Positions 1 to 64,000 are shown, counted from the first letter of the stretch. The stretch is DNA of 64,000 bases from Candidatus Caenarcanales bacterium (GCA_022447685.1 JAKVAO010000005.1:1624-65623); one strand, 5' to 3'. Numbers and translations: made by a program. The notes: generated by a model from the letters alone, not told the origin.

Positions 1-684
1 CCGCGTTCTTACCTTGCAGAAGATATTGAGGTTTCTAAAGAATGGCGTGAAAACTTTATCCAAACTTTCCTTGAGCGTGACATACCTAATCTCGGTATAA
101 GTATTCCAGCTAGGACTTTGAGGCAGTTCTGGACTATGCTTGCTCACTATCATGGACAAATTTTCAATGCTTCAGAAATCGCAAGAAGTATGAATTTAAG
201 TAGTCCTACTATTCAAAAGTATTTAGATATTTTGACAAATACTTATTTGATTAGATTATTGCAGCCTTGGTACTACAATACCAAGAAAAGATTGGTGAAA
301 AGCCCAAAGCTCTATTTTAGGGATTCTGGTTTATTTCACAGCTTTTTAAATATCAAAGAAGAACAAGACCTAAAAGGTCACCCTAAACTTGGAGCTTCAT
401 GGGAGGGCTTTGCTTTAGAAGAATTTATTGAACAGAATAAACTTTTAAGCCATCAGTGTTTCTTTTGGGCTACTCATAGTGGTGCTGAGTTGGATTTGCT
501 TTTTGAAAAAGAAGCCAAGCTTTTTGGTTTAGAAGTGAAATACGCTGATGCTCCTAAGCTGACCAAGTCTATGAAGTCGGCTCTTGCTGAATTAAATTTG
601 GAGAAACTATATGTTCTCTATCCAGGACAAGAAAATTACAAATTAGACACAAATGTCGAAGTGATTGGCTTAAAGAATCTATAA
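1..684 (+). CDS. ATP-binding protein, AAA_14/DUF4143 family (5'-truncated)
   Basis: Frame 1 is open from base 1 (PRSYLAEDIEVSKEWRENFIQTFLERDIP...). KRLVKSPKLYFRDSGL, GASWEGFALE and FWATHSGAELDLL...GLEVKY are typical of DUF4143-containing ATPases. Confidence 0.8.
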   Translation, partial: PRSYLAEDIEVSKEWRENFIQTFLERDIPNLGISIPARTLRQFWTMLAHYHGQIFNASEIARSMNLSSPTIQKYLDILTNTYLIRLLQPWYYNTKKRLVKSPKLYFRDSGLFHSFLNIKEEQDLKGHPKLGASWEGFALEEFIEQNKLLSHQCFFWATHSGAELDLLFEKEAKLFGLEVKYADAPKLTKSMKSALAELNLEKLYVLYPGQENYKLDTNVEVIGLKNL

Positions 685-692
685 TTTAACTT

Positions 693-1412
693 ATGAAAGA
701 AATGACTCGTAGAGATTTTTTTGGCGCGGCCGCTGTATCTGGTTTAGGTCTAGGACTTGCAAGTGTGCTTACTGGCTGTAATGAAACTAAAGTTAAAAGC
801 TTTGATATGGCTAACTTGTACCCTGTTTATCAGGACGGTGCTTATTTAGAAAAAGATTTTTCACACTTAATTGGTAAAGCCGGACTTGGCTTATCTGCGG
901 AGAATATTGAGAATCACTTGGGGCTATATAGTAACTATGTGAAGAATGTTAATAAAGCCGAGAAAGAAATGGCAGCAGGGCAAGTTAATGACTTTACTAT
1001 GAAGCATTTAGCTTTTTCTCTTAATGGCATGGCGCTTCACGATATTTATTTCTCGAATATGACTACTGAGACTACTAGTAGATCTACTGCTCTAGAGAAT
1101 GCTTTGGCTGGAACCTTTGGATCTTTTGAGAATTATATGAAAAACCTTTCTGAGCTTGCTATGCAAGTTGATGGTTGGTCACTCACAGCTTTCAATTTAC
1201 TTAATGGCAAGATTTTCAACTATGCATTGAAGCATCATAGTGATAATTTCCCTAACTTTGTAATTCCGATTCTTGCTCTTGATGTTTATGAGCATGCTTA
1301 TGTGAAGCAGTTTACTAAAGAAGCTAAAACTGAGTATATTGAAGTATTCAAAGGCATTATTAATTGGGATCTTGTTTCTCAGAGATTTGATGCTGTTAAG
1401 AATTTGACTTAA
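693..1412 (+). CDS. sod: Fe/Mn superoxide dismutase with twin-arginine signal and lipobox
   Basis: Metal-ligand motifs ENHLGLY, NGMALHDIYF and LDVYEHAY; N-terminus TRRDFF followed by a hydrophobic stretch and LTGC. Confidence 0.85.
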   Translation: MKEMTRRDFFGAAAVSGLGLGLASVLTGCNETKVKSFDMANLYPVYQDGAYLEKDFSHLIGKAGLGLSAENIENHLGLYSNYVKNVNKAEKEMAAGQVNDFTMKHLAFSLNGMALHDIYFSNMTTETTSRSTALENALAGTFGSFENYMKNLSELAMQVDGWSLTAFNLLNGKIFNYALKHHSDNFPNFVIPILALDVYEHAYVKQFTKEAKTEYIEVFKGIINWDLVSQRFDAVKNLT

Positions 1413-1476
1413 AGTTAGAGTTGTACAGAGGTCTTAGTTATCAAATTTATCTTAATTTGATATTTGTATGTGAGTT

Positions 1477-3028
1477 ATGTTGAATTCACTTAATGGCTCT
1501 TTGCCTGCTGATAAATCAGTAAATATTCAAAACCAAAACTCTACGGGAAAATCTGAAGTTCAACTCTTTTTTCATGTTCCTAGTAAAGGAAACAATGATA
1601 AAGATCTTAATGAGCGGAATAAAGTTGCTTACGGGCAGCTATTACTTCAAATGGCAAATACACCTATTCTAATCCTAGGAAAAAACCCTGTAGCTTTACC
1701 GGCGTCAGTGGTGAAAGTTTCTGGAGAGAATCAGGATGAGCAAGATCCAGTATGAGCAAGATCCAGTATCGCCAGTTTTTATAAAGGATCAGCTTATTAG
1801 AAAAGAAGTACATTTAGATGATATTAACTTGCCTTCAGAAGCAGGAATGAGAAATACTTTAGAAAAACTTATTAGTGATCCAGCCCAAAAGCTTAAATAT
1901 CAGAAAGTAGTAAATGACTTAACAGAAATTTACATGAATAACCCATCTCAAGAGATAGTGACTAAAGTGAATGCTAGTCTTGAGCAGATTAATGATGAAC
2001 CAGAGCTGATGCTCAAATACAAAGAGATAATAGAACGGTTGAGGAGAATTCATGGGGATAAAGTGCCTACTATTCTTATCATTGATAAAACTCCACATGA
2101 TTCCCAAGCAGTCTGTGATAAGGGCTTCACATACAATTCCAACCTTGAGATCAATGATGTAACTAATCAAATTTTTTTAAAGTACGACGAATTTAAGAGT
2201 TTAAGTGTTGAGGATCTTGTTGTAATTTCAAATCACGAGATGAATCATTTTATCTCACCTTTTTCAAATAATTATTCACGCAATTTTGAATCTGATTATA
2301 TTGTAAGAGTCGAGGATAAAGAAACTACTATGGGCTTAAAGAACCCTGCAAATATCTACTGGAATATCTTGGGTCAAGATTCCATTAAGCTATATTCAGA
2401 TGAAGCAAAAAAACTGTATAAAGTATACATGGACAAAGGTGAAGATTCTATTGAATTTAAAGAAGCGCTAGAGACTTCATCATCACTCCTGAAAGTCATC
2501 ACTAAATCAGCACAAGAGTTCCAAGAAACAGATTTGGTCTTAAAGTCATTAACAGCAAATTTGATTTTGAATCGAGACAATGATTATGTTTCATCAGGCT
2601 CAAATCTGAGTGACGAGTTAAAACTCAAGGCTAAAGTTCTTTCATACGAGTTTTATAATGAATCTTTGAACCTTATGGATTTATATGAACTTGATATGAT
2701 TCACAAAGCTTCAATGAGAGGGTATGCAGATATGTTAAAGCCAATGGAAGCTAATATTTTAGAGCCTCTCTATGATAAAAACATTAATAAATTTAGAGAG
2801 ATGCGGACCGCTTTAAAACAATCCCTACAGGCAAAAGATTTAAGTAAGCTTCATGAATTCTTTCTCAGCATTGATCCAAGTTTCAGACTAGGTCTTGATG
2901 ACTTAGAAGCGATATTATTTGTTGACCAAGATGATGACGGTAATGATAAAATTTACTATAATTTCCCATTAGAATTCTTTATGGATCGAGCTATAGCTAA
3001 AGTCCCAGCTGAGCCTAGAACTAACTAA
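1477..3028 (+). pseudogene. Orphan gene split by a 16-bp tandem duplication (ORFs 1477-1755 and 1736-3028); HExxH motif in the distal part
   Basis: ATGAGCAAGATCCAGT occurs at 1736-1751 and 1752-1767. Removing one copy fuses the ORFs in frame (QDEQDPVSPVFIK) into 511 aa. HEMNH lies at 2234-2248. Confidence 0.7.
1736..1767 (+). repeat. Perfect 2x16-bp tandem duplication
   Basis: atgagcaagatccagt twice, read directly. Confidence 0.97.
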
Positions 3029-3843
3029 GCCTCAACCTCAATAGCAATCTCATTTTCCCAACAAATCTTATAAACTAGATTACAAGCAAGTTCTTCTCCG
3101 ATTTCTAGAACTGTCTGCTGCTCTTCATCTCCTGGATTTGAATTCAAGGCAAACTCTTGGATAATTTCCTTGTCTTCTTCTATATAATCTAGAAACTCTT
3201 GTTTTTTCTCTTCCGTAAGCTGATCTGCATTCTTATCTCTGATGAATACACGGGTTTTATTTTCTGCTTTAGCTTTAGCCAAAAGCTTGTCATATACACT
3301 TGCATTAGTTTCAACCAATTGTTTGATTTGATAATTTAGTAGACCATTCATGCCGATAAGAGGTTTAACATGGTGTCTCACGTTGAGTATTAATTCATCT
3401 TTCCCATCAATTTTGTCGACGAAAATATCTTTCTCTATCGCTGCCTCTAGTTGATTCTTGCGGCTTTCTTGCTCTGTTTCAATCGCAGACAGTCTGTTCT
3501 CGATAGTAAGTCTATATTCTTCTAAGAAAGTGTGAAGCTCCTCGGGAGCATGAACTTCGCTGTCTATAAGTTCTTTTAGGTTTTCACCTTTATTACGAAT
3601 GATTTTGAATTCACTGATTACTTTGTCGACATCTAGCATTGAAGGTGCTTGGTCCACTAGGTTATAGAAAGATTCGAAATAATCATAGATGGTAATAGCT
3701 ACGGTTTCACCGAAAACATCACAGGATTTTTTGATTTCTTTGCAGTTATTCTGATATTCTTCACTCAGCTTACTTCCAAGTTTCTCTTCTTCTTCTTGGA
3801 CAAGATCGTTTAAAAATATTTGAATAATATCAGCGCTATTCAT
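3025..3843 (-). CDS. Hypothetical acidic helical protein
   Basis: 272-aa ORF starting 2 bp after the folP stop; no motif recognised. Confidence 0.65.
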   Translation of the reverse strand: MNSADIIQIFLNDLVQEEEEKLGSKLSEEYQNNCKEIKKSCDVFGETVAITIYDYFESFYNLVDQAPSMLDVDKVISEFKIIRNKGENLKELIDSEVHAPEELHTFLEEYRLTIENRLSAIETEQESRKNQLEAAIEKDIFVDKIDGKDELILNVRHHVKPLIGMNGLLNYQIKQLVETNASVYDKLLAKAKAENKTRVFIRDKNADQLTEEKKQEFLDYIEEDKEIIQEFALNSNPGDEEQQTVLEIGEELACNLVYKICWENEIAIEVEA

Positions 3844-3845
3844 TT

Positions 3846-4865
3846 CTATCTATGAATATTATATTCCTTAATTTGAGATGGGTGAACATGTACCCTAAAT
3901 AAATTAGCTCCAGCTTGGTAGGCTAGTTGGTTGTATTTCTCAGTCAGTAGGTCTAAAGCTTCAAGCTGGTTCTGGTAATTTAGGACTTTGCCAATACTCT
4001 GACTATCAATGATTTCCCGTAGAAAAGATTTTCTACTGGCTCCTACAAATACCTGAGATCTAAACTTTTGGATGAATTTTGGAATTAACTTGATTAGAGC
4101 ATAGCTGTGCTTGAGATTTTTGCCAAAGCCAAGACCAGGGTCGAAAATTATTCTATTGCTAGCTATGCCTTGCTTTGCTGCTCTGAGTAATAGATCTTCA
4201 TAGAATTCACAAATATTTTCATAGAAGGCCTCAAGTTCCTCTTCACTTAGATTTTCATCGTGACTCTTACCATAATTAAAGAATTTCCCTGAACGCAAAT
4301 GCTTTTTCTGCGTATAGAAATTGTCTGCGATTTCAGCGGTTTTAAGTTTCGGGGGAACGCCGACGCTGGAGTGCATGCAGATTAGTTTTAACTTATTGTC
4401 GACATCGATTTCTTTGATTACTTTTAGTTTTTCGTCGCCGCCGAAGGCTATTTCTTGAGCACCGAAACTCATTTCGTTAGTTTCGATGCTTATTTCGCTA
4501 TTGGAGAAGCCCTCTACGTCGTTGATGTAAGCGATATTCTTGTAGAAGAGAGGCTCTGAGAGTATTACCTTCATTACTTCTGCCTTGCGGGTGTCTATTG
4601 AGAGGGGGAAGTCACTCTTGGCGCAGAATACTTTGAGAAATTCTTCTAGTCGTTTAATCTCTTCCTCTGTGCTGACAGTTTCCGCTCCTGGTCTGGTGGA
4701 CTCTGCACCAATGTCGAGAACGTCTGCGCCAGCTTCTATTAAGTTTTCGGCTTTTTCCAGTAACCATTTCGAGTTGCGGAAATCTCCCTCAGCTATTCGG
4801 TCTGTACCGTCAGAGAAGGAGTCTGGAGTGATGTTTAGGATTAGGAAGTATTTTGCAGTTTGCAC
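3846..4865 (-). CDS. folP: Dihydropteroate synthase (with insertions)
   Basis: ILNITPDSFSDG, DIGAESTRPGA, SIDT, INDV, DPGLGFGK, GASRKSF, FRVH motifs. Confidence 0.95.
   Translation of the reverse strand: MQTAKYFLILNITPDSFSDGTDRIAEGDFRNSKWLLEKAENLIEAGADVLDIGAESTRPGAETVSTEEEIKRLEEFLKVFCAKSDFPLSIDTRKAEVMKVILSEPLFYKNIAYINDVEGFSNSEISIETNEMSFGAQEIAFGGDEKLKVIKEIDVDNKLKLICMHSSVGVPPKLKTAEIADNFYTQKKHLRSGKFFNYGKSHDENLSEEELEAFYENICEFYEDLLLRAAKQGIASNRIIFDPGLGFGKNLKHSYALIKLIPKFIQKFRSQVFVGASRKSFLREIIDSQSIGKVLNYQNQLEALDLLTEKYNQLAYQAGANLFRVHVHPSQIKEYNIHR
4458..4490. repeat. REP-like inverted repeat inside a folP insertion
   Basis: AGCACCGAAACT-catttcgtt-AGTTTCGATGCT, 12-bp arms with one mismatch. Confidence 0.6.
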
Positions 4866-4894
4866 TGCTTTAAATCATAGCTTAGATGCGACTT

Positions 4895-5080
4895 TTACTT
4901 ACGTCCAATAACAAATAAAGCTAAAGCAGAAAGAAAACTTATAGGGTGTTTTCTGAAGAAAAAGAAAAGGTCAGAACAGAAATCAGCTATATAGCTTTTA
5001 GTCGACCTCAAATGAATCATCTCTCTAAGTTGTCTTAGGTCTTCGTCTCTATTCTCGTCTTCAAAAATTGGGTTATACAT
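4895..5080 (-). CDS. Small hypothetical protein with hydrophobic C-terminus
   Basis: 61-aa ATG ORF co-oriented and just upstream of folP; ends ISFLSALALFVIGRK. Confidence 0.5.
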   Translation of the reverse strand: MYNPIFEDENRDEDLRQLREMIHLRSTKSYIADFCSDLFFFFRKHPISFLSALALFVIGRK

Positions 5081-5228
5081 AGTCTATGACTGTAATATGC
5101 CCAGGTTTTAGATTCGTAATATTAAATGTTTTTAAAGGAACTCTTAAATGAGGCTTATATATTTATGGAAACTTAAAATAATCTAAATAATTGATGGTCT
5201 TACTTTGATGCTTATTGATATTTTGTGT

Positions 5229-5990
5229 ATGTCTGATACTAAAATAACTGGGATAAGTGCAGGTAATAATGAACAAACAAAAAGATTAAATTCTAGCCAA
5301 ATTGCTACCGCTTTCAGGGAAAGTGGAATTAAAATAGATTCAAATCAAGAAATAAGGCGTCAAGGTAATCGAATTGTAATACCTATTTAGGTGGGAGCTT
5401 ATAAAGCCAATGTTTCTTTTGAGTCTAATGAATATAAAGGCTCAGCTTTACTTAATTCCCTAGATTTTACATTTAATCAAAAAAATGGTTCTGTAAACTT
5501 CACTGGAAATTTTAAAGGCAGTGAGATTGACAGATCTGCAAAAAATATATTGTTTCAAGCAATCGAAGGAGCAGGTATTGAGCCTAATATTTTGAATAAG
5601 AATGTTGAATCGCTGAAAACTCAAAATAATGACTTAATGCATAAAGTAGATAATAAGATTTATGAAGACCAGCAATTAATTTTAGATCTTCTAGGCTCAA
5701 CACAGAACTTTAATTTTACTGCACCTATAACTCAAAATGCTAAGCTCGATGGAGAAAGAGAGTATGTAGGAATTTTTGAGGTGTCTGATACGAACTCAGG
5801 TGAATCTTTAAGGCTAGGATTTGCTATTAATCATCCAGATGACGGGCAGGTTCATTTTAGGGTATTAAATCCTTCTGAGAATAGTAAATTTACTACGGCT
5901 GATATTATTCTTTCACCAGAGCAACTTCCTAAGAATTTTGTTAATGCCGTTCAAATGGCTGATAAATCTCCTCTTAATGTGTATAGGTAG
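5229..5990 (+). pseudogene. Orphan gene with in-frame TAG at 5388-5390 (ORFs 5205-5390 and 5391-5990 in one frame)
   Basis: ...ATA CCT ATT TAG GTG GGA GCT...; both ORFs share a frame with zero gap. The likely start is the ATG at 5229. Could also be two separate genes. Confidence 0.5.
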
Positions 5991-6015
5991 TCGTAAAATT
6001 TATATAATCATATAA

Positions 6016-8052
6016 ATGTCACGATTCGTTCCATGGAAACTTGAAAGTAAATTCGCCCCAGCGGGTGATCAGCCTAAGGCGATTCAAGAGATTTCTGAAA
6101 GGTTAGATAATGGTTGCAATAGGCAGGTTCTTCTAGGAATTACTGGAAGTGGAAAAACCTATACAGTCGCGAATATCATTACAGAAATTAATAAACCAGC
6201 TCTGGTTCTTGCCCATAATAAAACCCTCGCTGGACAGCTTTGTAACGAATTCAAAGAATTTTTCCCTGAGAATAAAGTTGAATATTTCATAAGTTACTAC
6301 GATTATTACCAGCCAGAAAGTTATATTCCTAGCTCTGACACTTTTATAGAGAAAACAGCTAAGGTTAACGATAATATAGATAGGCTGAGATACTCGACCA
6401 CAAGAGGGATTTACGAAAGAGACGATGTCTTAGTCGTAGCTTCTGTTAGTTGTATTTATGGTTTGGGGACTCCTGAATTGTATTTCAAATCAGCTATTCC
6501 GCTTGCTCTAGGTCTGGAAATAGATCAGAAAGAATTCTTAAAGAACCTGGTTGAAATTCAATACGGCAGAAATGATACTGAGCTTTTGCGTGGACTGTTT
6601 CGTGTCCGCGGTGAGATAGTGGATATCTGGCAGGCTGATGAAGAAAAGATTCTTAGAGTCGAGTTCTTCGGAGATGAGATAGAACGTCTGTCACTTGTGG
6701 ATCATGTTACTGGAGAGATAGTTGAGTTGTTAGATGAGGTGAAAGTTTTTCCAGCTAAGCATTATATGACAGATGATGATCTGGTTGAAGAAGCTGTAGC
6801 TCAAATAGAGAAAGAACTTCATGAAAGAGTAAACGATCTTCGCTCACAGGGAAAGGATTTCGAGGCTCAAAGAATTCAGCAACGTACTAAATATGATCTA
6901 GAGATGATTAAAGAAATGGGCTACTGTTCTGGGATTGAAAACTATTCTAGGATTTTTGAACGCCGTGCTCCAGGCTCTGCTCCTCAGGTACTTATAGATT
7001 ATTATAATCGCCGTTATGGAGAAGATGGTTGGGTTTGTTATATAGATGAATCACATATGACTCTTCCCCAATTGAAAGCTATGTACAACGGTGATAGAAG
7101 CCGAAAACAGGTTTTGGTGGATTATGGTTTTCGTTTACCTTGTGCACTCGATAATCGTCCACTTAAATACGATGAATTTACTGAGCGCGTGAAGAATATA
7201 GTCTACATTTCAGCCACTCCAGGTGATGAAGAGCTAGAAACCTGTGCTGATGATGTTACTGAACTTATTATTAGGCCTACAGGTCTTGTTGATCCTGAGC
7301 TTGAGGTTATCCCAACTAAAGGACAGATAGATGTGCTTATGGAAGCGGCTCAAGAAAAGATTGCTAAGGGGGAGAAGGTAATTATTAATACTCTCACTAA
7401 AAAAATGGCAGAGGATCTTAGTGATTACTTACTGGATCATGATGTCCGTGCAAGGTATTTGCATAGTGAGATTAAGGCTTTGGAGAGAATTGAAATCTTG
7501 AGAGCACTTAGAATGAATGAGTTTGATGTTTTGGTGGGAGTAAATTTACTTAGAGAAGGTATTGATTTACCAGAGGTTTCACTTGTCTGTATTATGGATG
7601 CAGACAAGGAAGGTTATCTTCGTAATTACCGGACACTGATTCAGATGATAGGTAGAGCTGCGCGAAATGCTAATTCTAAGGTTATACTTTTTGCTGATAA
7701 GATGACAGCTAGTATGGAGAAAGCGATCTCAGAAACAGAGCGTCGCCGTAAGATTCAGGTTGATTATAATACTGAGCACGGTATTGTTCCTAAGACTATT
7801 TTGAAATCTACAGCGAATCCGATTCTGGATATTTTTGCTGCAGAAAGGGTGGAAGATGTTCTTGCTTCTAGAATAGATAAGAAAGATATAGATCCTAAGT
7901 CAGGAAAGGTTTCTAAGAAACATCTGGTGAGAGCAATTGATAAATTAGAGGGCGAGATGAAGGATGCTGCTAAGAACCTTGATTTTGAGCAGGCTGCTGA
8001 GTTTAGGGATCAACTTAAGCTTCTTAGGGAGAGGCTTGAGGAGAAGGTTTAG
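6016..8052 (+). CDS. uvrB: Excinuclease ABC subunit B
   Basis: LGITGSGKT, AHNKTLAGQL, YYDYYQPESY, IDESH, GVNLLREGIDLPEV; C-terminal UVR domain LDFEQAAEFRDQL. Confidence 0.99.
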   Translation: MSRFVPWKLESKFAPAGDQPKAIQEISERLDNGCNRQVLLGITGSGKTYTVANIITEINKPALVLAHNKTLAGQLCNEFKEFFPENKVEYFISYYDYYQPESYIPSSDTFIEKTAKVNDNIDRLRYSTTRGIYERDDVLVVASVSCIYGLGTPELYFKSAIPLALGLEIDQKEFLKNLVEIQYGRNDTELLRGLFRVRGEIVDIWQADEEKILRVEFFGDEIERLSLVDHVTGEIVELLDEVKVFPAKHYMTDDDLVEEAVAQIEKELHERVNDLRSQGKDFEAQRIQQRTKYDLEMIKEMGYCSGIENYSRIFERRAPGSAPQVLIDYYNRRYGEDGWVCYIDESHMTLPQLKAMYNGDRSRKQVLVDYGFRLPCALDNRPLKYDEFTERVKNIVYISATPGDEELETCADDVTELIIRPTGLVDPELEVIPTKGQIDVLMEAAQEKIAKGEKVIINTLTKKMAEDLSDYLLDHDVRARYLHSEIKALERIEILRALRMNEFDVLVGVNLLREGIDLPEVSLVCIMDADKEGYLRNYRTLIQMIGRAARNANSKVILFADKMTASMEKAISETERRRKIQVDYNTEHGIVPKTILKSTANPILDIFAAERVEDVLASRIDKKDIDPKSGKVSKKHLVRAIDKLEGEMKDAAKNLDFEQAAEFRDQLKLLRERLEEKV

Positions 8053-8100
8053 GGTTTTGTGAAAATTCCAATATAAATTCAACAGAATAGTGCTATTATC

Positions 8101-8868
8101 TTGAGTGTAAATCTGGCTAATAATATTTTTCAAAAAACCGCACCGTATATAGTCCCATTTGTAGCACCTGGTTTAGTATTAGGCGCTTGGGCTAACAACA
8201 CTGTGACTCAAGCTAAATGCAGAGATTATGCTGGTAGTGGAGCAAGAAATCCAGGAACAGAAATGCTCCATGAGAAAAAAGATATACCAAGATTTTCGTT
8301 TAATACTCCTGAAGGGTGTAACAGGCCGATGCCACTTACCAAAGCTTTTTATACGGGAGCTGGTTTTGTCGGTGGTGGTTTGGGTGGTTTATTTGTTCCA
8401 AATCTCTTTAAAGCTAAAAAAATAATTGATGAAGAAAGAGAAGATAAAGCAATAAGTAGCGAATTGAACCCCAGAATGCAAGAAGTTGCTCAGAGAGAAA
8501 GGCTTGAAGAGCTTGAGGAGATAAAAGGGAGGCTTGAAGAAGCAGGCTATTCTGAACAAGAAATTTATTTTGCGATCACTATTCAAAATTATATAGACCA
8601 AGTTAGTTCACCTGGAACTTTTCTAGGTCAGGGAGGATTGGATCAATTTAAGCAGTTAATTAACCATTATACAGAGTTGATTAAAAGTATAAAGGATTAC
8701 CCTAAAGAAGCTCAAAATATTGTAAGTGCTATGAGGGATGTGGATTCTCTAATGAAAAATCAGAAAGAGAATATTGAAATCAGTAATAGTGATTTAGTTA
8801 GAATGCAGTCTGAAATTATTGCTTTGATGCAACCAATTCAAAAGATTATTGACTCTGCGGAAAAATGA
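8101..8868 (+). CDS. Hypothetical protein with Gly-rich hydrophobic segments and helical C-terminus
   Basis: 255-aa ORF; GAGFVGGGLGGLFVP segment. Confidence 0.65.
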   Translation: MSVNLANNIFQKTAPYIVPFVAPGLVLGAWANNTVTQAKCRDYAGSGARNPGTEMLHEKKDIPRFSFNTPEGCNRPMPLTKAFYTGAGFVGGGLGGLFVPNLFKAKKIIDEEREDKAISSELNPRMQEVAQRERLEELEEIKGRLEEAGYSEQEIYFAITIQNYIDQVSSPGTFLGQGGLDQFKQLINHYTELIKSIKDYPKEAQNIVSAMRDVDSLMKNQKENIEISNSDLVRMQSEIIALMQPIQKIIDSAEK

Positions 8869-8878
8869 CCCCTTAAAA
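8856..8878 (+). repeat. 23-bp exact repeat, copy 1 (possible regulatory site)
   Basis: TGCGGAAAAATGACCCCTTAAAA, identical to 19282-19304. Confidence 0.7.
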
Positions 8879-8908
8879 ATTAATTTTGATTGATTCATAA
8901 TTTAATTT

Positions 8909-9124
8909 ATGTCAGAAAAGGGATTCAATTTTACTGATTCAATAGCAACTCTTGCTGTTTCTGCTTTGTGTACTCCATTTGCAACTTGGATTCTAGATAG
9001 CATTTGTTATCACAAACTATATTTAAATCAAGAGTCGCGTTTGCAAGCAACTTTACTCTTATCCTTAGGTATAATTATTGTAATAGCTAGAAGCATTTAT
9101 TTAAAAAGGAGTTCAAAATGCTAG
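8909..9124 (+). CDS. Small two-helix membrane protein
   Basis: 71-aa ORF with two hydrophobic stretches. Confidence 0.6.
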   Translation: MSEKGFNFTDSIATLAVSALCTPFATWILDSICYHKLYLNQESRLQATLLLSLGIIIVIARSIYLKRSSKC

Positions 9125-9198
9125 GAGATAGTTTTTTACTTACTAGTGGTACTTTTCTTATCGCAGCTCTAGGCTTCTGGCTTGCCTTTCAGGATTAG
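9118..9198 (+). CDS. 26-aa single-helix membrane peptide (not in the ORF track)
   Basis: MLGDSFLLTSGTFLIAALGFWLAFQD*; preceded by AAGGAG and overlapping the upstream stop codon. Confidence 0.55.
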   Translation: MLGDSFLLTSGTFLIAALGFWLAFQD

Positions 9199-9255
9199 TT
9201 AAGCCTTAGTTAAGAAGTTTCTAGTCAAAATAAGTATGTTCTTATCTTTGTAGGA

Positions 9256-9651
9256 GTGGAGGCTCCATATTTTTTTAGCCTTGACGGGAGATTTAAGCTA
9301 ATGCATAAGCATGAAAGATTTAATTTTGAAGATTTTGATTTGAAGCAAATTGCTGAAGTGAATTTAGAAAATACTTTAAATAAAGCTGAGATTGAATATT
9401 CTGACGATGAAATTAACCTCATTAAAAACCAGATCAATGAAACCATCAAAAAATCTAGCCATTCTCATAATCTATTTGTTCATTCTAAGCTCAAAAACAA
9501 GAATTTGGATCAAATAGAATTACCAACTTTTAATTATTTGAGCGTGCTATGTGCTGTAAATATTTTAGAAGCTAGAAGAGGTCCTAGTCCTATCTTCAGT
9601 GCAATTAAAAAACAGGCTAATAAACAGAAAAGATTAATTGATCTTCTGTGA
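9256..9651 (+). CDS. Hypothetical protein
   Basis: 131-aa GTG ORF co-oriented with its neighbours; start uncertain. Confidence 0.5.
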   Translation: MEAPYFFSLDGRFKLMHKHERFNFEDFDLKQIAEVNLENTLNKAEIEYSDDEINLIKNQINETIKKSSHSHNLFVHSKLKNKNLDQIELPTFNYLSVLCAVNILEARRGPSPIFSAIKKQANKQKRLIDLL

Positions 9652-9721
9652 TTGAGCTTGGCTGTTAGACTTATATAGGGGCTTGTCTGTTAATTCATCC
9701 AGGTTCTATATTGTTTAAGTC

Positions 9722-10921
9722 ATGACTCGAAATGATTCTTTTTTAATTAAATTAATATTTTCTTCTATAGCTATCAGCCTTTTCCTTATGATTTTTCTGA
9801 CTGCAATTGGCATGTATTTCGCACTTTTTGGAATTATTATTAGCGCATTTATAGTGAGATTCTTGTTGTCTAAGGAGCTTAGAGACTCATTGCAAAAAGA
9901 TCTTTTTAAAAGTCTTAATACCCAGGATACTTTGTGGATATTTCTCATTTTCATTTCAGTCTTTACTTGGGCAATCTTTGATAATAGCTTTTTGTTGATT
10001 GATAAGTATAATTTATACTGGCTCAATATTGAAAATGCATACCAGATAATGCTCGTTTATTTTCTAGCTAAAGCCTTTTTTAGTCTATCCAGATATTTAA
10101 GTTTTAAACTTGAATCGTCATTAAGATATTTTTTCTTTCTTATTAGTCTAAGTTATGTCATAGATTGGTTTTATTCGTTGTCGAAGAGCTTCTATTTAGA
10201 GTATTATCGCTGGGATGGTTCCTCTGGCAACCCCAATATCTGGGCTATACAGTCTTCTTTGATTTTTATAAGTTTAATTTATTATTTTTCTAAGTCAAAG
10301 TTTACTTGGTCTTTCTTTAATATATTTTTTCTGCTTGCTACTGCTCTAAGTTTAGTAGGCGTGTTGAAAGCTTTTTCCTTAGCGAGTTTTATTGGTTTAG
10401 GCTTGGCTCTATTAAGCTTTCTTCTCTTTAAATTGTTTAAAGAGAAAGGTCTAAATGTCTATAGGATTGCTTTATGTTTATTCTTTTGTTTTGTATTATC
10501 CTTGATTTACTTTGCTGAACCTCAATGGACGCAAGATTCTAACTTCTATTTACTTAAGAAGTTTCTCCCAAGGCTAAAGCTATGGAATCACTTTGATGAT
10601 TTGATTAGTAACTTTAGCTTAATTAATTTTGTGTTTGGTCTTGGAACGGTAGAGTATAAATCTTGGCTTGAAAGCCTTGCTAGAGATGATTTTAATCATA
10701 CTCATAATATGTTTTACCACCTTTTCTTTCAATTTGGTTTTTTGGGTTTAGTTAGCAATAGCATCTTTTACTTTAAGGTGTTTTTCTCACGTTATTTGTA
10801 TGCACTGGGGATTTATTTTTTAGTGGTAGCTTTATTTGATGTTAGTTTACTTGTTGGTGAATCATTGAATTTGTTTTTCTGCTTGATACCGGCTTTGACT
10901 TTAGTTCACAGTCAAGACTGA
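9722..10921 (+). CDS. O-antigen ligase-like (Wzy_C) polytopic membrane protein
   Basis: About 11-12 hydrophobic helices; GSSGNPN, RLKLW and HTHNMFYHLFFQFGFLG match WaaL-type motifs. Confidence 0.75.
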   Translation: MTRNDSFLIKLIFSSIAISLFLMIFLTAIGMYFALFGIIISAFIVRFLLSKELRDSLQKDLFKSLNTQDTLWIFLIFISVFTWAIFDNSFLLIDKYNLYWLNIENAYQIMLVYFLAKAFFSLSRYLSFKLESSLRYFFFLISLSYVIDWFYSLSKSFYLEYYRWDGSSGNPNIWAIQSSLIFISLIYYFSKSKFTWSFFNIFFLLATALSLVGVLKAFSLASFIGLGLALLSFLLFKLFKEKGLNVYRIALCLFFCFVLSLIYFAEPQWTQDSNFYLLKKFLPRLKLWNHFDDLISNFSLINFVFGLGTVEYKSWLESLARDDFNHTHNMFYHLFFQFGFLGLVSNSIFYFKVFFSRYLYALGIYFLVVALFDVSLLVGESLNLFFCLIPALTLVHSQD

Positions 10922-10970
10922 GTTTGCCTTGTTTTGTCGGTACTGATTTTGCTATGCTAGTTCTTAAGAC

Positions 10971-11636
10971 ATGAATTTCACTATGCAAAGACCCAGAAGT
11001 ACATTTCAAAGACCTGATATGTCCATCAGTAAAAACTCTGAAGACAAAGCATACCAATTAATCGAGAATTTCTTTAAGGCTGTGAAAAGACAGGTCACGG
11101 CTAACTCTAAAGAATATAGCACTATCAAGACTTTGATACGCCAATTCAAAAAAGAAGAGGGTAATGATCCAAGCGATAAGATCATCTATGAATCGATTAA
11201 GCGAATGGAGAAGGATAAGATTCAGTCTCAGGTAGCTATGGCTATGAGTCAGATCGCAGAGCGTAGAGCTCAAAATACTCAAGCTAACTCTATGGTGAAA
11301 ATGATTCCATACTTTATAGGGCTTGCTGGTTTGCTGGTGATGTTCGTGCTTACAGTATTTTTCTCAGGAGAACTTAATTTCTCTAACCCTGCTATTACTA
11401 GAAATCTATTGATTTCTCTTGTCTTTGTGGGATCTTTAGTTTGGGGAATTATTCAAAGAAAATCTTTCAAATACGATATGCTTTCAGCTTCTATACTTCA
11501 TCAAGTTTGTAGTGCTTATGCCGCAGCTAAGATGCAAGGTAAGGGGGCTGTAGGTGCTATGCAAAATCTTGGTGAGATGAGAATTCGCGCAAAGTCAATG
11601 CAAGAGAAAGAAAAAGCAGCGAAGAAGAAAAAATAA
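10971..11636 (+). CDS. Hypothetical two-TM membrane protein
   Basis: 221-aa ORF with two central hydrophobic helices, directly upstream of lspA. Confidence 0.7.
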   Translation: MNFTMQRPRSTFQRPDMSISKNSEDKAYQLIENFFKAVKRQVTANSKEYSTIKTLIRQFKKEEGNDPSDKIIYESIKRMEKDKIQSQVAMAMSQIAERRAQNTQANSMVKMIPYFIGLAGLLVMFVLTVFFSGELNFSNPAITRNLLISLVFVGSLVWGIIQRKSFKYDMLSASILHQVCSAYAAAKMQGKGAVGAMQNLGEMRIRAKSMQEKEKAAKKKK

Positions 11637-11637
11637 T

Positions 11638-12090
11638 ATGAGCTTCAAGAAGATTCAAGCCTTCTTATTTATTGTAGTTTTAATTTTATTAGATCAGTGG
11701 ACTAAGTTTTGGGCTCGTAGCTTTCTAGCTGTTGAGGGACCAAGCACAGTAATTAATCAAGTACTTGAGTTTCGTTATGCTGAAAATACTGGAGTTGCTT
11801 TCAGTATGTTCGATAAATATCCTTTTCTACTCACTGTTTTGATCACTTTGATTAATTTAGTGATTTTGGTGATTTTACTTAGAAAGCAGAAAATAGAGAT
11901 ATTTTGGATATTTATTTTTGCTGGAGCAGTTTCTAACTTATTAGATAGGTATATATTCGGTTTTGTGACGGATTTCATTAACCCGTTATTTGTAAATTTT
12001 GCAGTTTTTAATGTCGCTGATGTTTTTCTGAATATTGGTTTGTATATTTATCTTTATTTTTGTTTTTTTGTTAATTCAAATAAAAGTTAA
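11638..12090 (+). CDS. lspA: Signal peptidase II
   Basis: LDQWTK, NTGVAFSM, GAVSNLLDR, GFVTDFI, FNVAD. Confidence 0.97.
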   Translation: MSFKKIQAFLFIVVLILLDQWTKFWARSFLAVEGPSTVINQVLEFRYAENTGVAFSMFDKYPFLLTVLITLINLVILVILLRKQKIEIFWIFIFAGAVSNLLDRYIFGFVTDFINPLFVNFAVFNVADVFLNIGLYIYLYFCFFVNSNKS

Positions 12091-12102
12091 ATAATCTTAG
12101 GG

Positions 12103-12459
12103 TTACCAAAGTTCTCTTTTCATTGATTGAATAGCTTTTTCTAAGTTATCTTCATTAGGAACTTTTACGAATTTTTTGATTAGTTCAACTGTATTTTTAG
12201 TCGAAAATAGTTGAGCATTATAAATTTCTACCTCAATTTCTTTAATTAACTCTTCTTGAGTTGTAATTTCAGGTCGCCTGGTTTTAATACTTTCAATATC
12301 ATCTCTTAGGAGAGCTATTAATAAAAGGATTAAACATTTATAGCGGGTTGATTTGAATTCATGCTGATCTTTCACTGCAAATTCTTTTAGTCTTAGACGT
12401 AGCCAATCAAATAGTAAAATACTTGCAATTAAACTTAAAATATCAAAGTTAATTTCCAT
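12103..12459 (-). CDS. Hypothetical protein, third gene of the toxin-antitoxin locus
   Basis: 118-aa ORF whose start overlaps the toxin 3' end. Confidence 0.55.
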   Translation of the reverse strand: MEINFDILSLIASILLFDWLRLRLKEFAVKDQHEFKSTRYKCLILLLIALLRDDIESIKTRRPEITTQEELIKEIEVEIYNAQLFSTKNTVELIKKFVKVPNEDNLEKAIQSMKRELW

Positions 12460-12805
12460 TGAAACTTTTTAAATCCTTAAAAATTTCACTTAGGCAACTT
12501 TTGAGAGTCACGAGATCATTTTCTGAGAGCTTGCCTAATTGCTTATAAATAAATTCTTTTTCAATCGTAAATATTACAGATTTAAGCGCTGACTCCTTAA
12601 GTAAGCCTGAATCTTGCCATTCGGAAATTATGGCTTCACCAGCAGATAGCTTTGATACTTTACTCGTTATAGCCATCATTATCACATCATGCTGTGAGTT
12701 ATTGAAATCGTTTGAACTAATTACTACGGCTGGTCTTTTTTTATGTCCGATAGAACTACTGAACGGGAAGTCAACTAAAACCAAGTCTCCAAATTTATAA
12801 TTCAT
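12449..12805 (-). CDS. PemK/MazF-family endoribonuclease toxin
   Basis: GDLVLVDFPFS...KKRPAVVIS, AITSK, GLLKESA. Start placed at ATG 12805, which overlaps the antitoxin end. Confidence 0.9.
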   Translation of the reverse strand: MNYKFGDLVLVDFPFSSSIGHKKRPAVVISSNDFNNSQHDVIMMAITSKVSKLSAGEAIISEWQDSGLLKESALKSVIFTIEKEFIYKQLGKLSENDLVTLKSCLSEIFKDLKSFNGN

Positions 12806-13007
12806 TATAGATATCATCTTCTTCATTATTCCAAATTCTAGACAAGGATTGCTCACTTAAAATAGACTTTGAATCATCAAAAATAACTTCTTTGTCCTTA
12901 GTAATAAAAATTACAATGCCTTCTTGGTTTAGATTTGCATCGATAGGCTCAAGAGGCTCAAGTAAACCATCTTGTGTTAATCTAACCTTGAACTGTTTAA
13001 TTCTCAT
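12795..13007 (-). CDS. Putative antitoxin
   Basis: 70-aa ORF upstream of and overlapping the toxin; acidic end SEQSLSRIWNNEEDDIYNEL resembles small partners of PemK-like toxins. Confidence 0.7.
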   Translation of the reverse strand: MRIKQFKVRLTQDGLLEPLEPIDANLNQEGIVIFITKDKEVIFDDSKSILSEQSLSRIWNNEEDDIYNEL

Positions 13008-13079
13008 AATTAAATTTTACTATAAGCCGAGATTAAACTAGTAATTACTACAAGATTCTGAGTTGACTTACGATTTATA

Positions 13080-14063
13080 CTAAGTCTGAGGTCCAGACCA
13101 AGTCTTCTTACGATTAGAAACTTCCATCATTCTTTCAATAGTTAGTCTTGCTGGCTCAATAATCTCATCTGGAATATGAATTTCGGTAAACTCTTGATCT
13201 ATAGCATCATAGAGATTCTCTAAACTATGATATTTCATATTCGGACAAAGCGGCAATGGGAACACAGTTGTGATTTTCTTGTCAGGCATATCAGCTTGCA
13301 TTCTTGCGACCAATCCTTGCTCTGAGAGGATTACGAATTCATTATTCTCGTGTTCTTGTACAAAATTATAGATAGCAGAAGTACTCCCTACAAAGTCAGC
13401 TTTGCGCCATACGTCAGGATTGCATTCTGGGTGAGCGATTATAACTGCATTTGGTGATTTTTCTCTTTGTTTATCAACTTCAAGAGGTGTGATTTGCCAG
13501 TGTGTAGGACAGAAACCATCATAGATATGAATTTTCTTCTCTGGGATCTGTTCTTGAACCCATTCCCCAAGACCTTTGTCTGGAACAAAAATAACTTCTT
13601 TTGCATCTAGAGAAGCTACTATGTCAACAGCATTGGTGCTCGTACAACAGATATCAGATTCAGCTTTAACAGCAGCGGAGCTATTTATATAACAAACTAC
13701 TGGCGCGCCTTTGTGTTCGTTTTTGAAGGCTTTGAGGTCATCAACATTTATCATGTCAGCCATAGGGCAGCCAGACTGAATATCTGGAAGTAAAACTTTC
13801 TTGTTAGGGTTAAGTAGCTTTGCTGTCTCAGCCATAAAGTGCACACCACAGAAGGCGATAATATCTGCATCAGTAGCTTCTGCTTTTTTTGATAGCATCA
13901 AGCTATCCCCAACGAAATCAGCAACCCTCTGGGTCTCCAACCTTTGGTATATATGGGTGAGTATAACTGCGTTTTTCTTAGCAGCAAGAGAGCGAATCTT
14001 ATCGAATAGCTCTTGCTTTTCAGCAGTTTTATCAACTACAGATCGTGCCATTATGCTAGACAT
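13080..14063 (-). CDS. nadA: Quinolinate synthase
   Basis: ADFVGDS, FCGVHFMAETAK, GCPMA, VVCYINS, CCTSTNA, GFCPTH, AHPEC, CPNMK. Confidence 0.97.
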   Translation of the reverse strand: MSSIMARSVVDKTAEKQELFDKIRSLAAKKNAVILTHIYQRLETQRVADFVGDSLMLSKKAEATDADIIAFCGVHFMAETAKLLNPNKKVLLPDIQSGCPMADMINVDDLKAFKNEHKGAPVVCYINSSAAVKAESDICCTSTNAVDIVASLDAKEVIFVPDKGLGEWVQEQIPEKKIHIYDGFCPTHWQITPLEVDKQREKSPNAVIIAHPECNPDVWRKADFVGSTSAIYNFVQEHENNEFVILSEQGLVARMQADMPDKKITTVFPLPLCPNMKYHSLENLYDAIDQEFTEIHIPDEIIEPARLTIERMMEVSNRKKTWSGPQT

Positions 14064-14079
14064 AGTATTACTTATTCTA

Positions 14080-15111
14080 CTACAGTGACAAATGATCTGC
14101 TAAGCTTTTTGCACTCATCAGCGCATGCTCTGCTTTAGAGCCGATACACCAGTCTCCACAGACATATATTTGTTCTGAATCTTTACTCTTATCCATGATG
14201 AAAAGTTTTTCATGTCTATAATCTTTAATCTCTAGAGCTGCTCTTGCTGTCTCTGAATATAGCCATCTGTGAGTGTGCGTGAAGCTTATTTCAGGATCCC
14301 TAATCCCACACAGTGAGAAAAATTCTTCTGTTAGTAGTTTCTCTATTCTTTTCTTATCAATTTCAACATGAGCTTTTGACCAATATGGATTTGCTTTCAG
14401 GATGATAGATGCAGGGTTTCCTTCTCGTCCTGGTTTATGGTTATTGAAGTAAACGCTATCTATAGGAGAGTTTTTGAATTGGATGATATCGACATTTCTC
14501 AGCCAGTCATAACTATTTAATTCGTTCTGGAATGAGATTAAAACTACAAAGCTAGAGTTCATAATTGCTCTTAGGCAAAGTTTACTTGTTTCAGGGAAAT
14601 TCTTGGTGATTTCAGCGCTTTGAATATTTGGAGCTGTGCTTATGACTTTAGTGAAGCCAGATATTTTGGTGATTTCTTCTTCCTTTTCTATGCTTAATTC
14701 ATAATTTTTCTCTGTGATTTTTTTGATTTCAAGTACTCTGTGAGATTTGAAATTATGATTAATTTCCTCTATGAATTTTTTGCAAAGACTGTTAGCAAAA
14801 GGTTTAGAGGTGAAGAGTTCTGATTTGTAGAAAAAATTAGTTTCAGAATTGTATTTATCTCTCTCTAGAACTCCTGCTTGCCATTTTTCTAGATTCTCTG
14901 GGAATTTTTCTAGGTCTTGGAGTATTGCTTTATCTTCTATATTGAAACAAGATAAACCATAGTCAAAGCTAGTCTCAGATTCTCTTTTGGAAGAAGCTCT
15001 GCCGCCAGTACCTCTTGCTTTATCGAAGATATGGACTTCATATTTGTCTTTGAGTAAGTAGGCAAGGTAGCATCCACTTAAGCCGCTTCCGATAATTGCT
15101 ATTTTTTCCAC
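14080..15111 (-). CDS. Renalase-like FAD/NAD(P)-dependent oxidoreductase
   Basis: IAIIGSGLSG, FDKARGTGGRASSKR, FDYG, HRWLYS, CGDWC..SKAEHALMS. Confidence 0.85.
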   Translation of the reverse strand: MEKIAIIGSGLSGCYLAYLLKDKYEVHIFDKARGTGGRASSKRESETSFDYGLSCFNIEDKAILQDLEKFPENLEKWQAGVLERDKYNSETNFFYKSELFTSKPFANSLCKKFIEEINHNFKSHRVLEIKKITEKNYELSIEKEEEITKISGFTKVISTAPNIQSAEITKNFPETSKLCLRAIMNSSFVVLISFQNELNSYDWLRNVDIIQFKNSPIDSVYFNNHKPGREGNPASIILKANPYWSKAHVEIDKKRIEKLLTEEFFSLCGIRDPEISFTHTHRWLYSETARAALEIKDYRHEKLFIMDKSKDSEQIYVCGDWCIGSKAEHALMSAKSLADHLSL

Positions 15112-15340
15112 TTTATTATTTAAGCATATCTAGTTTTGTTTGAGAGACCTATTTGTCTTAGTAGTGGACTTCGAGTTTGGCAAAATAATAACCAAATAAT
15201 TAAGTAAATACAAACAATTAAAATAAAAGAAATTTAATTAAAGATAATATTGACCTTTGCTAATATATGTTCTAATCTCAAGACTAATAGTTATCAAAAT
15301 TATATGATAACTAGTTTAAGTCAGAGTTTGAGGAAGACAG

Positions 15341-15745
15341 ATGAGCGGACCTTTAGAACCTTTAGAATTAGTTAGAACCATTGTTGATACTGTATTGAAA
15401 ACTGCTTCGGCTTTCGCTATAAATATGCGAGCAAAGCTAGTTAATTTGAAAAACAATCTTGGACAAAGACTCGACTACTACAAATATGTTGCTAGTCAGT
15501 ATTTAGAATTCTATGGTAGAAAAGAAAATCAAGAACTTCTTAAAAGAAACCTCAAAGATTACTCTCAGTCCATGATTGAGAAACAGAAGTATAAATTCCA
15601 GCAGAAAAAAGAAAATATTATCGATCGTTATAAATACGAAAAATACAAATTCTTAAGAAGGTTAGATGAATCTAGAGAAGAGATTTCTCATAAAGCTTCT
15701 AAGTTCAAAGATGATGCTCAAAGAGCGCTTGAAAGTATTTCATAA
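15341..15745 (+). CDS. Hypothetical basic helical protein
   Basis: 134-aa ATG ORF followed by a terminator. Confidence 0.65.
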   Translation: MSGPLEPLELVRTIVDTVLKTASAFAINMRAKLVNLKNNLGQRLDYYKYVASQYLEFYGRKENQELLKRNLKDYSQSMIEKQKYKFQQKKENIIDRYKYEKYKFLRRLDESREEISHKASKFKDDAQRALESIS

Positions 15746-15774
15746 AAATAGAGCTAATATTAAGCTCTATTTTT
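15744..15774. terminator. Bidirectional intrinsic terminator
   Basis: AAAAATAGAGCT-aatatta-AGCTCTATTTTT between convergent genes. Confidence 0.75.
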
Positions 15775-15798
15775 ACTTAGTTTTGAATATTTATAGTC

Positions 15799-16116
15799 TT
15801 AAACTAACTTATCGATAGCTTCTTTGATTTTTTCTTTGCTAAGAGATCCAACTAACATCTCAACAGGTTTTTTATCTTTGAAAATAATCATGGTCGGAAT
15901 ACTGTTAATCCTAAATTCAAGAGACTTGTTAGGATTCTCATCTGTGTTTAGTTTGACTATTTTAGCTTTACCTTCGTACTCACCAGCTAATTCATCGATC
16001 ACTGGAGCAAGTGCTCTACAAGGTCCACACCATGGAGCCCAAAAGTCTACAAGAACTGGAACCGATGATTCAAGAACTTCGCTTTCAAAATTAGTATCGT
16101 TTACTTCAACTGCCAT
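15799..16116 (-). CDS. trxA: Thioredoxin
   Basis: VLVDFWAPWCGPCR, SIPT. Confidence 0.98.
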   Translation of the reverse strand: MAVEVNDTNFESEVLESSVPVLVDFWAPWCGPCRALAPVIDELAGEYEGKAKIVKLNTDENPNKSLEFRINSIPTMIIFKDKKPVEMLVGSLSKEKIKEAIDKLV

Positions 16117-16158
16117 AGTTAGTATATTATCACCATAGCTTGAGGCTTTGTTGAAATC

Positions 16159-16608
16159 TTAGAGTTTGTTTAAACCTTGAACTCCGCCTACTAGTGAGGT
16201 TAAGCCAGTATTTTTGCTTGGCTCATAGAAGCAGAACATATAACGCGATTCATCGATTGAATTTAGGGGACTACTTAGATTTGCCCACTGATACAATTCG
16301 ATTTCTTTAGTATCTTCTTCAAGTCCCTTCAAAGAAGTTTCAACAATAAATGAGTACTTAATCTTATTAATATTGCTCTCGTTGTAGATATTTTCTTTAG
16401 ATTTTAATGAGCCGATAAAGACTAAGCCTGAATGATCATATACTTCTTCTGCGCTGAGCTTTTTAGTAAGAGCATATGCTCTACTAGAGCTATTGGTGAC
16501 TATTTCTTGTTTTGACTTATCTGTTTTATTGGCTGCTAAGGCATTGAATTTCGAAGCAAAGCAGATGTTACCCAGTAAAAATATACTAATAAGAACTGAC
16601 TTTTTCAT
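16159..16608 (-). CDS. Hypothetical exported protein
   Basis: MKKSVLISIFLLGNICFA signal-like start. Confidence 0.65.
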   Translation of the reverse strand: MKKSVLISIFLLGNICFASKFNALAANKTDKSKQEIVTNSSSRAYALTKKLSAEEVYDHSGLVFIGSLKSKENIYNESNINKIKYSFIVETSLKGLEEDTKEIELYQWANLSSPLNSIDESRYMFCFYEPSKNTGLTSLVGGVQGLNKL

Positions 16609-16636
16609 TTAATCTTTATTATAATGGTTAAAGTTT

Positions 16637-17059
16637 ATGAAGAACCTTATTAATCTTTCTTTACTTTTTGTTTTTGTTGTTTTGGGTTTAGGTGCTTGTA
16701 GCTCAGCTCATGGTAATAACACTAATAAGTCTGAGTCTCAGTTAATTCAATACCTCGCTGAGAACTCCAGCAACTTTGCTGTGATTAAATTTTATGCTCC
16801 TTGGTGCGGGACTTGCAAAAGATACGCTCCTGAATTCAGTAAAACTAAAGAGGATTATGCGAAAAGATCAGAAGCTGTGGATTTCTTGGAAGTTAATGTT
16901 GATGATCATGACTATGCTGCACTAATTCGTGAGCTTAAGATAGGGGTTATACCTACTACATATTTTGTAAGTAAAGATAGAAAGACAGTTTATAATAGAA
17001 TAGGTAACATCAAGCACGATGATTTAGATGCTTTGATCCAAGAATTACTCACTAAGTAA
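16637..17059 (+). CDS. Thioredoxin-like lipoprotein
   Basis: Lipobox LGAC, FYAPWCGTCK, GVIPT. Confidence 0.85.
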   Translation: MKNLINLSLLFVFVVLGLGACSSAHGNNTNKSESQLIQYLAENSSNFAVIKFYAPWCGTCKRYAPEFSKTKEDYAKRSEAVDFLEVNVDDHDYAALIRELKIGVIPTTYFVSKDRKTVYNRIGNIKHDDLDALIQELLTK

Positions 17060-17068
17060 AGGAGCTTA

Positions 17069-17821
17069 ATGATTACTGATTCCGTTAAAATCGCTAAAAG
17101 CGCATCCATAGATGAATCTGTAAGTATCGGTGAAGGTACTGAGATTGGTGAGGGCGTTGTCATTAGGAAAGGCGTTAGTATTGGTAAGAACTGTAAAATC
17201 TATCCTTACGCTGTAATTGGTGAGGATCCTCAAGATTATAGCTTCCATGGTGAAGAAAGCTTTGTGAAAATTGGTGATAATAACAGAATTAGAGAATTCG
17301 TTACTATCAATAAAGCGGTTGGTGAAGGTGAATCCACAGAACTCGGTGATAATAATTACCTCATGGCATACAGTCATGTCGCGCATAACGCTAAGATTCA
17401 TAACAATGTAACTATTGCTAATTCAGTTCAGCTTGCTGGACATACAATTATAGAAGACTTTGTTAATATTGGTGGCTTAACTGCTATCCATCAAGGTTGT
17501 AGAGTTGGTAAGCTCGCTATGGTTTCTGGGATGTCTGCTACCAATAAAGATCTTCCACCATATTTTATGTTTGGTTTGACACCTGCTATAGCTGCAACTA
17601 TAAATAGACACGGTCTTAAGAAGCATGGTGCTGATAATGATGCTATGAATGAGATCTTCAAAGCCTTTAAAATTATCTATAGAAGTGGTGTTTCTCTTCC
17701 TCAAGTCATCGAGAAGTTGAAAGTTGAAAATTTCAAATCAGCTGAAGTGAAATATCTAATTAGTTTTTTGAGTGATTCTAAGCGCGGTATTAAGCTTGGG
17801 AGATCTGCTGTTAGGGTTTAA
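17069..17821 (+). CDS. lpxA: Acyl-ACP:UDP-N-acetylglucosamine O-acyltransferase
   Basis: Hexapeptide repeats; GEDPQD, IREFVTI, MAYSHVAH, HQGCRVG. Confidence 0.95.
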   Translation: MITDSVKIAKSASIDESVSIGEGTEIGEGVVIRKGVSIGKNCKIYPYAVIGEDPQDYSFHGEESFVKIGDNNRIREFVTINKAVGEGESTELGDNNYLMAYSHVAHNAKIHNNVTIANSVQLAGHTIIEDFVNIGGLTAIHQGCRVGKLAMVSGMSATNKDLPPYFMFGLTPAIAATINRHGLKKHGADNDAMNEIFKAFKIIYRSGVSLPQVIEKLKVENFKSAEVKYLISFLSDSKRGIKLGRSAVRV

Positions 17822-17823
17822 CT

Positions 17824-18387
17824 ATGTCCAAAAGAAAAATTCTTAAGTATGGATCTGAGGTTCTAAGACGTAACTCTACGCCGGTTACCAAGTTTGATAA
17901 AAGACTGAAGAAAATTATTGATGACATGCTTGAGACTATGTATGCTGCTCATGGTGTAGGCTTGGCGGCGCCTCAAATTGGCATTAATCAAAGGATTGTT
18001 GTGATTGATGCAGAGTATGGTTCTGATAGATACGATGAATCAGGTAAAAGCACAGGACGTAAAAATCCTCGAAACCCACTTATATTGATTAATCCTGAAA
18101 TTACAGAGATGGAAGGAGAGCTTGAAAGCTATGAGGGTTGTCTGAGTTTTCCTGATGTATATTTTAATGTCACTCGCGCTAAGAAAATTAAGTTTAAGTT
18201 TAACAATATCAAAGGGCAAGAAGAAGAGATGGAAGCTGATGGAGATCTTTTCTGTCGTTGTGTACAACACGAAATTGATCACTTGAATGGTCAACTATTT
18301 GTTGATATTGCTGATGACAGGATTATTGCTAGAGAAGAGTTAGATAAGAACGGCTTTGCTAATATAGATTCGCAGCCTTTGGCTTAG
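17824..18387 (+). CDS. def: Peptide deformylase
   Basis: GVGLAAPQIG, EGCLS, QHEIDHLNG. Confidence 0.98.
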   Translation: MSKRKILKYGSEVLRRNSTPVTKFDKRLKKIIDDMLETMYAAHGVGLAAPQIGINQRIVVIDAEYGSDRYDESGKSTGRKNPRNPLILINPEITEMEGELESYEGCLSFPDVYFNVTRAKKIKFKFNNIKGQEEEMEADGDLFCRCVQHEIDHLNGQLFVDIADDRIIAREELDKNGFANIDSQPLA

Positions 18388-18388
18388 C

Positions 18389-19222
18389 TTACTTCATTAA
18401 ATTAAATCTGGATTTAAGTATCTCTTCAGTTAAAGGAATTCTGGTCTGGACTGCTTTGCCATCAAAGAAATTATCAGGACTCTTGCTGAAGACATTAGTT
18501 GCAAAAAAGTATTTCTTAGGTTTTTGCTGCTGTGAATTTTGTTCTAGGTAACCAATGAACCATGACATCTGCTGGTCACCATTATCTCTAGTACCAGTTT
18601 TGCCTCTTAGGGTGAAGTCTTGAGTTTGTTCTTGAATCATTATTTCTTTTGTCTTATTGATACTAAGTTCATTAAACGGTAATTTGTTTTGATCAAGTTT
18701 TCTTAGAAAATTAATTTGTTCATAACTAGAGACTTTGAAACTCTCATCAAGCCAGAATTTATCTATTTCTTCACCAATTACTTTGTTGCCATAATTACTA
18801 GCATTAAGGTACTCCTGCATTTTTGAGCGTCCAATTTGCTTAATAAGTCTCTGATAAACCCATTCTGTAGAATAGTGAAAAGCTTCTTCTAGGCTTTGAT
18901 CTTGGTTAAATGATTCTATGAAATATTTGCTACCGTCCCATGGGATTATTTCTTTTTCGTCTTTAATTATTCCTGAATCTAATATTGCTAAAGTCCCAAA
19001 GACTTTAAAGCTTGAAGCTGGGCAGAGTCTTTCAGATGCTCTTGGTTTGTTGTAAACATAGTATTTCTCATTACTTTCATCATAGAGTAGAAAGCTGCCT
19101 TTAACTTCATATTTTGTGAACAATGAATTTAGATTAATTTGTTTTTCATTTTTACTAGAGCAGGCAAAGTTACTAATAATGACGAGTAAAGTCAAAAGAA
19201 GTATCTTGAAAGACTGATTCAT
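18389..19222 (-). CDS. Class D (OXA-like) serine beta-lactamase / penicillin-binding-fold lipoprotein
   Basis: PASSFK (SxxK), YSTEWVYQ, YGN, FWLD, GKTGT, WFIG. Start placed at ATG 19222, which gives the lipoprotein signal MNQSFKILLLTLLVIISNFAC. Confidence 0.85.
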   Translation of the reverse strand: MNQSFKILLLTLLVIISNFACSSKNEKQINLNSLFTKYEVKGSFLLYDESNEKYYVYNKPRASERLCPASSFKVFGTLAILDSGIIKDEKEIIPWDGSKYFIESFNQDQSLEEAFHYSTEWVYQRLIKQIGRSKMQEYLNASNYGNKVIGEEIDKFWLDESFKVSSYEQINFLRKLDQNKLPFNELSINKTKEIMIQEQTQDFTLRGKTGTRDNGDQQMSWFIGYLEQNSQQQKPKKYFFATNVFSKSPDNFFDGKAVQTRIPLTEEILKSRFNLMK

Positions 19223-19281
19223 ATCTAGAAGATTAGCATTTTTAAAACCTTGTTTGATAATTATATTGTGATCCTTAATTT

Positions 19282-19304
19282 TGCGGAAAAATGACCCCTT
19301 AAAA
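19282..19304 (+). repeat. 23-bp exact repeat, copy 2 (possible regulatory site)
   Basis: TGCGGAAAAATGACCCCTTAAAA in the divergent intergenic region. Confidence 0.7.
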
Positions 19305-19355
19305 TTTTTCATCAAATTTTTTAAATTTAAATATATAACAAGAAGGAGGAGATAC

Positions 19356-19697
19356 TTGAAACTACTTGAGATAAGTGAAACTTTTTTCCCTGCGATTAAA
19401 TTCAAAGGACAAGAATTAACTGATAGACAAATTGCTGTTCTGGAGTTGCTTGGTCATGGCTACTCTAATCAGGAAATGAGTGACTGTTTGAACATTTCTA
19501 TTAGGACTATTGAGTCTCACTTGGCTAAGATTAGGGTACTTATTGCTAAAGGCTCGAAAGACGACGAGAAAATCAGCGACAGAAGAATGGTTTTGTTCGC
19601 AAGAGATTTAATCGATGGTTATAAAGCTTATCAGGAACTGAGTGCTACATCTTTTCAGGTGCAGAGATGCCAAGTAGATTTAAAGCATTTGCAATAA
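19356..19697 (+). CDS. Stand-alone LuxR-type helix-turn-helix regulator
   Basis: LTDRQIAVLELLGHGYSNQEMSDCLNISIRTIESHL; TTG at 19356 follows AGGAGG and is in frame. The 3' end overlaps argS. Confidence 0.8.
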   Translation: MKLLEISETFFPAIKFKGQELTDRQIAVLELLGHGYSNQEMSDCLNISIRTIESHLAKIRVLIAKGSKDDEKISDRRMVLFARDLIDGYKAYQELSATSFQVQRCQVDLKHLQ

Positions 19698-21450
19698 CTA
19701 TTTTGCTGGCTACAGCTATGGATAGTCTTGCTTGCATTAATTCTTCGCTGACGCCTATAACTCTGTTTTCATTATAGAATTGGTGAAACAGGCTTGCGAT
19801 GTTTTTGAGGTAGACTGATATTTTATATGGTGCTCGAATCTCAGCTGCGTCTAAAACGGCTTCTGGAAAATCAATTAATTCAAGTATAAGGGTTCTGATC
19901 GTTTGAAGTTGATCTGAGTCTATCTTCTCTTCTTGTTCTTCATCATTGAAAGCTCTACCCAGTATAGATTTTGCCGAGCAAAAGTCTTGCTCTAGAAGTT
20001 GCTTTAAGCCTGATTCCGAGATTATAGCTTTCTCTTCTTTACTGCTTTCGATATTTATTCGTTTCGAACTTAGGTTTCTAAGAATGCTTGCTGCTCTTGC
20101 ATGTGCATACTGGATGTAATAAACGGGGTTATCTTTATCTTGTTTTTTCGCTAGTTCTAAATCAAAAACCATCCTGTTATTGGCTTGACTATCTACAATA
20201 AAGAACCTTAAAGCATCTTTGCCAACTTCTTCCATGAGTTCATCTACATTGACAATGTCACCTTTTCTTTTGGACATTTTGACTTCGACGCCATTTTTCT
20301 GTAGTGACACCATTTGGATGAAGATTAGCTCAAGTCGGTCAGGATCATAGTTTATAGCTTTTATAGCACCACGAATACCAGGCTCTTGCCCATGGTGATC
20401 ACCACCCCAAATATTGATTAATTTATCAAAGCCTCTGTCGTATTTGTTTTTATGGTATGCAATATCTGCTGCTAGGTAAGTGTAGACTCCTTGTGATTTT
20501 TGGATTACTCTGTCTCGCTCATCACCAAAGTGTTTAGCTTTGAACCATAGCGCTCCTTCTTGTTCATAGAGATTGCCATTTTTCTCTAAAATTCCGCATA
20601 TTTCTAAAACTTTATTGTTTTCAGCTTGGTGAAGGTTTTCCTTCTCTGAAAACCAATTGTCAAATACAACTTCTATGTCTTGTAAAACTTTAGTCTGTAA
20701 TTCTATAAATAAGTTTTTGGCAATCTCGCCTGCAAGTTTCTCATCAAGGTTCTTATAGTCAATCTTGCCTTGAAGCTTTTCTGAAAGTATACCTTGGTAT
20801 ATTTCAGGCTTAAGTATCTCAATCATGCTCTCAAATGGGTAAGCATCATCTGGATACTGCTCTTTGCTGATAACAGCTTCCTGGATTTGAATTGCAGCTT
20901 TTGCTGAAACTGAAAGTTTATCAATTTGAACACCAGCGTCATTTATATAAAATTCACTGAACACGTCATAACCAGCCCATTCTAGTAAGCTTGCAAGCGC
21001 ACTTCCGAGAACGGCTTGGCGACCATGTCCTAAGTGTAAGTTCCCAGTCGGATTAGCTGAAACGTATTCTATGAGAATTTTGTTCTTACTTCTTTGGGAT
21101 TTGTCTAGTTTGCCGAAAGAGTCTTTCATAGAGTGGATTTCTACAAAATTAGCTTCAAGGAAATCCCAATCGAAAATTATGTTGATGAAGCCAGGGGGAA
21201 CTACTGTCACAGAACCAATTTGCTTGTAATCCAAATGCTTAACTATGGTTTCAGCTATTTTTATTGGAGCCATCTTCGCTTCTCTAGCTAGTTTCATAGC
21301 AACACTAATAGCTCGATCACCGTGATCAGGGTTTTTACACTTATCAAGTTCAAACTGGGACGGGACTTTCTCTAACTTCCCTAATTCTCCAGCTTCAATT
21401 GCTTTAGCAATGGCATCTTTAAATAAATCTATGACTTTGTCTTTAAGCAT
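19645..21450 (-). CDS. argS: Arginine--tRNA ligase
   Basis: EYVSANPTGNLHLGHGR, KMSKRKG, YYIQYAHAR, GISAPEKM. Confidence 0.98.
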   Translation of the reverse strand: MLKDKVIDLFKDAIAKAIEAGELGKLEKVPSQFELDKCKNPDHGDRAISVAMKLAREAKMAPIKIAETIVKHLDYKQIGSVTVVPPGFINIIFDWDFLEANFVEIHSMKDSFGKLDKSQRSKNKILIEYVSANPTGNLHLGHGRQAVLGSALASLLEWAGYDVFSEFYINDAGVQIDKLSVSAKAAIQIQEAVISKEQYPDDAYPFESMIEILKPEIYQGILSEKLQGKIDYKNLDEKLAGEIAKNLFIELQTKVLQDIEVVFDNWFSEKENLHQAENNKVLEICGILEKNGNLYEQEGALWFKAKHFGDERDRVIQKSQGVYTYLAADIAYHKNKYDRGFDKLINIWGGDHHGQEPGIRGAIKAINYDPDRLELIFIQMVSLQKNGVEVKMSKRKGDIVNVDELMEEVGKDALRFFIVDSQANNRMVFDLELAKKQDKDNPVYYIQYAHARAASILRNLSSKRINIESSKEEKAIISESGLKQLLEQDFCSAKSILGRAFNDEEQEEKIDSDQLQTIRTLILELIDFPEAVLDAAEIRAPYKISVYLKNIASLFHQFYNENRVIGVSEELMQARLSIAVASKIVIANALNLLGISAPEKM

Positions 21451-22615
21451 CTTCTTCTAGCCTCTGTGCAAGTAAACTTATAGGGTTTACAAATGATTTT
21501 AATGGTTGATTCAAGCTCTTTGAAAGTGGAGTGAAGTAATCATCCATGTAATTAACAGCGATCTGATCTATAAATCTTTCTCCACGTGCAAGTGAGATTA
21601 AGCCTGAACTCAAAGATCTAATAATAGCAGAGTGAGAATCTTCTTTATACCTTTTTTTAGAATAAGAATATACCTGGCTAAAGCCTGGATCTTTAAGTAA
21701 CATATAAGAGAAACTGGGTGATTCACTCATGCTCAGGTCTACTACAAAAATTGGTTTATTGGAGTCAATTGGTGGGATATTAGTTAATAAATCTAAGTCA
21801 TTTACCAGAATTATGAAATCCGTTTCTTCAAGATTAACTTCCTCGATATTTAAATAATTAAAGATGGACTTTATGTCTAGTTGCGTTTCATGGTCTAGCT
21901 TTCGTGAATTGGAGATGTAGAAACCCTTTAGAGACTTGAGTTTATACTCTTCCATTATTTTTTTTGAAAGGAAGATTAGAGGTGATGCCAAGCAGGCTTC
22001 GTTGAGTGAGCAGATGTTCTGGCTGTGATATTCACGTATGGTTTTATCTATGTAGTGTTCTTCAGCGATGTCTAAGCCATATTCACCTAGATTTGGCGTG
22101 AATTTTCGGTTTTTTGCGAAGATTATTCTATTGAAAAAATTATGTTGTTTGATCACTTGAACAAAGAATGATAGATTGATTTCTCGCCTGGCTTTGAATT
22201 CTGCTAGTCTGTCAGTATCGATTTTATCTTCGAGTTTATGCCAATCCTCTAGTGCTTTTTTGTCCTTGCCTTTTGAACTGGCGTACTTGTGGCTGTAATA
22301 TGACCAATAGAATAAGTCTTCATCTGCAGTAGATTTTATATCCACCAAGTTGATTCTTAAAATTCGATGTTGTTTATTGATTCCATTTTTTTCATCGATT
22401 TTTGCAAGTGATTTTATTAATTCATTGAACTTAAAATTTAAGTCACTTAGTTTGTACATGTGGTTAGAAAAATTTAATTTTGGATTTTTACTAAAGATTA
22501 ATTTTTCAAGATCGATAAAGACAGTGCTGGCTTCACGCAGTTTGTCAGTTAGATCCAAGCCTAATTGCTCTAAATAAGTCTCGAATTCTTTCTTTTGAAA
22601 ATTTGTATAGTACAT
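21443..22615 (-). CDS. Hypothetical protein
   Basis: 390-aa ORF overlapping the argS start; no motif recognised. Confidence 0.7.
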   Translation of the reverse strand: MYYTNFQKKEFETYLEQLGLDLTDKLREASTVFIDLEKLIFSKNPKLNFSNHMYKLSDLNFKFNELIKSLAKIDEKNGINKQHRILRINLVDIKSTADEDLFYWSYYSHKYASSKGKDKKALEDWHKLEDKIDTDRLAEFKARREINLSFFVQVIKQHNFFNRIIFAKNRKFTPNLGEYGLDIAEEHYIDKTIREYHSQNICSLNEACLASPLIFLSKKIMEEYKLKSLKGFYISNSRKLDHETQLDIKSIFNYLNIEEVNLEETDFIILVNDLDLLTNIPPIDSNKPIFVVDLSMSESPSFSYMLLKDPGFSQVYSYSKKRYKEDSHSAIIRSLSSGLISLARGERFIDQIAVNYMDDYFTPLSKSLNQPLKSFVNPISLLAQRLEEDA

Positions 22616-22685
22616 TCACGAAGATATCAATAGTGTAAAATAGTTTCTAACTGTATCTATATAAGGATATCGTATTTATCTAATT

Positions 22686-23375
22686 ATGCCTAGTGTTGCA
22701 ATTAGCTCAGACATAGAAGTCAAAGCAAGTTCATGTTATTTGGACGATTATTCAAGTCCAGATCAGGATAATTTCTTGTTTTGTTATAAGATTGAAATCA
22801 CTAATAAAAGTGATAAAACTGTTCAACTTCAGTCAAGATATTGGCTGATTATTGATTCTCGTTCTGAGCATTCAGAGGTTAGTGGTCCTGGAGTTGTCGG
22901 CAAGAAGCCTTGGATTTCTCCTGGTGAAACCTATAGTTATTTGAGCTTTTCTAATCTGAATACTAATTTTGGGACTATGGAAGGTAGATATAACTTCGTG
23001 GACGAAGAAGAAAATATCTTCGATGTTGAGATTCCTAGATTTTTTCTTTCGACTAACCTTGAAGAATTTCCAAAGAATATTTTCAAGAAAGGTGATTTTG
23101 TTAGACACAAAGATGAAGATTATATTGGGATAGTTGTTGATTTTGATATGTACTTTTTGAGTAATTCAGATTTGGATACTCAGAAATTTGATCCGAGTCT
23201 TGAATATAAGCCTTGGTATTATGTGATTATTCACGATACTGATTTGATGCTCTATATCCCTGAGTCTATGCTGCTTAAAGAAGAATCTGTCACAGAGATT
23301 GATCATCCATTACTTGAAGTATTTTTTGAAAAGCGCAACGGTAAATATTTTCGAAAAGCAAATCCAAGCGAGTAA
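22686..23375 (+). CDS. apaG: ApaG (DUF525)-HspQ/YccV fusion protein
   Basis: N-half: YKIEITN, QLQSRYWLI, GPGVVGKKP, FGTMEGRY, IPRFFL (ApaG). C-half: FKKGDFVRHK, IGIVVDFD, KPWYYV, YIPESML, IDHP (HspQ/YccV). Confidence 0.85.
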   Translation: MPSVAISSDIEVKASSCYLDDYSSPDQDNFLFCYKIEITNKSDKTVQLQSRYWLIIDSRSEHSEVSGPGVVGKKPWISPGETYSYLSFSNLNTNFGTMEGRYNFVDEEENIFDVEIPRFFLSTNLEEFPKNIFKKGDFVRHKDEDYIGIVVDFDMYFLSNSDLDTQKFDPSLEYKPWYYVIIHDTDLMLYIPESMLLKEESVTEIDHPLLEVFFEKRNGKYFRKANPSE

Positions 23376-23393
23376 TTTGCTATGATTTAAGCC

Positions 23394-24758
23394 ATGTTAA
23401 AAACACTTGTTCTTGCAGCAGGAAGGGGGACTCGTCTTAAATCCAATACCACGAAAGTATTGCATAAGGTTTTCGATAAACCTATACTCTCTTGGGTTTT
23501 AGATGGTCTGGCTGATCTTGACCAAGAGGAAATTGTGGTGGTCTGCGGTCATCACTCAGAAGAAGTGAAAGATTTTCTTCATGCGTATCCAGTTACTACA
23601 GTGGATCAAGAGATTCAGATGGGTACCGGGCACGCGGTTATGTGTGCCGCTCACCTCTTCGAAGAGTTTGAAGGTACTGTCATGGTTGTTAATGGTGATT
23701 CACCGTTGATTCGCTCAGAGACTTTAAGTGAGATGTATAGCTATCACAAACAAGCAGAATCGAATATGACTTTGCTTACTAGCTTTTTGGATAAACCAGG
23801 TGGTTACGGCAGAATTGTTAGAAGAAATAACTCTATTATCGGTATTAAGGAACACAAAGATTGTTCAGAAGCGGAGAAGACTATTCGCGAGGTTAATGTT
23901 GGAGTTTATTGTTTTGAGTGGCAATTACTCAAAGAAGGTCTTAGTAAACTAAAAAGTAATAACGCTCAGGAAGAATTTTATTTGACTGACTTGGTTGAGT
24001 GGGCATATTGCCAAGGTTTAAATATCAATAACTATATACTAAACGATCCAAGAGAAGCTCTTGGAGTCAACAATAGAAAGGATCTTGCACTTGTTTATAA
24101 ACTCAAAAATAAACATTCACTTGAGCAGTTGATGGATAACGGTGTAACTATTATTGATCCAGATAGCACTTGGATTAGTCCTGATGCTGATATTGGTCCT
24201 GACACTGTGATTTATCCTGGCACTTTTATTCAAAGAAGAGTGAGTATTGGTTCGAACTGTGTGATTGGACCGAATGCTGTGATTCATGGTCCCGTAGAAA
24301 TTGGTTCTAATAGCTCAGTTGTACAATCTCATATCTCAAGATCCTCTATAGGAGATCATTGTAATATTGGACCTTACGCTCATATACGTGATGGCAGTGA
24401 TATTAGAACTGGTGTTAGAGTTGGTTGTTATGTCGAAGTGAAGAACTCTAATCTTGGCGATGGCACTGCTGCTGCTCATTTGAGTTATCTTGGTGATGCT
24501 GATATAAAATCCAACGTTAATGTTGGTGCTGGAACTATTACTGCGAATTTCAATTCATTTACTGGGGAGAAGTCTGAGACTGTTATATGTTCTGGTGCTA
24601 GTACTGGAGCGAATTCTGTACTTATAGCTCCGATAACGGTCAATGAGTCTGCTTCTGTCGCTGCAGGTTCAGTAGTTACTAAAGATGTTCCTGAAAATAT
24701 GTTGGGGATAGCCAGACCTAGGCAGGAGATTAAGCGTTTGCCTGGGGCTAAGGTTTAG
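23394..24758 (+). CDS. glmU: Bifunctional GlcNAc-1-P uridyltransferase/acetyltransferase
   Basis: LAAGRGTRLKS, GTGHAV, YLTDLV, GVNNR, hexapeptide tail, SYLGDA, GAGTITAN. Confidence 0.98.
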   Translation: MLKTLVLAAGRGTRLKSNTTKVLHKVFDKPILSWVLDGLADLDQEEIVVVCGHHSEEVKDFLHAYPVTTVDQEIQMGTGHAVMCAAHLFEEFEGTVMVVNGDSPLIRSETLSEMYSYHKQAESNMTLLTSFLDKPGGYGRIVRRNNSIIGIKEHKDCSEAEKTIREVNVGVYCFEWQLLKEGLSKLKSNNAQEEFYLTDLVEWAYCQGLNINNYILNDPREALGVNNRKDLALVYKLKNKHSLEQLMDNGVTIIDPDSTWISPDADIGPDTVIYPGTFIQRRVSIGSNCVIGPNAVIHGPVEIGSNSSVVQSHISRSSIGDHCNIGPYAHIRDGSDIRTGVRVGCYVEVKNSNLGDGTAAAHLSYLGDADIKSNVNVGAGTITANFNSFTGEKSETVICSGASTGANSVLIAPITVNESASVAAGSVVTKDVPENMLGIARPRQEIKRLPGAKV

Positions 24759-25186
24759 GCATATCCAAGGTCTTTGTTCGTATAATTTGCCCAAACAGAC
24801 ATCAACCATTTACCAGATTGTGAAATCATTCTATGGCTTGCTAGTTTCTTGAAATTCTCTTGTGCAAATTCTCTGAGGTTTTCAACAGCATCATTTGGTA
24901 AGGTGATACTTCTTAGAGCAGATCTAATTACAGATGCAGCTGATTTCTTTTTTTGTTGATAGGATTGCTTGAATCTTTCTTTGTATGAATCAACAACTGC
25001 TTGTTGAATAACAATATTGTTTTTTATAGAATTGAACTGGCTCATGAAAGAACCAAGAATTCCACCTTTTTCATTATCGTCAATGGTTTTATTGTCTTGG
25101 TCAAGTATGTTCTCGATTTTGGCTGCTTGTTTTGCAAGCTTGTTGCCACGATCAGGTCCTAAATTGATTAATCCTTCTACTGACAT
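24755..25186 (-). CDS. Hypothetical protein
   Basis: 143-aa ATG ORF with helical composition. Confidence 0.6.
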   Translation of the reverse strand: MSVEGLINLGPDRGNKLAKQAAKIENILDQDNKTIDDNEKGGILGSFMSQFNSIKNNIVIQQAVVDSYKERFKQSYQQKKKSAASVIRSALRSITLPNDAVENLREFAQENFKKLASHRMISQSGKWLMSVWANYTNKDLGYA

Positions 25187-25460
25187 AGTTAACCTATATA
25201 AAAAACAAAACTTAAATAATTTGATACAAAGATTTACAAATTTAATATTTTCTTAAAAAGTTAAGATTATCTTATCAAAAAGTAAATACTTGTTTCTTTG
25301 TATTCTCGTAAGCAGCAATTGATATTATGGTAGCCTCATAAAATTAATCATGTTTACAAGTAAGTAGACTTATTATTATGAAATCCATAGAATAAATCTA
25401 AATAAATATAAGCTAAATGCCTAAAAGCTTTGGCTATGAATAAATAACAAAAATATGATT

Positions 25461-25592
25461 GCTTAAGGAGTGCACTGCAAAACGTAGTTTTGAGTGACGA
25501 CTGCCTGGCAAATAATATTAAGGATCAGCTCCCTGAGCTAGGATTTATTCCTCGGTCAGGGTTGAAAAATGTTACTTTAGACGTTTTTCAGC
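25461..25592. other. Intergenic cluster of hairpins (candidate structured RNA, MITE remnant and/or terminator)
   Basis: CAAAAC-gta-GTTTTG (25478-25492), CCCTGA..AGGA-tttat-TCCT..TCAGGG (25531-25561), GTTGAAAAATGT..ACGTTTTTCAGC (25561-25592). Confidence 0.45.
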
Positions 25593-25602
25593 GGATACTT
25601 AA

Positions 25603-26307
25603 TTAAGCGTCGGCCGTAATCGTGTCGTTTTGGTACTTGATTAAGTTGTCTACAACTTTGTTGTTCATTTCATCGCCAAAAGCTAAATGCCACCATGGTT
25701 TTGGATCAGATTTCCATAAATGTGGGCTTCTTTTAGGTTTGAAAGCTTCTCTAATAAATAAAGGCGGATGCTCTGCTCTTGGAGGAGGCTTTAGTTTCTG
25801 TTTCTTAGGTTTATCTGAGATCCAGTTACTGAAAGGATTTATCTTCTCGAATGCTTCATCTGCAAATTCGGTCAGTATTGACCAAGCATTGTCGAGGAAT
25901 CTAAAGAATTCTTCGAGTAAACTATCTTCTATATCTTCTAAGGCACTAACTTTCTTAGTTTTCTTGATGCCTGCTACTTGTCTTTTGCGTCTCTTTCTCT
26001 CTTCTTCGAAGTAATTAGAAGATACTTTCTGAGAGGCATTGCTATCAAATTTGGAAAATTCATCTAGATTACCAGTATCTGGATCGATATCATCTAATCC
26101 ATGCTTAGCATCGTATTCTTTCTCATCCTGAGCTAAATCTTCTATAGCGTTCTTAGACTCGAATGCTTCAGCAGCATCAGCCATTTCAAGTTCACTTAAC
26201 TGTCCAGGATTGTTATTAGGGGTATTCCTTACCTGTGACTGCGTATTGTTAAACGCAAAGTCATCCATTGCATAAGGATTACCTGCATTATAAACAGGAG
26301 TTGACAT
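25603..26307 (-). CDS. Hypothetical protein, acidic N-half and basic Pro/Trp-rich C-terminus
   Basis: 234-aa ATG ORF. Confidence 0.7.
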   Translation of the reverse strand: MSTPVYNAGNPYAMDDFAFNNTQSQVRNTPNNNPGQLSELEMADAAEAFESKNAIEDLAQDEKEYDAKHGLDDIDPDTGNLDEFSKFDSNASQKVSSNYFEEERKRRKRQVAGIKKTKKVSALEDIEDSLLEEFFRFLDNAWSILTEFADEAFEKINPFSNWISDKPKKQKLKPPPRAEHPPLFIREAFKPKRSPHLWKSDPKPWWHLAFGDEMNNKVVDNLIKYQNDTITADA

Positions 26308-26456
26308 TACTTGGTAGCCTCAAGGTTAACTTGTTCTTAACCTTGTAATTAATGTTATCAATGTCAATATATATTTGTCAAGTTTTTCTTAACAATTTCT
26401 TTGTATTTATCTTGCTTTTTATAAAATTTATTAGGAGTTCGAAATATTCCGTGAGC

Positions 26457-26876
26457 TTAGCTGCCTTTACTTGCTAAAAGCTTATCTAAACCAGATAAAT
26501 TCGTAAGTTGAGCGCTGGTAAATTCTTCGAAAGTTTTAAAAGGTCCAGTTATTTCAACTATTTCAAAACTATCTAGGGAAGGACCAACTATGCTGAAATT
26601 ATCTTCATCGTGCCCATACTCATCCTTATAATATTGAGCAGTGATTGAAGAACTAGCTTCTTCTGGCTTTAAATTTGGTGATTCTGTAGTTCTTTGAGAT
26701 TCCAGTTCATTTATTGTCGCTTCAAGAAGTTCGACATTGGTTACATCGCCTTCAGCAACAGCATTTTTTAAATCTGTTTTTAAACCAGCAAGCAATCCAT
26801 CGACTTGACTAGTAGTAGTACTAGATCCGCCTCCGCCATTTAGACCAACTTTATTGGTATTGTTGTATTCCACCAT
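26457..26876 (-). CDS. Hypothetical acidic protein with Gly/Ser/Thr-rich N-terminus
   Basis: 139-aa ATG ORF. Confidence 0.65.
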   Translation of the reverse strand: MVEYNNTNKVGLNGGGGSSTTTSQVDGLLAGLKTDLKNAVAEGDVTNVELLEATINELESQRTTESPNLKPEEASSSITAQYYKDEYGHDEDNFSIVGPSLDSFEIVEITGPFKTFEEFTSAQLTNLSGLDKLLASKGS

Positions 26877-27001
26877 AATACTTTTAATCCACTCTATAGT
26901 TAAGAAGCTACTAAGAAAATACTAAAACATGTAATTTTTTTAATTAAATACATTAGCTCATAATAACTAGTACTATTAGTCCCATATAAGGTTAAGAATA
27001 A

Positions 27002-27040
27002 ATTAAAGCCGTGTTCAGATATCTCTAACACGGCTTTAAT
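27002..27040 (-). terminator. Intrinsic terminator
   Basis: Perfect 14-bp arms ATTAAAGCCGTGTT / AACACGGCTTTAAT downstream of 27067-27390. Confidence 0.8.
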
Positions 27041-27066
27041 AAAATTTACTGGAAAATAGTTTTTTA

Positions 27067-27390
27067 TTAACCACTAGCAACTATGGTTTTCTGAGGAGTG
27101 CTGTCGCCTTCATCACCAATATCAAAAAGTCCTTCTGGGTGAAGAATTGACATATATTCATTAAGGTTGCTTACAATAGTTTGTAATTTTTTATGAGCTT
27201 TTTCGGCTTCTTCTACTACTATTGGCATATCTTTAGACTCTTCTTTGATTTTTTCTAGCTCGCTCATGCCTTTTTTGGCTCTGGCTAGGTCTTCTTCACA
27301 CTCATGTTTGTAAAAACGAATACCTTTCTCTTTGCGTAATCTCTTTACAATTGCTTTAAATCTTCTTTTTTCTTGATCGGTAAATGCCAT
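27067..27390 (-). CDS. Small helical hypothetical protein
   Basis: 107-aa ORF preceded by GAGGG and followed by a terminator. Confidence 0.75.
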   Translation of the reverse strand: MAFTDQEKRRFKAIVKRLRKEKGIRFYKHECEEDLARAKKGMSELEKIKEESKDMPIVVEEAEKAHKKLQTIVSNLNEYMSILHPEGLFDIGDEGDSTPQKTIVASG

Positions 27391-27472
27391 TTTATCCCTC
27401 TTCTATATTTTAAGTTTATTTAGGCTTATACAATTATACAAATAATAAATTGAATATTTTTTGATAACGAAT

Positions 27473-28138
27473 TTATGCTTCTAATTTTCCACCATCTGAG
27501 GTTCTTATATCAATATTTCCTCTAGCTTTCCATTCAACCAACTTTAAAGCTAGTTTATTTCTCTCATCTTTACGCTTTTTGATGGACTTTTCAATGCCGT
27601 CAATTTGATCGTCAATTTTTTTAACGTCACTTTTTTTGAGATTGGGTGCGTCTAATTGAGCTGTTAGTTCATCTAAGAACTTTAAATCCTCTAGGTCCTG
27701 CCAGTTTAAGGTTCTGATTTGTCTTTGTATATCACGGTCTAATTTTTCTCTATTGTTTGGAACCTGCTCCATGTATTTGATGAAGTCTATTACTTGAATT
27801 TTTCCAAGTGCAACGAGTAGTAAAATTTCAGATTGTTTGTGGCTAAATCTAGGTATGACCTTTTTGCAATCTTTCAGGTAGTTTTCTAAATCAAACAGTA
27901 ATTGTTTTACTTTTATTTTATTGTAAGATTTTAGGTTAGCTTCAAATAACTCTAAATGTTTAGCCCAGCCATCTCTACTAAGAGTGTTCCAATACTCTTC
28001 CAGTTGTGGTGCTGGGACTTGATTTTGTTTACGGTTAAAGCTCAATAAGGCAGTTTTAATGGCAGCCTTTGCCATTAAAGTATTTTTTTGAGCTTCTAGT
28101 TGCTCGGGGCTTAATTCCTTTTTTTTATCTTCAACCAC
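27473..28138 (-). CDS. Hypothetical coiled-coil protein
   Basis: 221-aa ORF preceded by AAGGG. Confidence 0.7.
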   Translation of the reverse strand: MVEDKKKELSPEQLEAQKNTLMAKAAIKTALLSFNRKQNQVPAPQLEEYWNTLSRDGWAKHLELFEANLKSYNKIKVKQLLFDLENYLKDCKKVIPRFSHKQSEILLLVALGKIQVIDFIKYMEQVPNNREKLDRDIQRQIRTLNWQDLEDLKFLDELTAQLDAPNLKKSDVKKIDDQIDGIEKSIKKRKDERNKLALKLVEWKARGNIDIRTSDGGKLEA

Positions 28139-28162
28139 TTTATTATCCCTTCATATAATAAT

Positions 28163-29179
28163 TTAGCTGATTTTTAAGTCCCATGGCAGCTCAATTTCAA
28201 GAATTTCTACTAAGAACTGATAAACCGCTTCGCCAACGCTTGCTCCTTTCTCTTTGGCTTTCATTGTTGGTGGCTTAACTTTTTCTTTTTTCTTGGTTTT
28301 TAATTTGTTAAGATACTTTTGTCTTAATGCAGCTATAGCATTAAACTTAAATGGGCTAAAGTTTGCTTCTGATAACAGTAAGTCATGTTCTGTCTTGTCT
28401 GTATTGTTTGTTATACCAATCAAACCTTTGGCAACTCTGAAGGCTTCTTCACCTTTGGCTTGTTGACTCAAAGAATTAATATAACCTTTCGTATACCTTG
28501 CTTGAGTAACTGATTTACCCAGACCTAAGCCTTGAATTGGTAGCTTTTTACCTTTGGCATAGAGTGCTTCTTGGGCTTTGTCTTGATTTTGCTTTTTCTT
28601 TTGTGCAAGTAAGTTTTTGACTTTACTAGTTCTACCTTGCTTAGTTTTAGGTGTATTTTGTTTATGAAAAGCCCGGTATTTTTCAACACTTTGTTCAGAC
28701 TGACCAAGATCTTTTGCTAGGCTTTGATTTGTTTCTGCACCTTCAGTTGGATTCTTAGCATCTTGTTGTTTTTGATTCTGAACTTTAGACTTGTTCTGTT
28801 TATTCTGTTGTTGTAAAGTTCGTCTAACTCTCGGTAATAAGCTTGCTAACTCTGGTTTTTCTGCTGCACCGGGATCTTGAGTGAGTCTAGCTTGTTCGCT
28901 ACTTTGCTTCTTGCGTTTAGAATTAACTTGTTTCCTAAGATCAAAGTTGATTTTTTGTTTACTATCTCTTAAAGAAACTTTCTGCTCTAATTGATTTTGG
29001 AATGAATCTTCTTGGCTCTGGGTACTTTGTTTTTGCTGAGTAGCTGTTTCTCCTTTAGCTTTAACTTGCTTTTGAGCACGGTCTGCATTACCCCTGTTGG
29101 GTAAGCGAAGATTACCTTTATTATTTTGCTGAAACTGGTTGTTAAATCCACCGCCAGCACCTAGCGAGCTACCCGACAT
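28163..29179 (-). CDS. Hypothetical Gln/Lys-rich low-complexity protein
   Basis: 338-aa ATG ORF 51 bp downstream of flgK2. Confidence 0.7.
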   Translation of the reverse strand: MSGSSLGAGGGFNNQFQQNNKGNLRLPNRGNADRAQKQVKAKGETATQQKQSTQSQEDSFQNQLEQKVSLRDSKQKINFDLRKQVNSKRKKQSSEQARLTQDPGAAEKPELASLLPRVRRTLQQQNKQNKSKVQNQKQQDAKNPTEGAETNQSLAKDLGQSEQSVEKYRAFHKQNTPKTKQGRTSKVKNLLAQKKKQNQDKAQEALYAKGKKLPIQGLGLGKSVTQARYTKGYINSLSQQAKGEEAFRVAKGLIGITNNTDKTEHDLLLSEANFSPFKFNAIAALRQKYLNKLKTKKKEKVKPPTMKAKEKGASVGEAVYQFLVEILEIELPWDLKIS

Positions 29180-29230
29180 AACATTTTATTAAGGCAAAAT
29201 AGTTATAAACTGGTTAAGGATTGCTAAATT

Positions 29231-31474
29231 TTAGAGAATTCTTAGTACTTCATCGAGAATTTGGTTCATTGTACTGAAGGCTCTTGCGTTAGCACTGAAG
29301 GCATTTTGGAAGACAAGTAAGTTTGCGGCCTCTTCTTCTAATGAAACACCACTGATACTTTTTCTTTGATTGTCTATAGCTTCTTCTAGAGTCTCTGAGG
29401 TTTCTCTGTTTTCGATGTCGATACTGGCAATTTGTCCGAGGCTACCAATGGTTTTAGCCATTTTGGTATTAAAGTTTTTAGAAACATCGGCTGAATTTTG
29501 GTAAACCTCAATACCGAAGTGTCCAAAGTTATCACCTAAGACATTGGTTCCAAAGGAAGCGTTGTTGGTAATAAACTCTACATATGCAGTTCCTGCTGGT
29601 GTAAGACCATTCCAGGTAACTGTGTCATTTGGGCTTCCACCGCCTACTAGGTTTTGTATTGGGAGTATAGGGTTATTGGCTGCATCTACGAAACGAATTT
29701 GGATGAATGAATCTGTACCTGTACCAATTCCGTTATTGTTTCCAGCATTGACCTGCGTACCGCCATCATCTACAAAACCAGAAACAATAATATCTAGATT
29801 TTCGTTCTCTCTTACGGCGAGTGTAGATCTGACTGTATTCATTGCTCCAGCGTCTGGTTTTATGAATAATTTCTCTGCTTGATTGGTATCACTTACAATT
29901 GCTGTGTTTTGGAAGAATAATTCTGAAAGCTCAGAGACTATACTATTGTCACCAGCACCAATACCAAGTGCAGTGTTTTCACCTAGTGCAATTAAGCTGT
30001 TGTCGTTTAAAATAGTGTTAGATATTGAGAAATCAGCAGCTGTATTACCTGTGAAGAAATCTATACCTGGAGTACCATCTAATTGATTACCAACTTTAAA
30101 TAGATTGTTGACAATATCTTTAATCTGCATAGCAAAATCTGATAATTCTTTACGCATTTCAGGGACTCTTTCGTTTGTCGCATCGATTAAACCAGATATT
30201 TTACCAGTTGTTGTGAGTATAGTTCCTTCTCTCACACCATTTTGAGTTAATATGAGACGAGCAGGATGTGCATCGGTCTTGCCATTACCTTGTTCAACTT
30301 CTATGTCGTAGGTTTTACCAGAACTGTCTAGAAGTGTGACATCGAGTGGGGGGGCACCAGTGGATGTCGCTGCTGTTGGGTAGGGACCTGCAGGGAGACC
30401 AAGTGTTACGGCAGCATTCGTCCCTGTTGCAACTTCAATTAAGCTAGTTGTATTAATTTGTGAGCCAGTGACTAATCTATTACTTAAGAAGATTTGATTG
30501 TCATCATCTAGTGATGCTACACTTCCTAGACCACCAGCGTTTTTGAAGCTTTGATTGATTCTTTCTACAACTTCTCTTGCAGATGAATTAGGTTCAAAGT
30601 TAGTAGTGAAAGTTAAAGGACCTGTGGTACCATCACCGTTGTTAACAGTTAGGTTAAGTACATTGGTACCATAACCAATACCAGCAATTGCTGTGTCAGG
30701 ATTTGTGAAAGCAATGTTACCGTTTAGCTGTGGTTCACCTGGAGTGCCAACAGCTGTGTCTTCATAGAGATTTGCTCTGACTTGATAAAATTCTCCATCC
30801 TGACCTAGTTTTATATCTAAGTCTATAGATCTGTTTAATTCATCCAATAGTGCGTCTCTTTGATCTTGAAGACTTGTTGCATCACGTCCTATAGCTCTTA
30901 GTAAGTTGATTTGTTTTTGTACATCTGCAACAGCTTCTAGTTGACTATTTAAATCATCTACTGCAGCATTCAAAATACCGTTTGGCATTGTGTCAATATC
31001 TTCTTTGATCTTGACCATGCTTTCATCTAAGGCTTGAAAGCTTTCTGTTAAAGCTCTTGCTGCATTCACGAAAGTGGTTCTTAATGTCTCTAATTCAGGG
31101 TTCGCTGCAAGGTCATTTGCTGCTGTGAAGAAATCTTGAAGTTTTTCATTGATTGTAATGTTGTTAGGATCACCTAATAAATCATTTATATTTGAGCTAA
31201 CGGTGCTTAGTTCGTCATAATAAGCAGCATCTGCAATGTGGTTTCGGTATTGCAAGTCTAAGAAAAAGTTTTTAGCTCTTGTTATTTCCTCAACGTAGAC
31301 ACCACTAGGTATATCTTTCTCTGCTATGTATAAAGTGTTAGCATCATTTTGGGTGACCATCTTACGCGAATAATTTTCGGTGTTGGTATTTGCTATGTTC
31401 TGGTTAGTGACATTAAGACCAGTTTGAGAGGCTTGCATCCCAGATAAACTTATTAATAAACCTTGAAAACTCAT
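29231..31474 (-). CDS. flgK: Flagellar hook-associated protein 1, paralog 2
   Basis: GMQASQTGLNVTNQNIANTNTENYSRK; LQDQRDALLDELN; C-terminal SISGVSLEEEAANLLVFQNAFSANAR. Confidence 0.9.
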   Translation of the reverse strand: MSFQGLLISLSGMQASQTGLNVTNQNIANTNTENYSRKMVTQNDANTLYIAEKDIPSGVYVEEITRAKNFFLDLQYRNHIADAAYYDELSTVSSNINDLLGDPNNITINEKLQDFFTAANDLAANPELETLRTTFVNAARALTESFQALDESMVKIKEDIDTMPNGILNAAVDDLNSQLEAVADVQKQINLLRAIGRDATSLQDQRDALLDELNRSIDLDIKLGQDGEFYQVRANLYEDTAVGTPGEPQLNGNIAFTNPDTAIAGIGYGTNVLNLTVNNGDGTTGPLTFTTNFEPNSSAREVVERINQSFKNAGGLGSVASLDDDNQIFLSNRLVTGSQINTTSLIEVATGTNAAVTLGLPAGPYPTAATSTGAPPLDVTLLDSSGKTYDIEVEQGNGKTDAHPARLILTQNGVREGTILTTTGKISGLIDATNERVPEMRKELSDFAMQIKDIVNNLFKVGNQLDGTPGIDFFTGNTAADFSISNTILNDNSLIALGENTALGIGAGDNSIVSELSELFFQNTAIVSDTNQAEKLFIKPDAGAMNTVRSTLAVRENENLDIIVSGFVDDGGTQVNAGNNNGIGTGTDSFIQIRFVDAANNPILPIQNLVGGGSPNDTVTWNGLTPAGTAYVEFITNNASFGTNVLGDNFGHFGIEVYQNSADVSKNFNTKMAKTIGSLGQIASIDIENRETSETLEEAIDNQRKSISGVSLEEEAANLLVFQNAFSANARAFSTMNQILDEVLRIL

Positions 31475-31489
31475 CTAAACTTAACTCCC

Positions 31490-32740
31490 CTATCTTAAAA
31501 AATTATTCAATGATGAATTGAAAAAACTTGCTGCTGTGTCTATAGAACTATTTAACCGCGATTGTGCTGTATTTAACTGTAAATTGGCTTCGACAAAATC
31601 AGCATCTTTGACTCTTGAAAGAGCTGTTTCTAACTGGTTTCCAAGTTTATCGTTGATTTCGTTGAGGTTCTGAATACGTTTAATGGTTAGTCCCATTCTT
31701 GCTCTGATGTCGAGTAAGAATGTGGTATTTTCATCGATTTGTTTGATTAAGCCTTGAACAGTTGTTTGATCACCAGCTTCTAGTGCTGTCTCTAAGGCTG
31801 CAATGATTCTTAAGGTACCAATGTCGTCGCCTCTTGCACTAGAGTTATTGAAGCCAATCTCAGATAATACCGTCTGGTTACTAGTATCTTGGATTGAGAT
31901 ACGTGCTTCAGCATTAGTAAGGCTAGTACCAATTAAACTAGTATCAAGCTTGATTTGATAGGTTGGATCTTCAGCTGCAATAGCACCGACACCACCAGCT
32001 GTGGTATATGCGGTATTTATATTTGCTATTATCGTTGCCATATTAGCTGCTGCTGGTATATTTGCAGTGAAATTAATTTCACCACCATTGCCATCATTAA
32101 CAACAAAGTCAAGGTTACCACCAGCTGCCGAAGCTGGGTTAAGATTAATGCCTTGTATTACTGCTGGTCTTCCTTGACCTATTAATGCATCTTTGATGTC
32201 GAAGGTATACTCTATATTCTCTGTACTTTTTTGTCTTTCATTATCTAAACCTTCTTTGTAAACAGCAAGATCAAAGCTGTCATTTGCATCAAGAAGCTGA
32301 AAAGGTGTTAGGTTACTTTGTTTACCAGAGAAAATATACTGCTCCCCAGATTTGGTGTTCGCTAGCTGTATCATCGCTTCACCTATACTTCTAAGTTCAG
32401 TGATATAACTTCTAAAAACACTTTCATCATTAGTTGCATTAGTTGCTGTGATTGCTATTTCTTTTAATCTGTCTACATTGTCCTTCATTCCAGCAAGGGC
32501 ATTTTCTGCAAGCTCAACTTGGGTTAAAGCATTATTCCTATTTGTAATAGTTTGATCGTTTTGAAGTATTTGTCCTTGGAAGTCAAGTGATAATGTATTT
32601 GCTCTTGGGTCTTCAAAGTTGTTTGCAAAAGCATTTCCTGAGTTGATTTTGTTAGAAGAGTTGATCAATAGCTCTTGGTTAAGCAAGATATTGCTGTGGA
32701 AGTGGTTGAATATTTGTTTAGTGCTGAGTCTATCTACCAT
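31490..32740 (-). CDS. flgL: Flagellar hook-associated protein 3, paralog 2
   Basis: RLSTKQIF..INSG..FEDP; LANTKSGEQYIFSGKQ; RARMGL..SRVKDADFVEANLQL. Confidence 0.85.
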   Translation of the reverse strand: MVDRLSTKQIFNHFHSNILLNQELLINSSNKINSGNAFANNFEDPRANTLSLDFQGQILQNDQTITNRNNALTQVELAENALAGMKDNVDRLKEIAITATNATNDESVFRSYITELRSIGEAMIQLANTKSGEQYIFSGKQSNLTPFQLLDANDSFDLAVYKEGLDNERQKSTENIEYTFDIKDALIGQGRPAVIQGINLNPASAAGGNLDFVVNDGNGGEINFTANIPAAANMATIIANINTAYTTAGGVGAIAAEDPTYQIKLDTSLIGTSLTNAEARISIQDTSNQTVLSEIGFNNSSARGDDIGTLRIIAALETALEAGDQTTVQGLIKQIDENTTFLLDIRARMGLTIKRIQNLNEINDKLGNQLETALSRVKDADFVEANLQLNTAQSRLNSSIDTAASFFNSSLNNFLR

Positions 32741-32743
32741 GTC

Positions 32744-34024
32744 TTAAAAATTCACAAAATTAAAAATACTTGCGTTTACTATTGTTGTTGCGTTCCTTAA
32801 AAGAGTGTCCATTACTAATTTAGATTGATTAGCTTCTACTATCGCTTCAGCTATAGGCATATCTTGCAAAGCTGATCTTTTGAGTTTGAGTGAAGTTACT
32901 TGGTCTTCATCTGCCGTTCTAGAGTCTTTGAAATCATTGAGTAAATTACCAGCAAGTGTTTGTTTACCAATTAATCTCTCAAGGTTAGCATCGACATCAA
33001 CCATTAAAGAACGTACTCTCTCCACATCATTAGCAAAGTAGGCTTGCTGTAGTTGTTCAAGTGTATTCTGGAGATTTTGACTAGTACCTTTTTGCTTTTG
33101 AGCGATAATATTGAGATCATCAAGTACGCTAGGTTGATTTACTGTAGTTCCATTACTAATAGTTATAGAAGCAGCTTCATTATCAGTTGAACCTGTGATT
33201 AGTGATGTGTTGAATTCTAGTATTCCTGATGCTGGTGGATTTTCTTGCACTATTGTGCCATTTAAACCTGCGGTGTTTGCGGCACCATTAATGATTGCAA
33301 TCACATTTGCTATTGGAGTTGTACCACCGGGGATATTTATATCTCCTGTGTCTATTGTATTGCCATTACCATCATTGACAACAAGTCTAATATCTCCGCC
33401 AAGTGTAATTGGTATTGTGATTGCTGCAGAGCTACTAACTACAGCAGGTCCAGGAGTGGAGTTGAAAATGGTTTCTAATCCTACACTAGATTGCATTCCA
33501 TAGATTTGTCTGGGCCCTGAATCTAGTTCACCTTCTAAAAATTGATTGTTGTTGAAAATATTATTTGGGTCAAATTTAATTGTTTGTTTATCAGATTGTT
33601 TGCCTGAAAAAATATATTGACCATTGAGCTGTGAGTTTGCAAGTCTGAAAATTGTTTCTGCTGTTGAGTCTAATACTTCACCAAAGGCTTCTCTATCTTT
33701 TGCGTTTACAGTTGTATTACTTGCAAATAGTGCGTCGGTTTTTACTTGGTCAACTAAATTCTTGATATCGCTAATAGTTCTTTCACTAATTTCAATCAGT
33801 GATTCAACGTTACCTTTGACGCCTGATTGTTCTTCAGCTTCATTTATTCTGTTGCCGAGTTCTGTGATTTGTTTTACAGCTTTAGGATCATCGCCTAATT
33901 CAAGAATCTTTTCACCAGAGTTTAACTGTAAGCTACTTCTAATATAGCTACTTTGGCTACTTAGTAAACTAGATCTGACCTCATTGAAGCCTTGAAGAAA
34001 GCCGATTCGACCAATTCCACTCAT
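32744..34024 (-). CDS. flgL: Flagellar hook-associated protein 3, paralog 1
   Basis: QLNSGEKI..DDP; LANSQLNGQYIFSGKQ; LQDMPIAEAIVE..SIFNFV. Confidence 0.85.
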   Translation of the reverse strand: MSGIGRIGFLQGFNEVRSSLLSSQSSYIRSSLQLNSGEKILELGDDPKAVKQITELGNRINEAEEQSGVKGNVESLIEISERTISDIKNLVDQVKTDALFASNTTVNAKDREAFGEVLDSTAETIFRLANSQLNGQYIFSGKQSDKQTIKFDPNNIFNNNQFLEGELDSGPRQIYGMQSSVGLETIFNSTPGPAVVSSSAAITIPITLGGDIRLVVNDGNGNTIDTGDINIPGGTTPIANVIAIINGAANTAGLNGTIVQENPPASGILEFNTSLITGSTDNEAASITISNGTTVNQPSVLDDLNIIAQKQKGTSQNLQNTLEQLQQAYFANDVERVRSLMVDVDANLERLIGKQTLAGNLLNDFKDSRTADEDQVTSLKLKRSALQDMPIAEAIVEANQSKLVMDTLLRNATTIVNASIFNFVNF

Positions 34025-34107
34025 ATATCTATTAAGTACAAACTTTATAGTTTTTTTGCTAGATTTTTGTGCTTATTTTCACTTTAAACATCAGCTGCTT
34101 ATACTAG

Positions 34108-36336
34108 TTAAAATGCACTAAGTATCTCAGTAATAGATTGATCCAGGGCGGAAAAAGCCCTTGCGTTGGCAGAAAAAGCTTTCTGGTATCTGATAAGATT
34201 TGCAGCTTCTTCTTCTAAATTGACTTCTTCAAATGCACTTCTCTGAGCATTAATGGCTTTTACTATTCCATTATAGGTTTCGGCATTGATTTCAGCTTGG
34301 AAATTTTCCTCATTTAGTCTTGAAACCATTTCACTATAGGCAACTTGAAAACTTCTACTGGTATCATTTCTTACTGAATTGGGAACTATCTCTATTTCGA
34401 AATGCCCAAAGTTATTGCTTAGATCATTATCTCCAAAGCTAGCACCATTCATTAATACTCCAATAAAAGCTGCTCCTGCTGGTGGAGTGCCTTCCCAGTT
34501 ACCTTCTTTGGCTGGTAATGGGGCTCCAGCTAGATTGGTAGGTAGTCCAATCGGGGTATAAGATTCATCATAAAACTGAACTTGGACTAGGCTATCTGCT
34601 CCAATGCCGTTATTACCCGCGTTATAAACTTGACCATCACCGTCATCATTTATTATTCCCTTTGCTCTAACTTGGTAAAGTGTTGCAGGATTGATTGGTA
34701 GGAAGGATCTATTCGGGTTTGGGTCACTGGCTTTCAGGTAGAGTTTATCGGTCTCTTTCTTGTGATTCATCAAAGCAGTATTGCCATTATAAAATTCAGC
34801 AATTTCTTCAATAATTGTATTGTCACTTACTGTAATCCCTCCAGCATTTTTCACTTCTCCAACAGCAAGTAAGCTGGGATCATTAGTAACTAGAGGGTTT
34901 ACTCGAAAATTCTCTGCTGAATTACCCTCAAAAAGTGGTGTGCCATTATTTCCTTTCTCGTCAGTAGCAACACTTAGTATGTTGTTGACAAGTGTTTTGA
35001 AATTTACGGCAAAGTTTGAAAGCTCTCTTCTTGCATTTGGTACGGCAACTTCAAGGGTAAATAATTGGGCACCAATATCTCCTCTGCTGATATCAATAGT
35101 TCCAAAGGAAGTGCCATTTGGATTTTTAAGAAATAGTTTAGTTGGGTGGACTCCATCCTGAATATCATCGTTACCAAAGTCAATATCAATAGGGTAAAAA
35201 AGCTGTTTTGCATTCAATAAAACTATACTCTCAGGGTTTTTGCCGTTTACTGTAGTCGGTGCAGCAGGTAAGCCTAATGCGGCGGCGGCAGGTGAAGGGG
35301 CTACTATGCTGATTGAACTAGTTGCATTAAGGATATTATCATCAACTAATCTTGTCTCAAGTACAATTTGTCCTGCATTATCCACGGAGGCTACGCTACC
35401 ATTACCACCAAAAGCTCTGAAGTGAAGGTTAATACTTTCCACAGCCTCTCTAGGAGTTGCATTATCTGGTAAATTTACTGTGAAGTTGGTTAAGGCGCCA
35501 TTACCGTTGTTTACACTTAAATTAAGTTCTCTGTTTCCCGGACCAATTGCAGGAGCTATTGGAATATCAAAGTCTGAAAATACTATTGAACCAGTTATCA
35601 CAGCTTCTTCATTTGGACTGAGGTAAGTTGGCATTCTGATTTCATAGATATCTCCGTTTTGATTAGTCCTGAAATCAAAATCTATCATCCCTTTTAGATC
35701 CCGGATAAGAGCATCTCTTTGATCTTCAAAGCTACTTACATCGATATTATTAACTTTTAGTATATTAATTTGTTTTTGCGCACTCGCTAACTTAACTAGT
35801 CTTGAATTAAGAATATCAATAGATTGTCTCAATTCACCTTTGATTGGTGAATTTACACCTTCACTAATTTTTCTTAAGCTAGTATCAACAATATTAATAC
35901 TATTAGCTAGTCCAGAGGCGGCATCAAGAAAGCTTCTTCTAAATGTAGAGTTGGTCGGCTCATTGGAGAGGTCATTTGCTGCATCATAGAAAGTTTGCAT
36001 TCTTTCATTGATTACCTGGTCTGTTGGTGTTCCGAGTATTTGGGTGATTTGAGAGGCAACATTCGCTACTCTATCAAAAAATTCAAGCTGGGTAATATTA
36101 TTTCCATATTGTACTTCTAGAAATTGATTTTTTGCTCTCTGTATATTCTCGACTCTTACACTAGTGCCGACTAGCTTGCCAGGTACTAATTCTTGGGCAA
36201 CTACGTTTTGTTGGTTTATTAATTTTCTTGTGTAATTCTCTGTATTAGCATTCGCTATATTATTACCCGTGATTCTCAAGCCTGATTGAGAAACCATCAT
36301 GCCATTTACAGTTAAATTTAAGCCTTGAATGCTCAT
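34108..36336 (-). CDS. flgK: Flagellar hook-associated protein 1, paralog 1
   Basis: GLRITGNNIANANTENYTRK; FEDQRDALIRDL; EVNLEEEAANLIRYQKAFSANAR. Confidence 0.9.
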   Translation of the reverse strand: MSIQGLNLTVNGMMVSQSGLRITGNNIANANTENYTRKLINQQNVVAQELVPGKLVGTSVRVENIQRAKNQFLEVQYGNNITQLEFFDRVANVASQITQILGTPTDQVINERMQTFYDAANDLSNEPTNSTFRRSFLDAASGLANSINIVDTSLRKISEGVNSPIKGELRQSIDILNSRLVKLASAQKQINILKVNNIDVSSFEDQRDALIRDLKGMIDFDFRTNQNGDIYEIRMPTYLSPNEEAVITGSIVFSDFDIPIAPAIGPGNRELNLSVNNGNGALTNFTVNLPDNATPREAVESINLHFRAFGGNGSVASVDNAGQIVLETRLVDDNILNATSSISIVAPSPAAAALGLPAAPTTVNGKNPESIVLLNAKQLFYPIDIDFGNDDIQDGVHPTKLFLKNPNGTSFGTIDISRGDIGAQLFTLEVAVPNARRELSNFAVNFKTLVNNILSVATDEKGNNGTPLFEGNSAENFRVNPLVTNDPSLLAVGEVKNAGGITVSDNTIIEEIAEFYNGNTALMNHKKETDKLYLKASDPNPNRSFLPINPATLYQVRAKGIINDDGDGQVYNAGNNGIGADSLVQVQFYDESYTPIGLPTNLAGAPLPAKEGNWEGTPPAGAAFIGVLMNGASFGDNDLSNNFGHFEIEIVPNSVRNDTSRSFQVAYSEMVSRLNEENFQAEINAETYNGIVKAINAQRSAFEEVNLEEEAANLIRYQKAFSANARAFSALDQSITEILSAF

Positions 36337-36478
36337 TTATTGCTACTAGAAGTCACTGGATTTAAGGGGGATTTTAGTGAGATTACGGGATATGAACTAT
36401 TTAGACCCCTAAATTTTGACTTTTACCTAGATTTCTGAACCTAATTTGTAATATCATAAGAGCTAAAAGGTTGATTTT

Positions 36479-37627
36479 ATGAGTAAAATTCAGAGTTATC
36501 TTGACCTAATGCTTAGCGGTAATCATCTACCTGACCCAGCTAACTCGAAAATTGCTGTAGCAATGAGTGGAGGGGTGGATAGTTCTGTGGCAATCTATAT
36601 ACTAAAAGAACTAGGTTATGAGGTCTTTGGGATTACTGCATGGCTAATATCAGGTTCGGGTAAATGTTGTGATAATGGTGTTGTTGATGCCGTGAAGGTC
36701 TGTGATCAATTAGGTGTGGAACATCACGCTGTAGATCTAAGGCAAGCTTTTGCTGATGGAATCATCAAAGATTTTCATGAATCTTATGCGCGTGGGGAAA
36801 CTCCAATTCCTTGTATTTCTTGTAACAATGACATGAAGTGGGGATCTTTACTTCAGTATTCTTTAGAGAATTTGGGGGCAAGCCATTTAGCTTCTGGGCA
36901 CTACGCAAAGCTTAGTTTTGATGAAAGTACTAGTAATTTTGATTTACATCGTCCAGTTGAAGCGAAGAAAGATCAGAGTTATATGCTCTGGGGGTTGAAT
37001 CAAGACCAGTTAGCTAAAACTATATTTCCTTTAGCAGACTTTACTAAGGAACAGATTCGGGAGATTGCTGAACTTGGGGATTTATGTGTTGCTAACAAAG
37101 AAGAATCACAGGATATTTGTTTTGTAAGTAATGGTATGACTAACTCTGAGTATTTGACTAAGATTCTAGGTGAAAAAGAGGGACCTATTATTTTAGCTAG
37201 TACTGGTGAGGAATTAGCTAAGCATACAGGTAGTTTTAATTATACCTATGGTCAGAGAAAGGGTTTGAAGATTGCTTATAAAGAACCTTTATATGTAACT
37301 AAGATTGATTCTGACGCTAATATTGTATATGTTGGAACTAAAGAAGAGCTTCTTTCTCAGAAAGCTGTGGGTAATAGGGTGAATATGACGGCTAAAGTTA
37401 ATTTAGACGATAGTAATTCATTTGAAGCTTTGACTAAGATTCGTTATAACTCTAAGCCTAGTCTTGCTAGGGTTTATATGGATTCAGTAGATTCTGATTA
37501 CTTAGAAGTTGAGTTCAAAGAACCAGTAGAGGCTGTGACTCCAGGTCAGGCTATGGTTTTTTATGATCCTGTAGATACCGCTAAAGTGCTTGGTGGTGCC
37601 TGGATTGATGGTGTTTCTGTTTTATAA
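36479..37627 (+). CDS. mnmA: tRNA 2-thiouridylase
   Basis: VAMSGGVDSS, PCISCN, GHYA, KDQSYML, ESQDICF, YTYGQRKG, TPGQ. Confidence 0.98.
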   Translation: MSKIQSYLDLMLSGNHLPDPANSKIAVAMSGGVDSSVAIYILKELGYEVFGITAWLISGSGKCCDNGVVDAVKVCDQLGVEHHAVDLRQAFADGIIKDFHESYARGETPIPCISCNNDMKWGSLLQYSLENLGASHLASGHYAKLSFDESTSNFDLHRPVEAKKDQSYMLWGLNQDQLAKTIFPLADFTKEQIREIAELGDLCVANKEESQDICFVSNGMTNSEYLTKILGEKEGPIILASTGEELAKHTGSFNYTYGQRKGLKIAYKEPLYVTKIDSDANIVYVGTKEELLSQKAVGNRVNMTAKVNLDDSNSFEALTKIRYNSKPSLARVYMDSVDSDYLEVEFKEPVEAVTPGQAMVFYDPVDTAKVLGGAWIDGVSVL

Positions 37628-37727
37628 TATTTCAGCTTGACTAGTTAAGATAATTCATGTTACCCTGTTTCCTTTAAATAAGTATTGTTATGTGTATTGA
37701 GGGTTAATTTAAGATTTATCTTGGCTT

Positions 37728-40187
37728 ATGATTGCTTTAGCACCAGCTCTTACTGTTGATGATAATGGTAGTAAGAATAATAGGGTTACAAGCCACTTAC
37801 CAGATGCTAGTAGGACTTTACCTGCAAAAACAAAGTCTCAGTTCGTAAAACCTAAGCTTTTGTCTTTGTTTGAAAAAAGAACTGTGGATCCTAGGTTAAT
37901 AGGTGTATGGAATAAATCTTTAAGAATTGTTGATCTTGAAATTTTGAAGAAAATGAAAAAGAACGCTGTATTGAAAGAAGATTCTTTCAGAACTCTTTCG
38001 AAATTTTTACCTGATTTTAGAACCCTTAGGGCAAATATTGATGAATTGAAAAATGAAGATGAATATTTATGTCAGCAAGCTTACCCTCAGATCAAATTGT
38101 TATTTGAAGATTACCTGAGCAATATAAACTTAATAACTGAAAATATATATCGTGATTTGAGTTTTCATTTTGATAATGATCAAAAGAAAGAATTAACTGA
38201 ACGTATTCAGTCTTTAAGTGAAAGTTTAAGAGAACTTCATCAGGCTATCCCTATTGAAGATATTTCATTGAATTCGAAAAATGAAATTTTTTATCAAAAA
38301 CTAAATCAGATTAATTCCAATCATAGAGATTTGGTTAATTATATTGTCAAAAACTCTTATGAGCAGGACTATGAAAACAGGATAGAGCTGCTCCAAAGTC
38401 AAACTGTATTGAATTTAACTAAATTCAAAAATATAGATGAGCTTGAATTACAAAATTATCCACCATCTAACTTGAAGAATATTTTACTAAATATCAACTT
38501 AAAACTTTTAGTTGCTGAAGATGTTGCCCTCTCTGAGAAAAAAAGTAAACTGGAAAGGAAGTCTTTGCTTAAAGGTTTAGAAAATATTCAAGAGGCTCTA
38601 GAAAACTTTCCTGAAGATGAAGAATTAATATATAGTGGGGCTTTGCATTTAAAGCATTGTTTTAAAAATGAAATGGAAAATATACTTGGAGTTTCTCAGG
38701 TGAATAATGAGATGAAGTTAGAAGTATTATCCGATTTGATTAAATTACAGAGGTTTGACTTTAATTCAGATAATCCATTACAAGGTTTATTTAGTATTTT
38801 GAATAATATTGATGATGATCAAATAATAACTTTATTGGCTGATGATATTGTGCTTAAGGGATTTTTAGAGTCTGGAGAGGGAGGAGAGTTTATCCATCAA
38901 TTAAGTGAATTAAGGGAGACGGTAAATAACAGCTTCGAAAACTGGCTTTTCATCGGGGCAAGTCAAAGGAAAAAAAGTTTAACCAAGTCAAGAGAACAAT
39001 TTGAAAAAATGCAAGCTAGGTTAGATAATATTATCAAGCAATCGGGTAATTATGTAAGGTCTTTAAATTTCGAACGTTTGAGTGATTATTTGCCAAAAAA
39101 AATTGATGAGCTCCAATATTCTAATTTAGGATTATTTATTCAAAGCCTAGAGTCATTAAAAAATACTCTGGAGATTCAATTAGAAGACGGGAAAATAAGG
39201 AATTTTTTGAAAAATCGTCTACCTAAACTTATTGAAGCCAGTAACCAAAAGTTACCAGGTGCTTATATCCCTGATGACGTTAGTCCAGATAGGTGTAATA
39301 ATATTTCTGGCTTTGGTAAATATATTGAAGAACTTAAAAAGTTAAGCTTGGAAAAATTTCTTGTTAAAGAAACAAGTGATGAAATATTAAGGACAAAACA
39401 AGTATTAAAGCATAGAGATCAGAATCTTGAATTGCTTGTTTATAACCCTAAGCAAATTAATCAATGGTTTTCAAAATTAGTGTTTAATGCATCTTTAATT
39501 GACAATGAAAATCCAAATTCACTTGTTTGGGAAGGAGTAGGTTTTTTTAAATTGAAACAAGTCTTATCCTCTATGCAGGAATCTGTAAAACAGCTTTTTG
39601 AATATGCTAAGCCGGAATTTGAAGTAGAGAATTCTCGCGAGCATGAAATATCTAAGTTAAGTAAGTTAGATGAATTTATGAATGAGGCAAGTAAGGTATC
39701 TGGTTATTTTGAATTTGGACAATCTGTGGCTGAAAGAATTCTCTCACCAATGTTTAAAAGTAACATGTGGATTAAAAGCAATAAGGTTCAAAAACAATTA
39801 ATTAATAGTGGTTTTAGGACTGGTTTAAACTATCGCTCAGAGATGATAATTCCTGGTTTAATGGAAATTAAACATAAACCAGAGGACGTATTCTTAAATA
39901 GATATGAGCAAAATATAAAAGATAATGTTGAAGTTGCTTTTGGACCTATCCGTATTTATGGAGCTCCCATTATTCAAGGAGATAAAAAATCATTTTTGAT
40001 TTTGAATATTGGACATAATAAAAAAGCTGACCTACAAATAATTGATTTGGAACAAGCTTTGCGTAACTTACTCACTTACTATAGTAAATTTAAGAAAAAT
40101 GCAATCGAGAAAGCCGGTGGTGATCAGAAAAAAGCTGAAAAGATCATACAAGAATTTAGATCTCAAAACAAGCATCTTTTTCTATAG
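37728..40187 (+). CDS. Large helical hypothetical protein
   Basis: 819-aa ORF rich in L/E/K/N; no motif recognised. Confidence 0.8.
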   Translation: MIALAPALTVDDNGSKNNRVTSHLPDASRTLPAKTKSQFVKPKLLSLFEKRTVDPRLIGVWNKSLRIVDLEILKKMKKNAVLKEDSFRTLSKFLPDFRTLRANIDELKNEDEYLCQQAYPQIKLLFEDYLSNINLITENIYRDLSFHFDNDQKKELTERIQSLSESLRELHQAIPIEDISLNSKNEIFYQKLNQINSNHRDLVNYIVKNSYEQDYENRIELLQSQTVLNLTKFKNIDELELQNYPPSNLKNILLNINLKLLVAEDVALSEKKSKLERKSLLKGLENIQEALENFPEDEELIYSGALHLKHCFKNEMENILGVSQVNNEMKLEVLSDLIKLQRFDFNSDNPLQGLFSILNNIDDDQIITLLADDIVLKGFLESGEGGEFIHQLSELRETVNNSFENWLFIGASQRKKSLTKSREQFEKMQARLDNIIKQSGNYVRSLNFERLSDYLPKKIDELQYSNLGLFIQSLESLKNTLEIQLEDGKIRNFLKNRLPKLIEASNQKLPGAYIPDDVSPDRCNNISGFGKYIEELKKLSLEKFLVKETSDEILRTKQVLKHRDQNLELLVYNPKQINQWFSKLVFNASLIDNENPNSLVWEGVGFFKLKQVLSSMQESVKQLFEYAKPEFEVENSREHEISKLSKLDEFMNEASKVSGYFEFGQSVAERILSPMFKSNMWIKSNKVQKQLINSGFRTGLNYRSEMIIPGLMEIKHKPEDVFLNRYEQNIKDNVEVAFGPIRIYGAPIIQGDKKSFLILNIGHNKKADLQIIDLEQALRNLLTYYSKFKKNAIEKAGGDQKKAEKIIQEFRSQNKHLFL

Positions 40188-40217
40188 TAAACAGAACTTC
40201 TAAATTATAGACTAATA

Positions 40218-41219
40218 ATGCTAAAATCAATCTTTGGCATGTATTCTAAGCATTTAATTTCGATTGCAGATCTTAGTAATGAAGAAATCCTTAGGATTTT
40301 AGATAGAGCTAAGTATTGGTGTGAGCATCAAGAAGATGAGGTGCCAGAATCGCTTAAATCTCTAAGTAAACCTATAGTTTGTAATTTGTTTTTTGAACCT
40401 AGTACTAGAACAAGATTCTCATTTGAAGTTGCTGCTAAGAAGATGAATCTTCACGTTTTAAATTTTGATTTTAAAAGTTCTAGTTCCCAGAAAGGTGAGT
40501 CTTTCTACGATACTGTAAGAACGCTTGAAGCTATGGGGGTAAAAGTTGCAATAGTAAGATCTACTGAGGAAAATCTTTTGGGTTCTATCGCTGATCAGAT
40601 GCAAAATGTTGCTCTTGTCAATGCTGGAGCTGGAGTGAGCGATCATCCAACTCAGGCACTACTCGATATGATGACGATTATGCAAGAGTTTCCTAAGATT
40701 GAGGGTTTGAATATAGCTATAGTTGGTGATGTTAAGCATAGCCGTGTTGCAAGATCTTCGATTCAGACTCTTTCTCGTTTCGGAGCTAATATTATGATTT
40801 GTGGGCCAGATGAATTTATTCCTGACTTAGAGATTGTTTCTATAAAAACAGCTAGAGCTAATTATGCTTACTCTGAGACTACAGCTCAGGCTATTCTGGA
40901 TAAAGTAACTGTGGTTCAAGACATGGATGAGGCGATTTATAAGGCTGATATCGTCATGATGCTAAGAATTCAGAATGAGAGACATAATTATAGTTTAGGT
41001 CAGTATCGTGAAAAATATGGACTTACTACTGATAGAGCAAGGATGATGAAAGAAGGTGCTAAAATTATGCATCCAGCACCTTTCAATAGAGGGGTTGAGA
41101 TTGATGACGAGATGGTAGAAGCTGCTAACTCCCTCATCTTTAGGCAGGTGGCTAATGGTGTTGCTGTTAGAATGTCAGTGCTCGAAAGAGCTGTTGCTGA
41201 TGCTAAAGTAAAAGTCTAA
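40218..41219 (+). CDS. pyrB: Aspartate carbamoyltransferase catalytic subunit
   Basis: FFEPSTRTRFSF, HPTQALLD, GDVKHSRVA, LRIQNER, MHPAPFNRG. Confidence 0.98.
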   Translation: MLKSIFGMYSKHLISIADLSNEEILRILDRAKYWCEHQEDEVPESLKSLSKPIVCNLFFEPSTRTRFSFEVAAKKMNLHVLNFDFKSSSSQKGESFYDTVRTLEAMGVKVAIVRSTEENLLGSIADQMQNVALVNAGAGVSDHPTQALLDMMTIMQEFPKIEGLNIAIVGDVKHSRVARSSIQTLSRFGANIMICGPDEFIPDLEIVSIKTARANYAYSETTAQAILDKVTVVQDMDEAIYKADIVMMLRIQNERHNYSLGQYREKYGLTTDRARMMKEGAKIMHPAPFNRGVEIDDEMVEAANSLIFRQVANGVAVRMSVLERAVADAKVKV

Positions 41220-42007
41220 TGCTGAAAATATATCCAAAAGTAAAGGAAAATACAGAGATTGCAGATGCAATCTATAAGCTAGTTTTGGAAGGGGATTTCC
41301 CTCAGTCTGAATTCAAGCCTGGTAAATTTTTGCATGTGAAATGTTCTGATGGACTTGATCCACTCTTACGTCGCCCAATGAGTATTTGTGATATTAGTGA
41401 CGATGCCAAGTCTATGACTGTTTTGTATCGTAGCGAGGGGCGTGGTACTGAACTAATGTCTCGCTGGCAAGCTGGAAGAGTAGTTGATATGCTTGCACCA
41501 CTTGGCAATAATTTTGATTTGGATGCGGTGAAAACTAAATCTAAAATTGTCTTAGTTGGTGGTGGTATTGGTGTCCCACCTTTATATTATCTCGGTAGGA
41601 AATTGAAAGAGCAGGGGCATGAGCTAGTTTCAATCTTGGGCTTTAATTCATCTAAGGATGTTTTCTATGAAAAGGAATTTGCTAGTTTCTCTGAGAAAGT
41701 CTATATAACTACAGTTGATGGTAGTCAAGGTATGAAAGGTTTTGTTACTCATGCTTTAAGTGATTTGGGAGAAGCTAACTGGGGTTTTCTCTATTCATGT
41801 GGTCCTACTGCAATGCTTAAAGCTCTTCAATCTGAAGTGCCAGAGAATAAAACAGCGTATATGTCCTTAGAAGAGCGTATGGGCTGTGGTGTCGGTGCTT
41901 GCCTTGCTTGTGTTTGCAAGTATAGTGAAGGCTTTGAAAGAGATAAAAATTATTCTAGAGTTTGCACAGAGGGTCCTGTCTACTCTCTTCAAGAAGTTAA
42001 ACTTTAG
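41219..42007 (+). CDS. pyrK: Dihydroorotate dehydrogenase electron-transfer subunit
   Basis: LRRPMSI, GGGIGVPP, CGPTAM, EERMGCGVGACLAC, VCTEGPV. Confidence 0.93.
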   Translation: MLKIYPKVKENTEIADAIYKLVLEGDFPQSEFKPGKFLHVKCSDGLDPLLRRPMSICDISDDAKSMTVLYRSEGRGTELMSRWQAGRVVDMLAPLGNNFDLDAVKTKSKIVLVGGGIGVPPLYYLGRKLKEQGHELVSILGFNSSKDVFYEKEFASFSEKVYITTVDGSQGMKGFVTHALSDLGEANWGFLYSCGPTAMLKALQSEVPENKTAYMSLEERMGCGVGACLACVCKYSEGFERDKNYSRVCTEGPVYSLQEVKL

Positions 42008-42022
42008 TGTTAGTCTATTGAT

Positions 42023-42985
42023 ATGTTTATTTTCGGTATCGGTACTGGTCGTTGTGGTACTCAGACTTTATCTGACTATCTAGGACTACAGAAAATAAAT
42101 ACTCGTCATGAGTCTATGATTTTGCCTTGGGAATTTTCTGAGGACGGTGCTGTTGAATTTCTTGAGCATATGCAAAAAGCAGTAACTATTGATTACCCTA
42201 ATGTTGCAGAGGTTAATTTTTCTTTGCTCAATTATGTCGATTACCTAATTGAAAACTTAAAAGAAGTCAGATTTGTTGTTATGAAGCGTATCAAAGCTGA
42301 TACCGTGAAGTCATGGATGGCAAATAAGGCGATCTACAATTTCTGGTCAAATCCAGAGCATGAATCATTTGTAAATGGTGATTATTTGCGTGAAGTTCAC
42401 TTGAGTCTATCTTTTCCAAAGTATGACTTAGATAAAGAGTCTGCAATTGCTCATTACTGGGATGATTATTACGATAAAGCTGCTGAACTTAAAGATAAAT
42501 ATCCAGATGAAATCATTGAGTTCGATATGTACAAACTTTTCTCTTCTGTTGAAGCTCAGAATCTTATGCTTGATTTTATTAAAGTTAAGCAAGAGCATAG
42601 ATTTACTGCTGAAATTAAAAAAAAAGCAGAGATGAAAAGACCCGACGCTCAGATTTTTGCTTTGAAAGATTTATATGATGATAATAAGCTTGATTTAAGT
42701 GAGACTAAGCTAGATATAAGTTTTGATGCTGACTTGCTTATACGATTTTTACTGCTTATGTGCTGCTTAAATAAAAAATTCCTTAAAGTTTTTGATGCGA
42801 TAGAAGAATTTCGTGAAGAATTGGGGGATTTCTTTGTGGATTATTCTTTTGTAGAGAAGCAAGATTTGCTCAATAAAGATTTGCATTCTTTGCTTGCTCA
42901 CCTTAATACCAGTAGGGAACTTTATAATTATTCTGCTGATCTTGCACTGAAAGTCAAGAATTTAGCTATTTCCAAGTATCTATAA
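42023..42985 (+). CDS. Sulfotransferase-like P-loop protein
   Basis: N-terminal FGIGTGRCGTQTL resembles the 5'-PSB loop; KR..DTVKSW segment. Confidence 0.65.
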   Translation: MFIFGIGTGRCGTQTLSDYLGLQKINTRHESMILPWEFSEDGAVEFLEHMQKAVTIDYPNVAEVNFSLLNYVDYLIENLKEVRFVVMKRIKADTVKSWMANKAIYNFWSNPEHESFVNGDYLREVHLSLSFPKYDLDKESAIAHYWDDYYDKAAELKDKYPDEIIEFDMYKLFSSVEAQNLMLDFIKVKQEHRFTAEIKKKAEMKRPDAQIFALKDLYDDNKLDLSETKLDISFDADLLIRFLLLMCCLNKKFLKVFDAIEEFREELGDFFVDYSFVEKQDLLNKDLHSLLAHLNTSRELYNYSADLALKVKNLAISKYL

Positions 42986-43074
42986 TTACCGCTTCTGTAT
43001 GTTTGCGATTATCTCGCTAAACTTTGTATAATATATTGGAGTCTACTCTCAGAAGTAGTCATTGTTTATAAATT

Positions 43075-43731
43075 ATGAGTGATCAATTTGTTAGCAAAAA
43101 AAAGGCAGATGAGCTACAAAGGAAGCTTCAACAAAATATGTCTAAAGAGAATTTTATGGAAGAGACTAATTTAGAAGATAGCTATGAAATTTCAGAAGCA
43201 GCTCAAAGCCAGGTTGAGGAAGCTGACTCTCAGCAAGAGCAAGCTGTGCATGGAGCTAAACAGCCACCTGTCGATAATGCTAGCTATGAACAGTTAAAAA
43301 AAGATTTTGAGGAATTAGATAGTAGTTACAAAAGATTGTGGGCTGATCAGCAAAATATGCTTAAGAGATTCCAGAAAGAGAAGGATGATTTAAGAAAATT
43401 TGCAGCAGCTAATACTATTGAAGCAATTTTGCCAGCTTTGGATAACTTTGATTTTGCGAAGAAGAGTTTGAATCAGGATACCGCTTTTGAAGAAATTATC
43501 AAGAGCTTTGATATGCTTAAATCCCAATTCCAGATGGCTTTGCAGGCTGTTGGTTTAAGTGAAATTGCTACTAATGTACCATTCGATCCAACTAAGCATG
43601 AAGCTGTTACGAATGTTCCAAGTGCAGAGCATGAGCCTGGAACTATTATAGAGGTTGTAAAACCTGGCTATATACTTGGAGAAAGAGTTGTAAGAGCTGC
43701 AACTGTTGTTGTTGCATCTAAACCTGAGTAA
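43075..43731 (+). CDS. grpE: Nucleotide exchange factor GrpE
   Basis: ILPALDNF, FDPTKHEAV, KPGYILGERVVRAATVVV. Confidence 0.96.
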   Translation: MSDQFVSKKKADELQRKLQQNMSKENFMEETNLEDSYEISEAAQSQVEEADSQQEQAVHGAKQPPVDNASYEQLKKDFEELDSSYKRLWADQQNMLKRFQKEKDDLRKFAAANTIEAILPALDNFDFAKKSLNQDTAFEEIIKSFDMLKSQFQMALQAVGLSEIATNVPFDPTKHEAVTNVPSAEHEPGTIIEVVKPGYILGERVVRAATVVVASKPE

Positions 43732-43736
43732 TTAAA

Positions 43737-44411
43737 GTGGAACTAGAGAAAAAAAGTTTTTTAGTAATTGGTTTAGGACGCTTCGGTTCTAATGTTTCAT
43801 CTGCATTCTTTAGTAATGGGCATGATGTACTGGCGGTTGATAGAGATATTAATGTTGTTCAGAATGTTGTTGAACAAAGGACCGTAGAGAACGCTATCCA
43901 AATAGATGGTATTGATAGTAACTCACTTAGAAGATTGGATCTTGAGAGGTTTGCAGCGGTTATTGTTTCTGTAGGAACTAGTATTGAAGACAGTTTACTT
44001 ATCTGCGCAACGCTAAAAGAGCTTGGTGTCCAGAAAATAGTAGCTAAAGCTAGTAACCAGATGCATGGTAGTATTTTAGAAAAAATTGGTGTGGATTTAA
44101 TTGTTTACCCTGAGGCTGAGATGGGAAGAAGAGTCGCTAATCAGCTTATGGGGCTTAATTTTCTGGATGAGTTTCCACTTACTGAAAATTTTAGTATCAG
44201 TGAAATTAGTTTACCTAAGACATATGTCTCTAAAACTCTTGCAGAGTCTAAGATTCGCTCTGATTATCACCTGAATATACTTGCAATTAGAAGATCTGGC
44301 GGACATTTTAGTATTTCTCCTTCTGCTGCTACAACTTTCCAGCAAGATGATCACATTCTAGTAATTGGTACTCATGATGATATTGAGAAATTTAAAGAAT
44401 TAAATGTTTAA
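43737..44411 (+). CDS. trkA: TrkA/KtrA potassium-uptake regulatory subunit
   Basis: VIGLGRFG, KIVAKA, PEAEMG; C-terminal RCK_C domain. Confidence 0.9.
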   Translation: MELEKKSFLVIGLGRFGSNVSSAFFSNGHDVLAVDRDINVVQNVVEQRTVENAIQIDGIDSNSLRRLDLERFAAVIVSVGTSIEDSLLICATLKELGVQKIVAKASNQMHGSILEKIGVDLIVYPEAEMGRRVANQLMGLNFLDEFPLTENFSISEISLPKTYVSKTLAESKIRSDYHLNILAIRRSGGHFSISPSAATTFQQDDHILVIGTHDDIEKFKELNV

Positions 44412-45234
44412 TTTCAAACTTACTGTCGAATACAACGGTAAAAATTTTTCTGGTTCTCAAGTGCAAAATCGAGACCAAGAAGCTCAAGGCTTAAGAACAG
44501 TTCAGGGAGACTTGGAGAAGGCTTTGTCTGTTTATTTTAGGGTAAGTGAAACTATTCTCACTAATTTCTCTGGGCGCACAGATTCTGGTGTTCATGCTAT
44601 TGGTCAAGTTGTTAACTTTAAAATATCCGAGTCTCAACTCACAAACACATCAGATGATTTTCTTCAGTTGATTGAAACTAACCCAGATAAATTTTTAATT
44701 GGTTTAAATGGAATACTTGATGATGATTTAGCTGCCGTGAAGGTAGAGAGAGTTGCAGAAGATTTCAATGCTAGATTTGATGCTAAATCTCGTGAGTATA
44801 TGTATAAGATCTTCACTAGACGCCATAAGCCTGTTCTGAGGCTTGATAGTTTAGCTTGGGTGAAAGAGCCATTGGATTTTGAAGCTATGGAATTACACGC
44901 TAAGAAGTTTCTTGGTAAGCAAGACTTTAGGGATTATTCGAAGCAAGAAGATTACCAAAATAATACTGAATGTGAAGTTTATGAGTCAGAGTTGATTAAA
45001 GAATCCAAGATATGTTTTAAATATAGAATTAAGGCTGACCGCTTTCTAAGGCACATGGTTAGAAGAATTGTAGGTGAGCTTATAGAAGTAGGAAAGCTTG
45101 CTGCTGTAGGTGAAGTTTATGACTCTGATAATTTTGCTATTCTTGATAAGGCTGGAGATCAGCTTCTAAAAATACAGACTCAAAAATCAGCTCCAGCAGA
45201 AGGGCTCAGTCTTATGAAAGTCGAATACTCATGA
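44404..45234 (+). CDS. truA: tRNA pseudouridine(38-40) synthase
   Basis: SGRTDSGVHAIGQ, FNARFDA, FLRHMVR, APAEGL. Confidence 0.97.
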   Translation: MFNFKLTVEYNGKNFSGSQVQNRDQEAQGLRTVQGDLEKALSVYFRVSETILTNFSGRTDSGVHAIGQVVNFKISESQLTNTSDDFLQLIETNPDKFLIGLNGILDDDLAAVKVERVAEDFNARFDAKSREYMYKIFTRRHKPVLRLDSLAWVKEPLDFEAMELHAKKFLGKQDFRDYSKQEDYQNNTECEVYESELIKESKICFKYRIKADRFLRHMVRRIVGELIEVGKLAAVGEVYDSDNFAILDKAGDQLLKIQTQKSAPAEGLSLMKVEYS

Positions 45235-46347
45235 ATATGCAAATTCTCTTGCTGGTATTGGTTCAGAACTATTGATTTTTTTTGCTTCGAAGGCACTTGC
45301 AATGTTTTTGATTCCAGAGAATATGGGTTGGAGAACCATTACTGAAAATTTTGGATATTTGTAAGCTAATGTATTCGATACTGCATAGCCGAGTGTCGAT
45401 ATTTGCTCAAACTTACCAGATTTTTTCAAATAATTACTTTTCATATTTTGAGTATTGGCTCCAGCCGCGAAAGAAAATATACTAGGACTAACATTTAAGG
45501 TATTTAAAAATATATTGCTGAGTGATTGCTGCCCAATGGCTTTTGTAAATGTTGTTAAAGCGGTTAATACTACACTTGTGAGAGTTGAAACGGCGTGTAC
45601 ATGAGGGATATTGAATTGTCCTTTACCTGCTAATGATTTAAATGTTTCAAGTAGTAGTTGTGGTTTGTCAGTTAAAGCTTGCTGAGCTAATTTGAAGTTA
45701 AATTTACCATCTTCAATAAAACCATTTATTAGCCCTTCTTTACCTTGGTAATTTATTTCTTGTTTAGCTTGAGTGATCAAATCTCTAATAGGTCTGTGCT
45801 CTTCATCATCAGATTCCATAACGTGATCTGAATGTAAAGTGGTCATCCCCATGTTCCCAATATGAGTCACATAGCGAGAAAACCTTCCTATGAAGGAATC
45901 ACTCTTAAACAAGGCGCTGAGCCCACTTAAACCAGTTGGAATAATTAAGCCTGGATTTATTTTTCTGTTTGTATCCAGCGCACCTCTGCCTACCCAAGAA
46001 GCTACTTCACTTAGATATGCTGTTCTCTGTAATTTATCTCCAATAGCTTTACTGGTATCGTTATTCACTAGTGAAAAAGCAGAAGATAGAAAAAATAATG
46101 CTGAGGAAAAAAGAAAGGATTTGTCTAAGTTATTGAAGAGAGTAGTTTTAATATTTTCTGGTTTGCCTGTTTCTACTGAAGCCTCTTTTAGAAGAGTTTC
46201 TTGTATCTCTCTATCGCCAAGTTCTTGAATATTCTCATTTTCAAGACTTTCAGTATCTTTACTCTCCATAGCCAAGCTTTCTGATGGCAATTCAATAAAT
46301 TCCTCAGTCTTATCTTGGTGCTTGGGAATTGGGATTTCTATACGCAT
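45229..46347 (-). CDS. Hypothetical protein, acidic N-terminus and several moderately hydrophobic helices
   Basis: 372-aa ATG ORF. Confidence 0.7.
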   Translation of the reverse strand: MRIEIPIPKHQDKTEEFIELPSESLAMESKDTESLENENIQELGDREIQETLLKEASVETGKPENIKTTLFNNLDKSFLFSSALFFLSSAFSLVNNDTSKAIGDKLQRTAYLSEVASWVGRGALDTNRKINPGLIIPTGLSGLSALFKSDSFIGRFSRYVTHIGNMGMTTLHSDHVMESDDEEHRPIRDLITQAKQEINYQGKEGLINGFIEDGKFNFKLAQQALTDKPQLLLETFKSLAGKGQFNIPHVHAVSTLTSVVLTALTTFTKAIGQQSLSNIFLNTLNVSPSIFSFAAGANTQNMKSNYLKKSGKFEQISTLGYAVSNTLAYKYPKFSVMVLQPIFSGIKNIASAFEAKKINSSEPIPAREFAYS

Positions 46348-46375
46348 AGCAATGGCGCTATACGTGTTATTTTAG

Positions 46376-47299
46376 CTAATTTAGCCAAATTTTTCTTTCA
46401 TCTTCAGTGAAAAAGCCTATCGGTTGGACTTCTGGCAATAGTTGTATGTTTTTCTTTTCTATGGCTAAACCTTGTACTAGAGAGACAAGTTCTATGAAAT
46501 CAGAGGAACTTGCAGACCCTGTATTTTCAAAAAAGTTAGCATGAACATCAGAAACTTGCATTTCTCCAATACTAAGTTCTTTGCCACCGATGTCTTGGAT
46601 TAATTTCCCTGCTGGATAATCAGATTGAGGGTTTTTGAAGGTACAACCACAGGTCCAAGCTTTTAATGGTTGGCTAGTAGTTCTAGATTTATTGTAAGAA
46701 GCGACACGCGAGCGAATTTCTTCTTTCTCGGCGAACTCTAGTTTAACTTTTACTGAGAGTACACAATATCTCTCTGGGTCGATCACAGAAGATCGATAAG
46801 AAAAATTCATATCATTATGATTAAATTCATGAATCTCTAGAGTTTCTAAGTCTAGTACTTTCGCTGAAACGAAGATATCTGCAAATTCACGTCCGTGGGC
46901 TCCAGCATTCATAACTAAACCACCACCGATACTACCTGGAATACCAACCATGAATTCTGCTCCTGTGAGTGATTTGTGGATCATTTTGCCGCAGAATCTT
47001 GGCATCTTCAGACCTACTCCAAGATCAAAAACATTATTAATATCTTCTTTGATGAAGTCTATTTTTAAAGTTGAAATTAGTAAAGAATCAATTTTTTTAG
47101 AGCTTAGTAGCGAATTTGAACCACCACCTAGGAACATAACTTTGATTCCGTTATCTTTTGCAAACTTAAGAAGTTCGATTAGCTCTTCAATATTTTTTGG
47201 CTGGGCGAAATGATCTGCAACGGCTTTAATCCGTAAAGTACTTAAATCTGTAACATCTACGTTTTTTTGTATCTCCATTTGAGATTTAAGCGTAAGCAT
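46376..47299 (-). CDS. murB: UDP-N-acetylenolpyruvoylglucosamine reductase
   Basis: GGGSN, GIPGSIGGGLVMNAGA, FSYRSS, GCTFKNP, SDVHANF. Confidence 0.97.
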   Translation of the reverse strand: MLTLKSQMEIQKNVDVTDLSTLRIKAVADHFAQPKNIEELIELLKFAKDNGIKVMFLGGGSNSLLSSKKIDSLLISTLKIDFIKEDINNVFDLGVGLKMPRFCGKMIHKSLTGAEFMVGIPGSIGGGLVMNAGAHGREFADIFVSAKVLDLETLEIHEFNHNDMNFSYRSSVIDPERYCVLSVKVKLEFAEKEEIRSRVASYNKSRTTSQPLKAWTCGCTFKNPQSDYPAGKLIQDIGGKELSIGEMQVSDVHANFFENTGSASSSDFIELVSLVQGLAIEKKNIQLLPEVQPIGFFTEDERKIWLN

Positions 47300-47402
47300 C
47301 CTTCCATTATCAAGGATAACAGCGATTTATATATTTATCTTAATTTTTTTTAAGTTAGATTTAAGTTTCTCAAGCCAATAATATAATAAGGCATAATTAG
47401 AT

Positions 47403-48146
47403 TTGACTTTGAAGATGAATAGATTACTAGTATTTATATTATTTGTGATCACATTTGTGACTAATAGTGCCGCTTATGCTCTTGAAACCAAGGGTATTCC
47501 TGATGGTATAGCTGAATTATTTGATGAAAAAGCTGAAGTGGTTGCTAACTATTCCCCAATGCTTGCATTAAGAGGCCTTGCTAATAGTAAAATCTACAGA
47601 AAAAAGGGTAAAGCACATCTAGAAAGATATTGTTACCGCGCTAATGAGAAATCTCCTTACCAAAAAACTATAGTTAATATCAATGTCCATACTGATGAAT
47701 GGCGCAAAAGAGTTGTTGAAGCTTTTGGAACTATTAATGGGCACCCACTCTATTACAAAAATATTATGGAGTTTAGTTTCCCAAGGAAAGCTCAGATGAA
47801 CGCTTATTGTAATGTTGATGATAGCTATAATCTTCTATCTCTTTATATAGAAAGTGATGGTAATAAAATGACCAACAAAGTTCTAGGTTATTTTGCTGGA
47901 AGATCTGTGCAGTATCTAACTACTCATCGCTTGTCTGAAGGAGTTCTCTCTGGTTCTAACTACAAGATCTATATTGAGGGTGAGCACGATAAAGATAGTT
48001 CTTTGTTGAAGCTTAAAAGCGATGGATTCTTCGATGAGGTGAAGATAAGTGGTGAAGGTCAAGAGATCAAAAAAGACGAATATGAGTTTGTTGAAAGATT
48101 TGGGACAATCACTGTAAAAACTTTCCTTAAAGTAGAGAATGACTAA
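47403..48146 (+). CDS. Hypothetical exported protein
   Basis: Signal-like MNRLLVFILFVITFVTNSAAYA (ATG at 47415 is a likely start). Confidence 0.7.
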   Translation: MTLKMNRLLVFILFVITFVTNSAAYALETKGIPDGIAELFDEKAEVVANYSPMLALRGLANSKIYRKKGKAHLERYCYRANEKSPYQKTIVNINVHTDEWRKRVVEAFGTINGHPLYYKNIMEFSFPRKAQMNAYCNVDDSYNLLSLYIESDGNKMTNKVLGYFAGRSVQYLTTHRLSEGVLSGSNYKIYIEGEHDKDSSLLKLKSDGFFDEVKISGEGQEIKKDEYEFVERFGTITVKTFLKVEND

Positions 48147-49662
48147 TGTTAAAATTACATTTGTGTTAGACTATATTATAAAAAAATCAGCTTTAGAACT
48201 AAAAGAGTCTTTTCTCAGTAATGAATTAACAGCAGAGCAGATCACTCAAGCTTTCTTAGATAGAATTGAGAAGCTTGATAAAGGTCATATTAATTCTTTT
48301 ATTCATGTTTGTGCTGATCTTGCTATCCAAAAAGCCAAGCTCTTAGACCAGAGATTGATTTCTGGTGAGGATAAAGCTAAGTTGGGTAAGCTTGCAGGAA
48401 TTCCACTTGGGATTAAAGACTTGATCAATATGATTGGAGCTGAGACTACTGCTGGCTCTAGTATTCTGAAAGGACATAAATCTGTTTATAACGCGACTGT
48501 GACTTATAACGCTATTGCTGATGGTGCCATCCCCATTGGTAAGCTGAACCTAGATGAATTTGCTATGGGTAGTAGTAATGAAACTAGTGCCTTTGGTCCT
48601 TGCAAGAATCCTTGGGATACATCTAGGGTTCCTGGAGGTAGTTCTGGTGGCTCTGCTGCAGCTGTAGCTGCTAAGCTTTGCCCGCTTGCCTTTGGTACTG
48701 ACACTGGTGGGTCTATTAGACAGCCAGCTGCTTACTGTGGTTTGGTTGGTATGAAGCCTACTTACGGTAAAGTTTCACGTTATGGCATAGTTGCCTTCGC
48801 TAGTAGCTTAGATCAAGCTGGTCCTATGACTAGAACAGTTAAGGATAACGCTTTATTACTAGAGAGTATGTCTGGCTATGACAGTAAAGACAGTACTTCT
48901 ATCAATGTTCCTAGAGAAAATTACTTAGATTATATTAAAGCTAATTTTGAGACTAAAGAAAGCTTAGAAGGTTTGAAGATTGGTATTGCTAAGGACTTTG
49001 TACCTGATAATTTAGACGCTGACACCAAAGAAGCTTTCGATAATGCAGTTAAAGTTTTAACTGGTCTTGGTGCTGAAATTATAGAGGTTTCATTGCCAAG
49101 AATTAACTACAGTCTTGCTTGTTACTATATTATTGCTCCAGCTGAAGCTAGTTCTAATTTATCTAGGTTTGATGGTATTAGATTTGGTAATAGGGCTGAC
49201 ACTCAGGATCTTGATTCTTTATACAAAGAAACTAGACATTCATTTGGTGAAGAGGTTACCAGGAGAATTATGCTTGGAACATATGCATTGAGTTCTGGTT
49301 ACTATGATGCTTATTACAAGAAAGCACAGCAAGCTAGAAGCCTTATCTTTGATGATTTCAAGACTGCATTTGAGACTTGTGACATGATAATTTCTCCAAC
49401 AACTCCAGCTCCAGCATTTAAGTTTGGTGAAAAGTCAGATCCATTAGAGATGTACTTGTCAGACGTACTTACTGTTCCTGTTAACCTTGCTGGTCTTCCA
49501 GCTTTATCGCTGAATGCTGGTTACAGTGCAGATGGAATGCCAATTGGTTTACAGATGATTGGCAAGGCTTTAGATGAGAAGACTTTATATAATGCTGCCT
49601 TTGCATTTGAACAAAAATCAGGGATTGAATCTAGAGAAGCTAGTCTTGAAGCTGTTGCTTAG
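48139..49662 (+). CDS. gatA: Asp/Glu-tRNA amidotransferase subunit A
   Basis: IKDLI, NLDEFAMGSS, PGGSSGGSAAAV, GTDTGGSIRQPAAYCG, RRIMLGTYALSSGYYDAYY. Confidence 0.98.
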   Translation: MTNVKITFVLDYIIKKSALELKESFLSNELTAEQITQAFLDRIEKLDKGHINSFIHVCADLAIQKAKLLDQRLISGEDKAKLGKLAGIPLGIKDLINMIGAETTAGSSILKGHKSVYNATVTYNAIADGAIPIGKLNLDEFAMGSSNETSAFGPCKNPWDTSRVPGGSSGGSAAAVAAKLCPLAFGTDTGGSIRQPAAYCGLVGMKPTYGKVSRYGIVAFASSLDQAGPMTRTVKDNALLLESMSGYDSKDSTSINVPRENYLDYIKANFETKESLEGLKIGIAKDFVPDNLDADTKEAFDNAVKVLTGLGAEIIEVSLPRINYSLACYYIIAPAEASSNLSRFDGIRFGNRADTQDLDSLYKETRHSFGEEVTRRIMLGTYALSSGYYDAYYKKAQQARSLIFDDFKTAFETCDMIISPTTPAPAFKFGEKSDPLEMYLSDVLTVPVNLAGLPALSLNAGYSADGMPIGLQMIGKALDEKTLYNAAFAFEQKSGIESREASLEAVA

Positions 49663-49664
49663 AG

Positions 49665-50495
49665 ATGGGAGTTCTAAGTCTAGATCTAGAAGCAAAGCTT
49701 AGCCAAAATTATCAGATACTTGAGTTTTTCAACTTGGTTTTTAGTAAAGATAAACTCGTGAATGCTTACTTGTTTGTAGGTGAAAACTCTTATCAAGATA
49801 AAATGGATTTGTTTGTATCCATTAATAAGACTTTGAACTGTGTCCATAATCAAGGTCATCTCAGTTCTGAGTTTAAGCAGCCTTGTGGGATCTGTGATTC
49901 TTGTACCTGGATTCAGAATAATGAGCACCCAAAGACTCCTTTAGTTTTAGAAAGAGAAGAAGGCGCTAAAACTGTCAAAGTTTCTCAAGTGCATAAACTT
50001 CAGGAAGAGCTTTCTCAAAGTTCTCCTTATTATCGTTTGATATTGATTCCTGAAGCTGATTTTGAAGTGTTTAGTAAGCATCCAGCAAATGCACTTCTAA
50101 AAAGTATTGAAGAAGCTTACCCTAGAACTATGTTTATACTCTTTGCAAGGGCTAAGGAAACAGTACTTACTACTATCAGAAGTAGAACTCAGGTTTTGTA
50201 TTTCCAAGATGAGCCACAAGTTGATTCAGTAGAAGTTTCAGATAAAATTTTTGAGGTATATGAGAAATATAAGGCTCACAATGATTTTTCTAGCCAAATT
50301 AAAAATAAGCTTTTTGTTGATGAGATATTGAAAATGGATAAAGCTGAGCTTATAAAATTTTTGGATTATTTAGTAGAGCAGATTGAGTTGTCAGCACATA
50401 ATGTGAAGTTTATTGAGTCTTTGGAGCGAGCGAAGCGTTATTTGGAAGCTTATGTAAACCCGCGTGCGGCATTGAGTTCTGTTGCTTTTTATTAA
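49665..50495 (+). CDS. holB: DNA polymerase III delta' subunit
   Basis: Zn motif LNC..PCGICDSC, ANALLKSIEE, TIRSR. Confidence 0.85.
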   Translation: MGVLSLDLEAKLSQNYQILEFFNLVFSKDKLVNAYLFVGENSYQDKMDLFVSINKTLNCVHNQGHLSSEFKQPCGICDSCTWIQNNEHPKTPLVLEREEGAKTVKVSQVHKLQEELSQSSPYYRLILIPEADFEVFSKHPANALLKSIEEAYPRTMFILFARAKETVLTTIRSRTQVLYFQDEPQVDSVEVSDKIFEVYEKYKAHNDFSSQIKNKLFVDEILKMDKAELIKFLDYLVEQIELSAHNVKFIESLERAKRYLEAYVNPRAALSSVAFY

Positions 50496-50516
50496 TAAGG
50501 ACCTCATTCCCTTACC

Positions 50517-52049
50517 TTAATTATTATCAGTGTTAGCTGCTTTTTGTAATCTATCTATAATATCTTTCAATTCTTGAGGGTTATTAAGGTCGATTTGCGG
50601 ACTTTGCTTTTGCTGGAGAACTGTGCCAGCGGCTTGAGCTAAGTGAGGTGATAGTTTATTGGAAGTCTTTGCGAGTCTTTCCAGGCTTTCTGTGATTTTC
50701 GGCATTGAATTTGCCATAACTTTATCAGCTGCTTCAGATTCTCTAAGGTATATTTTTTTATGAGATTCTTCTGCTTCTCTGTAAATTTTTTCTAAGCTAC
50801 CACTGACGTTTTTCACTTCTAGTCCAAAGCTCTGAAGTAATTCCATGATAGTTTTACTATATTCTTCTACTTGTTCTTTACTCATTTTGAGGGTGTCAGT
50901 AAGTAGTGGATCTATTTCCTGTTCTTTCTTTCCTTCATCTGCAACAGCAAGATTCATTGGCATATCCATGAATCTCTCTAGGAAGGTTTTTATAGGCTTC
51001 GTTTTCTCTGAATTGGAGGAGAGTTCTTTCATTATCTGTTCAGGCTTAGACTTTTCTAGTAGATTAATAACATTATTGAATTCTTCTTGAGCTTTAGCGA
51101 TTCTATTGTTTTTCTTATCATTGGTGATTTGAGATTGGAATTTAGCGTTTTGTCCAAGGCTTAATTCAAGTAATTCATTTGGGCTCAGTAAGTATCTCAA
51201 TGCAAATCTTAGGCGTGATTGTTCAGGGGAGGACACTTTGCTTTCGCTTAAAATATTAGATTCCTTGATTAAGGTTTTTAGGTCTAAGCCGTTGAGCGCT
51301 GTTATCTCTTCTTTAGCTGTTTTAGCTAATTGAAGTAGTGAGCCGTCTTTTAGGAAAGAATTAGTGGTATTCCTTTGTAATAATGATAGAGCTTGGCTCT
51401 TTTCAATTGCTGGTGTTTTAGTTCCTGATAATGCAAGGAATGCAAGTGGAGTGGTAGGCATAAAGCCTAGTAGTAAGGATTTGACAAGGACATTGGATTT
51501 CTTTATGCCGTCTAAAGACCAGTCAAGGAAAGGTATTTCAACTTTTTTTTGCTCTTCTCTCAATTTTTGCATTGAGTTAATCATAGATTGAGTACCCGTT
51601 CTTAAAGATCCTTTGCCTGCTCCAAGTTCAATGTTGAAGGTTTCAGGAAGTTGGAGGCGTTTAGAAAAAAATTGCATTTTTGCTGCTTCTTGTCCAGCTT
51701 GAGCTTTTTCTTCTGATTTCAGAGATGCTATTTGACTTGCAGCTAGTGCTTTCTGAGCATCAATGAAGTCATTATTGTTATCTGCGGATGGAGGATTTGT
51801 TGCAGGGTTAAAGTTGGCACCAGTTAAAAGCTTTTGTTCATCTTTGACCGGCTTAGAAATATCGTTAATTTTTTTTTCTTGAAGTTCTGAGTTCGGGCGA
51901 TATTGCTCTGTACTTCTAGTTTCATGATGATTAGGTGAAGCATCTTTTTGCAGGCCTTGTCTTCTGCTGATTTCAGCTTGAAGCTTGTGAATTAAGTCCT
52001 CAACTTGAGGATTTTTTGGACTTTGGTCACTAGGAAAAACGCTATTCAT
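50517..52049 (-). CDS. Hypothetical helical protein with low-complexity N-terminus
   Basis: 510-aa ATG ORF. Confidence 0.75.
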   Translation of the reverse strand: MNSVFPSDQSPKNPQVEDLIHKLQAEISRRQGLQKDASPNHHETRSTEQYRPNSELQEKKINDISKPVKDEQKLLTGANFNPATNPPSADNNNDFIDAQKALAASQIASLKSEEKAQAGQEAAKMQFFSKRLQLPETFNIELGAGKGSLRTGTQSMINSMQKLREEQKKVEIPFLDWSLDGIKKSNVLVKSLLLGFMPTTPLAFLALSGTKTPAIEKSQALSLLQRNTTNSFLKDGSLLQLAKTAKEEITALNGLDLKTLIKESNILSESKVSSPEQSRLRFALRYLLSPNELLELSLGQNAKFQSQITNDKKNNRIAKAQEEFNNVINLLEKSKPEQIMKELSSNSEKTKPIKTFLERFMDMPMNLAVADEGKKEQEIDPLLTDTLKMSKEQVEEYSKTIMELLQSFGLEVKNVSGSLEKIYREAEESHKKIYLRESEAADKVMANSMPKITESLERLAKTSNKLSPHLAQAAGTVLQQKQSPQIDLNNPQELKDIIDRLQKAANTDNN

Positions 52050-52183
52050 CTATCTACTTTTTAATTATACATAAAAGATAAATATTAATGAATATAAAAA
52101 ACAAGAAATGGAAAAGCCCAAATCGACATTGATTTATTTACTTAATATAACAGCAATTTTTCTATATGAATATAAAAAAAATC

Positions 52184-53545
52184 TTAGATTTGCTTATATG
52201 TATTAATTATTTTCAAAGAATCTAAAATTTTTGTACCTTCTTTATCTCTGCCAACCATGAATAGCTTCAAAACCTCTGGACTAAAACGCATAATTAAAGC
52301 TCCAGGCTCATAGCTGACAAAAGAAGTGAAACGAGATTTCTCCAACTTGTCATTTTTCCAAGCAGAGCCTCCATTACCAGCGATTATGTAGATTATTCCT
52401 TCGCCTCTTTCGTACCTAGCGGTATTTGCTTCTGAGACTCTGACATTGAAAGATGAATGAACATCGTCTTTGACCATTGGGTAAGTTCTTTGGTATCTGT
52501 GATAGTGACCGCTAATCATAAGGTCAACTTTGTGCTTGTTGAGTGTTTTGCTGAGTCGTGTGAAGAAAAGATTTTCAACGTGATCATCGAGGTGATTTAA
52601 TTTTTTTGAGTTTTTGAAAAATTTATCTGTGATTGGATGATGTGACATCACTATTTTCCATTTGTGATCTGGAACTTTGGCTAAATCTTGCTCAAGCCAA
52701 TCTAGCATTTCAAGTAAGTGGCATTCAAGTCCAACTGTGTCCAGGACAACAAAGTGAGCTGATCTGAAATCTACAGAGTAGTAGGCTTCGGTATGGCTTG
52801 GGACTCCACCAGCTTCTCCCTTGGTCGGTAAACTGAATAAGTCATAATAGACTCCTTTGGTTTCAGGGCAAGAGATAGAGTATATTTGATGCTTATCATA
52901 GATGCCGAAGTCATGATTACCAAAACTGGTATAGAAAGGAACTTGAGACATGACAAAGCCGTAGACATTAAAGAATGCTCTATCAAATATTTCTTCAGAG
53001 CCGTATGGGTAAACATTGTCCCCGAGTGTAAATACCAAGTCAGGGTTAAATGGATCAAATGTATTTAATGCTTCAAGTACATCTAATTGACTGTGTTTAA
53101 ATTTTTTGTGGAATTTCTTTGCGCCATAAGTTCCTGGATCACCAAGTATCCATGCGGTAAATTCTTTATGGAATGGTCTATGGTCTGGAACTGTGAACTG
53201 TTTATGTGCTTCATGTAAAGGTAGCCAGCCTAGTTTTTCATCGTAGTAATCCAATCTATAGTAATACTCAATACCAGGTTTTAGATGTTGTAGTAGAAGA
53301 TCGTGATCGCTTCTGACCATCAAGTCACTTGCATGCATGCTCAGGCTCTTTAGATGTTGACTATAGTAGACTCTAACTTGACTTGGGTATTTGGTTTTGA
53401 GTAATAAATGTATAGAACCTTTATGTGAATAATTCTGTAGATAAGGTTCTCGAATGATTTTATTTGTAGCGCGCGCCGATATAGGCTGCAAAATACAGCC
53501 AAGGTAAATCAAAACAATTATTGAAAATCTCAAGTAATTGTTCAT
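52184..53545 (-). CDS. Exported purple-acid-phosphatase-like metallophosphoesterase
   Basis: Signal peptide; LGDPG, GDNVY, GNHD, GHYH motifs. Confidence 0.9.
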   Translation of the reverse strand: MNNYLRFSIIVLIYLGCILQPISARATNKIIREPYLQNYSHKGSIHLLLKTKYPSQVRVYYSQHLKSLSMHASDLMVRSDHDLLLQHLKPGIEYYYRLDYYDEKLGWLPLHEAHKQFTVPDHRPFHKEFTAWILGDPGTYGAKKFHKKFKHSQLDVLEALNTFDPFNPDLVFTLGDNVYPYGSEEIFDRAFFNVYGFVMSQVPFYTSFGNHDFGIYDKHQIYSISCPETKGVYYDLFSLPTKGEAGGVPSHTEAYYSVDFRSAHFVVLDTVGLECHLLEMLDWLEQDLAKVPDHKWKIVMSHHPITDKFFKNSKKLNHLDDHVENLFFTRLSKTLNKHKVDLMISGHYHRYQRTYPMVKDDVHSSFNVRVSEANTARYERGEGIIYIIAGNGGSAWKNDKLEKSRFTSFVSYEPGALIMRFSPEVLKLFMVGRDKEGTKILDSLKIINTYKQI

Positions 53546-53607
53546 ATATTTATAATTCCCTTATAATCTTTGGGGAAACTAAGCTTAGCTAGGCTAATAA
53601 TGCTAGT

Positions 53608-54684
53608 TTAAACAACTGATCTCATGCCAGCAATCTCACCCATGACTTTGTAAAACTGGGCTTTGAAAAATACAATGAATCTTTTTTTGAAGCTTAAATG
53701 TGCAAGTATCGAAGAGAAATATACTATTAGTAATTTCACGTGCATATAAAATGGAATACCAGTTACTTTGAAATTGAGTGAGCTTGGCCAAACTCTAAGC
53801 ATGCATGCAGGAATTCCATAGTTTAAAGCATGTTTTAGTGAATTGAAGAATTCGGGTTTGGTTTTGGAGAGAATAGCAAGGCTTTTACCAGATCTGAAAT
53901 ACCAATTGTAAATATAGCTATGTTCTAATCTGTTTTCAAAAATTCTATGTTTTACTGCAAGTGATGGAATGTATTCGAGTGTGATTCCCTCTTTGCTTGC
54001 AAGTCTAAAAAATTCTGTGTCTTCATGTAAAGTTTGACCATAGCTTAATGCACCAATGCCAATATCTTCGTTGAACGAATCTACAGTTTTAAACACTTCT
54101 CTTGAGACTATAAAGCAGGCACCAATTGGGTTCTGTATATTCTTTCTACCATAATGGAATGGATAGTTTTTTTCTAGTGAACCGAAGTTATGGCAAGGTA
54201 AATATGAGGAGCTAAGGCTGATTCTTTTTCCTGGATCTAGCCATACTGGTAGTTGAAAGCTTTCTTCTGTATTGTTGCTGTCTAGAAAAGCTTCGACTTT
54301 GCCACCAATTATGAATTTGGATGAAGTGTTTGAAAGTCTCTTTGAGCATTGAATAACACAGTTTTCTATAAAATTATCTGTAAGTAAAATATCATCATCT
54401 AGGAAGCAAATTAGATCACCTTTGAATTTTTTTATAGCTAAATTTCTTGCTGAAGATAAGCCAGGTTTATTTTCTTTTAGATAAACGAATTTTGTACTTG
54501 TTAGTTTGAAATTTTTTAGGCTTTGAGTTTCATCAGTAGAGTTGTTATCAACAACTATTAATTCAAAATTACAGGAACTATTAAATTCTTTTTGATGAAT
54601 TTCAACCTGGTACTGTAAATCACTGAGCAAGTCCTGTAGAAGATGGAAACGATTATGTGTGCAGATCGCAATGGAAATTTTCAC
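53608..54684 (-). CDS. Family 2 glycosyltransferase
   Basis: ISIAICTHNR, VVDNNSTD, GLSSARN, FLDDD, EDTEF. Confidence 0.93.
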   Translation of the reverse strand: MKISIAICTHNRFHLLQDLLSDLQYQVEIHQKEFNSSCNFELIVVDNNSTDETQSLKNFKLTSTKFVYLKENKPGLSSARNLAIKKFKGDLICFLDDDILLTDNFIENCVIQCSKRLSNTSSKFIIGGKVEAFLDSNNTEESFQLPVWLDPGKRISLSSSYLPCHNFGSLEKNYPFHYGRKNIQNPIGACFIVSREVFKTVDSFNEDIGIGALSYGQTLHEDTEFFRLASKEGITLEYIPSLAVKHRIFENRLEHSYIYNWYFRSGKSLAILSKTKPEFFNSLKHALNYGIPACMLRVWPSSLNFKVTGIPFYMHVKLLIVYFSSILAHLSFKKRFIVFFKAQFYKVMGEIAGMRSVV

Positions 54685-54722
54685 TCAAGCAATCATAGCA
54701 AAGCGCGCTAGAATATGAAAGA

Positions 54723-55742
54723 ATGAAAGTTTTAATTACTGGTTGTGCTGGTTATATTGGAAGCATTACATCTAAGATCTGCCTAGAGAATGGCTATGAA
54801 GTTATCGGCTTAGATTCTCTCTGTACTGGTTTTAAGGAAAATATCAGTCCTGAGATTGATTTTTATCAAGGGGATATCTCTGACTATAAGATACTTAGCA
54901 GAATTGCTGAAGAGCATCCTGACTTGAAGTCAGTGATTCACATGGCGGGTTTTATTGAAGTTGCAGAGTCGGTGAAGGAGCCAGAGAAATATATTGAAAA
55001 CAACTTTGCTAAAGCTAAAGCTATGCTTGATAAGTTGATTGACTTAAAGTTTGAAAATGTTATTTTCTCTAGTACAGCAGCGGTTTACGGCATGCCTGAA
55101 AAACAGGAGGCTATAATGGAAACGGCTGAGCTTAAACCTATTAATCCTTACGGCGAGTCCAAGCTTTTGTTTGAGGAATATTTGCGTGAACAATCTTCAA
55201 AAATCAATCATATAATTTTTAGGTTTTTTAATGTTGCAGGAGCCTATGGGGATTTGGGGGAATGTCATCAGCCTGAAACACATTTGATTCCACTTATCTT
55301 AGATTTTGCTATGCAAAAAAGAGAGAGCTTTGCCTTGTTTGGTAATGATTATCCTAGTCACGACGGTACTGCTGTGCGAGATTATATTCACGTAAGAGAT
55401 TTGGCTGAAGCCCATGTGCTTGGCTTGAAGGCTCTTGAGGCGAGTAGTGCATCTGAGGATAAGAATTTGATTAATCAAGCCTATAATCTTGGCTACGGTA
55501 AAGGTTTCTCTGTGAAGGAGATTGTCGAGAAAGTGCAAGAGCTTTTGGAGATCGAGCTTGACTATGCTATCAAAGATAGACGTCCTGGTGATCCAGCTTT
55601 CTTAGTTGCAGACTCGTCTAAAGCTTTACGGGACTTAGGCTTTCAGCCAAAGTTTAATGAGATAACTAGAATTATTAATGATGCATATCTGCACCGCAAA
55701 CAGCATTGGGAGAGGTTTTCTAGAAGCCCTGTTACTAGTTAA
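54723..55742 (+). CDS. galE: UDP-glucose 4-epimerase
   Basis: TGCAGYIGS, FSSTAAVYG, NPYGESK, RDYIHV, RRPGDPA. Confidence 0.95.
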   Translation: MKVLITGCAGYIGSITSKICLENGYEVIGLDSLCTGFKENISPEIDFYQGDISDYKILSRIAEEHPDLKSVIHMAGFIEVAESVKEPEKYIENNFAKAKAMLDKLIDLKFENVIFSSTAAVYGMPEKQEAIMETAELKPINPYGESKLLFEEYLREQSSKINHIIFRFFNVAGAYGDLGECHQPETHLIPLILDFAMQKRESFALFGNDYPSHDGTAVRDYIHVRDLAEAHVLGLKALEASSASEDKNLINQAYNLGYGKGFSVKEIVEKVQELLEIELDYAIKDRRPGDPAFLVADSSKALRDLGFQPKFNEITRIINDAYLHRKQHWERFSRSPVTS

Positions 55743-55753
55743 ATCTGCCTGAT

Positions 55754-56911
55754 ATGAAAATTGTAAAACCTGTTTTTATTATTGCTTGCCCTCGTAGTGG
55801 TTCTTCATATTTACTCAAAATATTGAGTGAAAGTAAGGAGCTTTGGTCTAGCTATAGAGAGTCACATTATCTCTGGGAGAGTTTTTTAGAAGATCCACGT
55901 GATCCTATTTTCTCTATGGCTTTAGATGTTGGTGACTATGAAGCTGCTGTTAGTGATAACGGTTTTACTCCTGAGATTTTTGAGGCTTTATATCATCTGA
56001 ATACTTTTAACCATGCTTTACTCGGCCAGATCTCACGTGTGGTTAGTTTTCGCGAGAAGGTAAAGCCTTTATTCAATTGGTTTCTAGATTTAAATAAATT
56101 ATGGAAAGAAGAGATTCTAAATCTTGGTGATTATAGAATTGTAGACAAAACTCCTCCGAATGTCTTTAGGGTAGAGTTTCTAGATAAGGTTTTCCCAGAT
56201 GCTCAGTTCCTTTATTTGAAGCGTTCCCCGGAGGGAAATGTTAATTCACTTATGAAAGCTTGGCAGTCTAAGGGAAAGCTTTTTGATTTTAAGTTTAGAG
56301 AATTTTATGAGTACAATTCTAGAATTAATTTTGAAGGCTATGATGGTAAGGTTTGGAAATTTATTAATCCACCTGGTTGGGAGAGGTTTCTTGATGATGG
56401 AGCCTATTCTAATTCAAAAGAGAGTGGCTTAGGACGAACAGATTCAAGGCTTTTGAGTTTGAGTGAGCGCAGCGTAGCAGAGCTACGTGAGCATCAGGAA
56501 AGCTCGAGTAACGTAGGGGATGGAGCCTATTCTAATTCAAAAGAGAGTGGCTTAGGGCGAACAGATTCAAGGCTTTTGAGTTTGAGTGAGCGCAGCGTAG
56601 CAGAGCTACGTGAGCATCAGGAAAGCTCAAGTAACGCAGAAGATGGAGTCATAAGCCACTCTCTAAGAGAGGTTTGTGAGTTTCAGTATGATATGGCAAA
56701 CAAATATGCAAGTGAATCTCTAGCTAAAATCTCATCTAGATTAAGTGAAGCAGCGCGCTCTAAAAAAGTTTTAGAAATTAACTATGAGGATATGATTGAA
56801 GATAAAGCTAAGAGCTTTGCTGAAATCTGTGATTTTTTAGATTTAGATTTTTCAATAGGAATGCAATCTATGATTGCAAAAGATCCTAAGGTTTCCCAAG
56901 TTAAGGATTAG
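55754..56911 (+). CDS. Sulfotransferase-family protein with an internal in-frame repeat insertion
   Basis: FIIACPRSGSSYL, VDKTPPN, KRSPEGNVNSL, YEDMI. Confidence 0.85.
   Translation: MKIVKPVFIIACPRSGSSYLLKILSESKELWSSYRESHYLWESFLEDPRDPIFSMALDVGDYEAAVSDNGFTPEIFEALYHLNTFNHALLGQISRVVSFREKVKPLFNWFLDLNKLWKEEILNLGDYRIVDKTPPNVFRVEFLDKVFPDAQFLYLKRSPEGNVNSLMKAWQSKGKLFDFKFREFYEYNSRINFEGYDGKVWKFINPPGWERFLDDGAYSNSKESGLGRTDSRLLSLSERSVAELREHQESSSNVGDGAYSNSKESGLGRTDSRLLSLSERSVAELREHQESSSNAEDGVISHSLREVCEFQYDMANKYASESLAKISSRLSEAARSKKVLEINYEDMIEDKAKSFAEICDFLDLDFSIGMQSMIAKDPKVSQVKD
56396..56641 (+). repeat. Two tandem 123-bp (41-codon) copies, 5 mismatches
   Basis: Copies at 56396-56518 and 56519-56641, compared base by base. 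Confidence 0.97.
56542..56664. mobile_element. 123-bp palindromic MITE-like element with 17-bp imperfect terminal inverted repeats
   Basis: Left end AGAGAGTGGCTTAGG(A/G)C, right end GTCATAAGCCACTCTCT (56648-56664); central hairpin CGTAGC-aga-GCTACG. Confidence 0.7.
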
Positions 56912-56930
56912 CTGCTTTCTTCTTGATTTC

Positions 56931-57728
56931 TTAGATGTCATTTTCAAAAAAGAAGCCTGGTTCTTTTTCAGGGTTTAATGTGAATTTATTTTGCTCAGGG
57001 GTGTTGTTATTAATTAGAGAATCCTTTATCCCTTCATCATTTAGTCCTGTTGTAATTGTTCCTAGATTTTCATCACCCGTGGTATCTATAATTGTATTAG
57101 GAAATAAGGTTTCGTTGTTACTGTTGACTTGAATTTCAGGTTTGTTTGCAGGAGATACTTTGGAATGTGTTTGCAGAGGATTCTTGATTTCTTGGTTATT
57201 GCTTTGCCCATTAATTTCTTTGTTTAGAGTAGCTTCTACTGCTTTAAGTGTTTTTTCATCTAGTTTCCATTTGTTTCGGATATCTGAAATAATGAGTCTA
57301 ACATAATCATTAAAACCTTCTTGTGTACCTGAAGCTTGAGTTTCCTGAATTTCTCCTGGTAATAATTTCCATGCATTCTCGATATAAGCAGGAACTGTTT
57401 CTGTACCATTCTTAACTAAGTCTTCTGTATCTAGCTTTGCTTGTGTCTTTATATTGCTAAAGCCATTAATGGCTGCTGGAATCAAAGTTGTTATATTCTG
57501 AACTTTGCTTACTTCTTCACTAGGCTCAGAGTTCATGGCTTCATTTACTATCTCTGCTCTTTTTGCTTCTGTCTCTTTTCTTGCTTTAGCAACTTGTTGA
57601 AGTGGAGTTGGAACAATTTTAGAGTTAATAATATTATTTAATAATTCATTTTCTAGCTCTAATGCCTTATCTCTAACATTTGTGATTTTTTTTGAGGCTG
57701 ATGTGATGAAACTTCCTTGTTCTTGCAT
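56931..57728 (-). CDS. Hypothetical protein (possibly the 3' part of a longer interrupted gene)
   Basis: 265-aa ORF; the frame stays open 31 codons upstream to a TGA at 57822-57824 and for 46 more codons beyond it. Confidence 0.65.
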   Translation of the reverse strand: MQEQGSFITSASKKITNVRDKALELENELLNNIINSKIVPTPLQQVAKARKETEAKRAEIVNEAMNSEPSEEVSKVQNITTLIPAAINGFSNIKTQAKLDTEDLVKNGTETVPAYIENAWKLLPGEIQETQASGTQEGFNDYVRLIISDIRNKWKLDEKTLKAVEATLNKEINGQSNNQEIKNPLQTHSKVSPANKPEIQVNSNNETLFPNTIIDTTGDENLGTITTGLNDEGIKDSLINNNTPEQNKFTLNPEKEPGFFFENDI

Positions 57729-58038
57729 ACCAAGAATGTTTTTAGCGAGTTCCCTCGGGATCAGGTTTTGCGTTAACTTAGAATTGAATTTTGTTGTTTG
57801 ATTTAGAAGTTCAGCTTCATCTCAGATGAACCTTTCTGATGTTTTTGCAGCTAAAGCATAAATGTTGTTTGGGCTATTGTTTGATGTTCCTTGAACTGAA
57901 AATATTCTAAATAATACGTGACGGGTCGTACAAAGGTATAATTTTACTTGTTTTGCCTTTTTTCAGTTCTTTATAACCTGGTACTGCAAATCTGGAGATT
58001 ATCTGAAATTGATACGTTTAAAGCTATTAAACTAAAAA

Positions 58039-58638
58039 CTAATCCAAATAAAAAGTAGTAACAACTTTATTCAAGCTATGCGCATACTTCAAAGATTCTT
58101 TAAGCGTATTACTATCTCTATATAGAAAACAAATTAACTGTTGGCATTCATATATAATCTCTTGGTTACAAAGTCTGGATGCATCAGCAAGTAACATATG
58201 TGCCCACTCCGGATGCTCAACGATATTTTTAACACCGATTAATTGATCCTGAACTTCTTTTATTTGTTGTTGAAGTGTCTGAGGCAGAATAACTTTGAGT
58301 TTATCGGAATTTCCTCTAAGCGCACCTTTAATGGTTGCGTAGTTAGTTCCACAGTAACCACCACTTGTAATAACTGTGTTACCAGCAACAGTTAAACCAA
58401 AGCCAATCATTTCAATAATTTTGATCTGGCTCATAGATAGATCACGGCTACCTATCATTGCAACTTTCTTTTCTTGAGAATCTTGAATGTTTTTGAACTC
58501 TTCACTAAGGTCATGCGCAGTAGGCGTGTCTAAAAAGCTTGCACTATCTGTTCCAGCGCCAATGACATTCATCTCGTCTGTCGAAGAAGAAAATGAAGAT
58601 GAAGATCTTACGGTATTTTTGAGCATTTTCACGTTCAT
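58039..58638 (-). CDS. Cyanobacterial DprA/Smf-like Rossmann-fold protein
   Basis: KKVAMIGSR, GNTVITSGG, VILPQTL, ASRLCNQEI..CQQLICF..DS.TL, KVVTTFYLD match a conserved cyanobacterial family as I recall it. Confidence 0.75.
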   Translation of the reverse strand: MNVKMLKNTVRSSSSFSSSTDEMNVIGAGTDSASFLDTPTAHDLSEEFKNIQDSQEKKVAMIGSRDLSMSQIKIIEMIGFGLTVAGNTVITSGGYCGTNYATIKGALRGNSDKLKVILPQTLQQQIKEVQDQLIGVKNIVEHPEWAHMLLADASRLCNQEIIYECQQLICFLYRDSNTLKESLKYAHSLNKVVTTFYLD

Positions 58639-58656
58639 GATTTACAATAATTATAC

Positions 58657-61176
58657 GTGAATTTAGAAACCCACAGTACAGATAAAAAGATTAGCATTTT
58701 AAGCGGTTTAAATCCAGCACAAAAATCAGCAGTCGAGCAAAGAGGAGCCCCACTCTTGGTATTGGCGGGTGCAGGTAGTGGTAAAACCAAAGTTTTGACC
58801 CATAGAATTGCCTATATGATCGAATCTGGGGTCCATTCTGGAAATATTCTTGCGGTAACTTTTACCAATAAAGCAGCGAAGGAAATGAAGGCTAGGCTTA
58901 CGAATATAGTCGGTGAAGAGGGGATTAAATATTCTTGGATTGGAACTTTTCACGCGATTTGCGCGCGGGTTCTAAGAGCTGAGATCGAGAAACTCAAGAT
59001 TCCAGCAGCAGATGGCACTGTCAGAACTTGGAATAAGAACTTTGTGATTTTTGATGAGACTGACTCTATAAACATAGTGAAAGAAGCTATTAAGAGTCTG
59101 GATCTTGATCCTAAGATTTATATCCCTAAGACTATTCGCTATAGAATCAGTGAAGCTAAGAATGAGAAGAGATTGGCTAAGGATTTCAGTACTGATTCTA
59201 CTAATTTTAGAGAAGAGAGAATCGCTCAGATCTATGTGAAATACGAGGATTTGATGTCTAAGAATAACGCTTTGGATTTCGATGATTTACTCTTATTTAC
59301 AGTTAATTTACTGGAGCAAAACCCAGATGTCAGAGAATACTACTTCAATCGCTTTAAGCATATTCTAGTAGATGAATATCAAGATACTAACCACACTCAG
59401 TATGAGATGATTCGTTTGCTTGCAGAAGGTTGTAAGAAAGTAGATAGATCCAATGTCGAGAAATATAATCCAGCTAGTCATTGGAACTTTGCGCATAAAT
59501 CTTTAACTGTAGTTGGTGATGTTGATCAAAGTATCTACTCTTGGCGTGGTGCTGATTTTAGGATTATTATTGGTTTTCAGACTGATTATCCGAGTGCTGA
59601 TCTAATTAAGCTAGAAGCAAACTATAGATCTACTGGAAATATACTTTCTGTTGCTAATAAGATCATAGAGAATAACTCTGAGAGAATCGATAAGAATCTT
59701 CAAGCAACTAAAGGTGAAGGTGAGAAAATCACTGTTTTCGAGGCTCAGGACGAACTTGAAGAGGCGCAGTATATCAGTGCGGAGATTCAGAAGCGTGTGG
59801 CTGCTGGCTCACAGAGGCTTAAAGATTTTGCGATTCTTTATAGAACTAATGTTCAATCGAGGGTGCTTGAGGAGGCCCTGCTTAGAAGAAATATTCCTTA
59901 TGTAATAGTCGGTGGTTTTAGGTTCTACGATAGAAAAGAAATCAAAGATATGATTTCTTATTTGAAAGTTCTTTATAACCCTGCTGATAGTCAGAGCTTG
60001 AAGAGAGTTATAAATGAGCCGCGCCGCTCAATCGGCGCAACTACGGTGTCTAAAGTCGAAGAACACGCAGCGCATTTCGGTTATACACTTTATAGAGCTT
60101 TGCTGGAGATAGATGAAATTGAAAGTATATCTGCTTCAGCGAAAAAGAAAATCAAAGATTTTACTAATCTTATAGAAGACCTACGCCTTGCTGAGAAATC
60201 TTTAGACTTGGGAGATTTAGTGGATGATCTTTATCATAAGACTGGCTATGCTGATATGCTCAATAAATCTAATGATGCTGAGTCTGAATCGCGTATGGAG
60301 AATATCCAGGAATTGATCGGGGTAGCAACTGATTTTGCTTTGAACTCTGAGGATAATTCTCTTTCTGCTTTCCTTGCTGAGATTTCTTTACTTAGTGAAA
60401 TGGAAAACTCCAAAGAAAACGCAAATGCAGTTACTATGATGACTCTGCACGCAGCGAAAGGTCTAGAGTTTCCAGTGGTTTTCCTTACTGGTATGGAAGA
60501 AGGGATTTTCCCTCATCAGAGAAGTTTGGATGCAAAGGACAAGACTCAACTCGAAGAAGAGAGAAGGCTTATGTATGTTGGTGTTACTAGAGCTGAAGAG
60601 AAACTCTTTATGACTCATGCGCGCCGTCGTAGGATCTTTGGGCAGACAGACTTTGCGCTACCTTCGAGATTTTTAGAAGAAGCTCCTCCAGAGTTACTTT
60701 CTGGTTACTATGGTCAATCTAGAGATAATGATGCTGGACCTAGTTATACTTCTAATCTTGGACATGGTTCTAAATCTTCAGGCTCTGGCTATTCTAATTC
60801 TGGTTACTCTAGAGAGTCTTTCGTAGACAATAGCTTTAGCCCTAGTGGTTTTAATTCATCTAAGTCTGCTAAGGTTAGACGTCCTGGTGCTAATTCCTTT
60901 GGTGGTACAAGTTCTTCTTCTGTTGAAGGTTATTATGACCAAGGGCGTGGTAGTGATGCTCGCTCTAACGCTAGGCGTGAAAATTCTGTTCCTAAGAATT
61001 TCAAAATTGAATTTGAAGTTGGAGATACTGTGAAGCACGCTAAATTTGGTGAAGGTAAGGTTTTACAGGTTCTAGGTTCAGGCGAGAAAATTCTTTATAA
61101 TATTGAATTTACTGAAGCACAGCAGAAGAAACTTCTAGACCCTAAGTTTGCGAAGCTTATTAAAGTTAGTTCATAA
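58657..61176 (+). CDS. pcrA: ATP-dependent DNA helicase PcrA/UvrD
   Basis: LAGAGSGKT, TFTNKAA, VDEYQDTN, VGDVDQSIYSWRGA, NYRST, TLHAAKGLEF, EERRLMYVGVTRA; C-terminal VKHAKFGEG. Confidence 0.98.
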   Translation: MNLETHSTDKKISILSGLNPAQKSAVEQRGAPLLVLAGAGSGKTKVLTHRIAYMIESGVHSGNILAVTFTNKAAKEMKARLTNIVGEEGIKYSWIGTFHAICARVLRAEIEKLKIPAADGTVRTWNKNFVIFDETDSINIVKEAIKSLDLDPKIYIPKTIRYRISEAKNEKRLAKDFSTDSTNFREERIAQIYVKYEDLMSKNNALDFDDLLLFTVNLLEQNPDVREYYFNRFKHILVDEYQDTNHTQYEMIRLLAEGCKKVDRSNVEKYNPASHWNFAHKSLTVVGDVDQSIYSWRGADFRIIIGFQTDYPSADLIKLEANYRSTGNILSVANKIIENNSERIDKNLQATKGEGEKITVFEAQDELEEAQYISAEIQKRVAAGSQRLKDFAILYRTNVQSRVLEEALLRRNIPYVIVGGFRFYDRKEIKDMISYLKVLYNPADSQSLKRVINEPRRSIGATTVSKVEEHAAHFGYTLYRALLEIDEIESISASAKKKIKDFTNLIEDLRLAEKSLDLGDLVDDLYHKTGYADMLNKSNDAESESRMENIQELIGVATDFALNSEDNSLSAFLAEISLLSEMENSKENANAVTMMTLHAAKGLEFPVVFLTGMEEGIFPHQRSLDAKDKTQLEEERRLMYVGVTRAEEKLFMTHARRRRIFGQTDFALPSRFLEEAPPELLSGYYGQSRDNDAGPSYTSNLGHGSKSSGSGYSNSGYSRESFVDNSFSPSGFNSSKSAKVRRPGANSFGGTSSSSVEGYYDQGRGSDARSNARRENSVPKNFKIEFEVGDTVKHAKFGEGKVLQVLGSGEKILYNIEFTEAQQKKLLDPKFAKLIKVSS

Positions 61177-61412
61177 ATACGCCACTAGATTCCATCTTTT
61201 CAAAATAGTACCAGTTCTTGTTTTATGGTTTTCAGCCATCTAGATTTGTTGTTTTTACAAGCAACCTTGTTAAAAACTTATGATAATTTCATAGGTCTTG
61301 ACGCTTGTGTAAGATAATAACAAATTTAAGAGCTAGCTTAGCTATTCCTATATTAAAATAGTAATAAAGCTTCTTAATAATCACTTAAGCTTTAACATTT
61401 TCTTCAGGGAAT

Positions 61413-63314
61413 ATGGTTGTAACTACAAACACGAGTTTTGTAAACCCTGGACCTAAAGTGCTGGCGCGTACCTTTGGGACTAATAGTGCCGTGCCAGAAA
61501 ATAGTCAGGCTCAAGGACTAGAGAAATTAGGATTAGATAACTTAGAGAAAGATTACAAAGCTCAGCTTGAACGTTTATATAAATTACAAGGAAATGAGAG
61601 AGATACTTCTCTAGTTCAAGATCCTACTGCTAATGAAGAAAAGACAGAGTCTTCTATTGATGGTGAAACTGCAAAGCCTAAAGAAGGAATACTTGACGCA
61701 ATATTAAACCCTGTTCGTGATAAGGCACTTGCTTTCCAGGCTGAGCATAAGAACAATATAAAAAGTTTTACCGGGTTTGGAACTAGAGCTAGTATTGCCG
61801 CTAATGCTTCTTCTCTTGCAGAGTCTGAGATTAAAGCTACTGGAGTTGCTGGGGAATTGGCTACAAATGCAAGTCTTATCGTTACTGGTGGTGAGGGAGC
61901 CTTAGAGGGCTTGAAGAAAAAAGACTTCTGGTATGCTCTAGGTAAGTCCTTAGATGCTCTTGTTGGAGCTACCGTAAAACGTGAATGGCAGTTTGTAACT
62001 AGAATCGGTCCAGCAATGTCTAATCTCTCTACAGCGATTAGGCAGAAATATGGTATCGAGGAATTTGAGAGTTTTTCAGAAGGTTTAGTCCTTGGATTGA
62101 AGGAAATGGCAACTTTTGTTCAAAAATTACCTAAGATGGGTTTTAGTGCATTTAAGTCAGAGAACGCTGATGAATCTAACGCTTATTCAGGTGGTGGACC
62201 ACTTATCTCTATGATTGGTAGCCTTGGTAATATTGTTTCATTCTTACCAATTTTAATTCCAGAGCAAGCCAAGATACCACTTAGAGTTATTAGTTATCCA
62301 TTTAGAACTGCTGGTGCAAGTATGATTGATTTCTTTGAAGGTCTTAGTCAAGATCCTAAGAGTCAGTTCTCGGGAGCAGCTAAAGTGGATTTCTTAGCAG
62401 GAGCTAGTTTTGATATTTTGAACAAAGGAAGTATGATGGCTAAGTGGTACGCTAAGGAAAAGCTCGGCTTAGATGAAGATTCGGCTGCAGTTAAAGCTTT
62501 AGATTTTAGTGAAACTTTCTTTAAGAACCTTGGTCCTACATTTGAAAGTATTGGTCGAGGACTTACTGCAACTGCTGTTGATGCAGGTCTTTCAAATGAT
62601 CAGTATAGAGTTCAAGGTTTCAAAGGTATATTCTCTAGGTATATAGAAAGTCATATGCAATCTTTATTCGGTGTTCAAGCGAAAGGTAATTCTCCTGCAC
62701 AAATAGCTGAGTTACAAGCTAAGTCAGAGCCAGTTGCTGAAGAAAGTGGCTTAGAAGCATTGTTGATGAAGATTGAGCAAACCGTTCCAGATTTACAAAT
62801 ATTGCTTCAACCACTTAGAACTGCTGTGAAATCTGTTAAGTCAACGGTTAATAGATTTGTCGAGGATGATTATGTTTCTGATCTTTATACTAGAGATTCT
62901 ATAAGTTTAAGTCCTCAGGCAAGGGCGCCTGAGCCATCTAAGTTAGAAGCTGAAATTCCTAAGCCTCCGGTTAGTATTGTTCCACCACAAGAGCAGGAAG
63001 AACCGCCTAAAGTTGAAGCTCAGGATGAGAAGCCGGAGGCAGAGAAAACTCAAAGCAATGCTGAGCGTGAACGCGAACTAATTTCAAGTATTAAGGCTAG
63101 CCCAAGTATGAGTGAAAGAACGAAGCAAGTTGCAGAAAGAATTGAGCGTGATGTAAATAATAGGCAGAGCAGAGTTAAGGCACGTGAAAATTCAAATGGT
63201 AGTTCAAGTTCTGATTCTAATTCTCAGAATGGCTTTGACTATCGAAGAGAGGGAGAATCAGGAAAGCAAGGTACAACTGAATCACCTAGTCAGAAACCAC
63301 CAGTTAATGTTTAA
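61413..63314 (+). CDS. Large hypothetical protein with hydrophobic/Gly-Ala helices and disordered termini
   Basis: 633-aa ATG ORF. Confidence 0.8.
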   Translation: MVVTTNTSFVNPGPKVLARTFGTNSAVPENSQAQGLEKLGLDNLEKDYKAQLERLYKLQGNERDTSLVQDPTANEEKTESSIDGETAKPKEGILDAILNPVRDKALAFQAEHKNNIKSFTGFGTRASIAANASSLAESEIKATGVAGELATNASLIVTGGEGALEGLKKKDFWYALGKSLDALVGATVKREWQFVTRIGPAMSNLSTAIRQKYGIEEFESFSEGLVLGLKEMATFVQKLPKMGFSAFKSENADESNAYSGGGPLISMIGSLGNIVSFLPILIPEQAKIPLRVISYPFRTAGASMIDFFEGLSQDPKSQFSGAAKVDFLAGASFDILNKGSMMAKWYAKEKLGLDEDSAAVKALDFSETFFKNLGPTFESIGRGLTATAVDAGLSNDQYRVQGFKGIFSRYIESHMQSLFGVQAKGNSPAQIAELQAKSEPVAEESGLEALLMKIEQTVPDLQILLQPLRTAVKSVKSTVNRFVEDDYVSDLYTRDSISLSPQARAPEPSKLEAEIPKPPVSIVPPQEQEEPPKVEAQDEKPEAEKTQSNAERERELISSIKASPSMSERTKQVAERIERDVNNRQSRVKARENSNGSSSSDSNSQNGFDYRREGESGKQGTTESPSQKPPVNV

Positions 63315-63323
63315 GAAACAACA

Positions 63324-64000
63324 TTAAATAATCTTCTTACTATCATTTTTAAACACAAATGGGATCACCTCTGAATTGGAAACAGGTCTATTATTGTCGA
63401 AGATGTACATAACACCCATTGCGATTTTATGGAAAGGCTTTTCGGTATTGTAATGTTCATACCTTCTTATTGTCTTAGAGTTATCGATAGTATTACTATC
63501 TTCAAAGGCTCTATCAGGGTCACTCTCTACTCTGGATTGCATTTCTTTGAGGGACTGTTTAATTACTGGTGCTAAAAATATTCCAGGTATTATATTGTCA
63601 TAGCCATCATCCCTGTAATAAGTTTCTACTAAATGTGAGATATTTTGTTCATCAATAAACCCATCTATGGATTTTGTTAACTCTCTGTTTACTCCTTGGA
63701 GAAGTTTATCGTAATAGTTGGGATCATAATGGAAAACTTTTGTCATTATTCCTATTTGTCTTTCATTTAGTGCTAAGCGCTTTATTCTTGGTTTTATCTC
63801 GCCATTTTGGCGAACCAAGAAGTGAGGGTGAGCATATAGGCTTGCAGAAGTAATTGTATTTGATTTATCTTTTACATTAATTTGATGCTTTAAGTTGTTA
63901 GTATGTGTGACTATTTTGGTTTCTTGAAGAACTTTAGAGAAAGATGGTTCAACTTCTTTATTTCCATTTCCTTCTGCTTTATATCTCTTGAGAGCATTTC
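63324..64000 (-). CDS. Hypothetical protein (5'-truncated at the window edge)
   Basis: The frame of the 63324-63818 ORF has no stop up to base 64000. Confidence 0.7.
   Translation of the reverse strand, partial: NALKRYKAEGNGNKEVEPSFSKVLQETKIVTHTNNLKHQINVKDKSNTITSASLYAHPHFLVRQNGEIKPRIKRLALNERQIGIMTKVFHYDPNYYDKLLQGVNRELTKSIDGFIDEQNISHLVETYYRDDGYDNIIPGIFLAPVIKQSLKEMQSRVESDPDRAFEDSNTIDNSKTIRRYEHYNTEKPFHKIAMGVMYIFDNNRPVSNSEVIPFVFKNDSKKII

Follow-up and report, generated by a model that had tools for sequence, protein, structure and literature searches.

In a lineage of the Caenarcaniphilales (Vampirovibrionia), an uncultured non-photosynthetic relative of cyanobacteria, two FlgK and two FlgL proteins are encoded next to each other, and all four are genuine and selectively maintained. 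On balance, we favor the interpretation that this gene block is an elaborated hook-filament junction module, used either in the flagellum of these bacteria or in an axial structure derived from it. The block lies in the middle of the 64,000-nucleotide stretch of DNA that was analyzed (hereafter ‘the window’) and comprises the following genes:

36336..34108, minus strand: K1, a FlgK of 742 amino acids (open reading frame and TIGR02492 match), the accessory copy
34024..32744, minus strand: L1, a FlgL of 426 amino acids (open reading frame, TIGR02550 as best match)
32740..31490, minus strand: L2, a FlgL of 416 amino acids (open reading frame, TIGR02550 as best match)
31474..29231, minus strand: K2, a FlgK of 747 amino acids (open reading frame and TIGR02492 match), the core copy

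An earlier note on this DNA had described four intact genes on one strand in the order K-L-L-K, and the open reading frames match its lengths and its 3 and 15 bp spacers exactly. These spacers separate L1 from L2 and L2 from K2, respectively, and 83 bp separate K1 from L1. The paralogs are also diverged as described, with 40% identity between K1 and K2 over their full length and 27% identity between L1 and L2. We found the block again in ~15 related but independent contigs or MAGs (protein identity 54-72%), and therefore the arrangement is not a product of chance or of assembly. In each pair of lineages compared, all four genes have dN values much lower than dS. The exact K-L-L-K arrangement appears neither in the literature searched nor among 81 ordinary FlgK loci. 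The earlier note considered the block a candidate for an undescribed system; we regard it instead as an undescribed variant of the known hook-filament junction.

Assignment of the two larger proteins to FlgK is straightforward. The NCBIfam FlgK equivalog model TIGR02492 scores K1 at 203.5 bits and K2 at 236.2 bits, both above the cut-off of 170.75, and the Pfam families FlgK_D1, Flg_bb_rod and Flg_bbr_C are matched in both proteins, with the Flg_bb_rod match of K2 (17.3) falling under the gathering score of 20.7. An AF2 model of K2 (pLDDT 76) most closely resembles, at E 1e-21 to 1e-18 and TMt 0.57-0.65, the Salmonella FlgK chains of the solved junctions 9u4r and 9go6, and the full-length identity between the two copies suggests that K1 adopts a similar fold. 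A per-domain analysis reveals that the axial core of K2 is 73-91% conserved among orthologs, and this protein is intact wherever its gene is complete (the L100 copy is cut at a contig end). An exhaustive HMMER search of 1.84 billion representative proteins identified full-length relatives of K2 within the clade only (36-72% identity). Scores fall from at least 393 bits within the clade to at most 174 bits for ordinary FlgKs of ~460 amino acids, which match K2 in the terminal helices only. The FlgK proteins of this clade have been enlarged to ~740 amino acids through the gain of two beta-rich inserts.

The first of these inserts includes a domain of ~100 residues that is also found in both FlgL proteins, as evident by the 31% identity between residues 149-291 of L2 and residues 209-356 of K2 (E 1e-8). 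The same similarity between K and L inserts is present in the proteins of deep lineages, and one inserted domain is common to all four proteins. The Flagellin hook IN motif (PF07196, gathering score 22.7 bits) aligns with the K1 insert over 51 of 55 profile positions at 16.2 bits (E 0.012) and more weakly with the L2 insert (12.1 bits, E 0.23), and does not match the inserts of K2 and L1. One part of the clade-specific inserts is a beta-sandwich that weakly resembles GOLD and carbohydrate-binding modules.

The two smaller proteins are true FlgLs. Their best, end-to-end match is the FlgL equivalog model TIGR02550, although L1 (102.8 bits) and L2 (126.4 bits) both score under its cut-off of 127.2. 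Flagellin_N is matched at only 37-42 bits, L2 has a weak match to Flagellin_C, and the flagellin equivalog models give at best 39-59 bits versus a cut-off of 217. The FlgL signatures DDP (N-terminal) and S-[IL]-[FN]-N-[FY] (C-terminal) are present in both proteins, and searches of L1 and L2 for the DDAAG motif and the C-terminal LLR tail found neither. L1 and L2 are mutual closest relatives, and the 26-30 next-best background matches are all of the FlgL type, with no flagellin among them. In the L tree (all trees in this study are neighbor-joining trees on 297-453 columns), the ingroup and canonical FlgLs separate from flagellins with 100% bootstrap; L1 joins the L099 copy at 93% and L2 joins the deep copies at 84%. 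Alignments of both proteins with solved FlgLs (5yti for L1) extend from end to end. An AF2 model of L2 (pLDDT 68.5) has the flagellin/FlgL fold, and its target-normalized TM-scores are 0.52-0.55 for FlgL versus 0.43-0.49 for flagellins of similar length. All related loci have orthologs of L1 and L2, the deep loci L099, L101 and L103 among them, and the FlgL genes adjoin flgK in all loci. By this distribution, the FlgL duplication is ancestral, with both copies retained together in every lineage examined.

The history of K1 is a different one. Deep relatives L099, L101 and L103 carry L1-L2-K with one K each, and in the K tree this single protein falls outside a clade of K1 and K2 that has 100% bootstrap. 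The ancestral gene order is L-L-K, opposite to the canonical flgK-flgL. K1 is a later duplicate of K2 that arose in the sub-clade represented by the window. As read from MAG assemblies alone, L012 has lost K1 by deletion and the L015 copy has two internal deletions, neither a multiple of 3, and the other three genes are intact in both. Its axial core is conserved no better than its surface inserts by the per-domain measure. By these comparisons, K1 evolves faster and is poorly constrained in its axial core, and at least two species have since lost it. Two outcomes had been named in the earlier note as contrary to its proposal. Relaxed selection on one pair is borne out only in part, since the core of K1 is weakly conserved but no K/L pair is affected and the dN/dS value for K1 is still well below 1. 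Grouping of an FlgL with flagellins did not occur, as evident by the tree and the signatures described above.

We favor a junction built on three components. The K and L proteins would leave the cell via the flagellar type III apparatus and would stack on the hook tip by their D0/D1 coiled coils. K2 would form the hook-proximal layer, with L1 and L2 beneath the filament, either as two successive adaptor layers or as a single mixed one. K2, L1 and L2 would then be obligatory junction components, three rather than the two of the canonical case, and K1 may be optional, either entering the K layer or capping it, and alter the exposed surface. The common insert would decorate the exterior of the whole junction. 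Layer order and stoichiometry in this model are conjecture, and the hook and filament to be joined are assumed, because none of their genes is seen nearby and the reference inventory for the order lists export genes only.

The block is followed by a series of conserved orphan genes and preceded by an intergenic region with a conserved motif:

36337..36478, minus strand: intergenic region upstream of K1; the TTGGACTAAATAG-like motif is at 36397-36407
28163..29179, minus strand: o338, a conserved orphan with a Gly/Gln-rich N-terminus, a basic low-complexity middle and a conserved C-terminal region
27473..28138, minus strand: o221, a helical orphan and the most conserved protein of the cluster
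27067..27390, minus strand: o107, a small conserved orphan, the last gene ahead of the hairpin
27002..27040, minus strand: terminator-like hairpin 3′ of o107 (RNA fold of -21.4 kcal/mol)
26457..26876, minus strand: o139, a conserved orphan (dN/dS 0.11-0.19)
25603..26307, minus strand: o234, a conserved orphan with an invariant C-terminal motif, a looser member

The o338 gene comes after K2 in all sub-clade loci and has a weakly similar counterpart in L103; its dN/dS values are 0.11-0.22, and nothing in Pfam, NCBIfam or PDB matched the protein. The o221 protein is 82-83% identical to its L006 and L007 orthologs (dN/dS 0.03-0.05), and its homologs in Melainabacteria form 87 clusters with identities as low as 43%; it has no match in Pfam or PDB. 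The o107 gene is kept in all sub-clade loci and in L103, and its product has no significant family or PDB match. The hairpin that follows is far more stable than shuffled sequences (z = -6.1) and leads into a U-rich tail, and was missed by a consensus scan. Together with the 3 and 15 bp spacers, this strong hairpin supports an operon structure. Beyond it, o139 is probably a separate transcription unit; it is present in the sub-clade loci that extend that far downstream, L017 included, is absent from L103, L099 and L101, and has no PDB match. The o234 gene occurs in most sub-clade loci, is missing in L017, and has the best sigma-70-like site of the region (26381..26352) just upstream. At the other end of the block, the TTGGACTAAATAG-like motif is kept upstream of K1 and, in several lineages, also immediately ahead of the start codon of L1, and shows no recurrence above chance elsewhere in the window.

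No other recognizable flagellar gene accompanies the cluster in the window, as the earlier note had observed. A Pfam and NCBIfam scan of open reading frames of at least 100 amino acids recognized none in the window, where ~12 of the scanned frames are orphans without any match. Genes for hook, rod, motor, export gate, cap and flagellin are found neither in the window nor in the ±10 kb contexts of its relatives. The only published inventory for the order, that of the Caenarcaniphilales reference genome, lists just FlhA, FlhB, FliI, FliP and FliR (PMC4040986 supplement). In the sister order Gastranaerophilales, ~75% of genomes keep only subsets of flagellar genes, for which a secretion role has been postulated. 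All of this is consistent with an alternative that we nevertheless judge unlikely, in which these bacteria have no complete motile flagellum and have kept a type III gate through which the K and L proteins are exported. These would then assemble into a short surface structure that does not rotate, or into a secreted assembly, with a role in attachment or secretion. Their lineage-specific inserts would bear the new function; the large size of the inserts and the inclusion of the weakly carbohydrate-binding-like beta-sandwich favor such a role, as does the location of the cluster among housekeeping genes and beside orphans with disordered, Gly/Gln-rich N-termini. However, K2, L1 and L2 show the conservation in their D0/D1 cores that stacking axial proteins should have, and to our knowledge FlgK and FlgL polymerize solely on the hook tip in known systems. 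Flagellar genes are often scattered across genomes, and therefore their absence from flanking DNA says little. Moreover, flagella were inferred by Soo et al. to be ancestral in the class.

The late origin, deletion and breakage of K1, together with the joint retention of L1 and L2, argue against two further readings offered in the earlier note. An obligatory four-layer junction, in which each of K1, L1, L2 and K2 contributes a separate layer of 11 subunits and none is dispensable, would agree with the finding that most sub-clade genomes have the four genes intact, within one operon and subject to purifying selection. Such a structure is very unlikely given that K1 is recent, is absent from the three deep relatives, has been deleted or pseudogenized in two species that keep the other genes intact, and has an axial core that is under no more constraint than its inserts. 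It is highly improbable that K1 with L1 and L2 with K2 form separate junctions for different filaments or conditions, as in polar and lateral systems. Although the gene order yields two adjacent K/L pairs, the conserved motif precedes both K1 and L1, and the published cases of flgK1/flgK2 with flgL1/flgL2 all come from dual flagellar systems, this pairing is contradicted by deep lineages that combine L1 and L2 with one K, by loci where loss of K1 leaves L1 in place, and by the 3 bp L1-L2 spacer, which implies co-translation; furthermore, K1 and K2 are mutual closest relatives and not parts of two imported systems. Finally, conversion of one FlgL paralog into a filament subunit, such that the locus encodes junction plus filament, is exceedingly improbable. 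In its favor, no canonical flagellin is seen near the cluster, one L1 ortholog is named ‘flagellin’ by NCBI, the best Foldseek E-values of the L2 model go to flagellins and L2 has its weak Flagellin_C match, but the FlgL model outscores every flagellin model by far for both proteins, and the signatures, the background matches (0/30 flagellin), the placement of both inside the FlgL clade and the TM-scores of L2 all favor FlgL.

The elaborated junction that we favor is nearest to the canonical junction of FlgK (HAP1) and FlgL (HAP3), as in Salmonella (9go6, 9u4r) and Campylobacter (9gsx). Both have the same families and D0/D1 cores, Salmonella FlgK in the junction complex can be superposed with the K2 model (E 1e-21, TMt 0.65), and the K and L genes are likewise adjacent in one operon. 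In contrast to the single FlgK, single FlgL and K-L order of the canonical case, the clade has two FlgLs, two FlgKs in the sub-clade, an ancestral L-L-K order, ~740-amino-acid FlgKs with two inserts, and an insert domain common to K and L. Also, flgN, flgM, fliW, csrA or other flagellar genes do not neighbor the block, unlike in the nearest canonical locus (L018).

Dual systems (Vibrio and Shewanella polar/lateral; Rhodobacter fla1/fla2) likewise have two FlgKs and two FlgLs per genome, but there each paralog belongs to its own complete set, and the sets form separate clusters that often differ in phylogenetic origin, whereas here all four genes lie in one operon and come from local duplication within the clade. 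Membership of a dual polar/lateral system was considered and rejected on the basis of the single operon, the lack of other flagellar genes in it and the mutual closest relationships of K1 with K2 and L1 with L2. Locus L054, from an unrelated low-GC metagenomic bacterium, has a second FlgK beside the first in one flagellar late operon (flgK-flgK-flgL), but has a single FlgL, both K genes ahead of L and no common insert. It is one of the 81 background loci, none of which has two FlgLs or K after L. Campylobacter and Helicobacter junction proteins (FlgK 608 amino acids, FlgL 750 amino acids; PMC5691160, PDB 9gsx) have also added surface domains to a conserved axial core, but their genes are single-copy, and their inserts are unrelated in sequence, because full-length relatives turned up solely within the clade in the exhaustive search. 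A secretion role has also been postulated for the partial flagellar sets of Vampirovibrionia and endosymbionts, which share the class and the location outside an obviously complete regulon. The published sets, however, keep export gate and rod genes (flhA/B, fliI, fliP/R, flgB/C/G), not distal junction proteins.

How novel this block is will be decided by the completeness of the flagellum in these genomes. We consider it decidedly unlikely that canonical flagellin and motor are lacking and that the K and L paralogs build a non-rotating distal structure, such as an adhesive or prey-contact tip, on the retained export apparatus, with the insert and beta-sandwich as functional parts and the widely conserved pair o338 and o221 as a dedicated substrate/chaperone or regulator. 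If true, the sister lineage of the photosynthetic cyanobacteria would possess a repurposed flagellar organelle of a new class.

The flgK-flgL-flgL-flgK cluster is real and conserved, is undescribed as far as our searches show, and is built entirely of proteins from known families. The hook-filament junction is regarded as an invariant two-protein adaptor of 11 FlgK and 11 FlgL subunits, and its first complete structures were obtained only in 2025. We lean modestly toward the interpretation that the cluster encodes a hook-filament junction with three obligatory components (the FlgK paralog K2 and the FlgL paralogs L1 and L2) and an optional, rapidly evolving second FlgK (K1), with a surface insert shared by all four. 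The earlier note described four intact open reading frames (ORFs) of 742, 426, 416 and 747 aa in K-L-L-K order on one strand, which is correct in every detail:

36336..34108, minus strand: K1, intact ORF, 742 aa
34024..32744, minus strand: L1, intact ORF, 426 aa
32740..31490, minus strand: L2, intact ORF, 416 aa
31474..29231, minus strand: K2, intact ORF, 747 aa

Transcription proceeds in the order K1-L1-L2-K2, with spacers of 83 bp (K1-L1), 3 bp (L1-L2) and 15 bp (L2-K2), the last two agreeing with the gaps reported previously. The claimed divergence of the paralogs also holds, with a full-length identity of 40% between K1 and K2 and an identity of 27% between L1 and L2. Likewise, the claim that the window lacks other flagellar genes is upheld by Pfam and NCBIfam scans of its other ORFs of at least 100 aa and by precomputed Pfam annotation of called genes; the remaining ORFs of this size are housekeeping genes and about a dozen orphans.

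Both K proteins score above the cut-off curated for the FlgK equivalog in NCBIfam (203.5 bits for K1 and 236.2 bits for K2, with a cut-off of 170.75), and both carry the Pfam domains Flg_bb_rod, FlgK_D1 and Flg_bbr_C. The order's only published flagellar inventory lists FlhA, FlhB, FliI, FliP and FliR in the reference genome (PMC4040986 supplement), and no such inventory for the window's own lineage was found in the literature searched. Flagella have been inferred to be ancestral in the class, with later losses (Soo et al.), and for the sister order Gastranaerophilales, a 2026 preprint reports complete gene sets in only about 25% of genomes. It is in this setting that a repurposed, non-motile structure has to be weighed, and we consider this reading unlikely.

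The interpretation as a junction with three obligatory components and an optional K1 concerns a block that recurs widely among relatives. The divergently oriented gene mnmA is followed by K1, L1, L2, K2 and the orphan ORFs o338, o221, o107 and o139 (and o234), which are named by their lengths in amino acids. This block was found at 54-72% identity on independent contigs of relatives and in at least eight GTDB species MAGs. Assemblies carrying the cluster include JABSOS01 (DT_14), DUDT01 (LMEP_6097), JAGWWP01 (REEB446), JBMOEX01, JBJTTW01, DAISHM01 and CALBDR01. Proteins identical to those of the window occur on ENA metagenome scaffolds, and relatives of L1 bear the names Candidatus Caenarcaniphilales, Melainabacteria or Cyanobacteria bacterium in their source records. 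For the four junction genes and the five downstream orphans, dN is far below dS in every lineage pair, with ratios of about 0.05-0.25 that are only qualitative because dS is saturated (>1.5 in most pairs). A further ORF, o143 (24755-25186), was dropped as a cluster member for its poor conservation (14-32% identity, dN/dS 0.5-1.4). Between the window and locus L007 of a relative, mnmA is 96% identical and the K/L genes only about 70%. The notion of a fast-evolving island was nevertheless rejected, as the identity of the flanking DNA (78-81%) is only slightly above that of the cluster (about 72%).

The K2 model (pLDDT 76, pTM 0.71) has a D0/D1 helical core into which two beta-rich inserts are set, spanning approximately residues 217-424 and 461-667. 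In structure it is closest to the Salmonella FlgK chains of solved junction complexes (E 1e-21 to 1e-18, TMt up to 0.65). In an exhaustive HMMER search over 1.84 billion representative proteins, full-length K2 relatives are confined to the clade (36-72% identity). Scores then fall from at least 393 to at most 174 bits, where the lower group consists of ordinary ~460-aa FlgKs that match the terminal helical segments only. Therefore, the ~740-aa FlgK architecture is specific to the clade. Absence is argued from this search only, since a word-indexed search for K2 homologs overlooked the window's own K1. The first of the two inserts (insert A) is partly common to both FlgLs (L2 residues 149-291 versus K2 residues 209-356, 31% identity, E 1e-8), and K-L cross-matches cover the same segment in the deep lineages. 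The segment also has a sub-threshold likeness to Pfam Flagellin_IN (E 0.012 for K1 and 0.23 for L2).

Between the window and the related locus L004, the K2 core is 73-75% identical and the inserts are 46-56% identical; on such sequence comparison, K2 shows a conservation pattern like that of a load-bearing axial protein. The K1 core (31-55%) is conserved no better than its inserts (42-52%). In one relative, L100:10001-12703 encodes a 900-aa K1 enlarged by about 160 residues after residue ~498, which marks K1 as a domain-gain hotspot.

In three loci from deeper lineages, the mnmA anchor is retained and a single K is present:

L099: L1-L2-K, then unrelated genes
L101: unrelated 353-aa orphan, then L-L-K, then grpE
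L103: L1-L2-K-o338-o221-o107

Genomes of the deep lineages include GCA_964352085.1 and GCA_964438425.1. Orthologs of both FlgL types are retained together, with identity down to about 33-36%. When a K tree (453 columns, 300 bootstraps) is rooted on canonical FlgKs, K1 and K2 are each monophyletic (100% and 99%, respectively) and together form a clade (100%) without the single K of L099, P0078 and P0076. This grouping is conservative because K1 is the faster branch, and long-branch attraction would push it away from K2. Judged by this phylogeny, K1 arose later, by local duplication of K2. The L tree joins the first deep-lineage copies to L1 (93% with the L099 copy, 58% with the L099 and L101 copies) and the second ones to L2 (84% with both), and it recovers the two L101 copies as sisters in just 1% of replicates. 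The FlgL duplication is therefore older than the clade as a whole, and neither copy has been given up since.

K1 was lost twice, in the MAG assemblies carrying loci L012 and L015. Only the last ~37 codons of K1 remain in L012 (JBJTTW010000217.1), where they adjoin mnmA. K1 of L015 (REEB446, JAGWWP010000039.1) lacks two internal stretches of about 227 and 329 bp, both of a length not divisible by three. L1, L2 and K2 are all still intact at both loci. Set beside these losses, a four-layer junction in which all layers are obligatory seems improbable.

Duplicated junction genes have been named before. In the literature searched, however, the names flgK1/flgK2 and flgL1/flgL2 belong without exception to organisms that possess two separate flagellar systems, whereas the four paralogs of the window lie in one block. 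Paired alternative junctions, for which such dual systems offer the published comparison, are in our estimation marginally more doubtful still. A baseline for the rarity of the arrangement was provided by 81 ordinary FlgK loci from a metagenome scan, which are of modest power because many of the contigs are short. Neither two FlgLs nor a FlgK positioned after FlgL was seen in any of the 81, and the adjacent pairs that were checked are FlgL plus flagellin. Locus L067 was rejected as a double-FlgL case, one supposed FlgL being a flagellin misclassified by a regular expression. The nearest canonical FlgK, from L018, has a textbook layout of two FlgF/G-type rod genes followed by flgA-flgH-flgI-flgJ-flgN-flgK-flgL-fliW-csrA. 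One background locus (L054:1217-7022), from an unrelated low-GC metagenomic bacterium, carries a real tandem of FlgK (552 aa), FlgK (616 aa) and FlgL (693 aa), and offers a rare parallel to the duplication of FlgK seen here.

The earlier note had named the grouping of one FlgL with flagellins as an outcome that would speak against its proposal. The top end-to-end match of L1 and L2 is the FlgL equivalog (102.8 and 126.4 bits, respectively, versus a cut-off of 127.2), and flagellin models score far lower. Solved FlgLs such as 5yti and 9go6_L align with both proteins over their full length, and both have the FlgL-type 'DDP' motif and S-[IL]-x-N-F C-terminus without the flagellin 'DDAAG' motif or 'LSLLR' tail. 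Against 82 flagellin-superfamily proteins from the 81 unrelated FlgK loci, L1 and L2 are mutual best non-orthologous matches (about 100-129 bits versus at most 78), and the next 26-30 matches are all FlgL-class. A neighbor-joining tree groups L1, L2 and their deep-lineage orthologs with canonical FlgLs, apart from flagellins, with 100% support over 300 bootstraps. For L2, an AF2 model (pLDDT 68.5) shows the fold that flagellins and FlgLs have in common and matches both alike in Foldseek, and was therefore set aside in favor of sequence models and the tree. Alignments, signatures, comparison set and tree thus place neither FlgL with the flagellins, and a filament derived from FlgL is the least probable reading.

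Downstream of the junction genes, a stable hairpin 3′ of o107 (-21.4 kcal/mol, z = -6.1) suggests that seven genes form one transcription unit; scans for consensus promoters and terminators gave nothing above shuffled expectation. A conserved TTGGACTAAATAG-like motif with a GGA core lies at 36397-36407 (minus strand), about 55 nt upstream of K1, and appears again directly before the L1 start codon in L004, L012 and L017. It does not recur above chance within the window, and so no regulon can be derived from it. Searches of Pfam, NCBIfam and profiles versus PDB gave no significant match for o338, o221, o107 or o139, and none is recognizable as FlgN, FlgM, FliS, FliD, FliW or CsrA. The most conserved protein of the cluster is o221, with 87 homolog clusters across Melainabacteria, down to 43% identity. 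The o338-like/o221 pair (27473-29179, minus strand) is conserved far beyond the K/L cluster. On two distant Melainabacteria contigs (L102:8950-10663 and L104:8987-10672), it lies in another conserved four-gene block beside a chaperonin gene, and neither FlgK nor FlgL is encoded within 10 kb. Genome GCA_964551135.1 is a case of an o221 homolog that has no K or L over this distance. The link of o221 to the junction genes is therefore positional, and holds in some lineages only.

Elsewhere in the window, mnmA and pyrB enclose a slot whose content is hypervariable among close relatives:

Window, 37728-40187, plus strand: 819-aa orphan
L007, 3759-6362: pentapeptide-repeat protein
L006, 4201-6328: collagen-like proteins
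L004, 5259-6053: DUF4143 protein

At 12103-12856 (minus strand), a 118-aa ORF lacking a Pfam match shares 11 nt with a PemK/MazF-type toxin ORF (135 aa, 12449-12856); the two may be a toxin-antitoxin pair in which the toxin gene comes first. The stretch 53608-56911 brings together a family-2 glycosyltransferase, an NAD-dependent epimerase/dehydratase and a sulfotransferase, which points to a sulfated surface polysaccharide or glycan-modification locus. The only match of a 239-aa ORF (693-1412, plus strand) is to the C-terminal domain of Fe/Mn superoxide dismutase, with no N-terminal domain match reported. Nine more ORFs of 199-633 aa have no match at all in Pfam or NCBIfam (1736-3028, 3025-3843, 5391-5990, 8101-8868, 10971-11636, 21443-22615, 45229-46347, 50517-52049 and 61413-63314); that at 21443-22615 (390 aa) is syntenic beside argS in relatives.

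The organisms of this clade, which are uncultured, kept two FlgL types and then experimented with a second FlgK. The clade thereby offers a natural experiment on the number of adaptor layers that an axial structure tolerates, and on how duplication yields new layers, as it presumably did once for the four paralogous layers of the rod. It also bears on the distinction, within Vampirovibrionia, between lineages with true flagella and lineages that put retained flagellar parts to other uses.
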